Below the pieces are notes generated by a model that saw only the letters and a program-made list of their open reading frames with translations, was not told the origin of the DNA and searched no databases. From Lingula anatina (taxonomy: Eukaryota; Animalia; Brachiopoda): a stretch of 64,000 nucleotides of DNA. This document shows positions 1 to 64,000 of this stretch, piece by piece; position 1 is the stretch's first letter; every line of letters begins with the position of its first letter. The DNA is taken from contig CM120640.1 in NCBI GenBank assembly GCA_051362555.1, positions 1,240,001 through 1,304,000 on the forward strand, written 5' to 3'. The translations under genes and the position numbers were made by a program.

Positions 1-794
1 TAGCGTCAAGTTTTTTCTTCAGCACCAGAACCTTAGCTCTGGCAGCTTGATCTCCTCCGCTGCTTTCTTCATCTGCCTGTACGTCAGAAACAACTTCAAC
101 ATTTATGGTATTAAACGACTGGCAAGTCTGAATAATTCAATGTTGTTTAATCAATATCCTTGCATGTGCCCTACCTATTATGACAGTTTTGAGAAAAACC
201 GCAGAACTTGGTTTAATGACAAGGCCAAGTTTTTGGTGCAGTAAACTTCAACAAACTGCCAGAAATGAATCATATGTAGATTTTGTTTCATTCAGCTATC
301 TGCTAGTCACAACTGTCCGTCACCATGAATATTTCAGTAGTAAAAATACTATGTCAAAGCCAAAACTGCAGCAATTGTTTGATTAATTCATGATATTTGA
401 AGACAGCATCTGGTGTTTAAGTATACAATACAGGTGAAAATAATACCATTTAAAGAATACAAGCACAACAATGACAGCAAATTATAAGGAGAAAATTGAC
501 TGAGTGACTATATTTCGTGCCTCCTTACATTGGTATGGTAATGACTCATGATTTTTTCAATAGAAAAAATGTGAATTTATGTACACCTTATCTTTTTAAA
601 GTTATAAATTCTAAATATTAGCACATTCCTTTTGCAAAAATGAAATTACCTTATAATTACAATTGTATTCTATACAGTTATAGCACCACAAATGCTATAC
701 AGAAATATATTTTAAATGGTTCCAAAACTGTGTATTTTGAAGACAGATAATTTCCCTATTAAAAAAACAGAGACCCATTAGTGCTGCATTTATA

Positions 795-837
<43 letters not shown>

Positions 838-3800
838 CAAAAAAAAAAAAGTTCAAATAAAGATAAATTAAGAGCAAAAACAAGTCAAACAGTTGTCATC
901 AAAAAACAGCATGATTCTTAGAGGAACTGGTCATCAAATTATGTAATTTTTCAAGAGTTTTGGTCTTGCTGTTTTTGGTTTTGCTGTTGCTATTACTCTA
1001 CATAATGTTCTTACTTTTTTGGATCGTAAAATCCCTAACTATGCAAGGTTACTTTTTATTGACTATAGTTCTGCTTTTAACACGATATCGCCTTTTAAAC
1101 TTCACGAAAAACTTATTAACTCTCTCCATTTTAGTAAATCACTAAGTAATTGGATTTTAAATTTCTTAATTAATCGTACACAACAGGTCAGAGTCGGCAA
1201 TAACTTTTCCAAGATTATAGAGATAAATACTGGCACGCCTCAGGGCTGCGTCATTTCGCCTCTCTTATATTCTCTGTTTACATCCGACTGTGTGGCTTCG
1301 TATCCTGATTGCTTGATTGTTAAGTTTGCAGATGATACCACCTGCGCTGGCCTTATTAGCACTTCCGAGTCTGACTATCGAAATCAAGTTTCGGCCCTTG
1401 TTTCATGGTGCTCTGAAAACGACCTCGAGCTTAACGTTAAAAAGACAAAAGAAATTATTGTAGATTTTAGGAAAAACCCAACAGAAATTAGCCATCTTAC
1501 GCTGAATGGTTCTGAGGTTGAAATAGTCAGACATTTCAAATTTCTTGGCATACATATATCTGATGATCTTAAATGGCATATTAACATAGATGATATTGTC
1601 CGCAAAGCTCAGCAAAGACTCTACTTCCTACGACGATTGAGGTCATTCTATGTCAACCAAGAACTGCTGGCAAAATTTTACCGGGCTGTGATTGAGAGTG
1701 TGCTAACACAATCTTTCACCGTCTGGTACAGTAGTGCTACAGTAGAGGACAAGAATCGCCTCAACCGCGTAGTAAAAACTGCCAGGCGCATTGTAGGTAG
1801 GGACCTGCCGTCTATTGAATGTTTGTATACGAGACGAGTGCTCAAGAAAGTAAAGTCAATCACGAGTGACCCTGGTCACCCAGCGAATAGCCTACTTATG
1901 CATATGTCAACAAGCCGACTGCGGTCATTAAAAGCAACCTCCACGCGCACTAAGAATAGTTTTTATCCATCAGCAGTACGTATTTTTAATGAACAAAATG
2001 TATTTTAATAACTCCACTGTATCACATTTTATCGACAGATCATACCAACTTTCATTTTATACTTGTATAAATATGACAATAAATTATTATTATTATTATT
2101 AAGTAGATATGGAGTAAACAGGCACTAACTACAGTGACATGTGACATATGAGATAAAAAAGTTTACTTTTTAACCCACCTTTTCACTCCCTTTCTTTGCT
2201 TCAGCATCTTTCTGTGCTGCCTTGGCCTTGGCTTTGGTTTGAAGTTTCAGCTTAGACAGCTTGGCATTTGTTTCCTAGGGAAGAAAAACATTTCTAGTTA
2301 AATTTTTAATCATCTTGTGTATCAGCTCCCTGTGCTACTGTTTTATAATGTATTAAACCAGTACAATTTGTCAGAAGTCTACAGTCATGACAGGGGAGGT
2401 TCACTCATGAATCAGTTTTACATCCTGCATTTTAATGTTGAGGAAAACTCACTCTTTATGATAAACAAACAAACCAACATTTACAGAACATTTTAATAAT
2501 ACATATCTTCATATAACTGAAAAAAAAAATAAACTCTGTGCGAATCAAATATTTCTGTTTATAATATGATGGACAAGGCTGGGGTATATTCCAGACATAT
2601 GTATGGCCTTCACATATTTAATGACATCAACATTTGTCACTGACAACTGAAAACTGAAGACATATGAACTTCTATGAACTTCATGAACTATGGTTTTGCC
2701 AGCTGCTAAAAACTATTCATTTTGATTAAAAAAAAAATTGACAAATATATTTTGTGAAATTGGTAATGATATATGTTATTCAAAAGTAGATAAAGATATA
2801 ATAGGGTTTTCAAGGGGAAAGATTTATCATAATATCTTAAGAATGAGGTCTTAAGATAATAAGATATGCATGTAATATAAAGCATATATAAGAAGAAACA
2901 AAATCTACAGAGACAAAGATGTGACAAGAAAACACATGACCCAAAACTTAAATTCAACCAAAACATTGGGTTATTATTTTATGTTACTTGGCAATTTACC
3001 ACAAGGTCAAGCTTACTACTATTCCACCCCACCCAAATATTAGCAGTATATAATTATTCTGATACCTGAGCATAAAATGGGACAAAGAAAACAGGTCTAC
3101 TGTCTTTGAATCATACTTAAACTTTCTTTTAAACGAGATATTCAGATGATCTCGAGCAATACCAATTTTACCTCTAATTCTTTCTCTTTGGTCTTGAGGG
3201 AGGCATCCCTCTCTCTGATCATTTCCTTCAGCTGGCTTATAAGGCCATTCTGTTGGTCCAGCTGGTCCTGCAGTTCTGAGGCTGCCACTGAGCTCTCCTG
3301 TCCCTCACCTCCCTGAGTCTGGAACACAGGGAAGAACTTTACTGCTTTACTGGAGTTGTTGTAACATAAAGTTAAACCCCCTCATATTCAGATGTATAAA
3401 CATGGAAATGCTTCTAAATAATTTCTAATTCAAATTGTTATACATACTTTATCATAAAGGTTTTTTTCATACATTTATTTGCAAGGACATGAAGGGTACA
3501 TCCTGAACATGCATACAACATGCACATAGCCATACTTTTTATTGACCAAAGAAAAATTCAAGCTCAATATTACACATTTTCATTGCATTCATCTAAAAAA
3601 AAAGATTAAACATGTATATGCATTTACATCTATTTCATATTGAATTTCACATCTCATCATTTTCCCATTAGAAACCACAAACCTGTCCTGTCATCGCTAC
3701 AATATGATGTATCTATAAGCAACATGCAGGTAATATCATGCATTATTTACTTCACTGATTAACCACAAGTTAAGATGATGAGCAGTAAACTGGGCAAAAG

Positions 3801-4420
3801 AATTATATAATTTTATTGCTATAAATAAACCTTTGTTTTGTTATTGATTTGCATTTAAATGTGCCACACTTCTACACTGAATCAAGACTGTAAAACCATG
3901 GTGATACAGACTTGAATTAACCTGCACTTGTCTTGACTGGCTCATATAGAGCATTCACTGAACCTGGTAAATATTTAAATAGACCAATCCTGGCATTAGC
4001 TGTCAACAGCAAACATCACACACAGAGGATCAGAATGGCAGGAGTTGGTAATGAAATGTGTTTCAGCTAAAAGAAATCTTTGGAAATATTGATGTCAAAA
4101 TCTTGTTTTGCATGTGTGTCAAAATTTGAAATGGCAAAAAAACTATATAACTGAGAATAAAGGGGAAGAGAACAAAACATGACCAAAATCTTTTTCTCTT
4201 AGGTATTTTCCACTTGTATATCATTGTCTTTATCTATAAAGTTTTAAAATTCCTTTATCTCTTAGGTTTTTAAATTCCTGAAGCATGATAATTTAATCCA
4301 TGAGCACCCAGTAAGCACAGTATGTATTTATAAGGCAGTACTAGTACAGGAGTGTCAATATGCCAGGTACTCCACATAAAGTTGTCTCACCTGGGGCATG
4401 TCACATGACCCTGTAGACAT
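1..4420 (-). CDS. GOLGB1: Giantin (golgin subfamily B member 1)-like coiled-coil protein, N-terminal exons; the gene continues past the left edge of the window
   Basis: Phase-0 exons with GT/AG ends: 4391-4420 (MSTGSCDMPQ, tentative start), 3172-3318 (TQGG...QQNGLISQLKEMIRERDASLKTKEKELE), 2179-2274 (ETNAKLSKLKLQTKAKAK...) and <1-76 (ADEESSGGDQAARAKVLVLKKKLDA). The spliced string LISQLKEMIRERD...KLSKLKLQTKAK resembles, from memory, the giantin N-terminus (LVVELKDIIRQKD...KIKKLKLHAKAK). Confidence 0.65.
797..850. repeat. Poly(T) run directly followed by a poly(A) run
   Basis: About 40 T, one C, then about 12 A. Confidence 0.9.
983..2100 (+). mobile_element. 5'-truncated non-LTR retrotransposon (CR1/L2 group, Rex1/Babar-like) with an uninterrupted RT C-terminal ORF, antisense in a giantin intron
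   Basis: ORF 1019-2008 has RT motifs YARLLFIDYSSAFNTI, GTPQGCVISPLLYSL, KFADDTT, FKFLGIHI and KAQQRLYFLRRL. RT-like coding begins abruptly near 983 (AVAITLHNVL). A short 3' UTR with AATAAA ends in a (TTA)n tail at ~2084-2100. Confidence 0.92.
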
Positions 4421-5544
4421 CCAGGTGATGCTACTAGATATTTTCTCATCATGTTAAAGAAATGCCAAAAGCATTCCATGTTAATATAGCTTTAAAAGCA
4501 TGTCAGTTAAAATGTATGTTTTTTACTGAAAGTGAGTTTTATTTCAAGTGACAGTTTAGATCCCCAACAACAGTTGATTACATACTAGTAACCTTTGTTA
4601 GAGATATTTCCTTTTTGCTTTTCTTGTATTATGAAGGGACTATGATTAATCCACAGACACATATTTTATCAAAAATAAAAACTGTGAATATTTCTTTGAC
4701 TAAATTTACCAAATTATAAATGCAGTAATCAATCACTGCCATTTACTCAGCACATACCAAGAGTGAGCCCAAAGTTGGCAGTTTGTCAATACAGTCATAG
4801 CTTCAATCTGTAAGCTAAGGGCAATGAACTCTCACATTACATTATTTACCCACATACTGATGTCAACAACAACTGACTGTTGGCATCTCTATTTTGGCAT
4901 GACAAGTCTGCTAAACCATTCAGATCTTGCAGGCCTGAAGACAAAGGGGATGCTGCAGTACAGAAAGGTCCCCTCTGAATCAAGATTTGACCTATAAGTT
5001 CTATGCCATTTTTTAGGTTGGACCAACTAAGGGGTAAAAAGGTCCATCCCTTCCCCCCACGTACCTCCCCTCCCCCCTTGATACTGCTTGCAACAAGCCT
5101 GTCTTGTGTGTACTACATTTTACTGTAATCTTTATTAAAATTGTAAAACGCAGCCAGACAGTAAAACAGGATGAAGGTTATCAGCTGTATATAAAGGTGA
5201 TATCTACTACTCCTGGGAAAAGGTAGAAGAGTGGAGAGAGGGGGAAATAGAGCAGCAAAATGGGGAAGTGTAATGTCATAGGTGTCTACTTTATACTCTA
5301 GAGAAAGTGTGCATAAAATTATAAACTGTCAACCCTTAGTAAGTGAAAACTCAAAAATGTATTCGTATCATTCTGAATATCAAACCATGTTCAATAATAC
5401 AAAACAGCTACACTGACAAAATACATAACAAGTTAATATCACGGAGAGTAAAAAAAAAAATACTAGTACTGAAAACATGGCAGTTTGGGCAGTCTGATGG
5501 TATATTGCTTATGTCATTGGAGCTCCTCCTTTGAAATTTCTACC

Positions 5545-5699
5545 GCTTTATCTCTCCTTCCAACTCTTCCCATTCTTTTTTTTCTCACTCTCTCTCTCCC
5601 TTTCTCTGTACTATCTTCCTTCCCTTTATCTGTCTTCTCTTTTCTCCCTCATCTATCTCTACTCCCTTGTCTTCCTATCACTCCTCCATGCTTTCACTC

Positions 5700-5735
<36 letters not shown>

Positions 5736-5801
5736 GCCATCCTCTCTCCTCCCTCCCTTTTCCCTCTATCTCCTCCTTCCCACCCCCTATTCCCTCTCTC
5801 T
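5545..5801. repeat. Pyrimidine-rich low-complexity tract with a (CT)n microsatellite
   Basis: C/T-dominated stretch with a pure (CT)n core at ~5703-5733. Confidence 0.9.
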
Positions 5802-6949
5802 ACCACACAAACAGTTCCACTGCACCCACTGTTACTGACCTGAGGCTGTTCCTCGGGGTAGGCCCCCTGTACAGCCTGAGAAAGACGGCTCCACATGGTT
5901 CACCAGGCTTTAACACACTAGACATGTAGTACTCTGCAACACATGGTGTATCTGAAAGTGAAAATGAAAGTACAGACAGAGATGAGATTGCCATTCAGTG
6001 AAAAATTTAGAAGATATGGCATGAGGTCCAGGGGGGCCTCCTGGGCCAATGATATTTTGGGCTCCCCAAAAAAATCTGCAAAGAGTCGGACATATAAATA
6101 TCATCACCAGGGGGAGATTGAAGCCGTCTAATAGGTCTTCCAAAAGACAGTAACTAGTAGATATTAAAGTTTACACTGACAGGTATCTATTTTTTTGTGG
6201 AAAGATGGTCAAAAATGGAGGATGAATCAACAAAGATAATTTAGAAGACTGTCAGAAAATAACCCTGGATACGCCCCTGATCTCTAGATATAGATCTTTC
6301 CTTTACAATAACTACTCCTAGAACTGCTTCTAGTGCCAACTTGCGACCTTCTTATATACTCAGTATCCAGATATGCTGAATTAAAATACATATATATATA
6401 TTCACACACACACCTCTTCTAATAAAACACAAAGTAAAATAATGTTAAAAGTAGGCCTCGTGCCCTTCATAAGACACTAATTGGGGGGGGGGGGGGGGGG
6501 GATTTATACTTACTAGAATTATAATACCGGAATAAATACATTGATAAGCTCCAAGTAAATAATTAAACGGCACACTTTTCAGTCATTCAAGTCCAGAAAA
6601 TGTTAATTAACACAGATTTTTTTTAGTTTAAAAAAACTTAAAAGGGAGATATGCTTTATCATAAATGTAACATTTTTAAAATTAAAATATATTGGTGCAT
6701 CACACTTCAAACGTCACGGTATTGCAAGGGCAATATCTTACTGGGAAAAAGTATTTGAGGGCAGATTATGTTGATCAGTGCTATACAGCGTTGAAGCTGA
6801 GCGGAATAAAGAGTTTCTCTTAGTAAAATTACGACAGGTGCGTGATGTAGGGGACACGGCAGACACACATAAGGTACTCAAGTTGCATTAGTGTTTTAGT
6901 TCTATAAATATCATATCACAAGCAATAATGATTCAAGCTATATAAAACA

Positions 6950-7170
6950 CCTACATTTGTTAAAGTAATGCACTGAAATAATCCTAGCCCAATCCTGTAA
7001 AAAGATTTCAAAGAAAAAGTTGTTGGAAGCAGGTCCCAGCCTTCCACGTCGTCGCCATTATTTCTCGTCAATTCACGCGTGAACTTCTCTGGCCTTGACT
7101 TGGTCCATTTGGAGTAGTCGCGTGCCGAGATTTATCTCCGGATAGCGTGCGTCAGGTGCATGGCCTTTCT
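6950..7170 (-). promoter_or_regulatory. Probable promoter / non-coding first exon of the giantin-like gene
   Basis: Locally CpG-rich segment in an AT-rich background. A YY1-like AATGGCG lies on the minus strand at ~7053-7059, and a possible donor lies near 6949. Confidence 0.35.
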
Positions 7171-10100
7171 TCAACTTTAAAGCTGTCGTAATGACTATGT
7201 ACGTCTGAATGAAATTTTGGAAAACAAAATACTTTTCATTATTGTTTAAATGAACACACATCGTTCGATAAGATTGCAAAAAAATTGAGGAGGCGTTAGT
7301 TTTAATTTAAAATAGGCCTAATTAAATAGCCTAATTAAGTAGACCAACTGGTAAATAGGCTAGGTAGGCCTACATAATAACAATAATAATAATAAGAAGA
7401 AGAAGAAGAAAAGAAAAGATACGTATATAAATAAATATTGAAATATTAATAATAGATATTATAAAAGAAATAATAAGCAAATTGATAGGCCCAATATGAA
7501 AATAAGGCCAAATCTGCCAAATAAATAATAATAACATTTATTAATTAAAAGGCCCTACTTGCATTTTAGTGCTGTTTACAGAAAAAAAACAATGAAGGTG
7601 AACACAACTTAATACGCTAGGGCTTTAAATAAAAGAATATCTGATTAAAAGACGCAGCCTAAAATGAAGTGTTAATGATGATAAGTGATTAAAAGGAGCC
7701 TACATGCATTATAAAAAGTTGCATTTTATGAACTCAGAAGAATTTCCAAGTAAAATGTAAAGTTAGTTAAAATACTGTTGATTTTTTTAAATATTAACGC
7801 CAGCTTCGGTCTTGATATACCTACAATGACGGCTCAATCCATAGGGTGGATTGATAACATGAACGAGTGGTCAGTGGTAGGTTAGTACCGTACAGTAGTT
7901 CTAGTAGCAAGCTGAGGTGGCTGTATCATGGCGCAAAAATAATGTGGACTTAGAGCTCTGGCATGCTTAAAATCTTATTATGTCCCAATAAAATTAACAG
8001 TAAATTTAAGAAATAAATTTCTGGCAAAATGGGAGAAAGTCTGATTCTTTAAAAATACATGAAAATAAAACCAAGTAGATAGGCTTATAACACTCATTTA
8101 GCATAAGATCTAGGTCTTAGTATGGTTATGGCATCGGATGGTTTTATTGTTAAATGGTAGTAATTGGTTTCAGCGGAGGCATTTCATTTTAAAGTAGTGG
8201 GCCTAGCGCTACAGTGTATAGAGCTATAGTAGGCCCCTCTCTGCTCTTAATAAATCTGGCAACACTTCCCCTGGTGTTATGCATGAAATGTGACGCATGC
8301 AAGATGTTTAATTATTGCAAAGTGAAACTGGAAAAGACCCTTAAATTATAAAGAAAAGAGTAGTAGGCCTATACAATACAATATTTGTGACGTGATCGAG
8401 AAATGGAATCAAAAATTTGTTCGGGATAAGAACACATTTTGGAGGTCAGTTTTGTGGATCAGAAAAGGAATTTCATCAGCTGTGCTATGTTAAAAGAATA
8501 AAGTAATTTTTTCTTCAATCAACAGCTTAATATTATATATCATATTATATATTATATTAATGGGGGTAAACTATTTCAATATTCAATTGTTGATAAAAGA
8601 AAAAATTACTTTATTCAGATTTGTGGAGTATTTTCAAGCCTGTGTACTGTACACGTGTACCTGCACGCACCTTTGAAAAGTCAATGTAACTCGGATACAT
8701 TAGTTAAACTAACTAACGAGTACTTGATCGATCGGCAATTTCCGTACATTTCTGTGACTTTATGACGAGCATGAAGTAAGACTTTCAGTACAGAGCTAAT
8801 GATCGTTTCCTAAAAATGTAATTATTGCCGCACCTCTAACGTATGTGGAGAGATTCCAAACGAGAAAACAAATAGCAGTAGAAATCGTTAAGGTTTTGAC
8901 AATAAACACTTGTTAACCTCTTGACAAATGGATTGTTTTCTCTGCTGTAGAATCCAAACACTAAATGAAACAAAGGAACTGATTTGCTGAGAATTATTCT
9001 ACCAGATTTCAGGAGATCGTTTTATAGCAGGGAGACTCAAAAATTTTTGTCTTTCGTGTAATTCCAGAAATTAATAATAATTTTATTCTATTTTTTGATC
9101 CTCTGACATTTTGTTGGACATTATGAGAGCGTTCAAGACGTTTTCACTGTTCTCAATATATAGCTCCACATAACTATGTTAAAAAATTTATCAAAAGTAA
9201 GAATTGTTTGTCCTAGTGGAACTTATAAATAATAACAAGATGTATCCATTCTGACACACACAAAAATATCGAACTAAATTAAACCTTCCTTACTGTTGCT
9301 GGCAACACCATCTCTCTTTCTCAAATCAATCTAGCTTAATTTTACTGAAGCAGAAATTTTGTAACTTGTCAGGAATCGAGTATGATGTCTTACGTGTCAG
9401 AATATGTCTAGGATGTTTATGTTAAATAAGTCAATAAATAGTTTGCGGCTAAATTCGAGGTGTTGCCACCCTTTTAATAAACCAGAGTGACGTCTTTTGC
9501 CAAACGTCATTATCTTTAGTTGTTTGGTGTTTGTAATATTTCAGCCATATTTTAGCCATTTATAAAATCTTCACTTCAGTTCCATCCATGATTAGCTAGA
9601 CGATATGGTGACAGGGAACAGTTAAATGTTTTACACGACACGGAAAATAAAACTGCATTCTTTTAGAAATAAATTTGCTAAAAATTCGTTACCACGCATT
9701 GTAAAAAATATACTTAAAATTGGGGGAAATGTATCAGTAAAATACACGCGCACCTTCTAATACCCCTTTAGCCCAGTATAAAGTTCAAATATTATCTAAA
9801 AGGGTTGTTGCTTTTAAAACTTTCATTACTCAAACCTCGTTATGAATCAAACCTCGTTATGAACCAAAAAAGTTTTCATGATTGTACAAGAAACTAGATT
9901 TATTGCTTGTTGTGACCAGAGTTTTAGAAAAGGCAGAGTTTGCTAAAATATCTTGAAGCTCATTTTTCACTTTTCTGTTTTCTTCAAATAGAGCTATATT
10001 TTGAGAATCAGCGTTTACGGTCACACTGCTGCCAAAGTTTCTTCTCAAAAAACAAAGAGAGAGAGAGAGATTTAGCAACAGAATGGAGCATGTCAAATTA

Positions 10101-10271
10101 AACTAAACAGATAGACCTGATGCAGTGCCTTACTGCCAAAGCCGAGAAACAAAAATCAAGTCAAGTGTTCAAGTGAAGTTATTCATCAGCGGCTGTGTAG
10201 GTTCCCATAGTGTAGGCTATGCGATAGTTATGATCTTTACCAAGCCCTTTCCCCATCAAATCACAGTTATG

Positions 10272-10939
10272 CACCCTGAGCTTCAGAGCTAACTTGACAC
10301 TAACCTTTTCACTGTAGCCTATCTCCATCGTGTCAAGTAACCTCTGACGAAAATAGTTTGACCTAGTTTATATAAGCCAATCAAATCCATGTTTTAAAAT
10401 TTTTCACCAAAGTTTGGTGAAAACGCTGATTGGTTGACCGTCAATCGGCAATCCTCGGCTGATTCCGCAAGCTCCATACTAACAACAAAGTTATTGTCGA
10501 GTGCGGAGACATCCGAGTAGTTCCGAGTGTATTACCGTACACAAAGAAAGCAAGGCGAGTGACTACGAAAAAGAATGTGTTAAGTTATCTCTTGATTCTT
10601 TGCAAAATATGAGTAAATCGGAATTGAAACCATAGGGTCTAGCAGTTTGAGGCCCTGCATCATTATCTACTGAGAGACGATGTTATTTGCGTGCTGCCCA
10701 CAGGTTACGGCAAGTCCCTGATATTCAGCCTTATCTTTGATTGGTCCGGATTTGAACAAAGCGCGCTTTGACTCGTTCGCGTTCATTGGCTAGATCGTTT
10801 AATGAGTCATTGAGTGCGGGCTTTTAAATTTGATTGGCGGGCGGCGGAGGCAATCGAATCTGGTCAGAGGTTACTTGACACGATGGAGATAGGCTACAGT
10901 GAAAAGGTTAGTGTCAAGTTAGCTCTGAAGCTCAGGGTG
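10272..10939. mobile_element. Non-autonomous DNA transposon (668 bp) with ~77-bp TIRs, an 8-bp TSD and an internal RecQ-like helicase remnant
   Basis: The left end CACCCTGAGCTTCAGAGCTAACTTGACAC...AACCTCTGAC (10272-10348) is the reverse complement of 10863-10939. CAGTTATG flanks both ends (10264-10271 and 10940-10947). Confidence 0.9.
10561..10735 (+). pseudogene. RecQ-like SF2 helicase N-terminal fragment (Q-motif and motif I) inside the transposon
   Basis: Reads ...SELKP* then, after a frameshift, QFEALHHYLLRDDVICVLPTGYGKSLIF (10643-10726). LPTGxGKSL is the RecQ motif I pattern. Confidence 0.75.
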
Positions 10940-11067
10940 CAGTTATGTCACGACACCGTGTATTAGATAAACAGTTTTTACGGCAAATGTAGATCCACTG
11001 AAAAGGAATATGGATCACTGAACAATGCCTTTCAAAGGACAGCAACTCATCCACATGAGTAAATCCC

Positions 11068-11548
11068 ACTAAGGGCTCATTCCCAATGAAACTATCGTTC
11101 TGCGTAGATCGATCTAACTCCTCAGGGATTCTCGCTGAATGCAATCAGATTATCTAAATGACTCACTTCCTCGTTTCCAACGGTCTCATACACTCACCAG
11201 CTTTTCTGTATTCTACTCAACGCAAGAGTAGGCGTGTTAATCTGTTAATTTGATTGCATTTAGCGAGAGTTCCCTCGGAGTTGGATCGATCTGTGTACAC
11301 AGCTAGACCCCATTTCCAGAGATTAGATCGATCTACTTTAGATCGACCTAACTCCCTGGGGGTTCACGCTAAAAAGCTGTCAGCCGAGCGGGCACGAAAG
11401 TTAATTACCCTCTTACAGCTTGTAGTAGGCGGGACGGACATTTAAGCCGGATTATCTGACAGTTATCTAGTGAGACTCCCCGCGGGGATAGATCGATCTA
11501 AAAGCTCTGGGAATACAGCCATAGTTTCACTGAGAATAAGCCCTTAGT
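11068..11548. mobile_element. MITE, PIF/Harbinger-like termini, with internal inverted repeats
   Basis: ACTAAGGGCTCATTCCCAATGAAACTAT at the left matches, with a few mismatches, the reverse complement of ATAGTTTCACTGAGAATAAGCCCTTAGT at the right. An internal imperfect IR pairs ~11105-11152 with ~11246-11295, and GATCGATCT recurs. Confidence 0.7.
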
Positions 11549-11864
11549 CACTTGCGGATTACCCCCTCATTTGCTAATAGTTATTCTTCTCACATGAATG
11601 GTCTCATCTCTTTGTTACGGACTGCAAGTGTTCACGAGTTTCTGGAGCACCGATTCCCGTTTCTAACACCATTATAATTGCATCACCGTGAGCGTGCATT
11701 AATTTTACATAATAAATAACACACAGATTTACGTGGGAACGCAGGCATTCTTGTTCCTATGACTAGAGACATTTCTCCGTTTTTACTCAGATTGAGTGCT
11801 TGGATATACGCTACCTGCCAAAAGTGACATTTTAGTATTTAGATCATTTGACATTCAGAAAAAA

Positions 11865-14363
11865 ATGGACTCTATCCATGTTATTTGTATGGAGTCTCTG
11901 TGTTTAATATTGATCATGTGGATAAAAGCGGACTTTGTTTCTGGTTTTAAGACGGACTATGATTCATTCCGCTTCAGGTCGACCAAATTTTCCATGATAA
12001 AAAGTTCAAAAGCACCAGGTCATCTCACCGCGAAAACTGAACATACATCGTCCTTAGAGGAATGCATTTTTGTCTGCCTGCAAGCATCACTGGACAAATG
12101 CCAAGCTGTGAATTACAAGAAGTCTGAAAATCTGTGCAGATTTCTTTCAACAACGATAGGACAAAATTACGAGCCGTTTTTGGAACCAAACGACAACTGG
12201 GATTTTCTAGCACCTGTCATAAGTTAGTATGCTTCAGTTTTTGCTTTTCATTTCTAATATGATATGTTGATATGCAACCAAAATAGTTGGATTGTACAAC
12301 AATATAATTTGTTAAATTTTCTTAATGAAATGAGACTAATAAAATTGTTCATTAAACTGTTAAGATGAAATAAATTTCTTGGTATTCCGATGACATGAAA
12401 AAAACTAAGAGTGTTTTAAATGCACACTAAAATGTATTTAGTTTTTAAAAGTCTCCAGTGCACATGATACAATATATTTTGCACATTTAAGTAAAACTCG
12501 AATATGAACCTAAAAAATGTCTGAAATCAATGGAAGTAATTATGAACAAGGATATATTTATATATATATAATTTCATGGAATTAATCCGATGAATATTAC
12601 ACAAAAATATTGTCATTTACAATTTGCTGCGGCGGAGGGCTGCGTTTTTTGAGACCTCGATGATTTTGGGCACTTTTTCCGTTGAAGCAGATTAGAAAGT
12701 CTCTTAAAAGCATTCAGTCTAAAAACAATTCTTGTCTCCTCATGTCTTGTCCCGTTTTCCGTTTCAGGCGGTGTGCCGAGATCCTGTTCGGATGCGTTGG
12801 AGCGAAGCGGCAGAAGGCAGTCAGGGAAGGCTGAGACGACACTGATTGACCCTGACGGCGAGGAGGGTCCGGTCCCTCCTTTCTTTGTCCATTGCGATAA
12901 TACCACTGGGACAGTGTGGACGAAATTAACCGCTACCCCCTATGACTCTTTCTTCCATGGCAACAATGCAGCGGGGGGAATAAGAAAATCGATCAGCTAT
13001 TTATGTGAGTTTTTACGTTCCATACGTTCTTTGACGCAAGTTGAATATAGATGACATCGTAGCACCCTGAGTTAATTACCCCCTATCAGAGAGCAAAGGA
13101 AACTCTGCCGAGTGTCGTTCCCAGTATCACGTGTGTATGCTGATTATAGGGCAGTTCCAGCTGACACTCCGTCTGCGATACAATAATTTTTTTCTAAATT
13201 ATTTTAGTGCGTCAAATTTTTACAATCATGATTAACAATCCAAAGTATTTTTACGAAATGGATTTTAATGTATTTTCTGTTGAAGAATCTAAGTCATTTT
13301 ATTTCAGATGCTAACATGGATCAGATCGTTAGCCTCATTAGCATGTCGACGAGATGCCAACAAAAGTTGAAGTATACATGCTTCAAAGCATCTTTTATGT
13401 CCGACATGGAGGCAAGCTCGCTGAAAACGTGGTGGGTGTCTCGTGACGGTGAGAAGATGATGTATTGGGCAGGAGGCCCCTCAGACGGGCGAGGGTGTGC
13501 GTGTGGCGTCACCCAGACCTGTGCCTCGAATTCAAGTAAGGCATATTTTAATAATTATCAATTAAAAATTAATTAATTAATTATTAAAAATTAATTATCC
13601 TCAGGTTTTGGAGCAAATGGGGTCATGTCAGTGTTTTTTTTTCCAAATTCCCATGCAAGCCCATTGTTTCCTCTAAACTTCAGCTGCGTTTGATTGGAAT
13701 TTATCGCAAATATCAGCGCCCAAAAAGCATGGGAATTTTAAAAAGAAAAAATTTAGAACGCACCAAACTTGAAGTTATGGGTAGGACTAAATGTGTGAAT
13801 ACAAAATTGACGATTTTTTCTTACTGTTCGTGAGTGCTGGAAATTAACGATTTTCCCCAGCATGAAAAACTGCCCAAAATTACGCTCGCGTATTTAATAA
13901 ATGGGAGGTATTTATGAGACAATCAATTCATATCTTGCACAGACGCGTATCTCCATGCACCTCAACATTTGTTGCTCTAGACTATTATAACCATGTAACG
14001 GTAGAAATAGGCAGTCGTTGGACGTACGTAATCACGATGCTTTTCTGGATCAGTTGACCGGTGATTAACGAGCTTGACGTTTGAAATTGGTTCACAAAAT
14101 TTAGATTTTCTTTATTTTAATTATTATTTCATCTTGTTTATTAATTAATTTATTTATTCATTGAAGATATACCAAGAAGTCTTTGTAACTGCAACATGAA
14201 CGACGGTGTGTGGCGGACAGACGAGGGCTACATCACGGACAAGACGAAACTTCCAGTGTCAGAGCTCCGAGTCGGGGATGTCGGCGATCACGGCGAGTAC
14301 GGCTTTGGGACAGTGTGGCCATTGGAATGCACAGGCCTTGTCAGCCTGGTAGAACTCGGCTGA
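11865..14363 (+). CDS. Secreted protein with a PAN/Apple domain and a CASPR/neurexin-IV-type fibrinogen-like domain (~339 aa)
   Basis: Exons 11865-12222, 12768-13004, 13308-13535 and 14167-14363 all join in phase 1 with GT/AG (1020 nt). There is a hydrophobic N-terminal signal-like segment and a PAN cysteine pattern (SLEECIFVC...CQAVNY...CRF). CASPR FBG-like motifs follow: IDPDGEEGPVPPFFVHC, CQQKLKYTC, WWVSRDG..MMYWAG, CACG, CNCNMNDGVWRTDEGYITDKTKLPV and PLEC. Confidence 0.85.
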
Positions 14364-16009
14364 TTTCGGCAAAGTACGGTTTTAACCGACGGGTCCCGAA
14401 TGAAACTCAGGTCAAATTTGGCAAGTTGTAGTGTTTTCCAAAAGTTTGTAAAACTGAAAAGGTCTTGGAAAATTCGTAATTCTCTGTTTAATAAGATGTT
14501 TGTATTGCAATGTCAAGACGACGCTGTGGATTAAAAGAAAACTGAGAAAATAATTGTGGGAAGTTACGCATACTTACTTAAAATATGTAATTTAAAACCG
14601 ATTTAAATTAATTTTACACACTTTTTAAGGGATAATAGATATTCATATGAAATTCAAAATCTCACATTAAATACTTTGTAATCAATACAGTAAATATGAT
14701 AAATTCCATCCAACACCAAAACGGTGGTTATCCCAATTATTCTTATATCATATCTGTGCTTGGCAACAGACCATGTGGACCTTCATGAATGGCTATCCTC
14801 CATTATAATCTGTCAAGAAATTATTACGAAAAAAAAAAACTTAGAAACAAAAATTAAATAACTTTGAATGTTGGAATGGATTCATCTACCATTAGAAAGT
14901 ATGAGAAAATTGTCATTTACCCCAGGAATATCCGTTTTATGGCACTTTTCGAATTCCCCTGAAGTAAAAAGTTGTTTTGTCTGGTGCCAATTGTTTAGTG
15001 CCTCCAAGCAACAAACAGGATTACTTTTACTCAGTACATAATTAAAATAGACATGTAAAGAATAACTCAATTTTAACTTAAAAATCCATCGCTTATTCAT
15101 CATTAGTGAATTAAAATATTCACTCTTAAAACTCAGTTTTTTTTACATTTTATTCCTTTGCTATGAATAGTGATTTATATTGCACAACTCCAAATTATAC
15201 AAATATTTGTTGATATTGCCACCACAGGTGGGTTTCTGTGTCTGTTATGTTTAATGCATATGGCACATTAGCTGATGTTGGATCACAAGAAAATATAACA
15301 ATTAGAACAGTGGAGATGGATACTTTTGTTCATCATAGTAGATGTAAACCAGTTAACAATGATAAAACATATTAATAATAACAATTATGTAATTATAAAT
15401 TTAATAATGAAAATAACAAGCAAAAATATTCATCTACTTTTACATGTCCTAGTATTTAGCACATTACATTTAAAATTGCAATACCCCTTACAATATAACA
15501 TTTTAAAATTACAATAATTAAGATAAAAAATGACAGATTAAGAGTTATCCAAATTTTTTGACAATTTGTTAAAGCATCTTAAAAAATATCCAAATATATC
15601 AAAGTCACAAATAAATATCACAGCTACAACAACAGAATGCTGCAAAGTATAACTTCAGATAAAAATCAACTTTTTATATACATCAAAAATTGCATTCAGA
15701 AGAGGCCTCCCTTCCGGCACCCTTTAAAATATAAAATAACTTTCCTAGTAATTTAATAGTTTAAACTTAAGACCAATATTTAGACCGTCTTTAAATTATA
15801 TCATTATTTTGTATAACAGGCCTGCAGTTAGCAATTGCAATTTCAAAAGGAGGGGTTCTTTTTCAGTAAAAAAAGAGGGCCTCTTACCTTGGAACATCCG
15901 TGTACCTACACTGTCAGAAAACAAGAGTGAGTGTACATTTGTTTTATCATTATTTAGAGGCAGCTTTATTGTATAAGTTGACAGTTTTTGACAGTGTTCA
16001 CTTTGTTTA

Positions 16010-19000
16010 TTACGCTGCATCTGCTGCTGTAATATTGACATAACAGGGTGGAACAAAAGTATTTGCTAGGTGTAGTATGGCGGAGTATGTGGAGGCTATC
16101 CCTCCAATGAGACCTATCAGAATGATTTCCCAGCACATCACTTTTACATGGAGTGGGACAAACCTAGAACAGAAGTTGTGAAAACAAATTTGTACTGAAT
16201 ACTTGTTTGTAAAAAGTTGTATACACTATAAAAATGTTTCAAGTAAATGAAACATGAATATTGTGCTGATCATGTCTTAATATCTGCAATAAATGATCTT
16301 ATTTTTAAAGTATTTCTTGTTTCTTATTATAAAAAGGCAAATGGTTGAATGTTGAATCATGATAGATTGAAGTGTGAAAAAAAGCCACCTACTTTTCCTT
16401 CCAGTCTCCCTTCATAGCACAAAGTCTGAGGTAAAAGAATGGTGGGCAAATAAACGTCGTGAAGGTGACGGTGGACCCACCGACCAATGACAAGATGGCT
16501 CCAAAATGGGGGATACTCTCCGTGACAAACAGCACACACGCCATGACACAGGTCCGCAGTAGACAGCGCTTCCAACCAAACTCTGGACGAATTTACATTT
16601 TACAATAATTAAATAATAGTAAATAATAATAAAAACTTATTATGGGTAAAGTTAAATCAATAATTAAATAAAAGTAAATAATTCTGAAAACTTATTATAG
16701 GCAAAATTGAATCAAATATTAAATAATAGTAAATAATAAAAACAATTAATTATTATGGGCAAAATTGAATCAAATATTAAATAACAGTAAATAATAAAAT
16801 TTTATTATTGGCAAAATTGAATCAAATATTAAATAATAGTAAACATGCAGCTACGTGTATTTATAGGACAGATGAATACATGTAGTCACAAGCAATGTTA
16901 ACTTTTAAATATTATGGTCTGGTTGTGACAAAGAAAGTGGTACACCCATACCTCAGCAAAAAGACATTAAAATTTTTTTTTCAAAAAAAACAAAACAAAA
17001 AAAAAATCTAAATCTCAGCCGACAGATCTACATGACTTACTATTGGGAACTCTGAAGATTTCCTCCAGTTCCTGGAGAAAAGGGTTCAGTACCAGAACCA
17101 GACCCATCATCAGGTGAAGGGTCAGCAGTATCTCCACTATATACAACATTGGACCTGGGGTTACAGAACGCAGAATGTTGTCATCCAGTTTGTGTCCAAG
17201 AAAGAAGTATGCCACTGCAGAGACTGGGATATACATACAGAGAACAACTGTAAAGGAAGAGGAAATGCATGTACAATGTCAACTTTACAATAATTTATAA
17301 TACCAGAGATTTGATAAAGGGCTGAGAAAATTTTACTTTTTAAATCTCACTCAACTCACACAATTAACTGTAAAAAAGAAGCAGGGGGGAGGGGGTCTTC
17401 TGGGTCTTCTTTGACTCACATCAAAAGTCGCACATCAAAAATTGCAACTGTGGGTGAATAACAGGTCTTACGTATATATTCTCAGTGATGACTGTACCTC
17501 TATATTCTATCAATTAAAGTCTACTTTTGAAGAGCCACAAACATAAATTCCAGTAGCAATGAAAAGAAAACTCAATTACAATAATTAAAATCAAAACATT
17601 TTCCTTCTCAGTAAAACTCACTGCTGTATCCTATGGTGACAGACTTCCAAAATTCTTTGGGCTTTTTCATATCATGTTGGATGGTCGGGAAAACAGAGAG
17701 TCCCCCAAATGCAAACAGAATTGTTCCAAATGCCATGAAGAATGAGGTAAACCCCACAGGGTCATGTCTGACCGTCACACTGGACACCTGGTTGTGGTCC
17801 ACAATTAGATTGGCAGTGAGAATGACACAGGCTATGGCAGTGGCCCCCATAGCTCCCATTGCTATAGGCCTGGAGGAAAAAAAAATAGAAATATTAAATA
17901 TAAGATTGGCAGTGAGAATGACACAGGCTATGGCAGTGGCCCCCATAGCTCCCAATACTATCTTACTGGACAAAAAAAAAGATGGCTATGCAGGAAAGTG
18001 GTAAAAGAAAAACTTTAAAGACAATTGATTTGGCACATGAATATATCTTACTGGTATTATTGCAGTAACTACAATTTTACAAAGAACAAAATGTATTTTG
18101 GATGCAAATGCTGTTAAAATCAAATAACAGTATCTCATACAATAAACAATACATAACTAGAGGATCAGAGAGGCGATACCGCCTCCGAATATTGTACCAC
18201 CAGCTGGAGCAAGCGCATTCGTATAGACCCCCACATACACAAAATAAGGGGTGCAGCCACCAGTCTTGTGCTTGACAAGCTGTAAAAATGCAATCAACAA
18301 GAATTTTCAAAATATGCAAAAAATATATATAACTAAAAATGGTGCAATCAAAGTTAAGTTCATTGTAAGGTAGGTCAAAGGTCAATTTCAAGGTCACAGT
18401 AAATTGCCAGTATATGACTTCCTATCCAACTTCAATAGTAACTATGGACCTATCTCTGCCAGTTTTGGAGATAAAAGGGAAGCAAAATTTGCAAAGTTCA
18501 GTTCATGGTGAAAAGTAGGTCAAAGGTCAATTTCAAGGTCACAGTAAGATTGCCAGTATATGACTTCCTATTCAACTTCAATAGTAACTATGGACCTATC
18601 TCTGCCAGTTTTGGAGATAAAAGGGAAGCAAAATTTGCAAAGTTCAGTTCATGGTGAAAAGTAGGTCAAAGGTCAATTTCAAGGTCACATTTAGATTGCC
18701 AGTATATGACTTCCTATTCAACTTCAATAGTAACTATGGACCTATCTCTGCCAGTTTTGGAGATAAAAGGGAAGCAAAATTTGCAAAGTTCAGTTCATGG
18801 TGAAAAGAAGGTCAAAGGTCAATTTCAAGGTCACAGTAAAATTGCCAGTATATGACTTCCTATGCAAGTTCAATAGTAACTATGGACCTATCTCTGCCAG
18901 TTTTGGAGATAAAAGGGAAGCAAATTTTGCAAAGTTCAGTTCAAGGTGAAAAGTAGGTCAAAGGTCAATTTCAAGGTCACAGTAAAATTGCCAGTATATG

Positions 19001-22000
19001 ACTTCCTATTCAAGTTCAATAGTAACTATGGACCTATCTCTGCCAGTTTTGGAGATAAAAGGGAAGCAAAATTTGCAAAGTTCAGTTCATGGTGATAAGT
19101 AGGTCAAAGGTCAATTTCAAGGTCACAGTAAGATTGCCAGTATATGACTTCCTATTCAACTTCAATAGTAACTATGGACCTATCTCTGCCAGTTTTGGAG
19201 ATAAAAGGGAAGCAAAATTTGCAAAGTTCAGTTCATGGTGAAAAGTAGGTCAAAGGTCAATTTCAAGGTCACAGTAAAATTGCCAGTATATGACTTCCTA
19301 TTCAACTTCAATAGTAACTATGGACCTATCTCTGCCAGTTTTGGAGATAAAAGGGAAGCAAAATTTGCAAAGTTCAGTTCATGGTGAAAAGAAGGTCAAA
19401 GGTCAATTTCAAGGTCACAGTAAAATTGCCAGTATATGACTTCCTATGCAAGTTCAATAGTAACTATGGACTTATCTCTGCCAGTTTTGGAGATAAAAGG
19501 GAAGCAAATTTTGCAAAGTTCAGTTCAAGGTGAAAAGTAGGTCAAAGGTCAATTTCAAGGTCACAGTAAAATTGCCAGTATATGACTTCCTATTCAAGTT
19601 CAATAGTAACTATGGACCTATCTCTGCCAGTTTTGGAGATAAAAGGGAAGCAAAATTTGCAAAGTTCAGTTCATGGTGATAAGTAGGTCAAAGGTCAATT
19701 TCAAGGTCACAGTAAGATTGCCAGTATATGACTTCCTATTCAACTTCAATAGTAACTATGGACCTATCTCTGCCAGTTTTGGAGATAAAAGGGAAGCAAA
19801 ATTTGCAAAGTTCAGTTCATGGTGAAAAGTAGGTCAAAGGTCAATGTCAAGGTCACAGTAAGATTGCCAGTATATGACTTCCTATTCAACTTCAATAGTA
19901 ACTATGGACCTATCTCTGCCAGTTTTGGAGATATAAGGGACTAAATGTTATAATTTTGGAGTTACCATAATGTGCCATAAATTTCCTACAGAAAAAATTA
20001 ATTAAAATAAAGAAAAGGTCATTTTGGTCAAAGTTCTTGAAATGGGAGGTTCTCTGAAGTTGCAGAAGTTTAAATTTGATAAAATAATGTCATTTTTGAC
20101 CACAAGTTGTCTGCTTTGCCAAGCATTATGTTTTATTTTTCCGGAGTTCAAAATTTATTATCCATTACCGTACTGCACATTTTTACGGAAGCCGACTGGT
20201 GCCATATGTTGAAAAAAAAAATTATCTCGAAATTTCGAGATAGCATTTTTTTTGTTCAAATTTCAAAATACTATCTCGAAATTTCGAGATAAATTTTTTT
20301 GCTCAAATATCAAAATGCTATCTCGAAATTTCGAGATAATTTTTTTTTGTTCAAATTTCAAAATGCTATCTCGAAATTTCGAGATAAAAATTTTTTTTGT
20401 TCAAATTTCAAAATAGTATCTCGAAATTTCGAGATAATTTTTTTTTCTACATATGGCACCAGTCGGCTTCCGTACATTTTCCTTTCACCACCAATATGTA
20501 CTTTCTGATACAGCGTAACTCGAAAACCGTATGGAATACAAAAAAACCGAGACCACCTCCAGTGTTGGGCTTTACATGCTCTACAAAATGCAAAAAAGAA
20601 TGGGTCTCTAGCATTAACGGTTCCCGAATTAGAGACAGTTTTCAGTTTCGGTATCTTATGGCCGCTACTCCTGTGAAAATGCACCGATTGACCCCAAATT
20701 CACGGAGATGAAAGATGACCTGAAGGGTAACACTTTCCAATAATATTATTGGTTAAGTCTGTGTGGCGTCTGAATAACAGGGCAAAAAAATTTTTTTTCG
20801 TAAAAAATTTCATTTTTTTGAAAATTTTGACCCATTTGACCTTGAAGTAAAGGTCAAAGGTCAAATCCGAGGGTATATTTGAAATCTACACATATGACTT
20901 TTGGAAAGCCGTCTATAGAAATTTTTCCCGTAACTCCTTCTGTAGGGTAGATAATTAGCATTTAATTTTGCCATTTTTAGACAAGGGTGCATTGCAATGA
21001 GTGCCACACCCAGACCCCAATACCGACAAAGCCCAAATTTTACGTGGAACGAGTTGAGATTATAGGTGACCTAAATCCATGAGATGGGTACGGGGGCCCT
21101 TACCGTCTAGGAGGAGAAGCGGTAACGGTAACATGGCGGCGGAGCCGGCGGAACGGACCGGACGGGACCGAAACCATGTGTACCGCCAGCGCTAACGCTG
21201 GTGGTAAATTTTTTTGTTCAAATTTCAAAATAGTATCTCGAAATTTCGAGATAATTTTTTTTTCTACATATGGCACCAGTGGGCTTCCGTACATTTTCCT
21301 TTCACCACCAATATGTACTTTTTGATACAGCGTAACTCGAAAACCGTATGGAATACAAAAAAACCGAGACCACCTCCAGTGTTGGGCTTTACATGCTCTA
21401 CAAAATGCAAAAAAGAATGGGTCTCTAGCATTAACGGTTCCCGAATTAGAGACAGTTTTCAGTTTCGGTATCTTATGGCCGCTACTCCTGTGAAAATGCA
21501 CAGATTGACCCCAAATTCACGGAGATGAAAGATGACCTGAAGGGTAACACTTTCCAATAATATTATTGGTTAAGTCTGTGTGGTGTCTGAATAACAGGGC
21601 AAAAAATTTTTTTTTCGTAAAAAATTTCATTTTTTTGAAAATTTTGGCCCATTTGACCTTGAAGTAAAGGTCAAAGGTCAAATCCGAGGGTATATTTGAA
21701 ATCTACACATATGACTTTTGGAAAGCCGTCTGTAGAAAATTTTCCCGTAACTCCTTCCGTAGGGTAGATAATTAGCATTTAATTTTGCCATTTTTGGACA
21801 AGGGTGCATTGCAATGAGTGCCACACCCAGACCCCAATACCGACAAAGCCCAAATTTTACGTGGAACGAGTTGAGATTATAGGTGACCTAAATCCATGAG
21901 ATGGGTATGGGGGGCCTTACCGTCTAGGAGGAGAAGCGGTAACGGTAGCCGTCCGGCGGAGCCGGCGGAGCCGGCGGAGCCGGCGGAGCCGGCGGAACGA

Positions 22001-25000
22001 TCCGGACGAGACCGAAACCATGTGTACCGCCAGCGCTAACGCTGGTGGTACAATTATGTCAGGGAGGTTTATAACATATAAAAGCTATTGCTTTACTTCT
22101 AAAAGTTTACCAGAAATCTTTTGGTGTCCCCAGCCAGGTAAAAGGTGTTAAAAACCCAGCAATCAGAAGATTCCAGTAACAGAATGAAATCTCTGTGTGT
22201 CCTATATTCTCGGCCAATGATTGAATGTTTTCTGCTGCCAGTAACAGGAAGACCACACCCACTCCAAACAACTGGACATTATTGGCAAAGGACACTGAAT
22301 ATCTGTAGAGATATTGAGAAAAAAAGATATATTAATGAAATATTTTACTATTGCCTATTCTTCTATGACTTTGGCATATACCAGTGCTTAATAATTACTG
22401 CACATAATGATGACTACTGAGTTGATACTGTATATTTCAATAGAAAATGAAATAATTTTTCACTGTCCGAAATAATCTTTTATCTATAATAATAATAATT
22501 TTGTAATTTCTTGTATAGTTGTACACATTTTACAAGCCCTACAATCTCAATAAACATAATGATATGAAGACTGGTAATAAAATAAATAAATTAAAGAATA
22601 AATAAAGAGCCTAAAGTAAAAATGAGTCAATATAAACCACATTGAACAGTTGTACTGGTAGTGCAGTATTTCTGTTAATATATTACTGGGTTTGTACTTG
22701 TACATACTGTTGTATGGATGCTTTCATTGTAAGTTACATAACATATATCAAGGTACATACATGTAAAAGTTAGCATGCAAATACAAAAACATACTGATAA
22801 AAATAAGCATGCTGGCAAGCCTTGTACATATGTACATATCTGATATTAACACTTAATGTGCAATAATATTTAGGAATAATATGCAAAGCATCCATGATAC
22901 ATATAAAACAAAATCTAGTTTTTCTTCAACATAAACTTGGATCCATCATAACAGTAATTGAAAATACATGTATCACATAAAAAAGTGATTTCAAAACACC
23001 ACTTTAAAGCCTGTATTGCATATGGTTACAATCCAAGACTAACTGTGCCATGCAAAAAAAGCAATAATTTCAAACCCTAAAATTAAATTAAAATATACTG
23101 TCACTACAATAAAACATAAGCAAAACAAGTAGATAATATATCCATGCACACAACACAGCAAACACAAACCATGCTCATGCTAAAGATAACGAAAAAGTTA
23201 AATCACAATTATCTTAACTCTCTCCTAAATATTTAATATAATACAATATATTATATACTTACAAATCAAACCGAACTAAAAATATAACGAAATTGAGACT
23301 GATCTTAGGCAAACTTCATCAATTTGAAAGTAGAGATTATTATCAAAGAAATTATTACAAATGATGATTATTTACTTTTAACTGAAATTTGAAAAAGAAA
23401 ACAAGTGGCACAAGTTACAACATAATTTTAACCATGATTTATGGAAACAGGTCCTGTGCATCTGTAATTATTTATTTATTATAATCATTCCCATTATGAA
23501 ATATGTCTATTGTAACTGTGTATGTGTACTGGGGTCACTTACTTTCCCACTTTCCCCATGGCCCTGACACCAATAGAAGTATAGGGGTCTCTGGTGTCAG
23601 AGCGGTACTCCTCCCATCTCTCCTGTAGTATAATCCAGCACTGGCCCAGTAATACCCCGCAGTAACCAGAGATAAGACAACACACAAAGATCATCACCAA
23701 ACCAAACCAACCTAAAACAAGTGGAGAAACAATACTGAAAAGTAACTTCAATTGTTCATAAAAATATTGATTATTTTTGAGCATTTTAATACAGTCTCTG
23801 CTTTTCTGGCAATTCGTTCTTTTTTTTTCCTTTTTGTTTATTTTAAGTGTTGTAGGTCTCATATGATAGCATCAAGTTTAATTTTTATTCTGACTACATA
23901 CTCAAGTGCATATTCAAGACAAATACATGTATATTAGTAAGCAATTTAGCATTGCCAAATAATGGGACAACTTAATGATATCTTTAATTCATAAAGTTTT
24001 TTAATTTTTTGATTTAGAAGCTGGAGCTACCAGTAACAGTTATGCCTCAGATATCTTCTACTGAACCCCTGCTTACCCACCAGAATTCTCTACTGCCCTT
24101 GGCAGTGCCAGCACACCACTCCCTGCCATTTCTACTATAACACCATACATGTATATACCCACCAGAATTCTCTACTGCCCTTGGCAGTGCCAGCACACCA
24201 CTCCCTGCCATTTCTACTATAACACCATACATGTATATACTCACCTGAATTCTCTACTGCCCTTGGCAGTGCCAGCATCCCACTCCCTGCCATTTCTACT
24301 ATAACACCATACATGTATATACCCACCAGAATTCTCTACTGCCCTTGGCAGTGCCAGCACACCACTCCCTGCCATTTCTACTATAACACCATACATGTAT
24401 ATACTCACCAGAATTCTCTACTGCCCTTGGCAGTGCCAGGACACCACTCCCTGCCATTTCTACTATAACACCATACATGTATATATACTCACCTGAATTC
24501 TCTACCACCCTTGGCAGTGCCAGCACACCACTCCCTGCCATTTCTACTATATAACACCATATATGTATATACTCACCAGAATTCTCTACTGCCCTTGGCA
24601 GTGCCAGCACACCACTCCCCACCATTTCTACTATAACACCATACATGTATATACTCACCAGAATTCTCTACTGCCCTTGGCAGTGCCAGCACACCACTCC
24701 CTGCTATTTCTACTATAACACCATACATGTATATATACCCACCAGAATTCTCTACTGCCCTTGGCAGTGCCAGCACACCACTCCCTGCCATTTCTCCAGC
24801 TATGAACAAGCATGCTGTGATCACTGTCAGTCCATGGTGTGCCTGAGGACAGAGGAGACTTACATTGTACATGTAACTCACTGGCACAGTTCACAGTTCT
24901 AGTAAATGTATATGTCAATTGACTGTAACTTTATACACAGTAACACAAATATATATTAAGACTCAAATTAAAATTAGCACAAAAATTCATGCATTACCAC

Positions 25001-25653
25001 ACGTGCCTGTTGATGGTTCTAATATACTGTACACTGGCTGTGCTCAAGAACCGTTAATAGCAGTGCTAATGCATGAATTTTCACGTTAATTTAAAGTAAA
25101 ATATTGCACGACTGCAGTAAATTTGTAAAGTTTGGAAATCACTCCTGTTTGAGATACATATTGTACCAGTTGGCTTAATTTATAACATATCCAAAATAAA
25201 TTAATTGCTTGTTGGAAAAGGTCAAACTCCATTTCCACATGTTTCTTCTCCTTTTTAATAGAGACCATAAAATGAAAATGTCTATTTAAAATTACAGATA
25301 TATAATGTATTTATGAATAATAGTACATGTACAGGTCAGCATGTACAGCGTTCAATTGAGATAATTAAAAGCCAATAAGCTAATAATTCAACAACTTTTA
25401 AAGCAATTTCAAGATCACAAAGTGCAAAAGAAACACATCAAGAAGTCTCTTGATTAAAAAAAAACGTTTTTCATCAAATGATAGGGGGTTAGTAGGGTAT
25501 TTGGGTACTAGGGGACTACAGTGAACTAACATGTCCCGCAGACGGATATTCTGCTTTGTCTTCAGCTTGGATTTCGGGAGCCCCCCACGATACCGTTTCC
25601 CCATTGATGTTCCTCGTCACGTCCACCAAGTGCTCTTTACTTTCTCCTTCCAT
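16010..25653 (-). CDS. Amino-acid transporter, Aa_trans (AAAP; SLC32/36/38, AVT1-like) family, ~460 aa
   Basis: Eight exons with GT/AG ends and consistent phases: 25531-25653, 24743-24842, 23543-23711, 22111-22302, 17622-17869, 17041-17247, 16393-16582 and 16010-16163 (1383 nt). Motifs include [48 protein letters not shown] and [16 protein letters not shown]. Confidence 0.93.
16600..16843. repeat. AT-rich minisatellite (~55-bp unit, ~4 copies) in transporter intron 6
   Basis: Recurrent TTATTATGGGCAAAATTGAATCAAATATTAAATAATAGTAAATAAT-like unit. Confidence 0.8.
17903..17965 (-). repeat. Intronic duplicate of the 5' part of transporter exon 5, with its own acceptor-like site
   Basis: About 52 nt ([17 protein letters not shown]) are duplicated. 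On the minus strand the copy follows a poly(T) tract and GTCCAG. Confidence 0.85.
18371..19940. repeat. 146-bp tandem satellite, ~10.8 copies
   Basis: Monomers TAGGTCAAAGGTCAATTTCAAGGTCACAG...GTTCATGGTGAAAAG start at 18371, 18516, 18662, 18808, 18954, 19100, 19246, 19392, 19538, 19684 and 19830. Confidence 0.97.
20184..20474. mobile_element. Nested MITE (291 bp) with TACGG...CCGTA termini and a 6-bp TSD, IS3EU-like
   Basis: TIR TACGGAAGCCGACTGGTGCCATATGT at both ends, flanked on both sides by CATTTT. The interior is built from five copies of the near-palindrome TATCTCGAAATTTCGAGATA. Confidence 0.85.
20389..22050. repeat. ~817-bp tandem duplication of the terminal part of the Helentron-like element
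   Basis: ~20389-21205 and ~21206-22050 are near identical (the paired ORFs 20397/21214 are offset by 817). The second copy has a longer GGCGGAGCC run. Confidence 0.93.
24075..24795 (-). repeat. 82-85-bp tandem array (9 copies) made of the 3' half of transporter exon 2, its splice donor and ~30 nt of spacer
   Basis: Minus-strand unit GAAATGGCAGGGAGTGGTGTGCTGGCACTGCCAAGGGCAGTAGAGAATTC(T/A)G|GT(G/GA)GT...ATACATGTATGGTGTTATAGTA, which encodes [18 protein letters not shown] in each copy. Confidence 0.95.
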
Positions 25654-25885
25654 CGTTATGACATGATATGATTCAGTATTTGCATAAATGGTACATAAAA
25701 ATGCTTCTTATATGGGGTTAGTCCAACGGCACTTCCTGAACTTCGCCACCTTCGTTATTTACATCACATGATAAGTCATATGACTGCCACATGACTTGTA
25801 ATGCAATAATCTGTCCAACATGGCGGCGCCCACTGTGGTTTGTCTCAACAATGACACAAACTAAAACAATAATCCAAGCCGCGGT
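25654..25885. promoter_or_regulatory. Compact bidirectional promoter between the transporter (-) and IBA57 (+)
   Basis: The genes are head-to-head. Motifs: ETS-like ACTTCC (~25730), TTACATCA (25759-25766), TCACATGA and CACATGAC E/M-boxes (~25764-25795), and YY1-like CAACATGGCGGC (25816-25827). A donor GTATGT at 25884 ends a probable IBA57 leader exon. Confidence 0.65.
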
Positions 25886-26013
25886 ATGTTTTGATTAGTT
25901 TCTAATATGTTTTGTTCGCAATTAAGATAGCATACATTCTATTTTAATGCTTAATTAAAACTTAAAAAGGATTTTCTTACTTGAAGGTCAATCGCGTAAA
26001 AATTTGGAGACTT

Positions 26014-26101
26014 AGGCTTCGTTCACATGCAATGCCTATTTTCTAAATTCTATTTTCTATTTGCGGTATGTCTTATGATCACGGTCTGTGGCCTGAATAT
26101 C
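26014..26101 (+). mobile_element. Truncated single arm of the foldback MITE seen complete at 60400-60660
   Basis: AGGCTTCGTTCACATGCAATG.CTATTTTCT...GGTATGTCTTATGATCACGGTCTGTG..CTGAATAT matches the left arm of the 60.4-kb element. Confidence 0.85.
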
Positions 26102-26235
26102 ATTCTCTTGCTACTGTATTTACTTGCATTCACCAGTACATATATTTTTACATATATGTACTTACAGGTAATATGGGATCTGAATAATTCTTGGAAGAAA
26201 ATTATTCATAAAAAAGAAACATTTGGAATATTAAG

Positions 26236-29200
26236 ATGCTGGTAGGAAAACATCGAATGGCTTCGACTTTATGTAAACACTTACCACTGACACCAGTGTT
26301 AACAAGACAGTACACCCTTTTTAGTGTGAAGACAAGACTCTTGGTGTCAGGATCACAAAGATCAGCTTTGTATCAGAAAAGGACTCTAGCAGAGCAGTCA
26401 ACAAAACAAGCAGATATTTCAGCAGGTCTAAGATATCAGCAGCTGGCACATCGAGGGTTGATCCGCTTTGCTGGCCCAGACTCGACGCAGTTTCTTCAGG
26501 GACTCATCACTAATGATATGAACTGCCTTCAGAGAGAGTTGGACTGTCATAAGATGGCACTGTATGCTTTCCTGTTGAATGTGAAGGTAAGTACATTGAC
26601 AGTGTTGCTCTACTGCATAGTCAGTTGTTTAACTTGGCTAATGCAAACATGTACTGTATTTGGGTTTTCTCAATTACACAATTGGGCTAAAAAAAGTTAA
26701 AAAAAAGGTTTATTCCAGTTAAAATATTTTTAAAGATTTATTTCATATCAGTTAATTGATTTATATATGAAATATTTTATGCATGTTAAATATGACCAAA
26801 CATATATATGTATACCATTGCAGACCATGGGATAATTTTACTTATTTGTTTTATTCTTACATTACACAGTGTAATTATGGACATGCAGCAATATATGTTA
26901 GTATGCAAGGTCAGTTGGGATAGACCTACAAAGTACAAGTTATTTGCAGGGGCGGACCCAGAGGTGTTTTCTGAAAATCTTTCTCATAATTTTTTTATCA
27001 TTTCTGACCGTCTTCCAACAGAAAAAATTCAATATCCGTCACTATAAAATTGAGAAATTCTGACCGTCTTCCTGAAGACCCAGAAGATGGCTTCCATCCA
27101 CCCCTGATTTGTATGTGTTTCAGGTGGTGTGTGTTTGTCTACAACATCCGCAAGGCCCCTGATACACACATCTATATTATATATATAAGTAATATATTTG
27201 TATACAATGTGATTACATTGAAGTTATTTCTACACATGTATTTACAGGGCCGTGTGGTGTGTGACATGTTTGTGTACAACATCAGTAAAGCCCCTGATAC
27301 ACACATATACCTGCTGGAGGTGGACACAGAGCTGGTGGACGAAGTACACACTACCATGAAAAAATACCGCCTGAGAAAGAAGGTGAGTTGATCCTATTTA
27401 TGAAGTATATTTAGCAGGTCGGCAGACGGGGGTGGAGGGGGGGGGGGGTGGGGGGGTGAAAAGGACAGCTTTTACAAAAAAATACCCCCTTTAGGATTGC
27501 CAGCTACAGGTCATGGTTGCAGTGTTTCAGTTTTTAAAAAGCTGAAATTTCATGTTATGGTGGTACATATACATGGCTTATTAACTGAATGATTAAACCT
27601 GTAAACAAAGATAACCCTTCATCATAGTTGAGTGAAAATAGGAAAAGCATTGATCACAGTACATGTGTAATTGGTCATAGTTGTTGATTCTGGGGTATAA
27701 AATACCAATATAGTTTTTTTTTATTTTTGAAAAACTTGCAGGTTATCCATTTTATTCTACAGGTTGAAATTGCTGTAACAGACGAACTGAAAGTAGTGGC
27801 AGTATTTCCCATTGAAGATGGACCCTTTGACGCTGAGCTTACTATAGGTGGCACTGATGGTGCACCGTTAGTAGCCGTTGAGAAAGACCCCAGACTAGCC
27901 GCCATGGGCTACAGACTAGTGCTGCCAGCTTTTGATGATGGTCAGTTATGTGATTTTTTTCCTTTATGGTGAATCTTGGAATGTGTCTTTTTTTTTTGGA
28001 ATAAAAGACTTTGATAATAAATCAGCTTAAATTGATTTTCAATCTCATCATTGTAAGAATATACTATATGTCATGTAGCATTTGATAGGCAAAAATGCAT
28101 ATGGAATTTTCTGATATATTTGTTAATGAATTCAATTTGAAAATAAATTAACAATTTCTTTAATATTGTGTAATATTTGGTATTAATAAGATTATTTGTG
28201 CAACTTGTTGCTGAAAATACCAGTGAAAATCTTAGTCAGAAAATGCACCATTATCAGCAATGGATTCACCTGCCTCTACTTGCACTGTTCTTCAGTAACA
28301 GCTCACCTTCCTGGTGTGAAGGAAGCAGACAACCCCTCTGCCTACCACATGAAGAGACTCCGTCTTGGTATTGGAGAGGGACCTACGGATCATCCGCCAG
28401 GAAAAGCACTGCCACTGGAGTGTAATGCTGCATATCTACATGGAGGTTGGTCTGCATGTGTGTGTGTGTGTGCACGCACATGCACATACATGTTTGTGTG
28501 TGTGTCTGTCTGTCTCTCTGTCTGCGCATGTATGTTCATGCATGTGTGTGTGTGTTTGCTATTCATTAGTGGACATTATCTTATTTTCCTTACCAAAATA
28601 TAGTATTTAAGAAATAATGCCTAACTTACCAATATGAGGGATGTCATCAAAGTTGGGTTATTTGGTCAAAGCCTACATCTTATCCTAAGGAACCATGCCA
28701 ATACAGTTGTCTACAAAAGCAATGTTACCCTCACCTGGAATAAAACTCATGAAGTGGATCTCTGATCTGTACAACATTTCATCAGATTTTATTCTTACTA
28801 TGTACATGTATGTAACTGTATATAATGATTGCTTTCAGTGACTTTTGACAAAGGCTGTTACATTGGTCAAGAGTTAACTGCCAGAACACACCACACAGGA
28901 GTGATAAGAAAGAGAATCATGCCTCTTCTGATAGATAGGTAACAAGACATTGAAAATAATGTCAGGAACTTGTTTTGAAATTTTATAATTAAAATTTGTT
29001 TATAGATCACTAAAATATTGTAGTAATCTGCAAATTATCACTACAGTACATGTTTTCTTTTCCCCAATTTTCCAAATGCATGAAATATTGTTAATTATAG
29101 TAAAAAAACTTTGAAAAAAATGCATGACATTACTTTTTAAAAAAGAATATCAAAAATCAATTTTAATTATTTCCAGTCAAAGCCCTGTTGACTTGCAGGC

Positions 29201-29408
29201 AGAGGATGTTTTAGTTAATTCAAATGGAAAAGAATGTGGGATATTTCGCAGTGCTATTGGACAGTACGGACTTGGACTGATGAGAGTGGATGAGACTAAA
29301 GGCCCCTTAACTGTCAGACGGAAGGGCGTAGAGAAGTCAGATGTAAAAACTATCCACGGTGTTACTGTTACAGCTCGGCAGCCATTTTGGTGGCCTAGCA
29401 GTACCTAG
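26236..29408 (+). CDS. IBA57: Mitochondrial iron-sulfur cluster assembly factor IBA57 (CAF17/YgfZ family), ~381 aa
   Basis: Exons 26236-26586, 27248-27382, 27763-27940, 28296-28445, 28839-28938 and 29177-29408 (1146 nt, consistent phases). The family signature [22 protein letters not shown] is present, with [28 protein letters not shown] and PLECN, and a basic presequence-like N-terminus. Confidence 0.96.
26947..27106. mobile_element. Small degenerate MITE with CAGGGGCGGA...TCCACCCCTG termini
   Basis: Short imperfect TIRs, an internal TTCTGACCGTCTTCC repeat, and ATTTG on both flanks. Confidence 0.5.
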
Positions 29409-31187
29409 GGTTTTCTCTACTGACTGTGTCAGTACATTGTGTTCCCATTTTTAACAGCTGTGACAAGAATAAACTTTTCATAAATTGCAAGGAAGTTTCA
29501 GGAGTTTTTTTTATTCAGTCAAAAATTAAACACAAGAATGAATAAAAATGTTCTGGATAAAGTTGCCAGAATAAAGGATTTTGGAACATTTTAAGATGGC
29601 TGTTAAATATCAAATGGCTTGCACAAACGCCTTCATTTACAGTAAGATCGAATCTTGTTCTTTGCGGAATATTATTTAAACAAATTCTAATTTCTTACCC
29701 TTGGATTGTGTTTGCGATGAGAGCGAAATGCCCAATCTTGGTCCTGACGCAAATACCACAATTTATAGGGCAGACGGCCGCAACTTTTCCAATCTAAAGG
29801 ATGTACATACCTTACAGAGGGCTTTTTGCTGTAGAAGTATATGAATGATATTTCAAACCTTAGGTCAGTAAAATTCAAAGCCGACTTTCAATTTCATGCA
29901 TGTTTCTAATCACTATAGTCTAATTTGTTAAAAGTTGAACCTAATAGTTTTAATAGCCCCAAATATGTAACTTTAAAATATCACACAGGCGGGGGAGGAA
30001 GCAAACGGCGTGGAGACTGGATATGTTGATTTTTTATTTATTTTGTTTTGGGGAAAGGGGGTCGTCCAGGGTTCTATTTGATAGCACATTTAAATAATTG
30101 AAATAGTCGCACTTGGAATGTGTGTGTAGCCAGTAAAAAATGAAGGTGTTCTATGTTTGCATTCTCACACAATACTGCCGAAAAAAATTAATTTGATGTC
30201 ACCTTTCAACCTTAAAGTCAGTAGTGATAAGACATTTGAATAACTTTTCAATTACTTTTGCCTGTGCGAAAGAATTATGTAAGCAATAAATGGTCATGAG
30301 AGAGGTTTGACGCAGTAAATTTACCGAAATCTGGAACAGAAATGCATCAACGCCTGAATTTTGTATTGAATAGATGAAGAAAAGTAAACATCATTTCGGC
30401 AAAACACAAAATACAGGAAACGAGAGTTTTATTCTGGGGTTTTGCAGTAATGCTTAACATAATTTGTCCTGGCAAAATACTGTTTCTTCGGGGAGCTCTT
30501 GTATGTTTGTTGTCCTCGTGGTCCGGAAGTGACCTTTGAATAACTAAGCACCAGTGGCAATAACAAATGAAGACTTAATTTTCTCATGTTCAGACACGCT
30601 CCCGTCAAATATTTGGACAGGGAAAATGTGACGTTTTTCGCATGCCTCTGACAAACAAAAGCTGTAAATGATCTCTTAGTATATCCTTTTAATTATGTGT
30701 GTACCAATTAAAAAAGAGAACCTGTTGGTGATTTTCTGTTGGCGACCCATTACATCCGATTGCTCTCTCTGTCGCCGGTCAATATTTGCGAGAACTGTCC
30801 AAAGAATGGCTTTAAAATGTGGAGCTAAACATCATAATTAGTATAGTCTGTGAGCCGCCCTTGACGACAAACATGTAAATGTTGGTCTATTTCAACCTTA
30901 TTATGTATTATGATAAAAACTATTTTTAAAAATCAATGCTCATCAATAATGCAGCCAGTTTTATTAACGTTGCTATAGCAATCTAGTTTACCTAATATTT
31001 ATATTATATAAACTTACGTTTATAAACTCGGTATTATGTTTTTCTATGAACCAAGAACTTATAGAAACATAAAAAGTAACACCGAGAACAGATAATAAGA
31101 TAGGTCTGTCTATGGTATATCATGTTATTTTATTAAATCGTGATTTGATGTACGTCCATCAAACACGCCTCTTTTATTAAGAAAAAA

Positions 31188-31766
31188 GATACATGTAATA
31201 CAGAGTTTTTTATTGATAACATTGCCACATATCGCATTATGGTGATTAATATGATGTCACTGGAAACACATGCTGTCTTTTATTTTTTGTTCATTCTTCT
31301 ACTTTTATCGTTTTGCTATTTTAACTTCTTCCCATCTCGTCTTTCAAGGTTATCATGATATCAGTTACTTTTATTAAAAGTGTTTAACAAAATAATATTT
31401 TTCTCAAGCATTCATCACAAGGAATTATTGAATTTCGATTGAAATAGACTCGGATGTTTTCATTAATTGCGTGATGATGATACATGTAATACAGAGTTTT
31501 TTATTGATAACATTGCCACATATCGCATTATGGTGATTAATATGATGTCACTGGAAACACATGCTGTCTTTTATTTTTTGTTCATTCTTCTACTTTTATC
31601 GTTTTGCTATTTTAACTTCTTCCCATCTCGTCTTTCAAGGTTATCATGATATCAGTTACTTTCATTAAAAGTGTTTAACAAAATAATATTTTTCTCAAGC
31701 ATTCATCACAAGGAATTATTGAATTTCGATTGAAATAGACTCGGATGTTTTCATTAATTGCGTGAT
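31188..31766. repeat. Near-perfect ~291-bp tandem duplication
   Basis: Copies start at 31188 and 31479 (GATACATGTAATACAGAG...) and show about one visible substitution. Confidence 0.95.
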
Positions 31767-34700
31767 TTTTTTTTTCTTTGATCTAAAAAAAGGAATCCCG
31801 CCATTTACGCAGGCAACAATGACGTTTTGTCCTTTATTTTCCGGGGCTTATCGCTATTTTTTTTTTCTTTTTCGTTTTTTTTCTGCACTCCGAGCCATTA
31901 CTCTTGACGTCGTTTATCAAATTCAGTTTATTAAAGAGAAACTGAACACGTGTAGGTGCCTATAGTGTAAATGTTCAGAATTAATCATCGTAACACGTAC
32001 CTGGACAGGCAGGTAAACACCAAGTGATAACGACATTAGTTCTGATTATTCAGAGATGAAAGGTAATCAAGTACGTGAACTGATACACAATTCAGTTGGA
32101 CTGACAGGTGCAAGAATACCGCTCAGTCTCAATACATCAGTAAACCTTTTAATATGTTTTAACTGTATGTCCCAAAAGGTACCACACACCTAAATATCTA
32201 TAGAACTGGGCCGTGGTTCCCTCCAATGTTTCTAAGGTCGTATATCGATCATGTTCTTATATTCATAATTTCCAGTCCATTACCCCGGGTGTAGCAGCTC
32301 GCACCAATTAGGGATACACAAACAAACACGTCAAACATGCTTTCACGACATGAACACCTTCCCCAAAGGGAAAGACTTGGGGTTATATCACATCTCCCCT
32401 ATCCTTATTGATATTGGGGAGTAGTAAAAGTGCTGCTAATCAGTCTGATTACCTTAACGATCTACATTAATTGAATTTAATTCCCTGCTATTACCAATAT
32501 ATTAGGATATTTTTCTCGTTAGAAGATGCCCTGTGGAGAGCGTTGTGGAAAGGAGGAAGAGAGGTTGATGTGAAGGTAAGAGGTGATATGGTTCTTGTTT
32601 AGTACTTATGTCTAAGTTTCACTCAAAAAACTAGGCGTCCATTTTTTTTTTTTGAATAAAATTCTATTGAAATTTCTTTTCTCTTGGTATAATAGTATAA
32701 TCATTGTTAAGCACCCTTAGTGTTTTGGTCGATTTCTTTTGAAATCAATGATATGGGATAAAACCCGTAAGAGGGAAGGTGTTAAGGGTTAAAATAAAAT
32801 CCTAGAAATCCAATGCCCTTAGAAAGAAAATAGCATTGTGAAAACGTCCAGCATCTGAAAGGCAGCTGGGACAACATTGTTAATGAAACTCCAAGCAAAA
32901 ATAACAGAGCGTGCTACCAATTAGCGCGATAAACTCGTGAACTCGCCACAGAAAATGCAGGAGAGATCGATTACACCCACCCTGGAATAAAGTTAAATTG
33001 CAATCAACTAGCGATAGAATAGAAAAGACACCCCTTGTCTCCACGGCTTGAATTAATAATACAACGTCGCTCGAGGAAATGATACCGCTGCGAATTCCAT
33101 TAAAACTGAGTTGAATGCCGGTGAAGTCCGTTGCTATTAGCTACGTTCAGACAGGACCTCTTTGACCGGTATTAAGTTCACTGGCGTCATCGGGTGAGAA
33201 GATTACAATGGGACAGTGAGGTTGATCAGTGACGCACTTTGGGCCGATTTCCGGTTTCATATAGGCCCGTTTGAACGCACACAGGAGGCGTATTGATGAA
33301 AACTGGGCGGAAGACTGATGTATAAGTAATAAAGATATCGTGCTTAATTCAGTTTTCAAGAGTCAATGTCAACTTCTCAATTCTCAATTTACGACCGATT
33401 TCATTATTGTTATACAATATCATTCTTTATGCGTTCGATGCGTTTATTTGAGACGGAATGTAATATTGGAAACTTCCATTAGTAAGAGTCCGGTTTTTAT
33501 TTAGACCATTCTATTGGAAGATAAAAGGTGGGATACAGCTCGATTAAATATAAAAAATGCCATACAATTAAGCGAGAAGAGGATAACATTTCAGCGCGTT
33601 CTGACAACAATTGACCGTTAATACAATAGCATTAGGACGGCCTAGAATGTTTCTCTGTAAATCGACATGATTTCAGCCATTACTTGTCAGCAAACACGGC
33701 GTGAGGTTCAGTATCAATAGAGCGAGCTGAACAAATACTCCCCGGGGGAAGGTTGGGGAGGCTTTCTTATACAGCAACTGCTGCTGTCGTCAGTGCATCG
33801 CAACAAACTAGAAGCCATATCGACGTAATGAAACATTTACATTGTTGTGGACACGGAGTCAACTACACAGATTGACTTAGCAGAGAAGTCTCTAACCAAG
33901 TCAGTGCGCCAGGTACCTGGGTACCTAACTTCGAGTTGACACGTTAAAACCTACGAGATATTTAATTTTGAGGATAATGTTTCACTCTTTACAGATGTGA
34001 TGCCACGAACCGTTCTGGAGGTTAAAGTGGACGGGAGTAAGTTCCAACAAAGTGAAATGAAAAGTGAACACTGGATGTCTTTTATCTGGTAACAGTCACG
34101 CCCCACCAAAATACATGGAGTTAGTTAGAGGAAACACTGAGCTCACCAGTACCTTTCCGGACAACAAACCAGAGCCGAGCACCATAAAGAGATCTGTTAG
34201 CAGACTAGGTAAGAAGCTATTTGTTTCTTGATGGCATTCTCATAGTAAAAACACAATTTCAGACAACTTGGGCTAGATTGTAGTCGGCTAGTGAAAGATA
34301 TTTATATACCATTCGCCATGTTAGTTGAGAATAGATAGTGGCAGTGGCTACTATCTGTTGGTGTAGATAATTCATTATCATGATAAGTTAAATGTCTGCA
34401 AATTTTGCATGTTGCTTGATGAAAATGATCACTGCTAGGACACACACCGTGATGGCGGATCAGAATAAGGAGATACGTTAACGGACTGTTGTGATAAGTA
34501 GAAGGACTGAGGCATGCTTACTTTTAGGAAAAATACTTACATTCAGTCTTTCTACAGTATATCGCTTTAAAAAGAAGATAAACTTTTAAAACATTTTATG
34601 ACAAAAAATGATAATAATAAAAAAAAGAAAAAAAAAATAAACCCGACAATAAAGAACTAAATTCCGGGAATTATTTGTGTGTGATACGGGGTAGTAAGTT

Positions 34701-35474
34701 AGGCATTTCGGCGACATGCGTAAAAAAGTCTAGATAAGGAAAAAAGATAAAAACAAGGAACAAAATTGTTTCAGAAGCAGATGCCAAGTATATATATTTT
34801 ATGTCGTAGATCGAAAATACATCAACCAAGTAGGTCTCGAATTGTAAGTTTTGCCTGTGTATTTCCCCGGGTCGTACATCTTGTACCTCTAATAAACACA
34901 CCATTGAAACTGTAATTCTCACGTTATGGATCAGCGCAGTGTAATGTGCCACAGGATCACTGTAAATGTAGTACATTTATACTGAATCTGTCGGCATAAG
35001 TCTTGGATCACTGATATTTAATTGGAAAAGAAATTAACTTGCTGTAATTTTTGCACCGGGACGTCCTTGTTTGTATATGTTTTTTGTTATCTAAACGTGT
35101 TCACATTTATTTTTCTGTTGTTGTCTGATGCGATTATTTAAATTATATCTGCAGCCATTTCTGCGTGTATCTTTTTAATAACTGGTATAAAGGTATAAAT
35201 CTAGTTACGAAATTTGCACAGGTAATAGTTTTTGTCGGGGGGGGGGGGGGGGGGGGGCGGTGGTGTATTAAAAATCACTGTTAAGTTTTCTGTGAGTGCA
35301 ATAATTCGCCGGAGTTAATGTGTTCTCATTTCATTACGATTGCAAGGCGTTTAAGTATTCTCTTTCTCTTTTGATTTTATTTCTAGCTGCAGCGTCCAAT
35401 CCGTCGATGGCCGCAACAAGCACCTGCAGAGCCTGACGAAAAAGGCACTCAGTTAATTTCTTGCGGTGTCCGCC

Positions 35475-37148
35475 ATGCCGCCCAAGGTGGAGATGCGGAG
35501 AAAACCGGACCGGCTGATGGTTGTAAACCGTCGAAACCGAATGGAAAACGTGCGCTTAGAGCAACGAGTGAAGGTCCTGGAAAAATCCACCACCAACAGC
35601 TCCCTGGAACTGACCAAAGACATGAAACAGATCGAGTCCGGGATTAACGCCATGAAGCAGACGACCGGGAGAAGCGCTGAGGGCCTCCCGCCAGATAGCG
35701 CCCAGGATAAGACACACACGAAGTCGGATTACTTTCGTTTCGGACCGCGGATCAGCGCGCGTCGCTTGCACAAATGGCACACTAAAGAAAAAGAGTTGAG
35801 TAAGTTTCTACAGAGCACCAGCGTTGCCACAGAAAGCATAGTGAATGACAAATCCGAGGCAACAAAAGATACGATAGATAAAGAAGAAGAAAACGACGAG
35901 GATGATGAAGACAACCGTGCCCCGTCAGTGATAAATTCAGAGCCAGTGACTGTACGCAATACTTATTTAAATCGACGCAAAAGTCTCAGTTGCACTGACG
36001 TTTTTCACGCGATTCGCCCAAATGTACAACTGTCTTCCTCGCCTCGTGATCGCCCACCTTCAGCTAACAATGTGTGCTCTAAAGAAGAAACGCACAGAGA
36101 CAAATTCTCCATATCGGAATGGGAGAAAAATGTAATACAAAATTACACAGCTGTGTTGACGAAACCCGTGAAAGTTAAAAGGACGTTCCGTAGACCCCTT
36201 AGCGCATTTTTGCCATCGGGTGAATTTCGTCCCCAGTCGGCGTGGTCACGGTCTCCAAGACGGCCCAAGTCCGCTCCGCCGACGTCTCAAACCGACGTGC
36301 AACCAAGGACGGGTAAATCGTTATGGGGGATAGCCAAAAATACGTTTTGCAAGGAATGGACGGTGGGTGGTGAGCCGCAGGTTTCAGAAAACAGCACAAA
36401 CACTCCAATTATGTCAGACGACCCCAAGGTTCGCTTGGCCAACGTGCGTGCTCACTACAACGGGGTTTCTAAACGTTTCGCCAAGAAGAGTGCGGAGCGC
36501 GAGGAAAAACTTTGGATTGAAATACAGAGGAAAGAATCTGGACTTTCGTGGTTTACTTCCCCGAAACCTGAAGGGAACGCTGTGTTACAGAACTATTTTG
36601 CCAGAAAATTTGCTCAACATTTAGCATTTAGTGCATTTTCGCAAACTACGCCGACGTCGGGCGGTTCAGCCACGGAGTCTGCGCAAACGTCAGGACAGAA
36701 TGTTAAAACGCCTTCTGCACAAAACACGACTGTGTTAACAAACGAGAAGACGCCAGATGAAAACGAAGAAAATGACACAACGAAAAATGGAGGCGGTTTT
36801 CGTCTTCAGAGGCGCATAACAAAACTTATGAAGGACTGCGGTACAAATGAAAGCGCTGAGAAGAAATCTAAACCCATGGCTCTATCAAAATCGGCAAGAA
36901 AACGTGAACTGGAGCAAATGGTGACGGAAAACACAATGGACGTGAAACAGATCGCTAAAAAGGAACAGTCGCGTAGATTACAGTCGCGCGTGTCCATGAT
37001 CATGGAAATGTTCCGTCTGAGCAATGCTTTCGGAGGAGGAAATAAAAATAACGATGATATTGCCCCATCATCTACCTCGGAGAAAAAGACAGATGATAAT
37101 AGTTTGAACAAGGTTGCTGCCTTACAAGCACCAAATGTTAGCTCATAG
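35475..37148 (+). CDS. Uncharacterised protein, paralog 1 of the five-gene cluster (557 aa; possibly CCDC190/DUF4697-like N-terminal helix)
   Basis: Long GC-richer ORF with ATG in CCGCCATG context, downstream of an acceptor at 35386. Candidate non-coding upstream exons exist, e.g. 33995-34208. It carries the shared N- and C-terminal motifs. Confidence 0.85.
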   Translation: MPPKVEMRRKPDRLMVVNRRNRMENVRLEQRVKVLEKSTTNSSLELTKDMKQIESGINAMKQTTGRSAEGLPPDSAQDKTHTKSDYFRFGPRISARRLHKWHTKEKELSKFLQSTSVATESIVNDKSEATKDTIDKEEENDEDDEDNRAPSVINSEPVTVRNTYLNRRKSLSCTDVFHAIRPNVQLSSSPRDRPPSANNVCSKEETHRDKFSISEWEKNVIQNYTAVLTKPVKVKRTFRRPLSAFLPSGEFRPQSAWSRSPRRPKSAPPTSQTDVQPRTGKSLWGIAKNTFCKEWTVGGEPQVSENSTNTPIMSDDPKVRLANVRAHYNGVSKRFAKKSAEREEKLWIEIQRKESGLSWFTSPKPEGNAVLQNYFARKFAQHLAFSAFSQTTPTSGGSATESAQTSGQNVKTPSAQNTTVLTNEKTPDENEENDTTKNGGGFRLQRRITKLMKDCGTNESAEKKSKPMALSKSARKRELEQMVTENTMDVKQIAKKEQSRRLQSRVSMIMEMFRLSNAFGGGNKNNDDIAPSSTSEKKTDDNSLNKVAALQAPNVSS

Positions 37149-38490
37149 TACATATGTACCGGGGTATGACGTATTTCCATTTACATCTTACGGTCAATTA
37201 AAACATAACGGCAAATATTTGTGCAGACTTCGCATTCAATAAGGCAGGGAGATTTCAAATATATATAAAGGTATTGATATGTAATCCAATACAGGTTCCC
37301 AGATTCTTTATATGTTTAGTGATGTTACAATGTTATTATTGCCCACAAAGAAGCGGTATTGATATCGGCTGAGATGGCGGTTTGGTCTTCGGTGGGTTCG
37401 TGTGCTGTTTGTCGATCATAGGCTTTTCTATGGCTACGTCATACACCAAATCGTTACGTTTAACATATCAGTTAATGATAACTAGTGTTGTGTTACATTA
37501 ATGAGATTTAGCTTGGTGCTGTATATTTTATGAGTAGTTCATGATGTACCTGTTAAACCAAGAAATATCTATCAGATCATTGTTAAATAAATAAATAGCT
37601 CCGTTTAGAAATTTTGTTATGATTACCATATACGACCTTTTCCGTGCATGCAGTCTCAATTTCCAACCTCCACGAAAAGGATTTTTATTTATTCCAAATA
37701 GTATCAAATAGATATAACACCTTAGCATTTCATTTTTGTTTTTATGCCGATATACAATAGAGCTTTTTTTCATGTATGTTTCCATGCAGCAAAGATAAGT
37801 TGGACTTGTTAACATTTCATTTATACACCGCGTGACTTCACAACCCTGTTTGTTTGTGTTCAATAACTAATTTGAGAATTCCCATACCTGTTAACAAAAG
37901 ACGGTCAATAAACCGATCAACAACCTTTTGCTCCGACTAGAATTTAAGGGGAGCGCTGCATTTCGACTTTGCTTTAATACTTAAAAATCTTCACCATAAA
38001 TATAGGAGAGAATTCTTGAAGTTTAAAGATTAACATGAATATTGTGCAAAAAGAACATTTTCTTTCAGTAATTTTGAGTGCTTTTAAGGAATGTTACTAA
38101 CTTTTCTCTTTTATCTGTATATCCGTCCCCTGAACGATATTTTGATGAAGTAAATCAATGACCCCGTTCATGGTTACGTTGTGTTAACAGTGAAGATTTC
38201 GGTCATTACCTCCTGTGTTCAACAGAGGACATAGATCTGATGGCAAACAGAGGCACGGAGGGAAATAGCCAGGAATATGTCCGTGAACTGGAGAGCTCTT
38301 TTTGCTCAAGTGTCATCATGTTTGTTAAATCAGTTTCCTACGGTTCAAGAAAGGCCGCAGCACAGTAAATGCTGCGTGGAGAGGAAATTGAAGGGGCGCA
38401 GTTTTCAAGTTTCGAATGGCAGGTTGTATTGGACAAGATGTACTGGCTAAAGTTAACTAAACCTTAGACAGGAGAAAATACTGTTAAGAA

Positions 38491-39918
38491 ATGCCGCTTA
38501 CAAGGAGGTTGAACACTCAATCCAAAAACGATATTTATGTCCAGAAACGCAACATAGCAGAAGATCACAGGTTGCAGAAATTTCTGGATGACATGGCTCG
38601 TAGAAAGGTGCTTATGTTAGCCAGATCTAAAGATCAGATAGAGTCCGTCAAGATGACTTTCAAACCCATACAAATGACGTCGGGACATTGTCCTCTGGCC
38701 AGACCACCCTCATCTCCGCGACGGAAAATAAGCCAAAGGCAATCAGAAAAGAAAACCGTGTTATCAGACCCTAGTTCGCGTGAAAAATCAAACGAGTCGA
38801 CAGATGCTGAGGCGATAACGACGGTGCTCCCGCCACCGGATTTGACTACAAAAGAAGTTACTGTTAGTTTCACTTCGGACGATACCGGAAGACCCGATAC
38901 GGTCACAGAAGGAAAGCCTTTTGCGCCTCCAGACAAACAACAGGGTTATTCACCTACTGTTCGCTTACCGAGTGTTTTTAGTACCGCTAAATTCTTAATG
39001 TCTAATTTAAAACACAGCCAGGACAATTCCACTGAGATTGGTGATACAAACAGCGATCCGCCGGATTTGCCGGATGCCAGCCGATCCTCAAGCCCGCTCA
39101 TTATTCCTGAGGACGACCTTGAGTTGACGTGCCTGGACGAGGCCTGTCTTGATTCCTCGGAGCACACTGTCCCGGTGATAAACTGGAAAAAGATCTACCA
39201 GAAAGAAAAAGAAGCCAAGCAAGAAATGAAAGCAAAAATGAAACGCGAAGAAGATGAGAGGAAGCGACTAGAACAGGAAGAGGAAGTGAAAAGACAGCAG
39301 CTTGAAGCTGCTAAGGCAGATGATAAGAAGGAAACGAAGAATAATGTCAAAGAAGCAAAAGAAAACGAGGAGCAGAAAAGTCCCCTTCTTCCTTATTCAA
39401 TAGCGTTATTTGCCTTTTCCTCTTTTGGGCAGCGAAAAGACACCCAGCAAACTGCCCCAGTAAACAAAGCGGAGGAGCAGACTCGGAGGATTTCTACGGA
39501 GCAGATTGAGAAAGAACGCGCTCGTTATTTGAAAGAAGCCCAATACACCCTTCGCAATAACTATATCGATAGCGGAAAGGGACGCCTTGACGACGCTCTT
39601 GCTTCAAAGAAACGCTGGGAGAGAGAGTTAAAAATTGAAGTTCCCTTGGGACTCATCGGTAGGAAGGGAGATTTGGCTCAAGATATACCTTTGTCTAAAG
39701 TTCGTATTCAAAGAGAGTTGAAATTACTGGTAGAACAAAATCAAGCTCATAGTAAGGCCTTTGAAATCAACAAAGCCAAAAAGAAAATTGATGAAAGAAT
39801 GTCGAAGTTCTGTTCTCTTTCACCTGCCCTTCCTGGCCCTCGTGGCGGTAGAGACAGCAGATCAGCAAGATCACCCTTCAGAGCGCCATCACGCTCAGCG
39901 TTTCTACCCAGAAAATGA
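38491..39918 (+). CDS. Uncharacterised protein, paralog 2 of the cluster (475 aa)
   Basis: Uninterrupted ORF with KRNIAEDHRLQKFL...TSG at the N-terminus and PLSKVRIQREL...IDERMSKF at the C-terminus, plus a central charged coiled coil. Confidence 0.85.
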   Translation: MPLTRRLNTQSKNDIYVQKRNIAEDHRLQKFLDDMARRKVLMLARSKDQIESVKMTFKPIQMTSGHCPLARPPSSPRRKISQRQSEKKTVLSDPSSREKSNESTDAEAITTVLPPPDLTTKEVTVSFTSDDTGRPDTVTEGKPFAPPDKQQGYSPTVRLPSVFSTAKFLMSNLKHSQDNSTEIGDTNSDPPDLPDASRSSSPLIIPEDDLELTCLDEACLDSSEHTVPVINWKKIYQKEKEAKQEMKAKMKREEDERKRLEQEEEVKRQQLEAAKADDKKETKNNVKEAKENEEQKSPLLPYSIALFAFSSFGQRKDTQQTAPVNKAEEQTRRISTEQIEKERARYLKEAQYTLRNNYIDSGKGRLDDALASKKRWERELKIEVPLGLIGRKGDLAQDIPLSKVRIQRELKLLVEQNQAHSKAFEINKAKKKIDERMSKFCSLSPALPGPRGGRDSRSARSPFRAPSRSAFLPRK

Positions 39919-40244
39919 TGACATAGAATTCAAACATTTTCGATAATCGTAAAGGACCATTCAGTGCCCTTTCTGGGATAAGTAAACATTATTCCTGTCC
40001 AATCATACCACGAGACAATGCAATATTCTATTCATGACTGCGTTAATAGAAATCAGTTTTATACTCAAGGCTCAGGGGAACACATTATGTCATTTACTAC
40101 AATTTTTAAGAATAATTTTAAGCAATCGCTAACAGTTCCGGTTATTTGTTTAATTCCTTCATAAAGGATCTTTCTTACTCGGTTTATAACAAGTTTAGTG
40201 ATAGAAATGTCTGATACAGAATCTAGAAACCATCAAGAAAATGT

Positions 40245-40353
40245 GCTGGTAGGGGTGGGGTGGAGTAGGGGTGGGGTGGAGTAGAGGTGGGGTGGAGTAG
40301 GGGTGGGGTGGAGTGGGGGTGGGGTGGAGTAGGGGTGGAGTGGGGGTGGGGTA
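40245..40353. repeat. G-rich (GGGGT/GGAGT)n tract with G-quadruplex potential
   Basis: Many consecutive G-runs separated by 1-5 nt. Confidence 0.85.
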
Positions 40354-40806
40354 GAATATCGGCGCTTCTGTACATAATCAGCACATCAGTCATCGTATAG
40401 CATAGAACATCTGTCCTTGAACCCACAACACTGCAATATACAGTCAATGACACGAGTAAAGAAATAACGAGGGTAATTGATTACCAATTAGTGCCCGGTT
40501 GACTCTGAAAACATTTACTCGACGCCAGTGCTTGTTTATAAGCTACTAAGACGGTAAAACAGCTACCTTTGTGTTACACGTGGAAGCAGATCTGATCGAC
40601 CACCTGTTTTTGTCAGCAGTAAATCCGGGCGTCTTTCAAGTAAACGAAAGGCTCAGTACTGGAAGTTTTGGAATTTTCACCAATCAGTCGATCTTTTACA
40701 TCTTCAATTTTAAATCTTAATGGTGCTTCTATTTAGGAAACATACTAGACAGAAAATATGCATCTTATCTGTGTCTACGCAGCAGAAAAATATAATCTCT
40801 AGTTCT

Positions 40807-40980
40807 ACCGATGTGACAGGAATGGTTGTCTGCTAGGAACCGTTGTCTGTTTCCTATTACATTGCACAGGTTACATTCGTCCCATATACTTATCCCAAAA
40901 CTCCTACTCACCCTAACCTGTACTAATCGTATTGGACACCGCAATTCCATTCCTAGGACTACCATTCCTGTCACAACGGT
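40807..40980. mobile_element. Small MITE-like element with imperfect TIRs and an internal CCCTAACC motif
   Basis: ACCGATGTGACAGGAATGGT at the left pairs with ACCATTCCTGTCACAACGGT at the right. Confidence 0.55.
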
Positions 40981-41544
40981 TCCAGAGGCCAGTTCGGTGA
41001 TGACGTCATTTCTGTGCCAAAAGTAGTACAGAAATGTGCACAGAATTAGTCAGGAAAAATATCTGTGGATATCTACGGAAAAAATTCTCTTTTGCCCTGG
41101 TAGAGGGTGTTGAAAATACAGACTGTCAGCGACTGATAGTCACCAAAATAATATACTAAGGCCATTTTGAAACACAATCTGTTGGAAATCTATCACCGCA
41201 ACTGCATTCGGCGTAAATTTATTCATACGCTCATTCTAGACAAACATTTGAAGACTACACTAAGTTTTCAGGGCCTTTAATAAAGGGTTTTAATTGTTTA
41301 AAGGGTTTATGGCTAAGCTGCTCGTGCTACTTTCATTGTTAAGAGTCAAGACAATTTCATATTGACTTATGTCGTCTTTCTCCATCATTTGAACAAACCT
41401 GGTAGATATAGAAAGATACCAACTTGTCGCTTATGATTTAGTTGCAACAGAAAAAACAATGAAGGTGCGTTGGAATTTAACAAACATGTTTAACTTTCGA
41501 AATGTATCTCTTTTTTGAGTAGTAAACGGTAAACAAATGTAACT

Positions 41545-41545
<1 letters not shown>

Positions 41546-41586
<41 letters not shown>

Positions 41587-41677
41587 TTTTTTTTTGTTTT
41601 CTGTATTGACTTCATCAATATGGATTGATTCTGTCCTCAGGTCCGTTGAGAGTTGGTGGTTAAGATGGGACTCACTC

Positions 41678-41725
<48 letters not shown>

Positions 41726-41940
41726 TGATGATTTCGCTAATATACTTCGGATGTTCACTATAAGTTTAAATAAAAGAAAAATTAATCAGTGTATTAAAAA
41801 ACAATTAAAATCTCTTTAAGCGCCTCCTATTTCATTCCTCTAAATGAAACATTCCTTCTGATAACACTGCACTAAGAATTATCTATTTTTTTAAAGAAAG
41901 GGATCACTTCAAAAGAAGAACAATATCTATTTCGCAAATG

Positions 41941-41973
<33 letters not shown>
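41546..41973. repeat. Microsatellite cluster: poly(T), (AAT)n and (ACT)n
   Basis: Poly(T) at 41546-41600, (AAT)n at ~41679-41721 and (ACT)n at 41941-41973. Confidence 0.9.
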
Positions 41974-43714
41974 GAAACATTTTCTGTCTGATTTAAAAAC
42001 CAGCTAATCTCGTTCTATCTTAAAATGTGTACAGAGTATTTTTGGCCGTGTCATACGTGTCTCACGGACTCTGCCGCCCACAGATTTCTGTGACAGAAAC
42101 ATAACAACAGCGTTTGTTTTCATACGGAACTTGATACGTGTAGGACATCAGTGAGATATTGAGGATAAAAATACGCCTTCACACTCTTCACAACTGTACC
42201 CCGAGTTGTAGCCGAGGGATTGTTTGCATTTAGCAGTACAGATCAAATGAACAGGTAAACGGATATATTATACCCCCAAGAAACCAATCTCATGTCACTT
42301 AATACACCAATAAACTTAACCTGCCGAACAGGATTTAACAGTAGGTCTTATAAAATTTGCTGAAGAGAGAACAAGCACGCTCTTTGTGTGTGCACTAAGT
42401 CGATATTTAACAAACAAACATATTACGTTGTTATTCAGATTCTTGTCAAGCAAAGCCCATCACTAACTAAACGTCTCAAGTGTCACATAATTTGTTGCAT
42501 TGAGTGCATCATTGAGCTATTAAAACATGACAAGTGTCGGGACTTTCACAGCAGGAGGGATTTGGGCAGATGATTTTTGTCCATTTTTGTGCCTATATAC
42601 AGATAGTAAAAGGCACACCTATTGGTGTCTCAGAGTCCGGTGAACGAGACGCGGTTGTTCAGCTTGGGAAAGCACACACTTGGGCTGTTCAATAAAAGGT
42701 AATTTGATACAGCGGCAGTCAACGGGTGATCTTCGTGTATTTGGACAGTTATCACTTTCATTTTGTTTCATCAAACAGGATAAGCGCGTAATTGGATTAC
42801 TGTTTGAAAAAGAGAAAGAAAGAAATGACATAACAGAACTCATTATTGGATCGCAGTTAAATGTCCTTTAGGGCGATGTTTTCGCTCTTAAGTCGCCTAT
42901 CAGAATTCACTTGAAGGACTTCATGACCAGAACAGAGAACTTGAGAGACAAAATAATCTATTCTGACTCTGGGTAAGTCGGGGGCTTTTTGTTGTGTGTC
43001 CTGGCAACGCCAAATGTTGGACTGTCGCTAGGAAATCTCGAGACGCAGTTTTGAATGGGAAAGTGTTTTTAAAGATCGATTAATCATATAAAAACAATAC
43101 TCTGGTAAAGAAAACAAGACGTCACGTGAAACTCTGGCAGTGCGTGGAAGTTAAATTACCCGGAAAGTGTTTTATGACTCAGAGAAAGCCGTATTGATTC
43201 TTAGCCACTGACAAGGAGGGGCTATAGACTGGGGACTAAACCTGTGAAATTGACTAAACGATTATGTTCACTTAGCAAACAATGACACCACATTGCTTTC
43301 TTGGTAACAGTTTTAACTATACGCCGTATGGACTATTGAGGCTATTGATTTCCAGTCGGTAATACTTCGTTTATGGCTTAATTAACCATTACCTTGAGAA
43401 CCGCCTGTGAGCAGTCGTAGCGCGATCACAAAGACAAGAAGACGTGGGGGTGTTACTGAGTCCCCAGGGTGTCTCCATGCCCGCATCGGAGGTTTTTTCT
43501 TCGGTCATTTTTCTTCGGTCTCAGAATTGAGAGTCATTTTACATAGGGGACAAAAATACTGTGATGTTAGGAACGCCTGTTTCAAGTCATGTCAATGAAA
43601 CAGATGGTGAACACTGAATGAGCTTGACTTACCCACGGAGTATATCTCACACGGTATTGCGTTAATATTCAAAAACGATTTTAAAGGAATATTTTATTGA
43701 AAACACCACCAAAA

Positions 43715-44737
43715 ATGAATGGGTGGGTAAGCACCCAGAAGGGGTACATGAAAGCCCGGAACCCAAAACCTAAATCATCTGAACTCAGCAAAATTCGGAA
43801 GCGCCTCCCCATTGCCGCTCACTGCAAGAGAAGCGTCCATCAGAAGAGCTTCTCTCTAGGGCAGGGCGCCTACTCCTGCACGACCGACCACGAATTCTTG
43901 GCTTACGTTCTCAACCGCAACGCCACTTCTCAGTTGGACCGGGTGTTAAAACAGACATCTCGGGAGGAGGTCAGCTACCAGAGGTTTCACAGGAGGGACA
44001 TTGAGAAGACCCACGAGCGGTCAGAGAGGCTCGGTCTGTCCCACCATGAAGTAGCCGAGGGTGGACACACGGCGGCGTTACCCGGAGCACTAACAAGAAG
44101 GGCCAGCATGCCGTCTTTGACTAGACAGCATTCCTTTGCCTTGGACGGGGCAAATGACATTCCTAACCGTTGTAAATCCGGTGGACCGACATCCAGGGGT
44201 ATTGCTAGATCTAATAGTGAGGGATTCAGTGTAACAGAGGGTCAAAGACGAGCATCTACAGCACTACCGCGCTCACATTCAACATTATGTCCCAGGGCAG
44301 CGAAAAAGGACGAAAGAGAATCTCCCGAAGGTTTGGCCATATCTGCAGTAGAAGAAATAAACTCTCCTGCTGCTACCACCTATCTTCTACCAACAGTCGG
44401 TAGGATATCCCGAACCTCGACCAATAAAGAAAAGGAGCCGCCACAACCCGCAAAATCCCCGTCTAAGAAAGTACGCCTCTCAAAGCAAAACGATAGCTTC
44501 TCATTAGCAAAAATTGACCTAGCCCTAGACTCAAAGGTAAAAGGGTTTTTGACTCAACAAAGAGCGTTTAACAAAGACCATTCTCTGCCAAAGGACATAA
44601 TTGCCAAGACGGAGCAATCACGAAATAATTGTCAAGTAGTTTTAGCGGAGAAATACAAAATGTCTTCAATTGCGCGAGAAGTGCGGAAGAAGCTAGGGCT
44701 GGACAAACCGGGCCGAAAACTGTGGGAAATTCACTAG
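43715..44737 (+). CDS. Uncharacterised protein, paralog 3 of the cluster (340 aa)
   Basis: The first in-frame ATG is at 43715. Motifs LAYVLNRNATSQLDRVL and LDSKVKGFL are present. A candidate upstream donor lies at ~42973. Confidence 0.8.
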   Translation: MNGWVSTQKGYMKARNPKPKSSELSKIRKRLPIAAHCKRSVHQKSFSLGQGAYSCTTDHEFLAYVLNRNATSQLDRVLKQTSREEVSYQRFHRRDIEKTHERSERLGLSHHEVAEGGHTAALPGALTRRASMPSLTRQHSFALDGANDIPNRCKSGGPTSRGIARSNSEGFSVTEGQRRASTALPRSHSTLCPRAAKKDERESPEGLAISAVEEINSPAATTYLLPTVGRISRTSTNKEKEPPQPAKSPSKKVRLSKQNDSFSLAKIDLALDSKVKGFLTQQRAFNKDHSLPKDIIAKTEQSRNNCQVVLAEKYKMSSIAREVRKKLGLDKPGRKLWEIH

Positions 44738-45502
44738 GTGGAATCATTGTACCAGCTAATGGCAGCTACTGTTCTTTGTTCTTGCAAGGATTGCACGAAG
44801 AATAACCAAGCATGTGTGCCAAAAATCCCTGTTCCTTGTGCTCCGTGTTTTGTCTGTAACCATTCTGATATCCTTTGTGACATTCGTGTGTATACGGCTG
44901 CATTGCCTTATTGATCGAAGAAACAGTTACTTTTTCTGACTTAATTGTAACATAGTATACATTCTAGGGCTTTTAGACCAAATATTCTAGCACGTACACG
45001 TTTTTACTTCAAATATCTTTGTTTTTTGTTTTCAAACAGCCGGTGTTAGCTTTAGAGAAACAAATATTATTCTACGTTGCTTGGTATATGCTTTTGTTAG
45101 GTATTTGATTATCAGTAAATGAAGGTAATTGAAAGGCCTGTTCAACAAAGAAAATAACATTATATATTGACATGAGACTTAAGGTAAAGCCATTGTTGAT
45201 AAAGTCTCACGGAAATTAACTCTTTTTTCCTACTTTTTACTCTTTTTGAACGAATAGCATGCCTTGGGGCCCTTGAAAGAAATTGCAACAGTTTTATGTG
45301 TCTTTTGAATCGGGGCAATCAATAGATAGATATTAGAAAATTATAAGGAGGTCACCATTGTATTTTTTTTCTTTTTTTTAATGGGCGGGGGGGGGGGGGG
45401 AGCGGAGGGCTTTATTCATTATAAAAATGTATATTGCTGGGGGAGATTCACCTGTGTAAAAGATAAAACCATTTAGATATCATTTCCACAAACATCTTTG
45501 TG

Positions 45503-45506
<4 letters not shown>

Positions 45507-45588
<82 letters not shown>

Positions 45589-45690
45589 GAACGCATGATG
45601 TTACTGTAACCGATGGTTTCATGGATGTTTTTATTTACATAAAATTTATTTACATGAAAACACCAATCTGCTGACATCTTCAGGCATAGG

Positions 45691-45742
<52 letters not shown>
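45507..45742. repeat. (TA)n and (TG)n microsatellites
   Basis: (TA)n at ~45507-45585 and (TG)n at ~45694-45742. Confidence 0.95.
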
Positions 45743-45747
<5 letters not shown>

Positions 45748-47401
45748 GTTATATTGTATATGTTGTACTATCAATATCATAGGGACTAATATCTAAATTT
45801 TTTATTGGACAAAACATAAACACATGCATTATTTGTGTATTTGTCTACACAGATTTCACGCCTGGGTTCAGAAATTCAATAAACATACGTATGATATGGT
45901 GTCAAAAGTGTTGGAGAGGTCTCTTCTGGTCATTTAATTCCGTGATTGGAAACCCAATACCGCCGGTTATTGATCAGTGCTCAAGTGACTTGGGTCAGAA
46001 GGTGGCACTGGAACTGAAGATTTCATTCTGTCGATTTGAAAGTCTGGCATAGGCATATCTTTTTATTTGGCCAAATGCCGGACAGAAAGTTGCCCAGACT
46101 TTAAAAACTGATTAACTGAGGAAAGCTGGTTAAATATATTTATATCGGTGAAAGATGTACCTGTGTAAGCTGATCAATAAATGAAAATTGGCAAAATACA
46201 GAATGGTAAAGGGAAAGAGGAACTTGGATTTTGACCCTGGCAATAAGATAAAATATTTCAAAAAATATCTTAGAAATTATACTTTGAATTCGAGGTTAAT
46301 ACACCATTTTGACATTTAAAATTTTCATCCATCAGATAAACAGTTCTTTCTGAAAGTTCAAAGCTCTACGGTATAGTTTTTACTGAAACGTTTTATTTAA
46401 AGATATTGTCTCTAAAATAATTAAAAGAGAAATATCACGTCACATGTTGTCCAATTTTCTTACATAAAACAAAATATTGCTCACAACAGCAGCAAATTGA
46501 GCATATTTTAGAATTTAATGTACTTAATCTACAAAAATGACCCTGCTCCAATTCATCATCTAATTCAGATCTGCCATAAGTCAATATATCACTTTGATAA
46601 TCTTTTATTAGTAGTATTTTGAAAAGAGAAATACAAGAATTACACGATTGTTACACAGGTAAAGATACAGGTGTATAAGCTTCCATCACCGTCACACAGC
46701 CGATTACTATATAGATCTCTATCAATCCGAACAAATAACCTCAGGATTGATTATTTTAACCTTAAAAAAGACCGTTCGATCTATTATGGCTCATTATACT
46801 GATTGATTTTTGGATCAAAGCGGCCACGGGATGTTGAATTGCGTCAACATCTGTATCTAAGGTGTCGTGAGACCAAGTGAAGTGATCGGCCTGGTTACCT
46901 GTAACATTAAGTAACGTAGTTTTTGACATATGTTATAACCAGACGGTGAAGCAGCTGACCGACCTGAAAATAACACTGCAGTAGACATGACCAATACTGG
47001 CAATCATGAAATGATGGGGCGAGATTTGAGTGGACGGTACCTGACATTGGTCATCAGAGAACCTGGCACCTGTCATTAAATTATGGGTCTGAAGAGGTGA
47101 TAGATGTAATCACAGCAGTTTTCTAAAATGGTTATTGAAGAAAACAGCAGGCTGCGCCAAATCACGCACACAGACTCAGGGAAATCGTCATTATAACTGG
47201 CTTTCACTGGTTGTTAATACATCATAGCAGGAACTTCATATTCTACTTATCGGCAATGTGCATATTATATTGGAATAGTGCCACGGTAACGTTAAATCAC
47301 TGTGTGCAATAATCCAGAATCAATAGAGAAATCTTGGGACCTAGAAACCGAGAGTAGAAATAGAATCTTGACATTCTGCAGAAGAAATTACAACAGCAAA
47401 G

Positions 47402-50297
47402 ATGTTTTTCTTGGTAAGTGGGATTTTTCTGTAATCACGGATTTGAAGGCAAAACGTTATATGTGTTATACGCCATATCTTTTGATTTATAGATTTAAAA
47501 AATTCAAATTAAATAATATTCTATATCGATTATTGTATGTGATTATATAAAATGCAACATTAATTAATTTAATAATTATAAACCACAGAATAATTGAATC
47601 AGAATGCAAGAAAATTATGTTAGCGCAGTACGTTTCTAGAGGGTCATTTCTTTACCTAGAATAGTGATCTTTCATAAATATTGCTCACTCATTTTATTCA
47701 TAATCGTGCTGTTATGCCACTAACAACAGGAGCTGATGCAATGGGAAAATATGAAAATATCCGCAGTTTTTTTTTTCCAGTTTGGACTACTCAGTAAGTC
47801 TCTACCTCTCCATCACTTTTTCAAACAAACATATTGTGTGGCAAAGAGTCAAGAGTCGTCGGTGAAGGAATTTAAGCTTTTAGTTTTCTTTGTGGTTATT
47901 TTCTTTTAAAAGCATCTAAATCTGCTTTACCGTTGTTAGCCTGAATAAGGAGTATTTACTGTATTTAACTTCGAGTTAACATACTTCGTGTATGCTTTCT
48001 TTAAAGAAATATACGTATTTACTTTTTTCTCTCCCGACTTAAGCCAAATACTTTTAATAGTCTGCCTTTACTGGTCAAATAAAAGTGCATTTAGATCTTA
48101 GCTTTTAAAAGCATGCATGCTGAAAATAAATGGGGATTCGCAATCATGAAGACAGCTAGTATAAATACTGTGTTATATTTACTATTACATTTACATTTCC
48201 ACGCAAGGGGCACCTTATCTATTCATAGGCACGGCGTTATTTGAGAATTGTAACAGATTAACTACCACAAGTATCATCTACTTCACCATACTTTCAACAA
48301 ACAGTTTGCGTTAAGGGGCATTACATAAGTATATCATCAAGATTTTGTGTACAGTTCAGATTAAACGACTTTCAACGCAGATTCACTTTTCTTAAAGTAT
48401 CGCGCTTGAAATAAACTACAACTCCCCCACGTGGACCTAATGGAAGGACTTTTTATAATCTTTTATGAGTGAAACCACACAAACGCTGTGACATGCATTA
48501 TAATTGTTATGATATTAATCACCTGACATGTGTTGAAGGCACAACAACACCCAAACCCAATGAATCGAAGCTAATGGACAATAAAGCACCATATATTTAA
48601 TTGAGTCAATGTGGACCGACAAAATGTGTGGAAGTGAAAGGTGAAAACGCGGACAATTGTTGACACAATATTTGCTCAGTAGCTGCCATAAGCAATGCAA
48701 ACTTCTCGACACGAAATAGGGAGAAAATAGAATAGTCTAAATAACCAGTTCAAATCTGGCGTGGATGGAGTAGCGGTAAGGGGGACGGGGTCTGCTTGGG
48801 AGGTCGTTCTTGAGATATAACACGTTTGATTTTATCAGTTTATATGTACTTTTAGTTTTCTGCACACCAGAGACTCTCAAAAGATAATTAGACTTTGGTG
48901 TTTAAAGTGTGGTAATACTTGATAACGGGATAAGTATAGGAATAATTACGAGTCAAAGGATGGTATTATATGCCATCAAAAAGTATTGGAAATCCTATGA
49001 CTGATCTTCACATTGGTTGACTCTCTCTTTTTTCCTGTAGGTGAAGGAATGTAAGCCACCGCGCTACCCCGTGCCCGAGAAGACGGCAGACGACATGTCC
49101 AAAGGTCAAAATAATTCGTCGAAAGCCAAAAAACATCCCGACGCGGGAACGTGGTATGACGGCGACTTAAAAGACAACGATGACGAAGTGGTTGTTATAC
49201 CGTCTCCCAAAGAAGAGGCGGCATTTCGTCAGGCAGAAAAGGATAAAGATCTTAATTTACCGTATAAACGAGACATGTACTCCCTCAAGTTGCCTTTACC
49301 TCTATTTTTCTGGAGCGACAGAGAGCGTGAAGCGCACGTGCTTAATCAATGCGAAAATGCTAAATTTGGTAAGCTTATCAGGCACTTTCAAGAGGAGAAA
49401 AACATGAATACGAGACGTTTACGACTCGAAGCAAAACTTGTCAGAAATCAGGCCTCAAAGATTTTTCCAAATTTTTATGCACCGGATCTTGCTAAGCGTC
49501 GGACGGAATCGGCGCCGCCGTTGTCGCCAAAAGAGAATAGAAGTAGAACCCCAAAACGACCAAAAACTTGTGTTGCCAGGGAGGGCACGCGATCACTATC
49601 CCCAGAACAAACCAGTGAAAGTGATAATAACGAAGACGATGATGAAATAGACCCATTTATAGCCGAATTCAATACACTGTTTAGTAAACCGGAGGCAGAC
49701 GAAAGTTCGGAAGTATCTGGCGAGGCTTCGAGTTCAAGCGTAAAGGGCGGGAAATGTTGGAGGACCACCCCAAGCAGTACTCCTATTGTAACACCTTCTC
49801 CAAAAAATGCACGAGTGGCTTTTTCAAATCCCGGCACTGGCAGGCCAGCAAGAAGCCAATCTGCGTTTGCCGTGAGAAAAGAACGCTCATACAAGAAAAA
49901 TCCCGAGGCCGCAAGATGTCAGTCCGCCGTACCATCTTCCAAGACGGGCAACTCCCTAGATTCCAGTTCACCGAGACCTGACGTTCATCCGATAAAGCGG
50001 TCCTTACACAATCGAAGACCTTCCTATCACGATCCGATAAAAACTGCATATTTGCTCAAACAAGAACTACGCCGGAATACAAGACGACGACTGGTGGAGT
50101 CTCCCAAACCGGAGTTTAACATCAAACAAGAGGTGCAGAACGAAAAATCAAAATTTAAGAATATTCAGGAAAAGATACATGTTTATGTTGAAAACTTGAA
50201 AGAATTTCAAAAACCCCAGCTGAACAAATGGTCTGTGAAAGATTTTGAAAGCAAGTTAAATTTACAAGATAAGGTGGAGGAAGTTGCATCCTCATAG
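47402..50297 (+). CDS. Uncharacterised protein, paralog 4 of the cluster (~400-422 aa)
   Basis: The main exon 49041-50297 follows a strong acceptor (TTTTTTCCTGTAG). ATG TTT TTC TTG|GTAAGT at 47402-47413 would splice in frame (MFFL-VKECK...); otherwise translation starts at ATG 49095. Motifs EAHVLNQCENAKFGKLI and IQEKIHVYV are present. Confidence 0.8.
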
Positions 50298-52736
50298 CTA
50301 CACACACATACACAGTATGTGGACACGTTTCAAGCTTTAAGATGATTATTTATTCTAAATAAAGGTAATTTATTTTCATGTATCATCGACTTGTTTTCTT
50401 TCTTGATGGGAAAATCTATAGTTTCACTCGTATCAGAATTTTTTTCGCACTTGTTGTTCTATGAATTGCTCTTTAACTTCTTAATTTTCTAGGTAAGGGT
50501 GATCATAAAGGGTTACAATACCCTTAAGATCAAGCCAGCAAATAAATGCTGAGCAATTTAAGGAAATTCATCATTCCAAAATGAAGTGTTGCATAACATG
50601 ATTAAAACCTACAACATACATTACGTACATTACAACGGTTAAAATTGAGGTCTGTTCAGACGAATACCTATTTGGACTGGAAAGCTGGTCATAACTCGCG
50701 TGACTTGATGGCTGAACTAAGGATAATAACCTTCAACCACCGTTTTTTTTTTCGACCGATTCCATGAGTAGGGTGGTCTTCGTCATGAGACCAAGGCTGT
50801 GGAACACTGTTGCTCAACTAACGCATTTCCAAATCCTATTGCACTGGTGAACAGAGAGCTTGTGCTCCGTTGTCACAATCACAATCTCAACAAGGCCGAG
50901 ACAAAATTGAGAGCGAGAGAGAGAGAGAAAGGGGGGTTAGGAGGATTTGATCACAGACGTTTGATAATATATTTAAACTATTGTAGCGAAAGTGCTTAGT
51001 GAATGGATAAATATTCAGATAATACTCGTACATTAGAAGCGAATGAGTCGTAGAACTAAACGGGAACTGAATACTTTCACGCGCATAAAGCTGCCATAAA
51101 AAAAATCTATCAGGAAATATTTGACATGGATAATCCATAGATAATACTGCTGAAGTGGAGTTATCGGTATCAGTGTCTCTGATTAAACATCATACCGAGT
51201 GCCAGGGCTCGTAGTGAAGGTGTTCAGCTGAACCTGGGGCCCGATCACATCATTTAAACGATGTTTTTTTTTCTATTTTATACGGACATTTATATCGGAC
51301 ATTTTCTTTGGTACTGGATGAGGATTGGTTTAAGGTTTCTGATAATTCAATTAGAGGGGGTGCAACTTTGGTGAACGGCATAAAAAAGTAAACAAAAGTA
51401 AAATATAAGAAGAGAAAAGAAATTTTGGCAAAAAATTGGGCTTAAAAAACTATCGCACTTTTTAGTTGGGCGTCTTCTTTATCAGTATTATCCACACTAT
51501 ATATTCCATCTTATCAAAAATCTCATTTCGTCAAGATTTTCACGTCCTCTACTTCTGGCCAGGCCGTCGTTTGTAAATATCGATTGTTTGAACAGTAAAA
51601 TCAATTTAAAGGTATTTATTTTAGATCTAAGCTTTAGCATACAATTTTCTTATGGATCGTTTGTGTAAAGAGGGCCGCGTGGAGCAGTTTATTAGGGTTT
51701 GTTAGTCCCCCTTCGATAAAAACATGTTTTTGAAGTAAAGTATCAATTTGGTCGGCAAGTACCTACAACCTTGTGATTTTCAGAGCCCCAAGATTTCAAA
51801 AGGATTGTAAATTATTGAATTAATTTCAAATTGAACGATATGTTTAAAGTAGATACGGGCGGCAATAAAAGAAGGCATTATCCCGCTTAGCCTCCCATCC
51901 CACGGCCAGTAGACGTTTGTTGGTAGAATTCAAAATCGGACTTGTACCAACGGATTAATATTTGATGTTGATCCGATGAATAATGGATTGTATTTGGCGG
52001 AGATATATCATGCGGTGGTCAACTGTTTGCACAAACGTTCTCTAATTGAAATTTGAAAATAATTCACTGGCGATGACAGCTCGACATACAATTATGTGTA
52101 CATTGCCCTGAGTCTACAAAGATATTACACAAGCAGTTTGTATTCGTGGTACTCTAGAGTTATAATTTATGGGACCACTGTGGAAAAGTAGGTACAAAAC
52201 AAACCCTTTTGATTTTGCTACGGAGGGGACGCCAGTACTGACTTGGCCGGTCGCACACAGTGTGAAAACTCAATATAACAGATAAAGCCTGACGCAATCC
52301 CCTCTAAGCCCATCGCAAAACATGAACAGGGGGAAATTGAATTTTCCGTAGGCAAACTTCATAAGTGATTGCTTCACGACGAATTGCTACAGCGACGTTG
52401 TTTGTGTGACAGAGGGACGTGCCGTCAGGAATAGACACTAAAACACGAGCTCGGGAAACCGGCGTATGTGACTGTGTACATTTTCCCTGCGTCCACACAC
52501 ACGTGAATGTTGCGCCTGGTTTGCTCAATGTTCTGTACCGGGGTTTTTATTGGTTGGTTCAGTATAGCCGGAAACTGCCGATTGAACATGAAAGAAAGCA
52601 CCATTGTCATGGCCAATGACTGGCGTGGTAAGCGACCAGACGAAGACTAACGAGGGACACACAAACTAACCAGGCAACGAGATTACCTGTTAATATGTTC
52701 TTAATGAGATGTTTAACCTCGCCCAGATGAGGTTTT

Positions 52737-52968
52737 ACTACAGCGGCAGCATGTGACATGGGTCCCTGTCAATATCGTCGCTACCGAAAAAAACTTGACT
52801 ACAAACGCTGGTATAAGTATGAAAATGATTTTGTGGTTTCTCGATGACTGATACTACAACGGCAGCATGTGACATAGGTTCTTATCAATATCGTCGCTAC
52901 CGAAAATAACGTGACTACAAAAGATGGATCAAATACATGTATGAGAATGATATCTTGGTTTCTCAATG
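52737..52968. repeat. Diverged ~116-bp tandem duplication just upstream of paralog 5
   Basis: ACTACA.CGGCAGCATGTGACAT...TCAATATCGTCGCTACCGAAAA...TGACTACAAA starts at 52737 and again at 52853. Confidence 0.85.
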
Positions 52969-53015
52969 AGTGAAAGAGTATTTTCAGTAGACACCCGTGT
53001 GTTTGGAGCTGAAAG

Positions 53016-54377
53016 ATGAGAGCTAGAACAGAAAACGAAATTCGAGCAGAGGTAAGGAACTCGTACGAGACGAAACATCTCCGTGGAAAATTAGACAATT
53101 TGGATCACAAAAAGTTAGAACTCGAGTACAAGCATCTCCGCCAAACTTCTGCCCTGCGTGACTCTTTCCACGAGTCCACTAAAACAACGGGGCTCAGTCC
53201 CCACGCCGTCAGACCCAGGAGACACTCTGCTGCCATGGTGGACTATCAGAGCAATGTGAGGCCGTGGTTATATTTCCAGCAGCTACAGTTACGAGGGGGC
53301 GTGGGGAAACTGGATCGTATTCAGTTTGAAAGACTGGCAGCCGCGGCGGCAGCTAAGAGAGCTGGGAAAAAACAGCAATTATCGCATCAGCAGACAAAAC
53401 CATCCGTGGTGAATAATGCTAATAATTATATATCCCAAAGCGACAAAAAATCATCCCAGGAAAATGTTAGCTCTGAACAGGAAAGCCGCATCAGTAGTTA
53501 TGTTCACAATACCTTGACGGAGTCGCCACAGAAAATGTCATCCCACTTAAAAAAGCCTTTATTCCCGCAAGCAGCAAGACTACAATTTCCGAAATCAGCC
53601 GAACAACGCACGGGTATTATCAGTAATTTCCCTAGAACGACATTTGTTGAAGAACAAATATTCCTTTCCTCTAAGAATGAAAACAAGAAACAATCTCCAG
53701 AAAATAAAGAAAAAGAGGACAAGTCACACTTGCCGGACGAAAGTGTCAAGCAAGCGGTGACTAAACGTTTACCACCACAGACGATAAGAGCAACTTCTTC
53801 AAGAAACGCACAATTTCGTCACCACGGAAGGCGGTCAACATACAGCGGGTTCACTGAAAAAGAAAGAGAAGAATTTAAAAAGAAAGAAATGGAAATTTTG
53901 CGCCCAAAAACGTCTGTTATAAGAAAATTTCAAAGAAGTTTGTCGTCCATCAGCGGCGCAGACGAACCGATTGAAAGGCCTCATACCGTTGCAGCTGACG
54001 AATCAGGGAACGATGATTTTGATGCTCAGTCAACAAAAGCTCCACCAAATAAACCAAAATGGATGCAAAATTACATTAAACCACAAGAAAGGTACAAAGT
54101 CGATAACTTTTTATTACTGCGGCGCGAAAAATTACGAAATGAAACAACTCCGATGGAAACGCCCTTTGGCTGCAGCAACGAAGTTGTCCCCCTGAATACC
54201 GCTTATTCAAAATCTGCGAGGAAACGCGCCATGGAGCAATTAAAGATTGAATGCGAAAAAATTAAAAACGAAGAGAAACTTCCAACAGTTGTGGCAAACG
54301 TGCAAGATAAAGTGAAGGAATTTTTAGAAAAAATTGATGCTTATACACATCACAATGAAGAGGAAGATATTTCATGA
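53016..54377 (+). CDS. Uncharacterised protein, paralog 5 of the cluster (453 aa)
   Basis: Uninterrupted ORF with EVRNSYETKHLRGKLDNL...TTG and AYSKSARKRAMEQL...VQDKVKEFL. AATAAA signals follow at ~54660. Confidence 0.85.
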   Translation: MRARTENEIRAEVRNSYETKHLRGKLDNLDHKKLELEYKHLRQTSALRDSFHESTKTTGLSPHAVRPRRHSAAMVDYQSNVRPWLYFQQLQLRGGVGKLDRIQFERLAAAAAAKRAGKKQQLSHQQTKPSVVNNANNYISQSDKKSSQENVSSEQESRISSYVHNTLTESPQKMSSHLKKPLFPQAARLQFPKSAEQRTGIISNFPRTTFVEEQIFLSSKNENKKQSPENKEKEDKSHLPDESVKQAVTKRLPPQTIRATSSRNAQFRHHGRRSTYSGFTEKEREEFKKKEMEILRPKTSVIRKFQRSLSSISGADEPIERPHTVAADESGNDDFDAQSTKAPPNKPKWMQNYIKPQERYKVDNFLLLRREKLRNETTPMETPFGCSNEVVPLNTAYSKSARKRAMEQLKIECEKIKNEEKLPTVVANVQDKVKEFLEKIDAYTHHNEEEDIS

Positions 54378-55157
54378 GAGGCTAAACTCTCTGAGGCTAT
54401 GAGCAAACATACGAACCGGAAAATAATTTTAAACTTACCAATATTTGTAGCACAGGTGAAAGGTGTCATGACAGATGACATTATAGTGTCAATAAGGTGG
54501 CAGGAATGACGTTAAATCATTAAATGCCACTTTATAAAATGTCATTGACCTGGATACCGGACAACTTTTCTGTACCAATTTCCAGTTTTCCTAACTAAAT
54601 TTGATATAACCAAACTTTATGTGCGGTATTGACTTTCTTTTTTACCTATAAAATTAAATAAATAAATAAATCAAATGACGTTGGCACAACTTAAACTTAA
54701 AAAGCGTTGATATGGAGCGCTAATGTGTTTTTAACTGCCAACAAGGAGCCGTGTATTGTCAATATTAGTTTGAATTATTTGCCCGGAAGAGTATTCAGTA
54801 TTGTGCCTTTAAAATGTTATTACAACATGGTCTGAATACATCGATACGGGGACAGTCTGTTTAAATGAATTTTAAAGTCTCAAACAGCTATAGACCTTTT
54901 CCTCCTTAAGTAATCATCATAATTTATGCATTCAGGGTCGGCCCAGGTTTCTGTAAATAGAAGGGCTTGGGGGGGGGGGGGGCATGGTCCGAGAGAGAGA
55001 GAGAGGGGGGGGGGGAGGGGGGGAAGGCAAATGACAACATTGTATCAAGGAGTTTCAACACGTTGATAACACTAGAGTACTGTTTACTGCAGTCTTTTCT
55101 TCTTCTCTTTTTTACCTATTAGAGTAGACGGAAAATCATGGTCAGCTTTTTTCCAAA

Positions 55158-55306
55158 TCACGGACACATGATATAGAATTACGGACACATGATATAGAAT
55201 TACGGACACATGATATAGAATTACGGACACATGATATAGAATCACGGACACTTGATATAGAATTACGGACACTTGATATAGAATTACGGACACTTGATAT
55301 AGAATT
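55158..55306. repeat. 21-bp minisatellite, 7 copies
   Basis: (ACGGACAC[A/T]TGATATAGAAT[T/C])n. Confidence 0.95.
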
Positions 55307-56320
55307 TCATGATATACCAGATATATGGATATTTTTTTGCCCAACAGATTCTGCATATATATCATGTGTGCTATTCCTAGGTTGAAACGCATCGATAAAT
55401 TATTCGCCAGCAAGAATGATGAATTAATGATAAACTCGTGCTTTTCTAGCAGACGAACTGTGACACCACATTGGGTGCTCACGCAATATGATCAATAGCA
55501 ATTGCATGCCATATTTCCCCCATTGAGGATCGGCAGTCATTTATAGCGTTTTCTATAATGGGTTGTATACGAGATAAATGCCTATTTTATTGTAACTAGT
55601 TACGTTCATTAGATAAAGTGCAAAAACGTCTGATTGCGAAGTCAGAGATACGTAGGCTTATGCATTTTTTTTTATATCTGGAGAAATTATTTTAGTTATA
55701 TAACGGGAAGTTCTTGCCTACTTAAGAGCTATGTTAACCTCTCAGAAGTTGCATTATGTTTTACATGTGTTACATTAGTTCACGGGTAGTTATCTGTGAG
55801 CACTAGAAAATTGTTGAAGAATTCATGAAAATTATTTTGTAAATTGCTTTGCTCTGTGTAAAAAATCCCACAATTTGACACCTTCAGCCTTTCAATCGTT
55901 AATTAAGATGTGGTTATGACAACAGGAGGTTTAAAATTTATTTTGAAAATACAACTCATTTTTCAAATGTATTATTTGCGTTAATTTTCAAAAGAAAAAA
56001 ATGAATAGGCCCTATCAATTCAGCGAGTGTAAAGAAGAATGCATTTTTTAGAAGAAATGAAATTTATTAACAAATATGCAACGGCAAGTGAGGCTGAAAT
56101 ATCTTTCAAGGGCGATTTTTTTATTTTCTTTTTCTTTTAGAGAAAATACCCCCCCCCCCCCCTCACTAGGTTTTCATCAGACTTAAAATATGATCGAACC
56201 CAATGCACAGAATTGATAAAATTACAGCGGTGAGTATGGATTGTGATCGACTGCGAACTGTCTTTGCTCAACAAACACAATCAGTCGCTCTTCTGAGAGT
56301 GAAGGAAATTAGACTCAAGC

Positions 56321-57494
56321 ATGGCCGGCCGAGAGCGGGACTCGTATATATTTGAAGATAAAATTTTGAAGATTGAGGCGGAAGAAGCCGTAAAAGAGGT
56401 CAGATATGCCGTGAAATATGTGGCAATATCAACACAACTGCCATGTAACGACTATACCGTCTACATGAATGTGGAAACGAAGGAAGGGAACAAATTGTGT
56501 GTGGAGCTGAGTGTTCAAGGGTTCCGTGTAAGTATTCGCTTTCATTAGTGTTACACGTTCTACTTGTTATAAATGATTGTGACATTAATTTCATCTTAAG
56601 TCACAAACGAAAACAGAAATTTAAGCTAAGAGTTGCAGAGATACACAACAAATGCATCTGTGGTGGTTTTACATTAATATTAGGAAAAAAAATAAATATT
56701 GACATCTGTTTCGCGTTTGAAACATGTTGCAGAGTCTCGTTAACGTTAATGGGAATTCTTCATTTGCTACATGGCATGTTAACATTTTGTGGTGAAACAA
56801 GGCTCACCAAAACATTAACATCGACTTTCTCTATGTTTGTTGTTAGAGCTTTTTGATGATAAAAATGATGTTTATAGGTTATTTGTGCATGGATATTATA
56901 TTAATCACCCCTTTGGTGTTTTATTGATTATTGACATGCATGATTGCATCTCAGAGTGTGTCAGACAGTGTAATATGATGAGTCCTCTAGTTTTAGACCT
57001 TTTTTTCCTTCACATTGATAACCTTTTGTCTATATTAACCTTTTCTCTCTGTTGGTTAGTGGTACACTGTATTAACAGTCCCTTTAAATACCATGTGAAG
57101 CATTAGGCCTGGGTTAATTTGATTTTCATCCATCATTCCTCTTCCTCCAGACACAAACAGGAAATGTGGGTTGTGTCTAGTGGCTAGATCAAATGTATTT
57201 TTGGTACAAACATTGGTTGTATATGGTTCTACACAGACATTTACCATGCCTTCACTTACACTAAGTCACTGTAAAGGCATGTCCAGGCCAGGTTATATGG
57301 TAATGTGTGTCCAGACTTACGATGTCTTTCTAGAAAAAATATTGTAGTGAAATAGTCTGAATGATGTCAATGGTTAGTCTGACCAATGCCTTAATTATGG
57401 TGCTTAATTTTCTTTGTCTTATTAGTTTGACTTATCTCTGTTGTATCTATGGTCCTCTGGTCTCTGGCTTCGAACTGGTGTGATTGTGCCTCAT

Positions 57495-57547
<53 letters not shown>

Positions 57548-58538
57548 GCCAGATTGGGGATTCATAAGCTCTGTAGCAGTCTGTTATCAATATTAATATA
57601 AGTGGAAATGGAAATGTGAGGATTTCCTTACTGAGCAGTTTTGGTAGTGAGAGTAAAAGGTGAGTGTGTGCTGGAAAACAGGAGCTTTGGCATCTCTGGT
57701 CTTTATCAATAAGGCATATATGATGTGAGATGTTTTAAAATATTTATTTAAAATTTTGAAAGCATGGAATGTGTATTAGCTATAGTAGACATATAACAAA
57801 TATCATGGTAATTTAAGAAAATTTCTTCTTCATGAAGGTATGTATCCTTTCAAAAATTATTGGAAAAAAATTCATTCTGGACACCTGTTTGTGTTCTTAG
57901 TTTCTAGTTTTTTTTCATACTAGTGAAATTAAACAAATTCTCTCTCCAGAATCTGAGTCACAGTGACTCAAAAACTACAAACTCAGAAATCAAAATTGGT
58001 GATCATACTGATTTTACAAATTCAGTATATTCTTTGAGCAAATTTTAGGTATGGTATTATGATATTCACATATCTTTTTGATTAAACAAAGAGTGGTGGA
58101 AAAAATGCTTTGAAAAGGTCTCATGCCTTTTGTACACATTTAATTATCTTACTTCATTTGATACAATTCTGTATGTAACATTGTATCCTACCTTTGTATT
58201 TCAAGTGGTCATGGAAAAAACAAAACAAAAATATCAATCAGTCCATATTCATCTATATTTATCTCTTAAGAGACATTTTAAGATTTTAATATTTCCACAT
58301 TCCATATTTAAATCTTATAATATATATATTTGTAATACCACTACCCCAGGTGGTTGGGAAGCAGTATGATAAAGTCCAGGAGGAGCACAGTTCTAGGTTC
58401 TTCGAGACCATCTACTCCTTGATGGACGCCTACAGTCCCGAGTATCGGAACTCGTTTGGTGACGCCTTGTTGTCAAAGCTGAACGTCCTCCACAGCCAGC
58501 AGCAGGCAGGAACAGACCAGGAGAGTGCCGAGAGCTGA
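56321..58538 (+). CDS. GSKIP: GSK3-beta interaction protein (DUF727), 131 aa
   Basis: Exons 56321-56527 and 58350-58538 join in phase 0 with GT/AG. Motifs EAEEAVKEVRYAV, YMNVETKEGNKLCVELSVQGFRVVG and FETIYSLMDAYSPEYRNSFGDALLSKL match GSKIP. Confidence 0.95.
57498..57545. repeat. Poly(A) run in the GSKIP intron
   Basis: About 48 consecutive A. Confidence 0.9.
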
Positions 58539-60399
58539 CAGGAGACATAGGAGTTATAAGGTTTGTTTTTCTTCTTTGATTTCATCTTCATTTAAATAAT
58601 GTGTATATAGTTTGATACAGAGTGAGCTTATAAATAATTTTCATTTAATTATTGTTATTTATTTATTTATTTTGGATCAATTATATTACAGGCACGAGCT
58701 TTTTTTATGATTTTGCCAAAATTCATATTTTTTCTCCCATGGGCTTTTACCATAAATTGGTGTAGTTAATTAATTATGTATATTTTCAGAGACATTTTGC
58801 CGTACATTATTTATTCACAACAAATATCATGCAAGTATGGAAAACTTGAGAAAAATGAGAGGGCCCTGACCTTAACCTTATGGGGGAATTCTTTCGGAGC
58901 TTGTCTTGACATGACATTTCATGTCACATATTTTCTTGACCATAATGTACTCAGTAGTGACCTGCTGATAAGATAATTTGTTTATGTTGAAGACATTAAT
59001 CAAGTAAATACCCTCCTTTGAGAGCTCATAACAGTAAGAAGGTAGAAAAATATATTACAAAGGCAAAAATAAAAATGTAGTTTTTGCTTGTGAGAAAAAA
59101 AAAACATTTTATGCTATTTGCACACAGCTATTAACTTACATGGGAGTTGTTGGAAAAAGAAAAAAAATTTTTTTTGGCCTGGACAAGATGACTCACACGT
59201 CTGAAGATTCAAGGAAATGTGAACAGGAGCTCTCAGTGGAATGAGTCACCAATAATAAGACGCTTGCAGACTGTATAGATCTATTCAAGTGGATAGAAAT
59301 TGTAAAATGATGCTTCATTCATTGTAGAAGAGAAGAATACAGATTGTTTAGTATATTCTCTGAAGGGAATAGACCCTGGTGATCTTTCTCATGCAATCAC
59401 ACTGTGGTACTTACTAATCACAATGCTAGATAGCTTCCCTAGTGGATTCTTGCTGGGGTGAAATAGATTTTTAAAAATTAATACACGAATAGATTTATAG
59501 ATGAACAATCTTAAGGACGAGAGAGAGAGGGAGAGAGAGAGAGAGAGAGCTCCTAATGATAAAAAAGTTTTTCTTTGGGGGGGAAATGTGAAAGAAAAGA
59601 AAATAATTAACCAAGAAAAACAAAAAGAAGGAATATAGAAGGAATATACCTTAGTGTATTTTTAGAACTGCCATTTTAATTAAAAAACAAAAGACAGTCT
59701 CAAAACATCTTTGGGATGGGTAAGAGTCAGAGAAGATCAATATGAACATATGTTTGCAGTAATTGGCTTTGATCTGTACTTAGATTAGGATATGTATGTA
59801 TGATATATCTGACAATTGACATGGTAGCTAGCTGACTGTGAAGATTACATTGTACATACTGATGCTATCTGCACTGTGTTCCGTGGCTGAGGTCAGGCAA
59901 AGGTGGTAGTTGCGCGCATAGTCACTGTTTTAACAGGTCTGTTCCTTGCTTCTTGTCCTTTTTCTTTTCCTTTTCCTGGCAGACTTTAGTGAAGTGGTTG
60001 CTAGCTATTTACAAACACGTAACCCTGCTCCTTTACCTTACAGTCCACTTTTAGTACATATCTTATACATATCTGTTTTCTTGGCCTTTGCTTCTTTTAC
60101 AGCATGTTTCTTACATTTTTTCCTTACAATTCCTGATAACTTTTACATATTTTATTCAATTCCCTTTTTGATGCTGGGACACGCTGGGTACTCTTAACAG
60201 TCCTCCATTTTAAGAGGATTTTAAGAGGAAATGATTCCAAATGTTATTTTGGTTTTCATACACATTCAAATCTTTATGGAGACATAATATGTTATGTGCA
60301 GATGTTGTGCTGACTAAATGTTTTACACTTCTGAAATTAAACTATTGTTTCTCAACAAGTCCATTCAGGGATGCAGATTTCTAAGAACCCTAGATAATA

Positions 60400-60660
60400 A
60401 GGCTTCGTTCACATGCAATGTCTATTTTCTATTTTCTATTTTCTATTTTCGGTATGTCTTATGATCACGGTCTGTGCACTGAATATCCCGCGGCGTAATT
60501 ACTAGCAGCGCGAGCCAGTTACTATAAGTTACTATAAGTAACTGGCTTGCGCTGCCAGTAATTACGCGGCGGGATATTCAGTGCACAGACCGTGATCATA
60601 AGACATACCGAAAATAGAAAATAGAAAATAGAAAATAGACATTGCATGTGAACGAAGCCT
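60400..60660. mobile_element. Foldback (near-perfect palindromic) MITE, 261 bp, PIF/Harbinger-like termini
   Basis: AGGCTTCGTTCACATGCAATGTCTATTTT... and ...AAAATAGACATTGCATGTGAACGAAGCCT form ~120-bp arms with few mismatches. The element is flanked by TA (TAA/TTA context) and has internal (CTATTTT)n. Confidence 0.92.
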
Positions 60661-61748
60661 TATTCTGTTATTTTTTACTTGCCAATTTAGAATTCATTTA
60701 TGCCATATGTTATAGCCTGAGAAAGCCGTCCTGGTGTCATTATTGATTAAACCTTATGCTTGCATTTACTGGTACATTTCCTGTCTGTATCACTTTTTCT
60801 TGTCATTTCTTACACGTTTGTTTTATCAGTTGAAATAAGTGAAGATTTTTGCATTGCCTAATTCATTTAGGTCTTTGTGTCTTAGCTGTAGTGAGTCGGT
60901 GTGCTAGAAAGAAAAAGTCATCTCTAGGTCTGTGTGTTAAAAAGAAAAAAAAGTCATCTCTGAGTTAATCAGACATGAGCTTTTTCCACAGAAAAGCGGA
61001 ATTCCTTGTTTTTTTTATGCAATTTTGATGTTCCTGAAGTTCGTCAAGGTAAGGTGATGGGTCCCGTGATAAATGTTCAGAGGGGTTTTTTTAACCTAGG
61101 TTCATGTCTGGTTAATGTGCTTGAAAGTAAAAGTAATTTTTCATTTTAAAATGTTCATCTAGGACTACCAAAGTTGCACTAACACCCTGTTCTTCTCTAT
61201 AAAAATGTCTGTGGTATAGACTGGGCCAGTGTCTGTTGTTCCAGAATGAATGCAAATGAGGGCAATGTGGTTTTGTAGATGTGATTGATTTTCCTATTTA
61301 AGAGTCTAACTCTTGAATGTCGTTTCACATGTTTTGGCTTGCTGCCAGGTTGTTTTCAGGTTATAAAGCACTGATGAATACTGTCCCTCCCCCCCCCCCC
61401 CCCCCCCCAAAAAAAAAAGCTCTTTTCATTATGAGGCATGGGTAGCCAGACAAACAAAATTTTATTTGTTAAAAGAAGTAACATTATTTCAGCTGTCCAG
61501 CAATAAATTCTTCTTTTTAGTATTTTATAAGAATCAACCCTTTTAGTTTATTTTATTATAAATTTACTGTTGCCTAGTGGGTTTTCAAAGGCGAGGATGC
61601 AGCAGAAATTGAATTATGAAAACATTATCATTTAGATTATTTCACTAATCTTGGTATTCAAGGTGGACATGGGGATATATTTTTTTCTTTTGAGGAAATT
61701 AAAATAGTCACAAAGGTCTGTTCGCCAAAACCAAAAGCCCACGCTGAG

Positions 61749-62417
61749 CCTGTATCATTTTATCAAAGTGTTAACTCTAGACACCTGTATCATTTTATCA
61801 AAGTGTTAACTCCAGACACCTGTACCATTTTATCAAAGTATTAACTCTAGACACCTGTACCATTTTATCAAAGTGTTAACTCTAGACACCAGTATCATTT
61901 TATCAAGGTATTAACTCCAGACACCTGTATCATTTTATCAAAGTATTAACTCCAGACACCTGTATCATTTTATCAAAGTGTTAACTCTAGACACTTGTAT
62001 CATTTTATCAAAGTGTTAACTCTAGACACCTGTATCATTTTATCAAAGTGTTAACTCTAGACACCTGTACCATTTTATCAAAGTATTAACTCCAGACACC
62101 TGTATCATTTTATCAAGGTGTTAACTCTAGACACCTGTATCATTTTATCAAAGTGTTAACTCTAGACGCCTGTATCATTTTATCAAAGTGTAAACTTTAG
62201 ACGCCTGTATCATTTTATCAAAGTGTTAACTCTAGTCACCTGTATCATTTTATCACGGTGTTAACTCTAGACACCTGTATCATTTTATCAGGGTGTTAAC
62301 TCTAGACACCTGTACCATCTTATCAAAGTGTTAACTCTAGACACCTGTATCATTTTATCAAAGTGTTAACTCTAGACACCTGTATCATTTTATCAAGGTG
62401 TTAACTCTAGACACCTG
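61749..62417. repeat. 35-bp minisatellite, ~19 copies
   Basis: (ACACCTGTATCATTTTATCAAAGTGTTAACTCTAG)n with scattered variants. Confidence 0.97.
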
Positions 62418-64000
62418 AATGCTACAGTGTTTATAGCACCTGCAGTCTTCAGCGCCAGCACAAATTAAGCAGAAAAGTGGAAGTTCTGATAAAAAGATTC
62501 ATGATCTCTCATTTAAGCTTTCATTAGCACAATCTTTATGTTGATTATATTGCTTCACGTTGACTTGCTTTGTATTTTCAGCACAAATATTGGCACAAAA
62601 ATCAATGGGCAAGGGATTACGCCTGATCCAAAGTGGCATCCCATTGTTATTATTGACATACAAAGTAAAGCGACTGGTTGGATATGGAATTAAGAATGCA
62701 ATGCATGTAGTTTATTAGTTCAGTTCATTTCCTGACTTTATGAAGTTTTAATTGCATTCTTAGTGTTGTCTTAGACAGATAATATTGCCATAAAGCTTCC
62801 CATCAATTGCTCACCTGGATGTCACCTGCTTGCTACTGGGGACTCCTTGGGGATATTTCCTATAAAGTCTTATATATATATTTATATATATACTAGATAG
62901 GAATCCTATAGGACGTTGTCTAGAATTTCTTTTGAGTCCAGTAGAATTCCTACAAAGTACTATGGAGTCAAATACAAGTAAAGAAATAATTTTGGGACAA
63001 TTTTTTTATCACCCCCCCCCCCACATGTTTATGACATTTGAAACAAGATATTTTGTTATCTTAATAAACATATTGTGCTGCAAACAGTTTTGTAAATGAC
63101 TCAGATTTAAGATTTTGGTTATTTCTTTCATCTAGCAGCAAGTGTACCCGTACTTCACTTGCCTTCTTAAATACAGGAGGATGAAACTTGTTTTATCAAC
63201 ACTGTCCTCCTATATTATTAATAGCTCTTATTTTGTAGCAATTCTTACATTTTCTTAGGTGATTTTTATATGAAATTAGAGTAGAATACAGAAGTGTATC
63301 ATTGATTCCAATTCATTTTGCCTTGAGCCCACTTCAGTTAGTGGTCTGGATTAGGAATAGCATTCCCACTGCTTTGCTTTTTATTGATCTTCAGTTTTTC
63401 TATTCTGTCTTCCCATTCTATTTGCAGAGCTCCCCCACGAGACATCAATCCAATTTCCTCAGTTAGTCAGCTCCACAGTGGGGACCTTAGACTTCACTCT
63501 CTGCTGTAGAATTGTCTAGACAGCTAGCAGGACATGAGACACCAACACAAGACTTCAACTGGTTTGGGTCAAATGACATCACCAGACATGCACATTTGTA
63601 ATCAGTGATTTAGGAATCCTCTGCTCAGCAGGAGACCAGTCTCCCCCATATTGATTCTGCCTTGTTTAGTATACCCAGGGGAGTGAAGTATACCCAGGGG
63701 AATGGAGTCATGCACAGGGGAGGCACCACTGGGCAGAGACTCCATATGACAGTGACACCATATCACATATACACCATATCACAGAGACGTCATATATCAG
63801 TTTGTCTATTTGTCGTTTAGAACTTAACTAGTCCAAGTCGACGTTTGTTTCTGAAGACACCTACAATGAAATGGAATTAATGGAAATCATCCAAGACAGC
63901 TCAGAGTTGCCCAGCCTATTTCACAGTCAAGTGAGAATTCACAGGATTTAGAATAAAATGGGATCAGAAATAATGGCAGCTCAGGAAATGTGGGGCATCT

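Follow-up and report, generated by a model that had tools for sequence, protein, structure and literature searches.

Five tandem genes of Lingula anatina are diverged members of an undescribed, apparently spiralian protein family with candidate CDKL5 sites

Introduction

A 64-kb stretch of Lingula anatina DNA (the window, to which all coordinates refer) carries five plus-strand open reading frames in tandem, P1 to P5 (Table 1). Are these frames unrelated hypothetical genes or copies of one gene, and what might their products do? A sequence-only reading of the window had proposed five same-strand frames of 557, 475, 340, ~420 and 453 aa between IBA57 and GSKIP, related by short motifs at both protein ends. 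The frames were found as listed, with P4 spanning 418 codons from stop to stop, and both flanking genes were recovered by Pfam domain matches; in the IBA57-like exons the match to the CAF17 C-terminal barrel lies at 29115-29405 (E 5e-14). The five frames were said to share no DNA similarity, and indeed no repeat family of at least 25 nt joins any two of them.

Table 1 Features of the P1-P5 locus (window coordinates).
Feature	Position	Strand	Evidence
Upstream flank: IBA57/CAF17-like gene, several exons, outside the family	26257..29405	+	Pfam CAF17_C E 4.6e-14; GCV_T weak, E 0.023
P1, likely non-coding 5' exon	33644..34208	+	X1 reads, bins 33644-34191; splice donor following 34208, acceptor up to 35386
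P1, single coding exon (557 aa), full-length member of the family	35475..37148	+	ORF; 99% to XP_013403309; plus-strand RNA X1-X3
P1 N-terminal helix and T-T-G motif, aa 12-70	35508..35684	+	AF2 helix 11-64; 64 bits, foreign-only HMM
P1 second N-terminal module, aa 78-115 (conserved D78, W101, E105)	35706..35819	+	49-row alignment; AF2 helix 95-129
P1 cluster of four RPxSA sites, aa 193, 240, 252, 263	36051..36275	+	motif scan
P1 C-terminal helix pair, aa 469-520	36879..37034	+	AF2 helices 472-487, 490-520; 64 bits HMM
P2, 475 aa	38491..39918	+	foreign-only HMM: N 24 bits, C 12.3 bits
P2 N-helix with T-S-G	38524-38700	+	HMM 24 bits
P2 C-motif	39688-39825	+	HMM 12.3 bits; matrix 0/300 shuffles
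P3, 340 aa, weakest member	43715..44737	+	matrix 8.9 bits, 0/1000 shuffles; plus-strand RNA X1-X3
P3 N-helix (sole family element recognised in P3)	43886-44050	+	ungapped matrix
P4, 418-codon frame stop-to-stop	49041..50297	+	matrix 18.9 bits, 0/1000 shuffles; plus-strand RNA X1-X3
P4 N-helix	49317-49481	+	ungapped matrix; single-sequence AF2
P4 predicted C-helices	50064-50210	+	single-sequence AF2
P5, 453 aa	53016..54377	+	foreign-only HMM: N 33 bits, C 13.5 bits; plus-strand RNA X1-X3
P5 N-helix with T-T-G	53031-53207	+	HMM 33 bits
P5 C-motif	54201-54341	+	HMM 13.5 bits
Downstream flank: GSKIP gene with two recognised exons, outside the family	56321..58535	+	Pfam GSKIP_dom E 5.8e-14 and 4.4e-12

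Results

Compared with each other, the five proteins are only weakly similar: the best blastp E value is 0.04, and local shuffles are beaten by two of the ten pairs (P2-P5, 1 of 100; P3-P5, 2 of 100). The kinship of P1, P2 and P5 becomes clear once homologues from outside are added to this comparison. HMMs and an ungapped matrix were built from foreign homologues alone. Run over all six frames of the window, the HMMs gave P1, P5 and P2 scores of 64, 33 and 24 bits for the N-motif and of 64, 13.5 and 12.3 bits for the C-motif, the next best score being 5-6 bits.

The N-motif consists of N1, E4, hydrophobic residues at 8, 12, 15, 33 and 37, D/Q29 and T-[TS]-G at 43-45. The residues quoted for it earlier are present in the translations, except that P3 has A instead of E at position 4, and the T-[TS]-G that follows the helix in P1, P2 and P5 is absent from P3 and P4. 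The helix with its invariant Asn and conserved E and L is recognised by HMM in P1, P2 and P5, and in P3 and P4 by the ungapped matrix alone. In all five proteins the best matrix window falls on the very Asn that the earlier reading had numbered 1, and of 12,002 six-frame windows no others reach a score of 4. None of the control windows (18,147 from homologues, about 12,000 six-frame and 3,951 from bacterial coiled coils) reaches 4; their maximum is 1.6, compared with 8.9 for P3. P3 is the weakest of the five.

For the C-motif the earlier claim stands for P1, P2 and P5 (0/300 shuffles each; SKSARKR is indeed identical in P1 and P5), but not for P3 (265/300) or P4 (144/300); in P4 the proposed register ranks first of 374 windows. 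A repeat of the N- and C-regions within P1 (29 nt, 76%) was rejected, since the N matrix scores the C-regions at or below -1.6. Of the two proposed subgroups, P3 and P4 do group (96/92), both on long branches, but a clade of P1, P2 and P5 was not recovered in the tree, which was computed from 66 columns and is mostly without resolution. A single clade for all five is neither supported nor rejected (p-AU 0.28). By sequence comparison, then, the proposal of five diverged tandem copies of one family is confirmed, and the family is larger than had been seen from the window.

The closest match of P1 is XP_013403309 (LOC106168691) from Lingula anatina (99%). All eight amino-acid differences between the two lie outside the N- and C-motifs, as do all seven non-synonymous variants in reads of P1. 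A search with P1 gave 49 further homologues besides this protein. Of 30 homologue clusters looked up, nine carry a species name, and all nine are spiralian. Besides Lingula, the family occurs in molluscs, annelids and a flatworm, as hypothetical proteins of Sinanodonta, Pinctada, Littorina, Nucella, Patella, Owenia, Capitella and Macrostomum that are all unannotated or mislabelled. Annotation as uncharacterised proteins had been anticipated, and none of the five window proteins matches a Pfam family at its cut-off; nor do the homologues and motif segments compared with Pfam. P1 thus has its homologues; for P2 to P5 no orthologues of their own were found (word-index searches with P4 and P5 were empty, which is weak negative evidence), and they are assigned to the family by short motifs. 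A word-index search with the N-helix alignment, likewise a weak negative, returned four proteins, all already known. In two metagenome contigs of 4.9 kb (L001) and 7.2 kb (L002) the homologue is one uninterrupted ORF; neither contains a second family-sized ORF within flanks of just 1.4-4.1 kb. The literature on CCDC190, on tandem disordered families of Lingula and on RPxSA, with the supplements of PMC7441323 as the only ones covered, holds no description of the family, and six homologue identifiers are not mentioned in the literature searched. The best reading is that the family is undescribed and apparently spiralian and that the array is old.

Low-level plus-strand RNA in the raw-read runs X1-X3, filed under the same species label (depth 0.4-4), shows P1, P3, P4 and P5 to be real transcribed genes. 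No reads cover P2 in X1-X3, X4, X7 or X8, and X9 has only traces at the 3' end of the gene. The 5' exon of P1 has a GT donor and a pyrimidine-tract AG that can be read in the sequence, and is called likely because no junction read is listed. The P4 frame begins at a strong splice acceptor (AG ending at 49040), its first Met being codon 19 at 49095. A scan of the window for RFX X-box-like sites gave no excess over chance.

The proteins had been described as two helices around a disordered linker. This holds for the terminal helices and the predicted disordered middle, but it understates the full-length, P1-type family, which has an N-domain, mid-linker motifs, RPxSA sites and C-helices. Both motifs occur in 42 of the 49 homologues, as counted with profiles built from those same sequences, 120-771 aa apart and with the C-motif at most 95 aa from the end. 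AF2 is confident on the terminal helices (pLDDT 81-95 in the N-terminal block of P1) and on one mid helix alone, a short conserved one at aa 213-229 amid the RPxSA cluster. The D, W and E columns of the second N-module are nearly invariant in the 49-row alignment. Between 73 and 96% of linker windows are predicted to be unfolded, the net charge is +16 to +28, and there is no hydrophobic stretch suitable as a signal or membrane helix. Mid-linker motifs, second N-module and RPx[ST]A cluster are shared by P1 and its homologues, and P2 to P5 are without all three; profile matches to P2 and P5 stop at model position 72-73, and the second N-module was unmatched throughout P2 to P5. For P4, single-sequence AF2 predicts a long helix over the N-motif and two helices at the C-terminus, with a stretch of low confidence between them. 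Sequence searches of the PDB, axonemal chains included, gave no match under E 0.1, and a fold search gave generic long helices alone (best Z 6.2). In the ESM Atlas a stored P1 homologue, queried whole and as residues 5-118, was assigned to no family (top feature score 0.77).

The linker is rich in one particular pattern. RPx[ST]A occurs 70 times in the homologues compared with 1.6 expected from local shuffles, a count that does not stand for 70 independent events because homologous sites recur among related sequences; 38 of the 49 carry sites. With the wider RPx[ST][AGPS] the figures are 109 and 7.7. R, P, S/T and A are each needed for the enrichment: RPx[ST] followed by another residue (23 observed, 16.5 expected), RPx[not S/T]A (5 and 6.5) and KPx[ST]A (4 and 1.2) all fall far behind. 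Proline-directed kinases were rejected as the source of the signal, since neither [ST]P (232 observed, 266 expected) nor Rxx[ST]P is enriched. Within the array P1 has four RPx[ST]A sites and P2 to P5 have none; the tolerated RPx[ST]S is found once in P2 and once in P5, and P3 and P4 are without any RPx[ST][AGPS]. At the sequence level the family pattern matches the published CDKL5 site, which requires R, P, S or T followed by a small residue and does not accept K in place of R (PMC6293279).

Discussion

Since most family members carry sites matching CDKL5, they are likely to be kinase-switched microtubule scaffolds, as far as can be predicted. For the array we tentatively prefer, at somewhat below an even chance, the reading that P1 to P5 arose by tandem duplication and then diverged, within a family of basic proteins that has no name and is spiralian so far. 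With their helical ends and predicted disordered middle, these proteins would serve as flexible tethers on ciliary or neuronal microtubules, under a CDKL5-type switch. Both terminal elements, the N-helix as well as the C-helix pair, would bind a partner or take part in a coiled coil; the linker, with its positive charge, could hold on to the acidic tails of tubulin, and this grip might loosen once the clustered RPx[ST]A sites are phosphorylated. P2 to P5 would be reduced duplicates that have kept the docking helices; the loss of the second N-module and of the canonical kinase sites would make for a regulation unlike that of P1. The first validated CDKL5 substrates, among them MAP1S and CEP131, are microtubule and centrosome proteins (PMC6293279), and in Chlamydomonas CDKL5 is described as setting flagellar length and phosphorylating the basic tubulin-binding tail of IFT74 (PMC12711092). 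As in MAP1S and CEP131, the RPx[ST]A sites lie in basic disordered regions, and the RPLSA of P1 resembles the MAP1S site as given there (PMC6293279). In contrast, the family has no homology to these proteins, its sites sit together in the stretch flanked by the conserved helices of the two ends, and their phosphorylation is a prediction.

The same proteins could instead act as scaffolds off the microtubules, for instance in the nucleus or close to membranes, as substrates of CDKL5 or other basophilic kinases. Basic disordered proteins are often nuclear, and the enrichment of RRx[ST] (87 observed, 39.5 expected) fits such a role; CDKL5 is also reported to have nuclear and RNA-binding substrates (PMC8634139; 10.64898/2026.04.07.716766). 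We consider this rather unlikely, since no pattern is enriched as strongly and as specifically as that of CDKL5, a kinase first validated on the microtubule and centrosome proteins named above. A different doubt concerns the extent of the family: P1, P2 and P5 alone might be paralogous, and P3 and P4 an independent pair whose likeness to them, as basic helices, is fortuitous. The HMM scores of P3 and P4 (4.1 and 4.5 bits) are within six-frame noise, both proteins are without T-[TS]-G and with a C-motif not above shuffles, and on the N matrix both (8.9 and 18.9) remain below the leave-one-out minimum for true members, 26.6, P3 without its Asn column (4.8) being level with SbcC (4.5). However, the clear members P2 and P5 also score below 26.6, the best windows of P3 and P4 fall on the same Asn with 0/1000 shuffles each and no control window reaching 4, and both genes lie between P2 and P5 on the same strand, as single coding exons of the same architecture. 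A chance likeness is thus the least probable of the readings considered here.

The N-motif had also been likened to CCDC190/DUF4697. This identity failed: the Pfam cut-off of 27 bits for CC190 (PF15768, also C1orf110, which we take to be DUF4697) was missed by all five window proteins, all ten motif segments and all 49 full-length homologues. Is the family nevertheless an invertebrate expansion of vertebrate CCDC190, so that the array would add members to a family that already has a name? One of 41 homologue N-segments scored 20.1 bits (E 7e-4) over profile positions 10-56, 47 of 270, which form the matching N-terminal helix, while full-length homologues gave no hit; presumably the N-terminus of vertebrate CCDC190 resembles the N-motif. 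As in CCDC190, an N-terminal helix precedes a long, poorly conserved region. In a tumour study CCDC190 is listed among the genes lowered together with motile-cilia genes (PMC6444505). Against this, the unrelated coiled-coil family Rab11-FIP3 scores as high (21 bits, on another homologue segment), the named homologue clusters include no vertebrate, and the C-motif, T-[TS]-G and second N-module are without a link to CC190. CCDC190 is therefore only a sub-threshold lead, and an expansion of it appears improbable. Equally doubtful, in our estimate, is a bolder version of the microtubule-tether reading, an ancient and overlooked spiralian superfamily, possibly reaching CCDC190, of two-ended disordered tethers with clustered CDKL5 sites and several paralogues per animal, which would tune motile cilia of the lophophore and the larval ciliary bands; the Lingula array would then hold the full-length form and four stripped-down copies free of kinase control.

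Like lophotrochin and trochin (PMC7441323), the family has conserved motifs that are so far spiralian alone and a candidate ciliary role. Its motifs and identifiers were absent from the 37 oyster proteins of Wu et al. 2020 in a text search of four supplements (PMC7441323), and a comparison by eye with these proteins, using the first 400 characters of long entries, gave no match. Two new conserved motifs (four in P1) unite dozens of "hypothetical" proteins from at least four spiralian phyla for which there is no Pfam model, and the enrichment of CDKL5-type sites gives these orphan proteins a testable role. They would be candidate natural substrates of CDKL5, most of whose ciliary targets have yet to be characterised. 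The array itself suggests how far disordered tandem duplicates drift while short putative docking helices persist. Members occur in Capitella, Owenia and Macrostomum, tractable animals in which expression and knock-down experiments should be feasible.

The P1-P5 tandem array and its transcription

The five ORFs P1 to P5 form a genuine and ancient tandem array; their family is undescribed. All lie on the plus strand (see table), with an IBA57-like gene on one side and GSKIP on the other, as the sequence-only reading had placed them. Its claim that they lack DNA similarity also held: no DNA repeat is common to the ORFs, and a Pfam search found no domain in common. Strong splice acceptors directly 5' of P1 (AG ends 35386) and P4 (AG ends 49040), together with a likely non-coding first exon of P1, make it look as if each gene has one coding exon. 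We infer the splicing of P1 and P4, since no junction reads above the listing threshold were found.

Features of the window
Feature	Position	Strand	Content or evidence
LINE-type element, 3' part	947-2005	+	353-codon frame, reverse transcriptase domain and ALKBH8_N match
Multi-exon gene	11796-14360	+	PAN domain at start, then cysteine-rich exons without Pfam match at E 0.01
Amino-acid transporter gene	about 16000-24900	-	Aa_trans
P1 first exon, likely non-coding	end 34208	+	reads and sequence signals
P1	35475-37148	+	
P2	38491-39918	+	
P3	43715-44737	+	
P4	49041-50297	+	
P5	53016-54377	+	

In three stranded poly(A) RNA runs (X1-X3), read depth is 1-4 on P1 and 0.07-1.8 on P3, P4 and P5, always in plus-strand orientation, and the intergenic stretches between the transcribed P genes are almost read-free. 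Transcription of the array was therefore seen for P1, P3, P4 and P5 and not for P2, which has no reads in X1-X3 or in the further runs X4, X7 and X8. In run X9 a mere trace of reads covers its 3' end. Just upstream of P3 (43148-43801), opposite-orientation reads in X2 and X3 may come from an antisense or divergent transcript. At 40945-40979 many reads align over just a part of their length, and in four runs unaligned ends hang over to the left and right; this is likely a dispersed repeat transcribed elsewhere. A start codon followed immediately by a stop, out of frame, lies between the P4 acceptor and the first in-frame Met (49049-49054, plus strand). P5 is preceded by a direct repeat (52736-52927; 76 bp, 88%, spacing 116) and followed by a tandem array of 21-bp units (55156-55306).

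Homologues decide on membership

Judged by their sequences alone, P1-P5 appear similar barely above chance (best blastp E 0.04; two of the ten pairs outscore their local shuffles, with p at most 0.02), and it is outside homologues that decide. A phmmer search of 1.84 billion representatives with P1 (E up to 0.001) gave 50 matches, one at 99% identity (Lingula anatina LOC106168691) and 49 at 22-36%. Because every homologue was retrieved through P1, the set holds no orthologues of P2-P5. Nine of the 30 clusters looked up carry species names (Lingula, two bivalves, three gastropods, two annelids and the flatworm Macrostomum); with 21 nameless and a further 20 outside the look-up, the range is provisionally spiralian as far as seen, which does not imply restriction to Spiralia. 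The UniRef labels 'protein disulfide-isomerase' on Macrostomum members and 'serine/arginine repetitive matrix protein 2-like' on a Patella member (P0060, P0061, P0039) are apparent mis-annotations.

HMMs built from these foreign rows only, with the window proteins left out, were run on six frames of the 64 kb. The N-motif HMM ranked P1 (64 bits), P5 (33) and P2 (24) on top, the next hit being at 5.2, and the C-motif HMM ranked P1 (64), P5 (13.5) and P2 (12.3) before a next hit at 6.0; P3 (4.1) and P4 (4.5) are within noise by HMM. A matrix of 46 columns without gaps, derived from these rows, found its best window at the same Asn in P1, P2, P3, P4 and P5, the residue from which the N-motif had been numbered, which supports the proposed N-motif common to all five. 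The scores were 46.3 for P1, 19.6 for P5, 18.9 for P4 and 8.9 for P3, each reached by 0 of 1000 shuffles, and a weaker 4.0 for P2, reached by 107 of 1000; for P2 the membership signal comes from the T-S-G segment, which the matrix does not cover. No score of at least 4 occurred outside P1-P5 in 12,002 six-frame windows of the 64 kb, in 18,147 homologue windows past residue 150 or in 3,951 windows from six E. coli proteins, MukB and SbcC among them. The maximum in this coiled-coil control, 1.6, is under all five, but leaving out the Asn column brings P3 down to the level of SbcC, and P2-P5 all fall under the homologues' leave-one-out minimum of 26.6. The shared C-motif was upheld for P1, P2 and P5 and not for P3 and P4, where it is not above shuffles. 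Altogether, P2 and P5 are almost certainly members of the P1 family, P4 is very probably one, and P3 probably.

In a 66-column tree P1 groups with one foreign protein (support 99/95) and P3 with P4 (96/92), the latter both on long branches. Of the two proposed subgroups the P3/P4 pair was recovered and P1/P2/P5 was not. If P1-P5 are one array by descent, the duplications predate the split from the species of P1's foreign partner. Two short contigs with a homologue (4.9 and 7.2 kb) carry it as a single unbroken ORF, and their flanks of 1.4-4.1 kb contain no further ORF of family size. All eight differences between P1 and the named Lingula anatina protein lie outside both motifs, as do all seven non-synonymous read variants of P1; three synonymous variants lie inside.

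Architecture and possible function

The two motifs occur together in 42 of 49 homologues, 120-771 residues apart, with the C-motif near the protein end. AlphaFold2 with the 49-row alignment predicts confident helices in P1 at 11-64, 95-129, 213-229, 472-487 and 490-520; confidence is low for the remainder of the chain, and pTM is 0.30. P4, folded alone, has the same plan. With linkers predicted unfolded, the suggested helix-linker-helix plan is supported. The proteins are basic (net charge +16 to +28), and none has a hydrophobic segment that would suit a secretion signal or a membrane helix. P1 and the homologues have in common a second N-module (D78, W101, E105), and two mid-linker motifs occur in P1 and in 20 and 24 of the 49 homologues; P2-P5 lack all of these.

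What, then, is this family? The sequence-only reading had likened the N-motif to the helix of CCDC190 (PF15768). One of 41 N-segments aligns with the start of that profile. Its 20.1 bits are under the cut-off of 27, and in the same Pfam comparison an unrelated coiled-coil family scores 21 bits on another N-segment. The resemblance was not confirmed, and kinship with CCDC190 is unlikely and no more than a lead. Neither sequence nor fold searches matched the P1 family to a solved structure. The 37 spiralian-motif genes, as far as accessible in PMC7441323, gave no match, and no description was found in the accessible parts of the literature searched (including PMC10977793, PMC6444505 and 10.1101/2020.10.16.342709), whose supplements may list members.

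One short motif stands out in the linkers, RPx[ST]A: local shuffles yield 1.6 copies, whereas 38 of the 49 homologues together hold 70, a number inflated by kinship among the sequences; the excess vanishes on change of any fixed position. The sites concentrate at 30-60% of the homologues' length. P1 carries four, and the canonical form is absent in P2-P5. RPx[ST]A is the site defined for CDKL5, and kinases of this type may phosphorylate the P1 family. Related ciliary kinases, those of the MAK/ICK group, have a similar preference. For recognition by CDKL5 the Arg, the Pro, the Ser or Thr and a small residue directly after it are all required, and the kinase acts on proteins of microtubules and centrosomes (PMC6293279). 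In Chlamydomonas its orthologue determines how long the flagella are, and it phosphorylates a tail that is basic and binds tubulin (PMC12711092). From the enrichment, these site rules and that tail we tentatively infer, at somewhat less than even chances, that the P1 family is a two-ended tether: the terminal helices would dock on partners, the basic linker would grip microtubules, and clustered phosphorylation of the linker would let this grip go, with ciliated or neuronal cells as the likeliest setting. Examples of tandem arrays and of disordered scaffolds under kinase control are already known; the kinase-site signature, seen in the family and in P1, is specific and testable.

X-box-like sites in the window are not above chance in number; one such palindrome lies at 30969-30982, and the P1 reads start about 2.7 kb further downstream. 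Elsewhere, an exon-like piece is present in several tandem copies in the transporter gene region (24302-24930), a unit of about 0.8 kb has at least two near-identical copies, seen as repeated translations (20361-21900), and 291 bp at 31188-31766 occur in two copies of 99% identity, a recent duplication or an assembly artefact.
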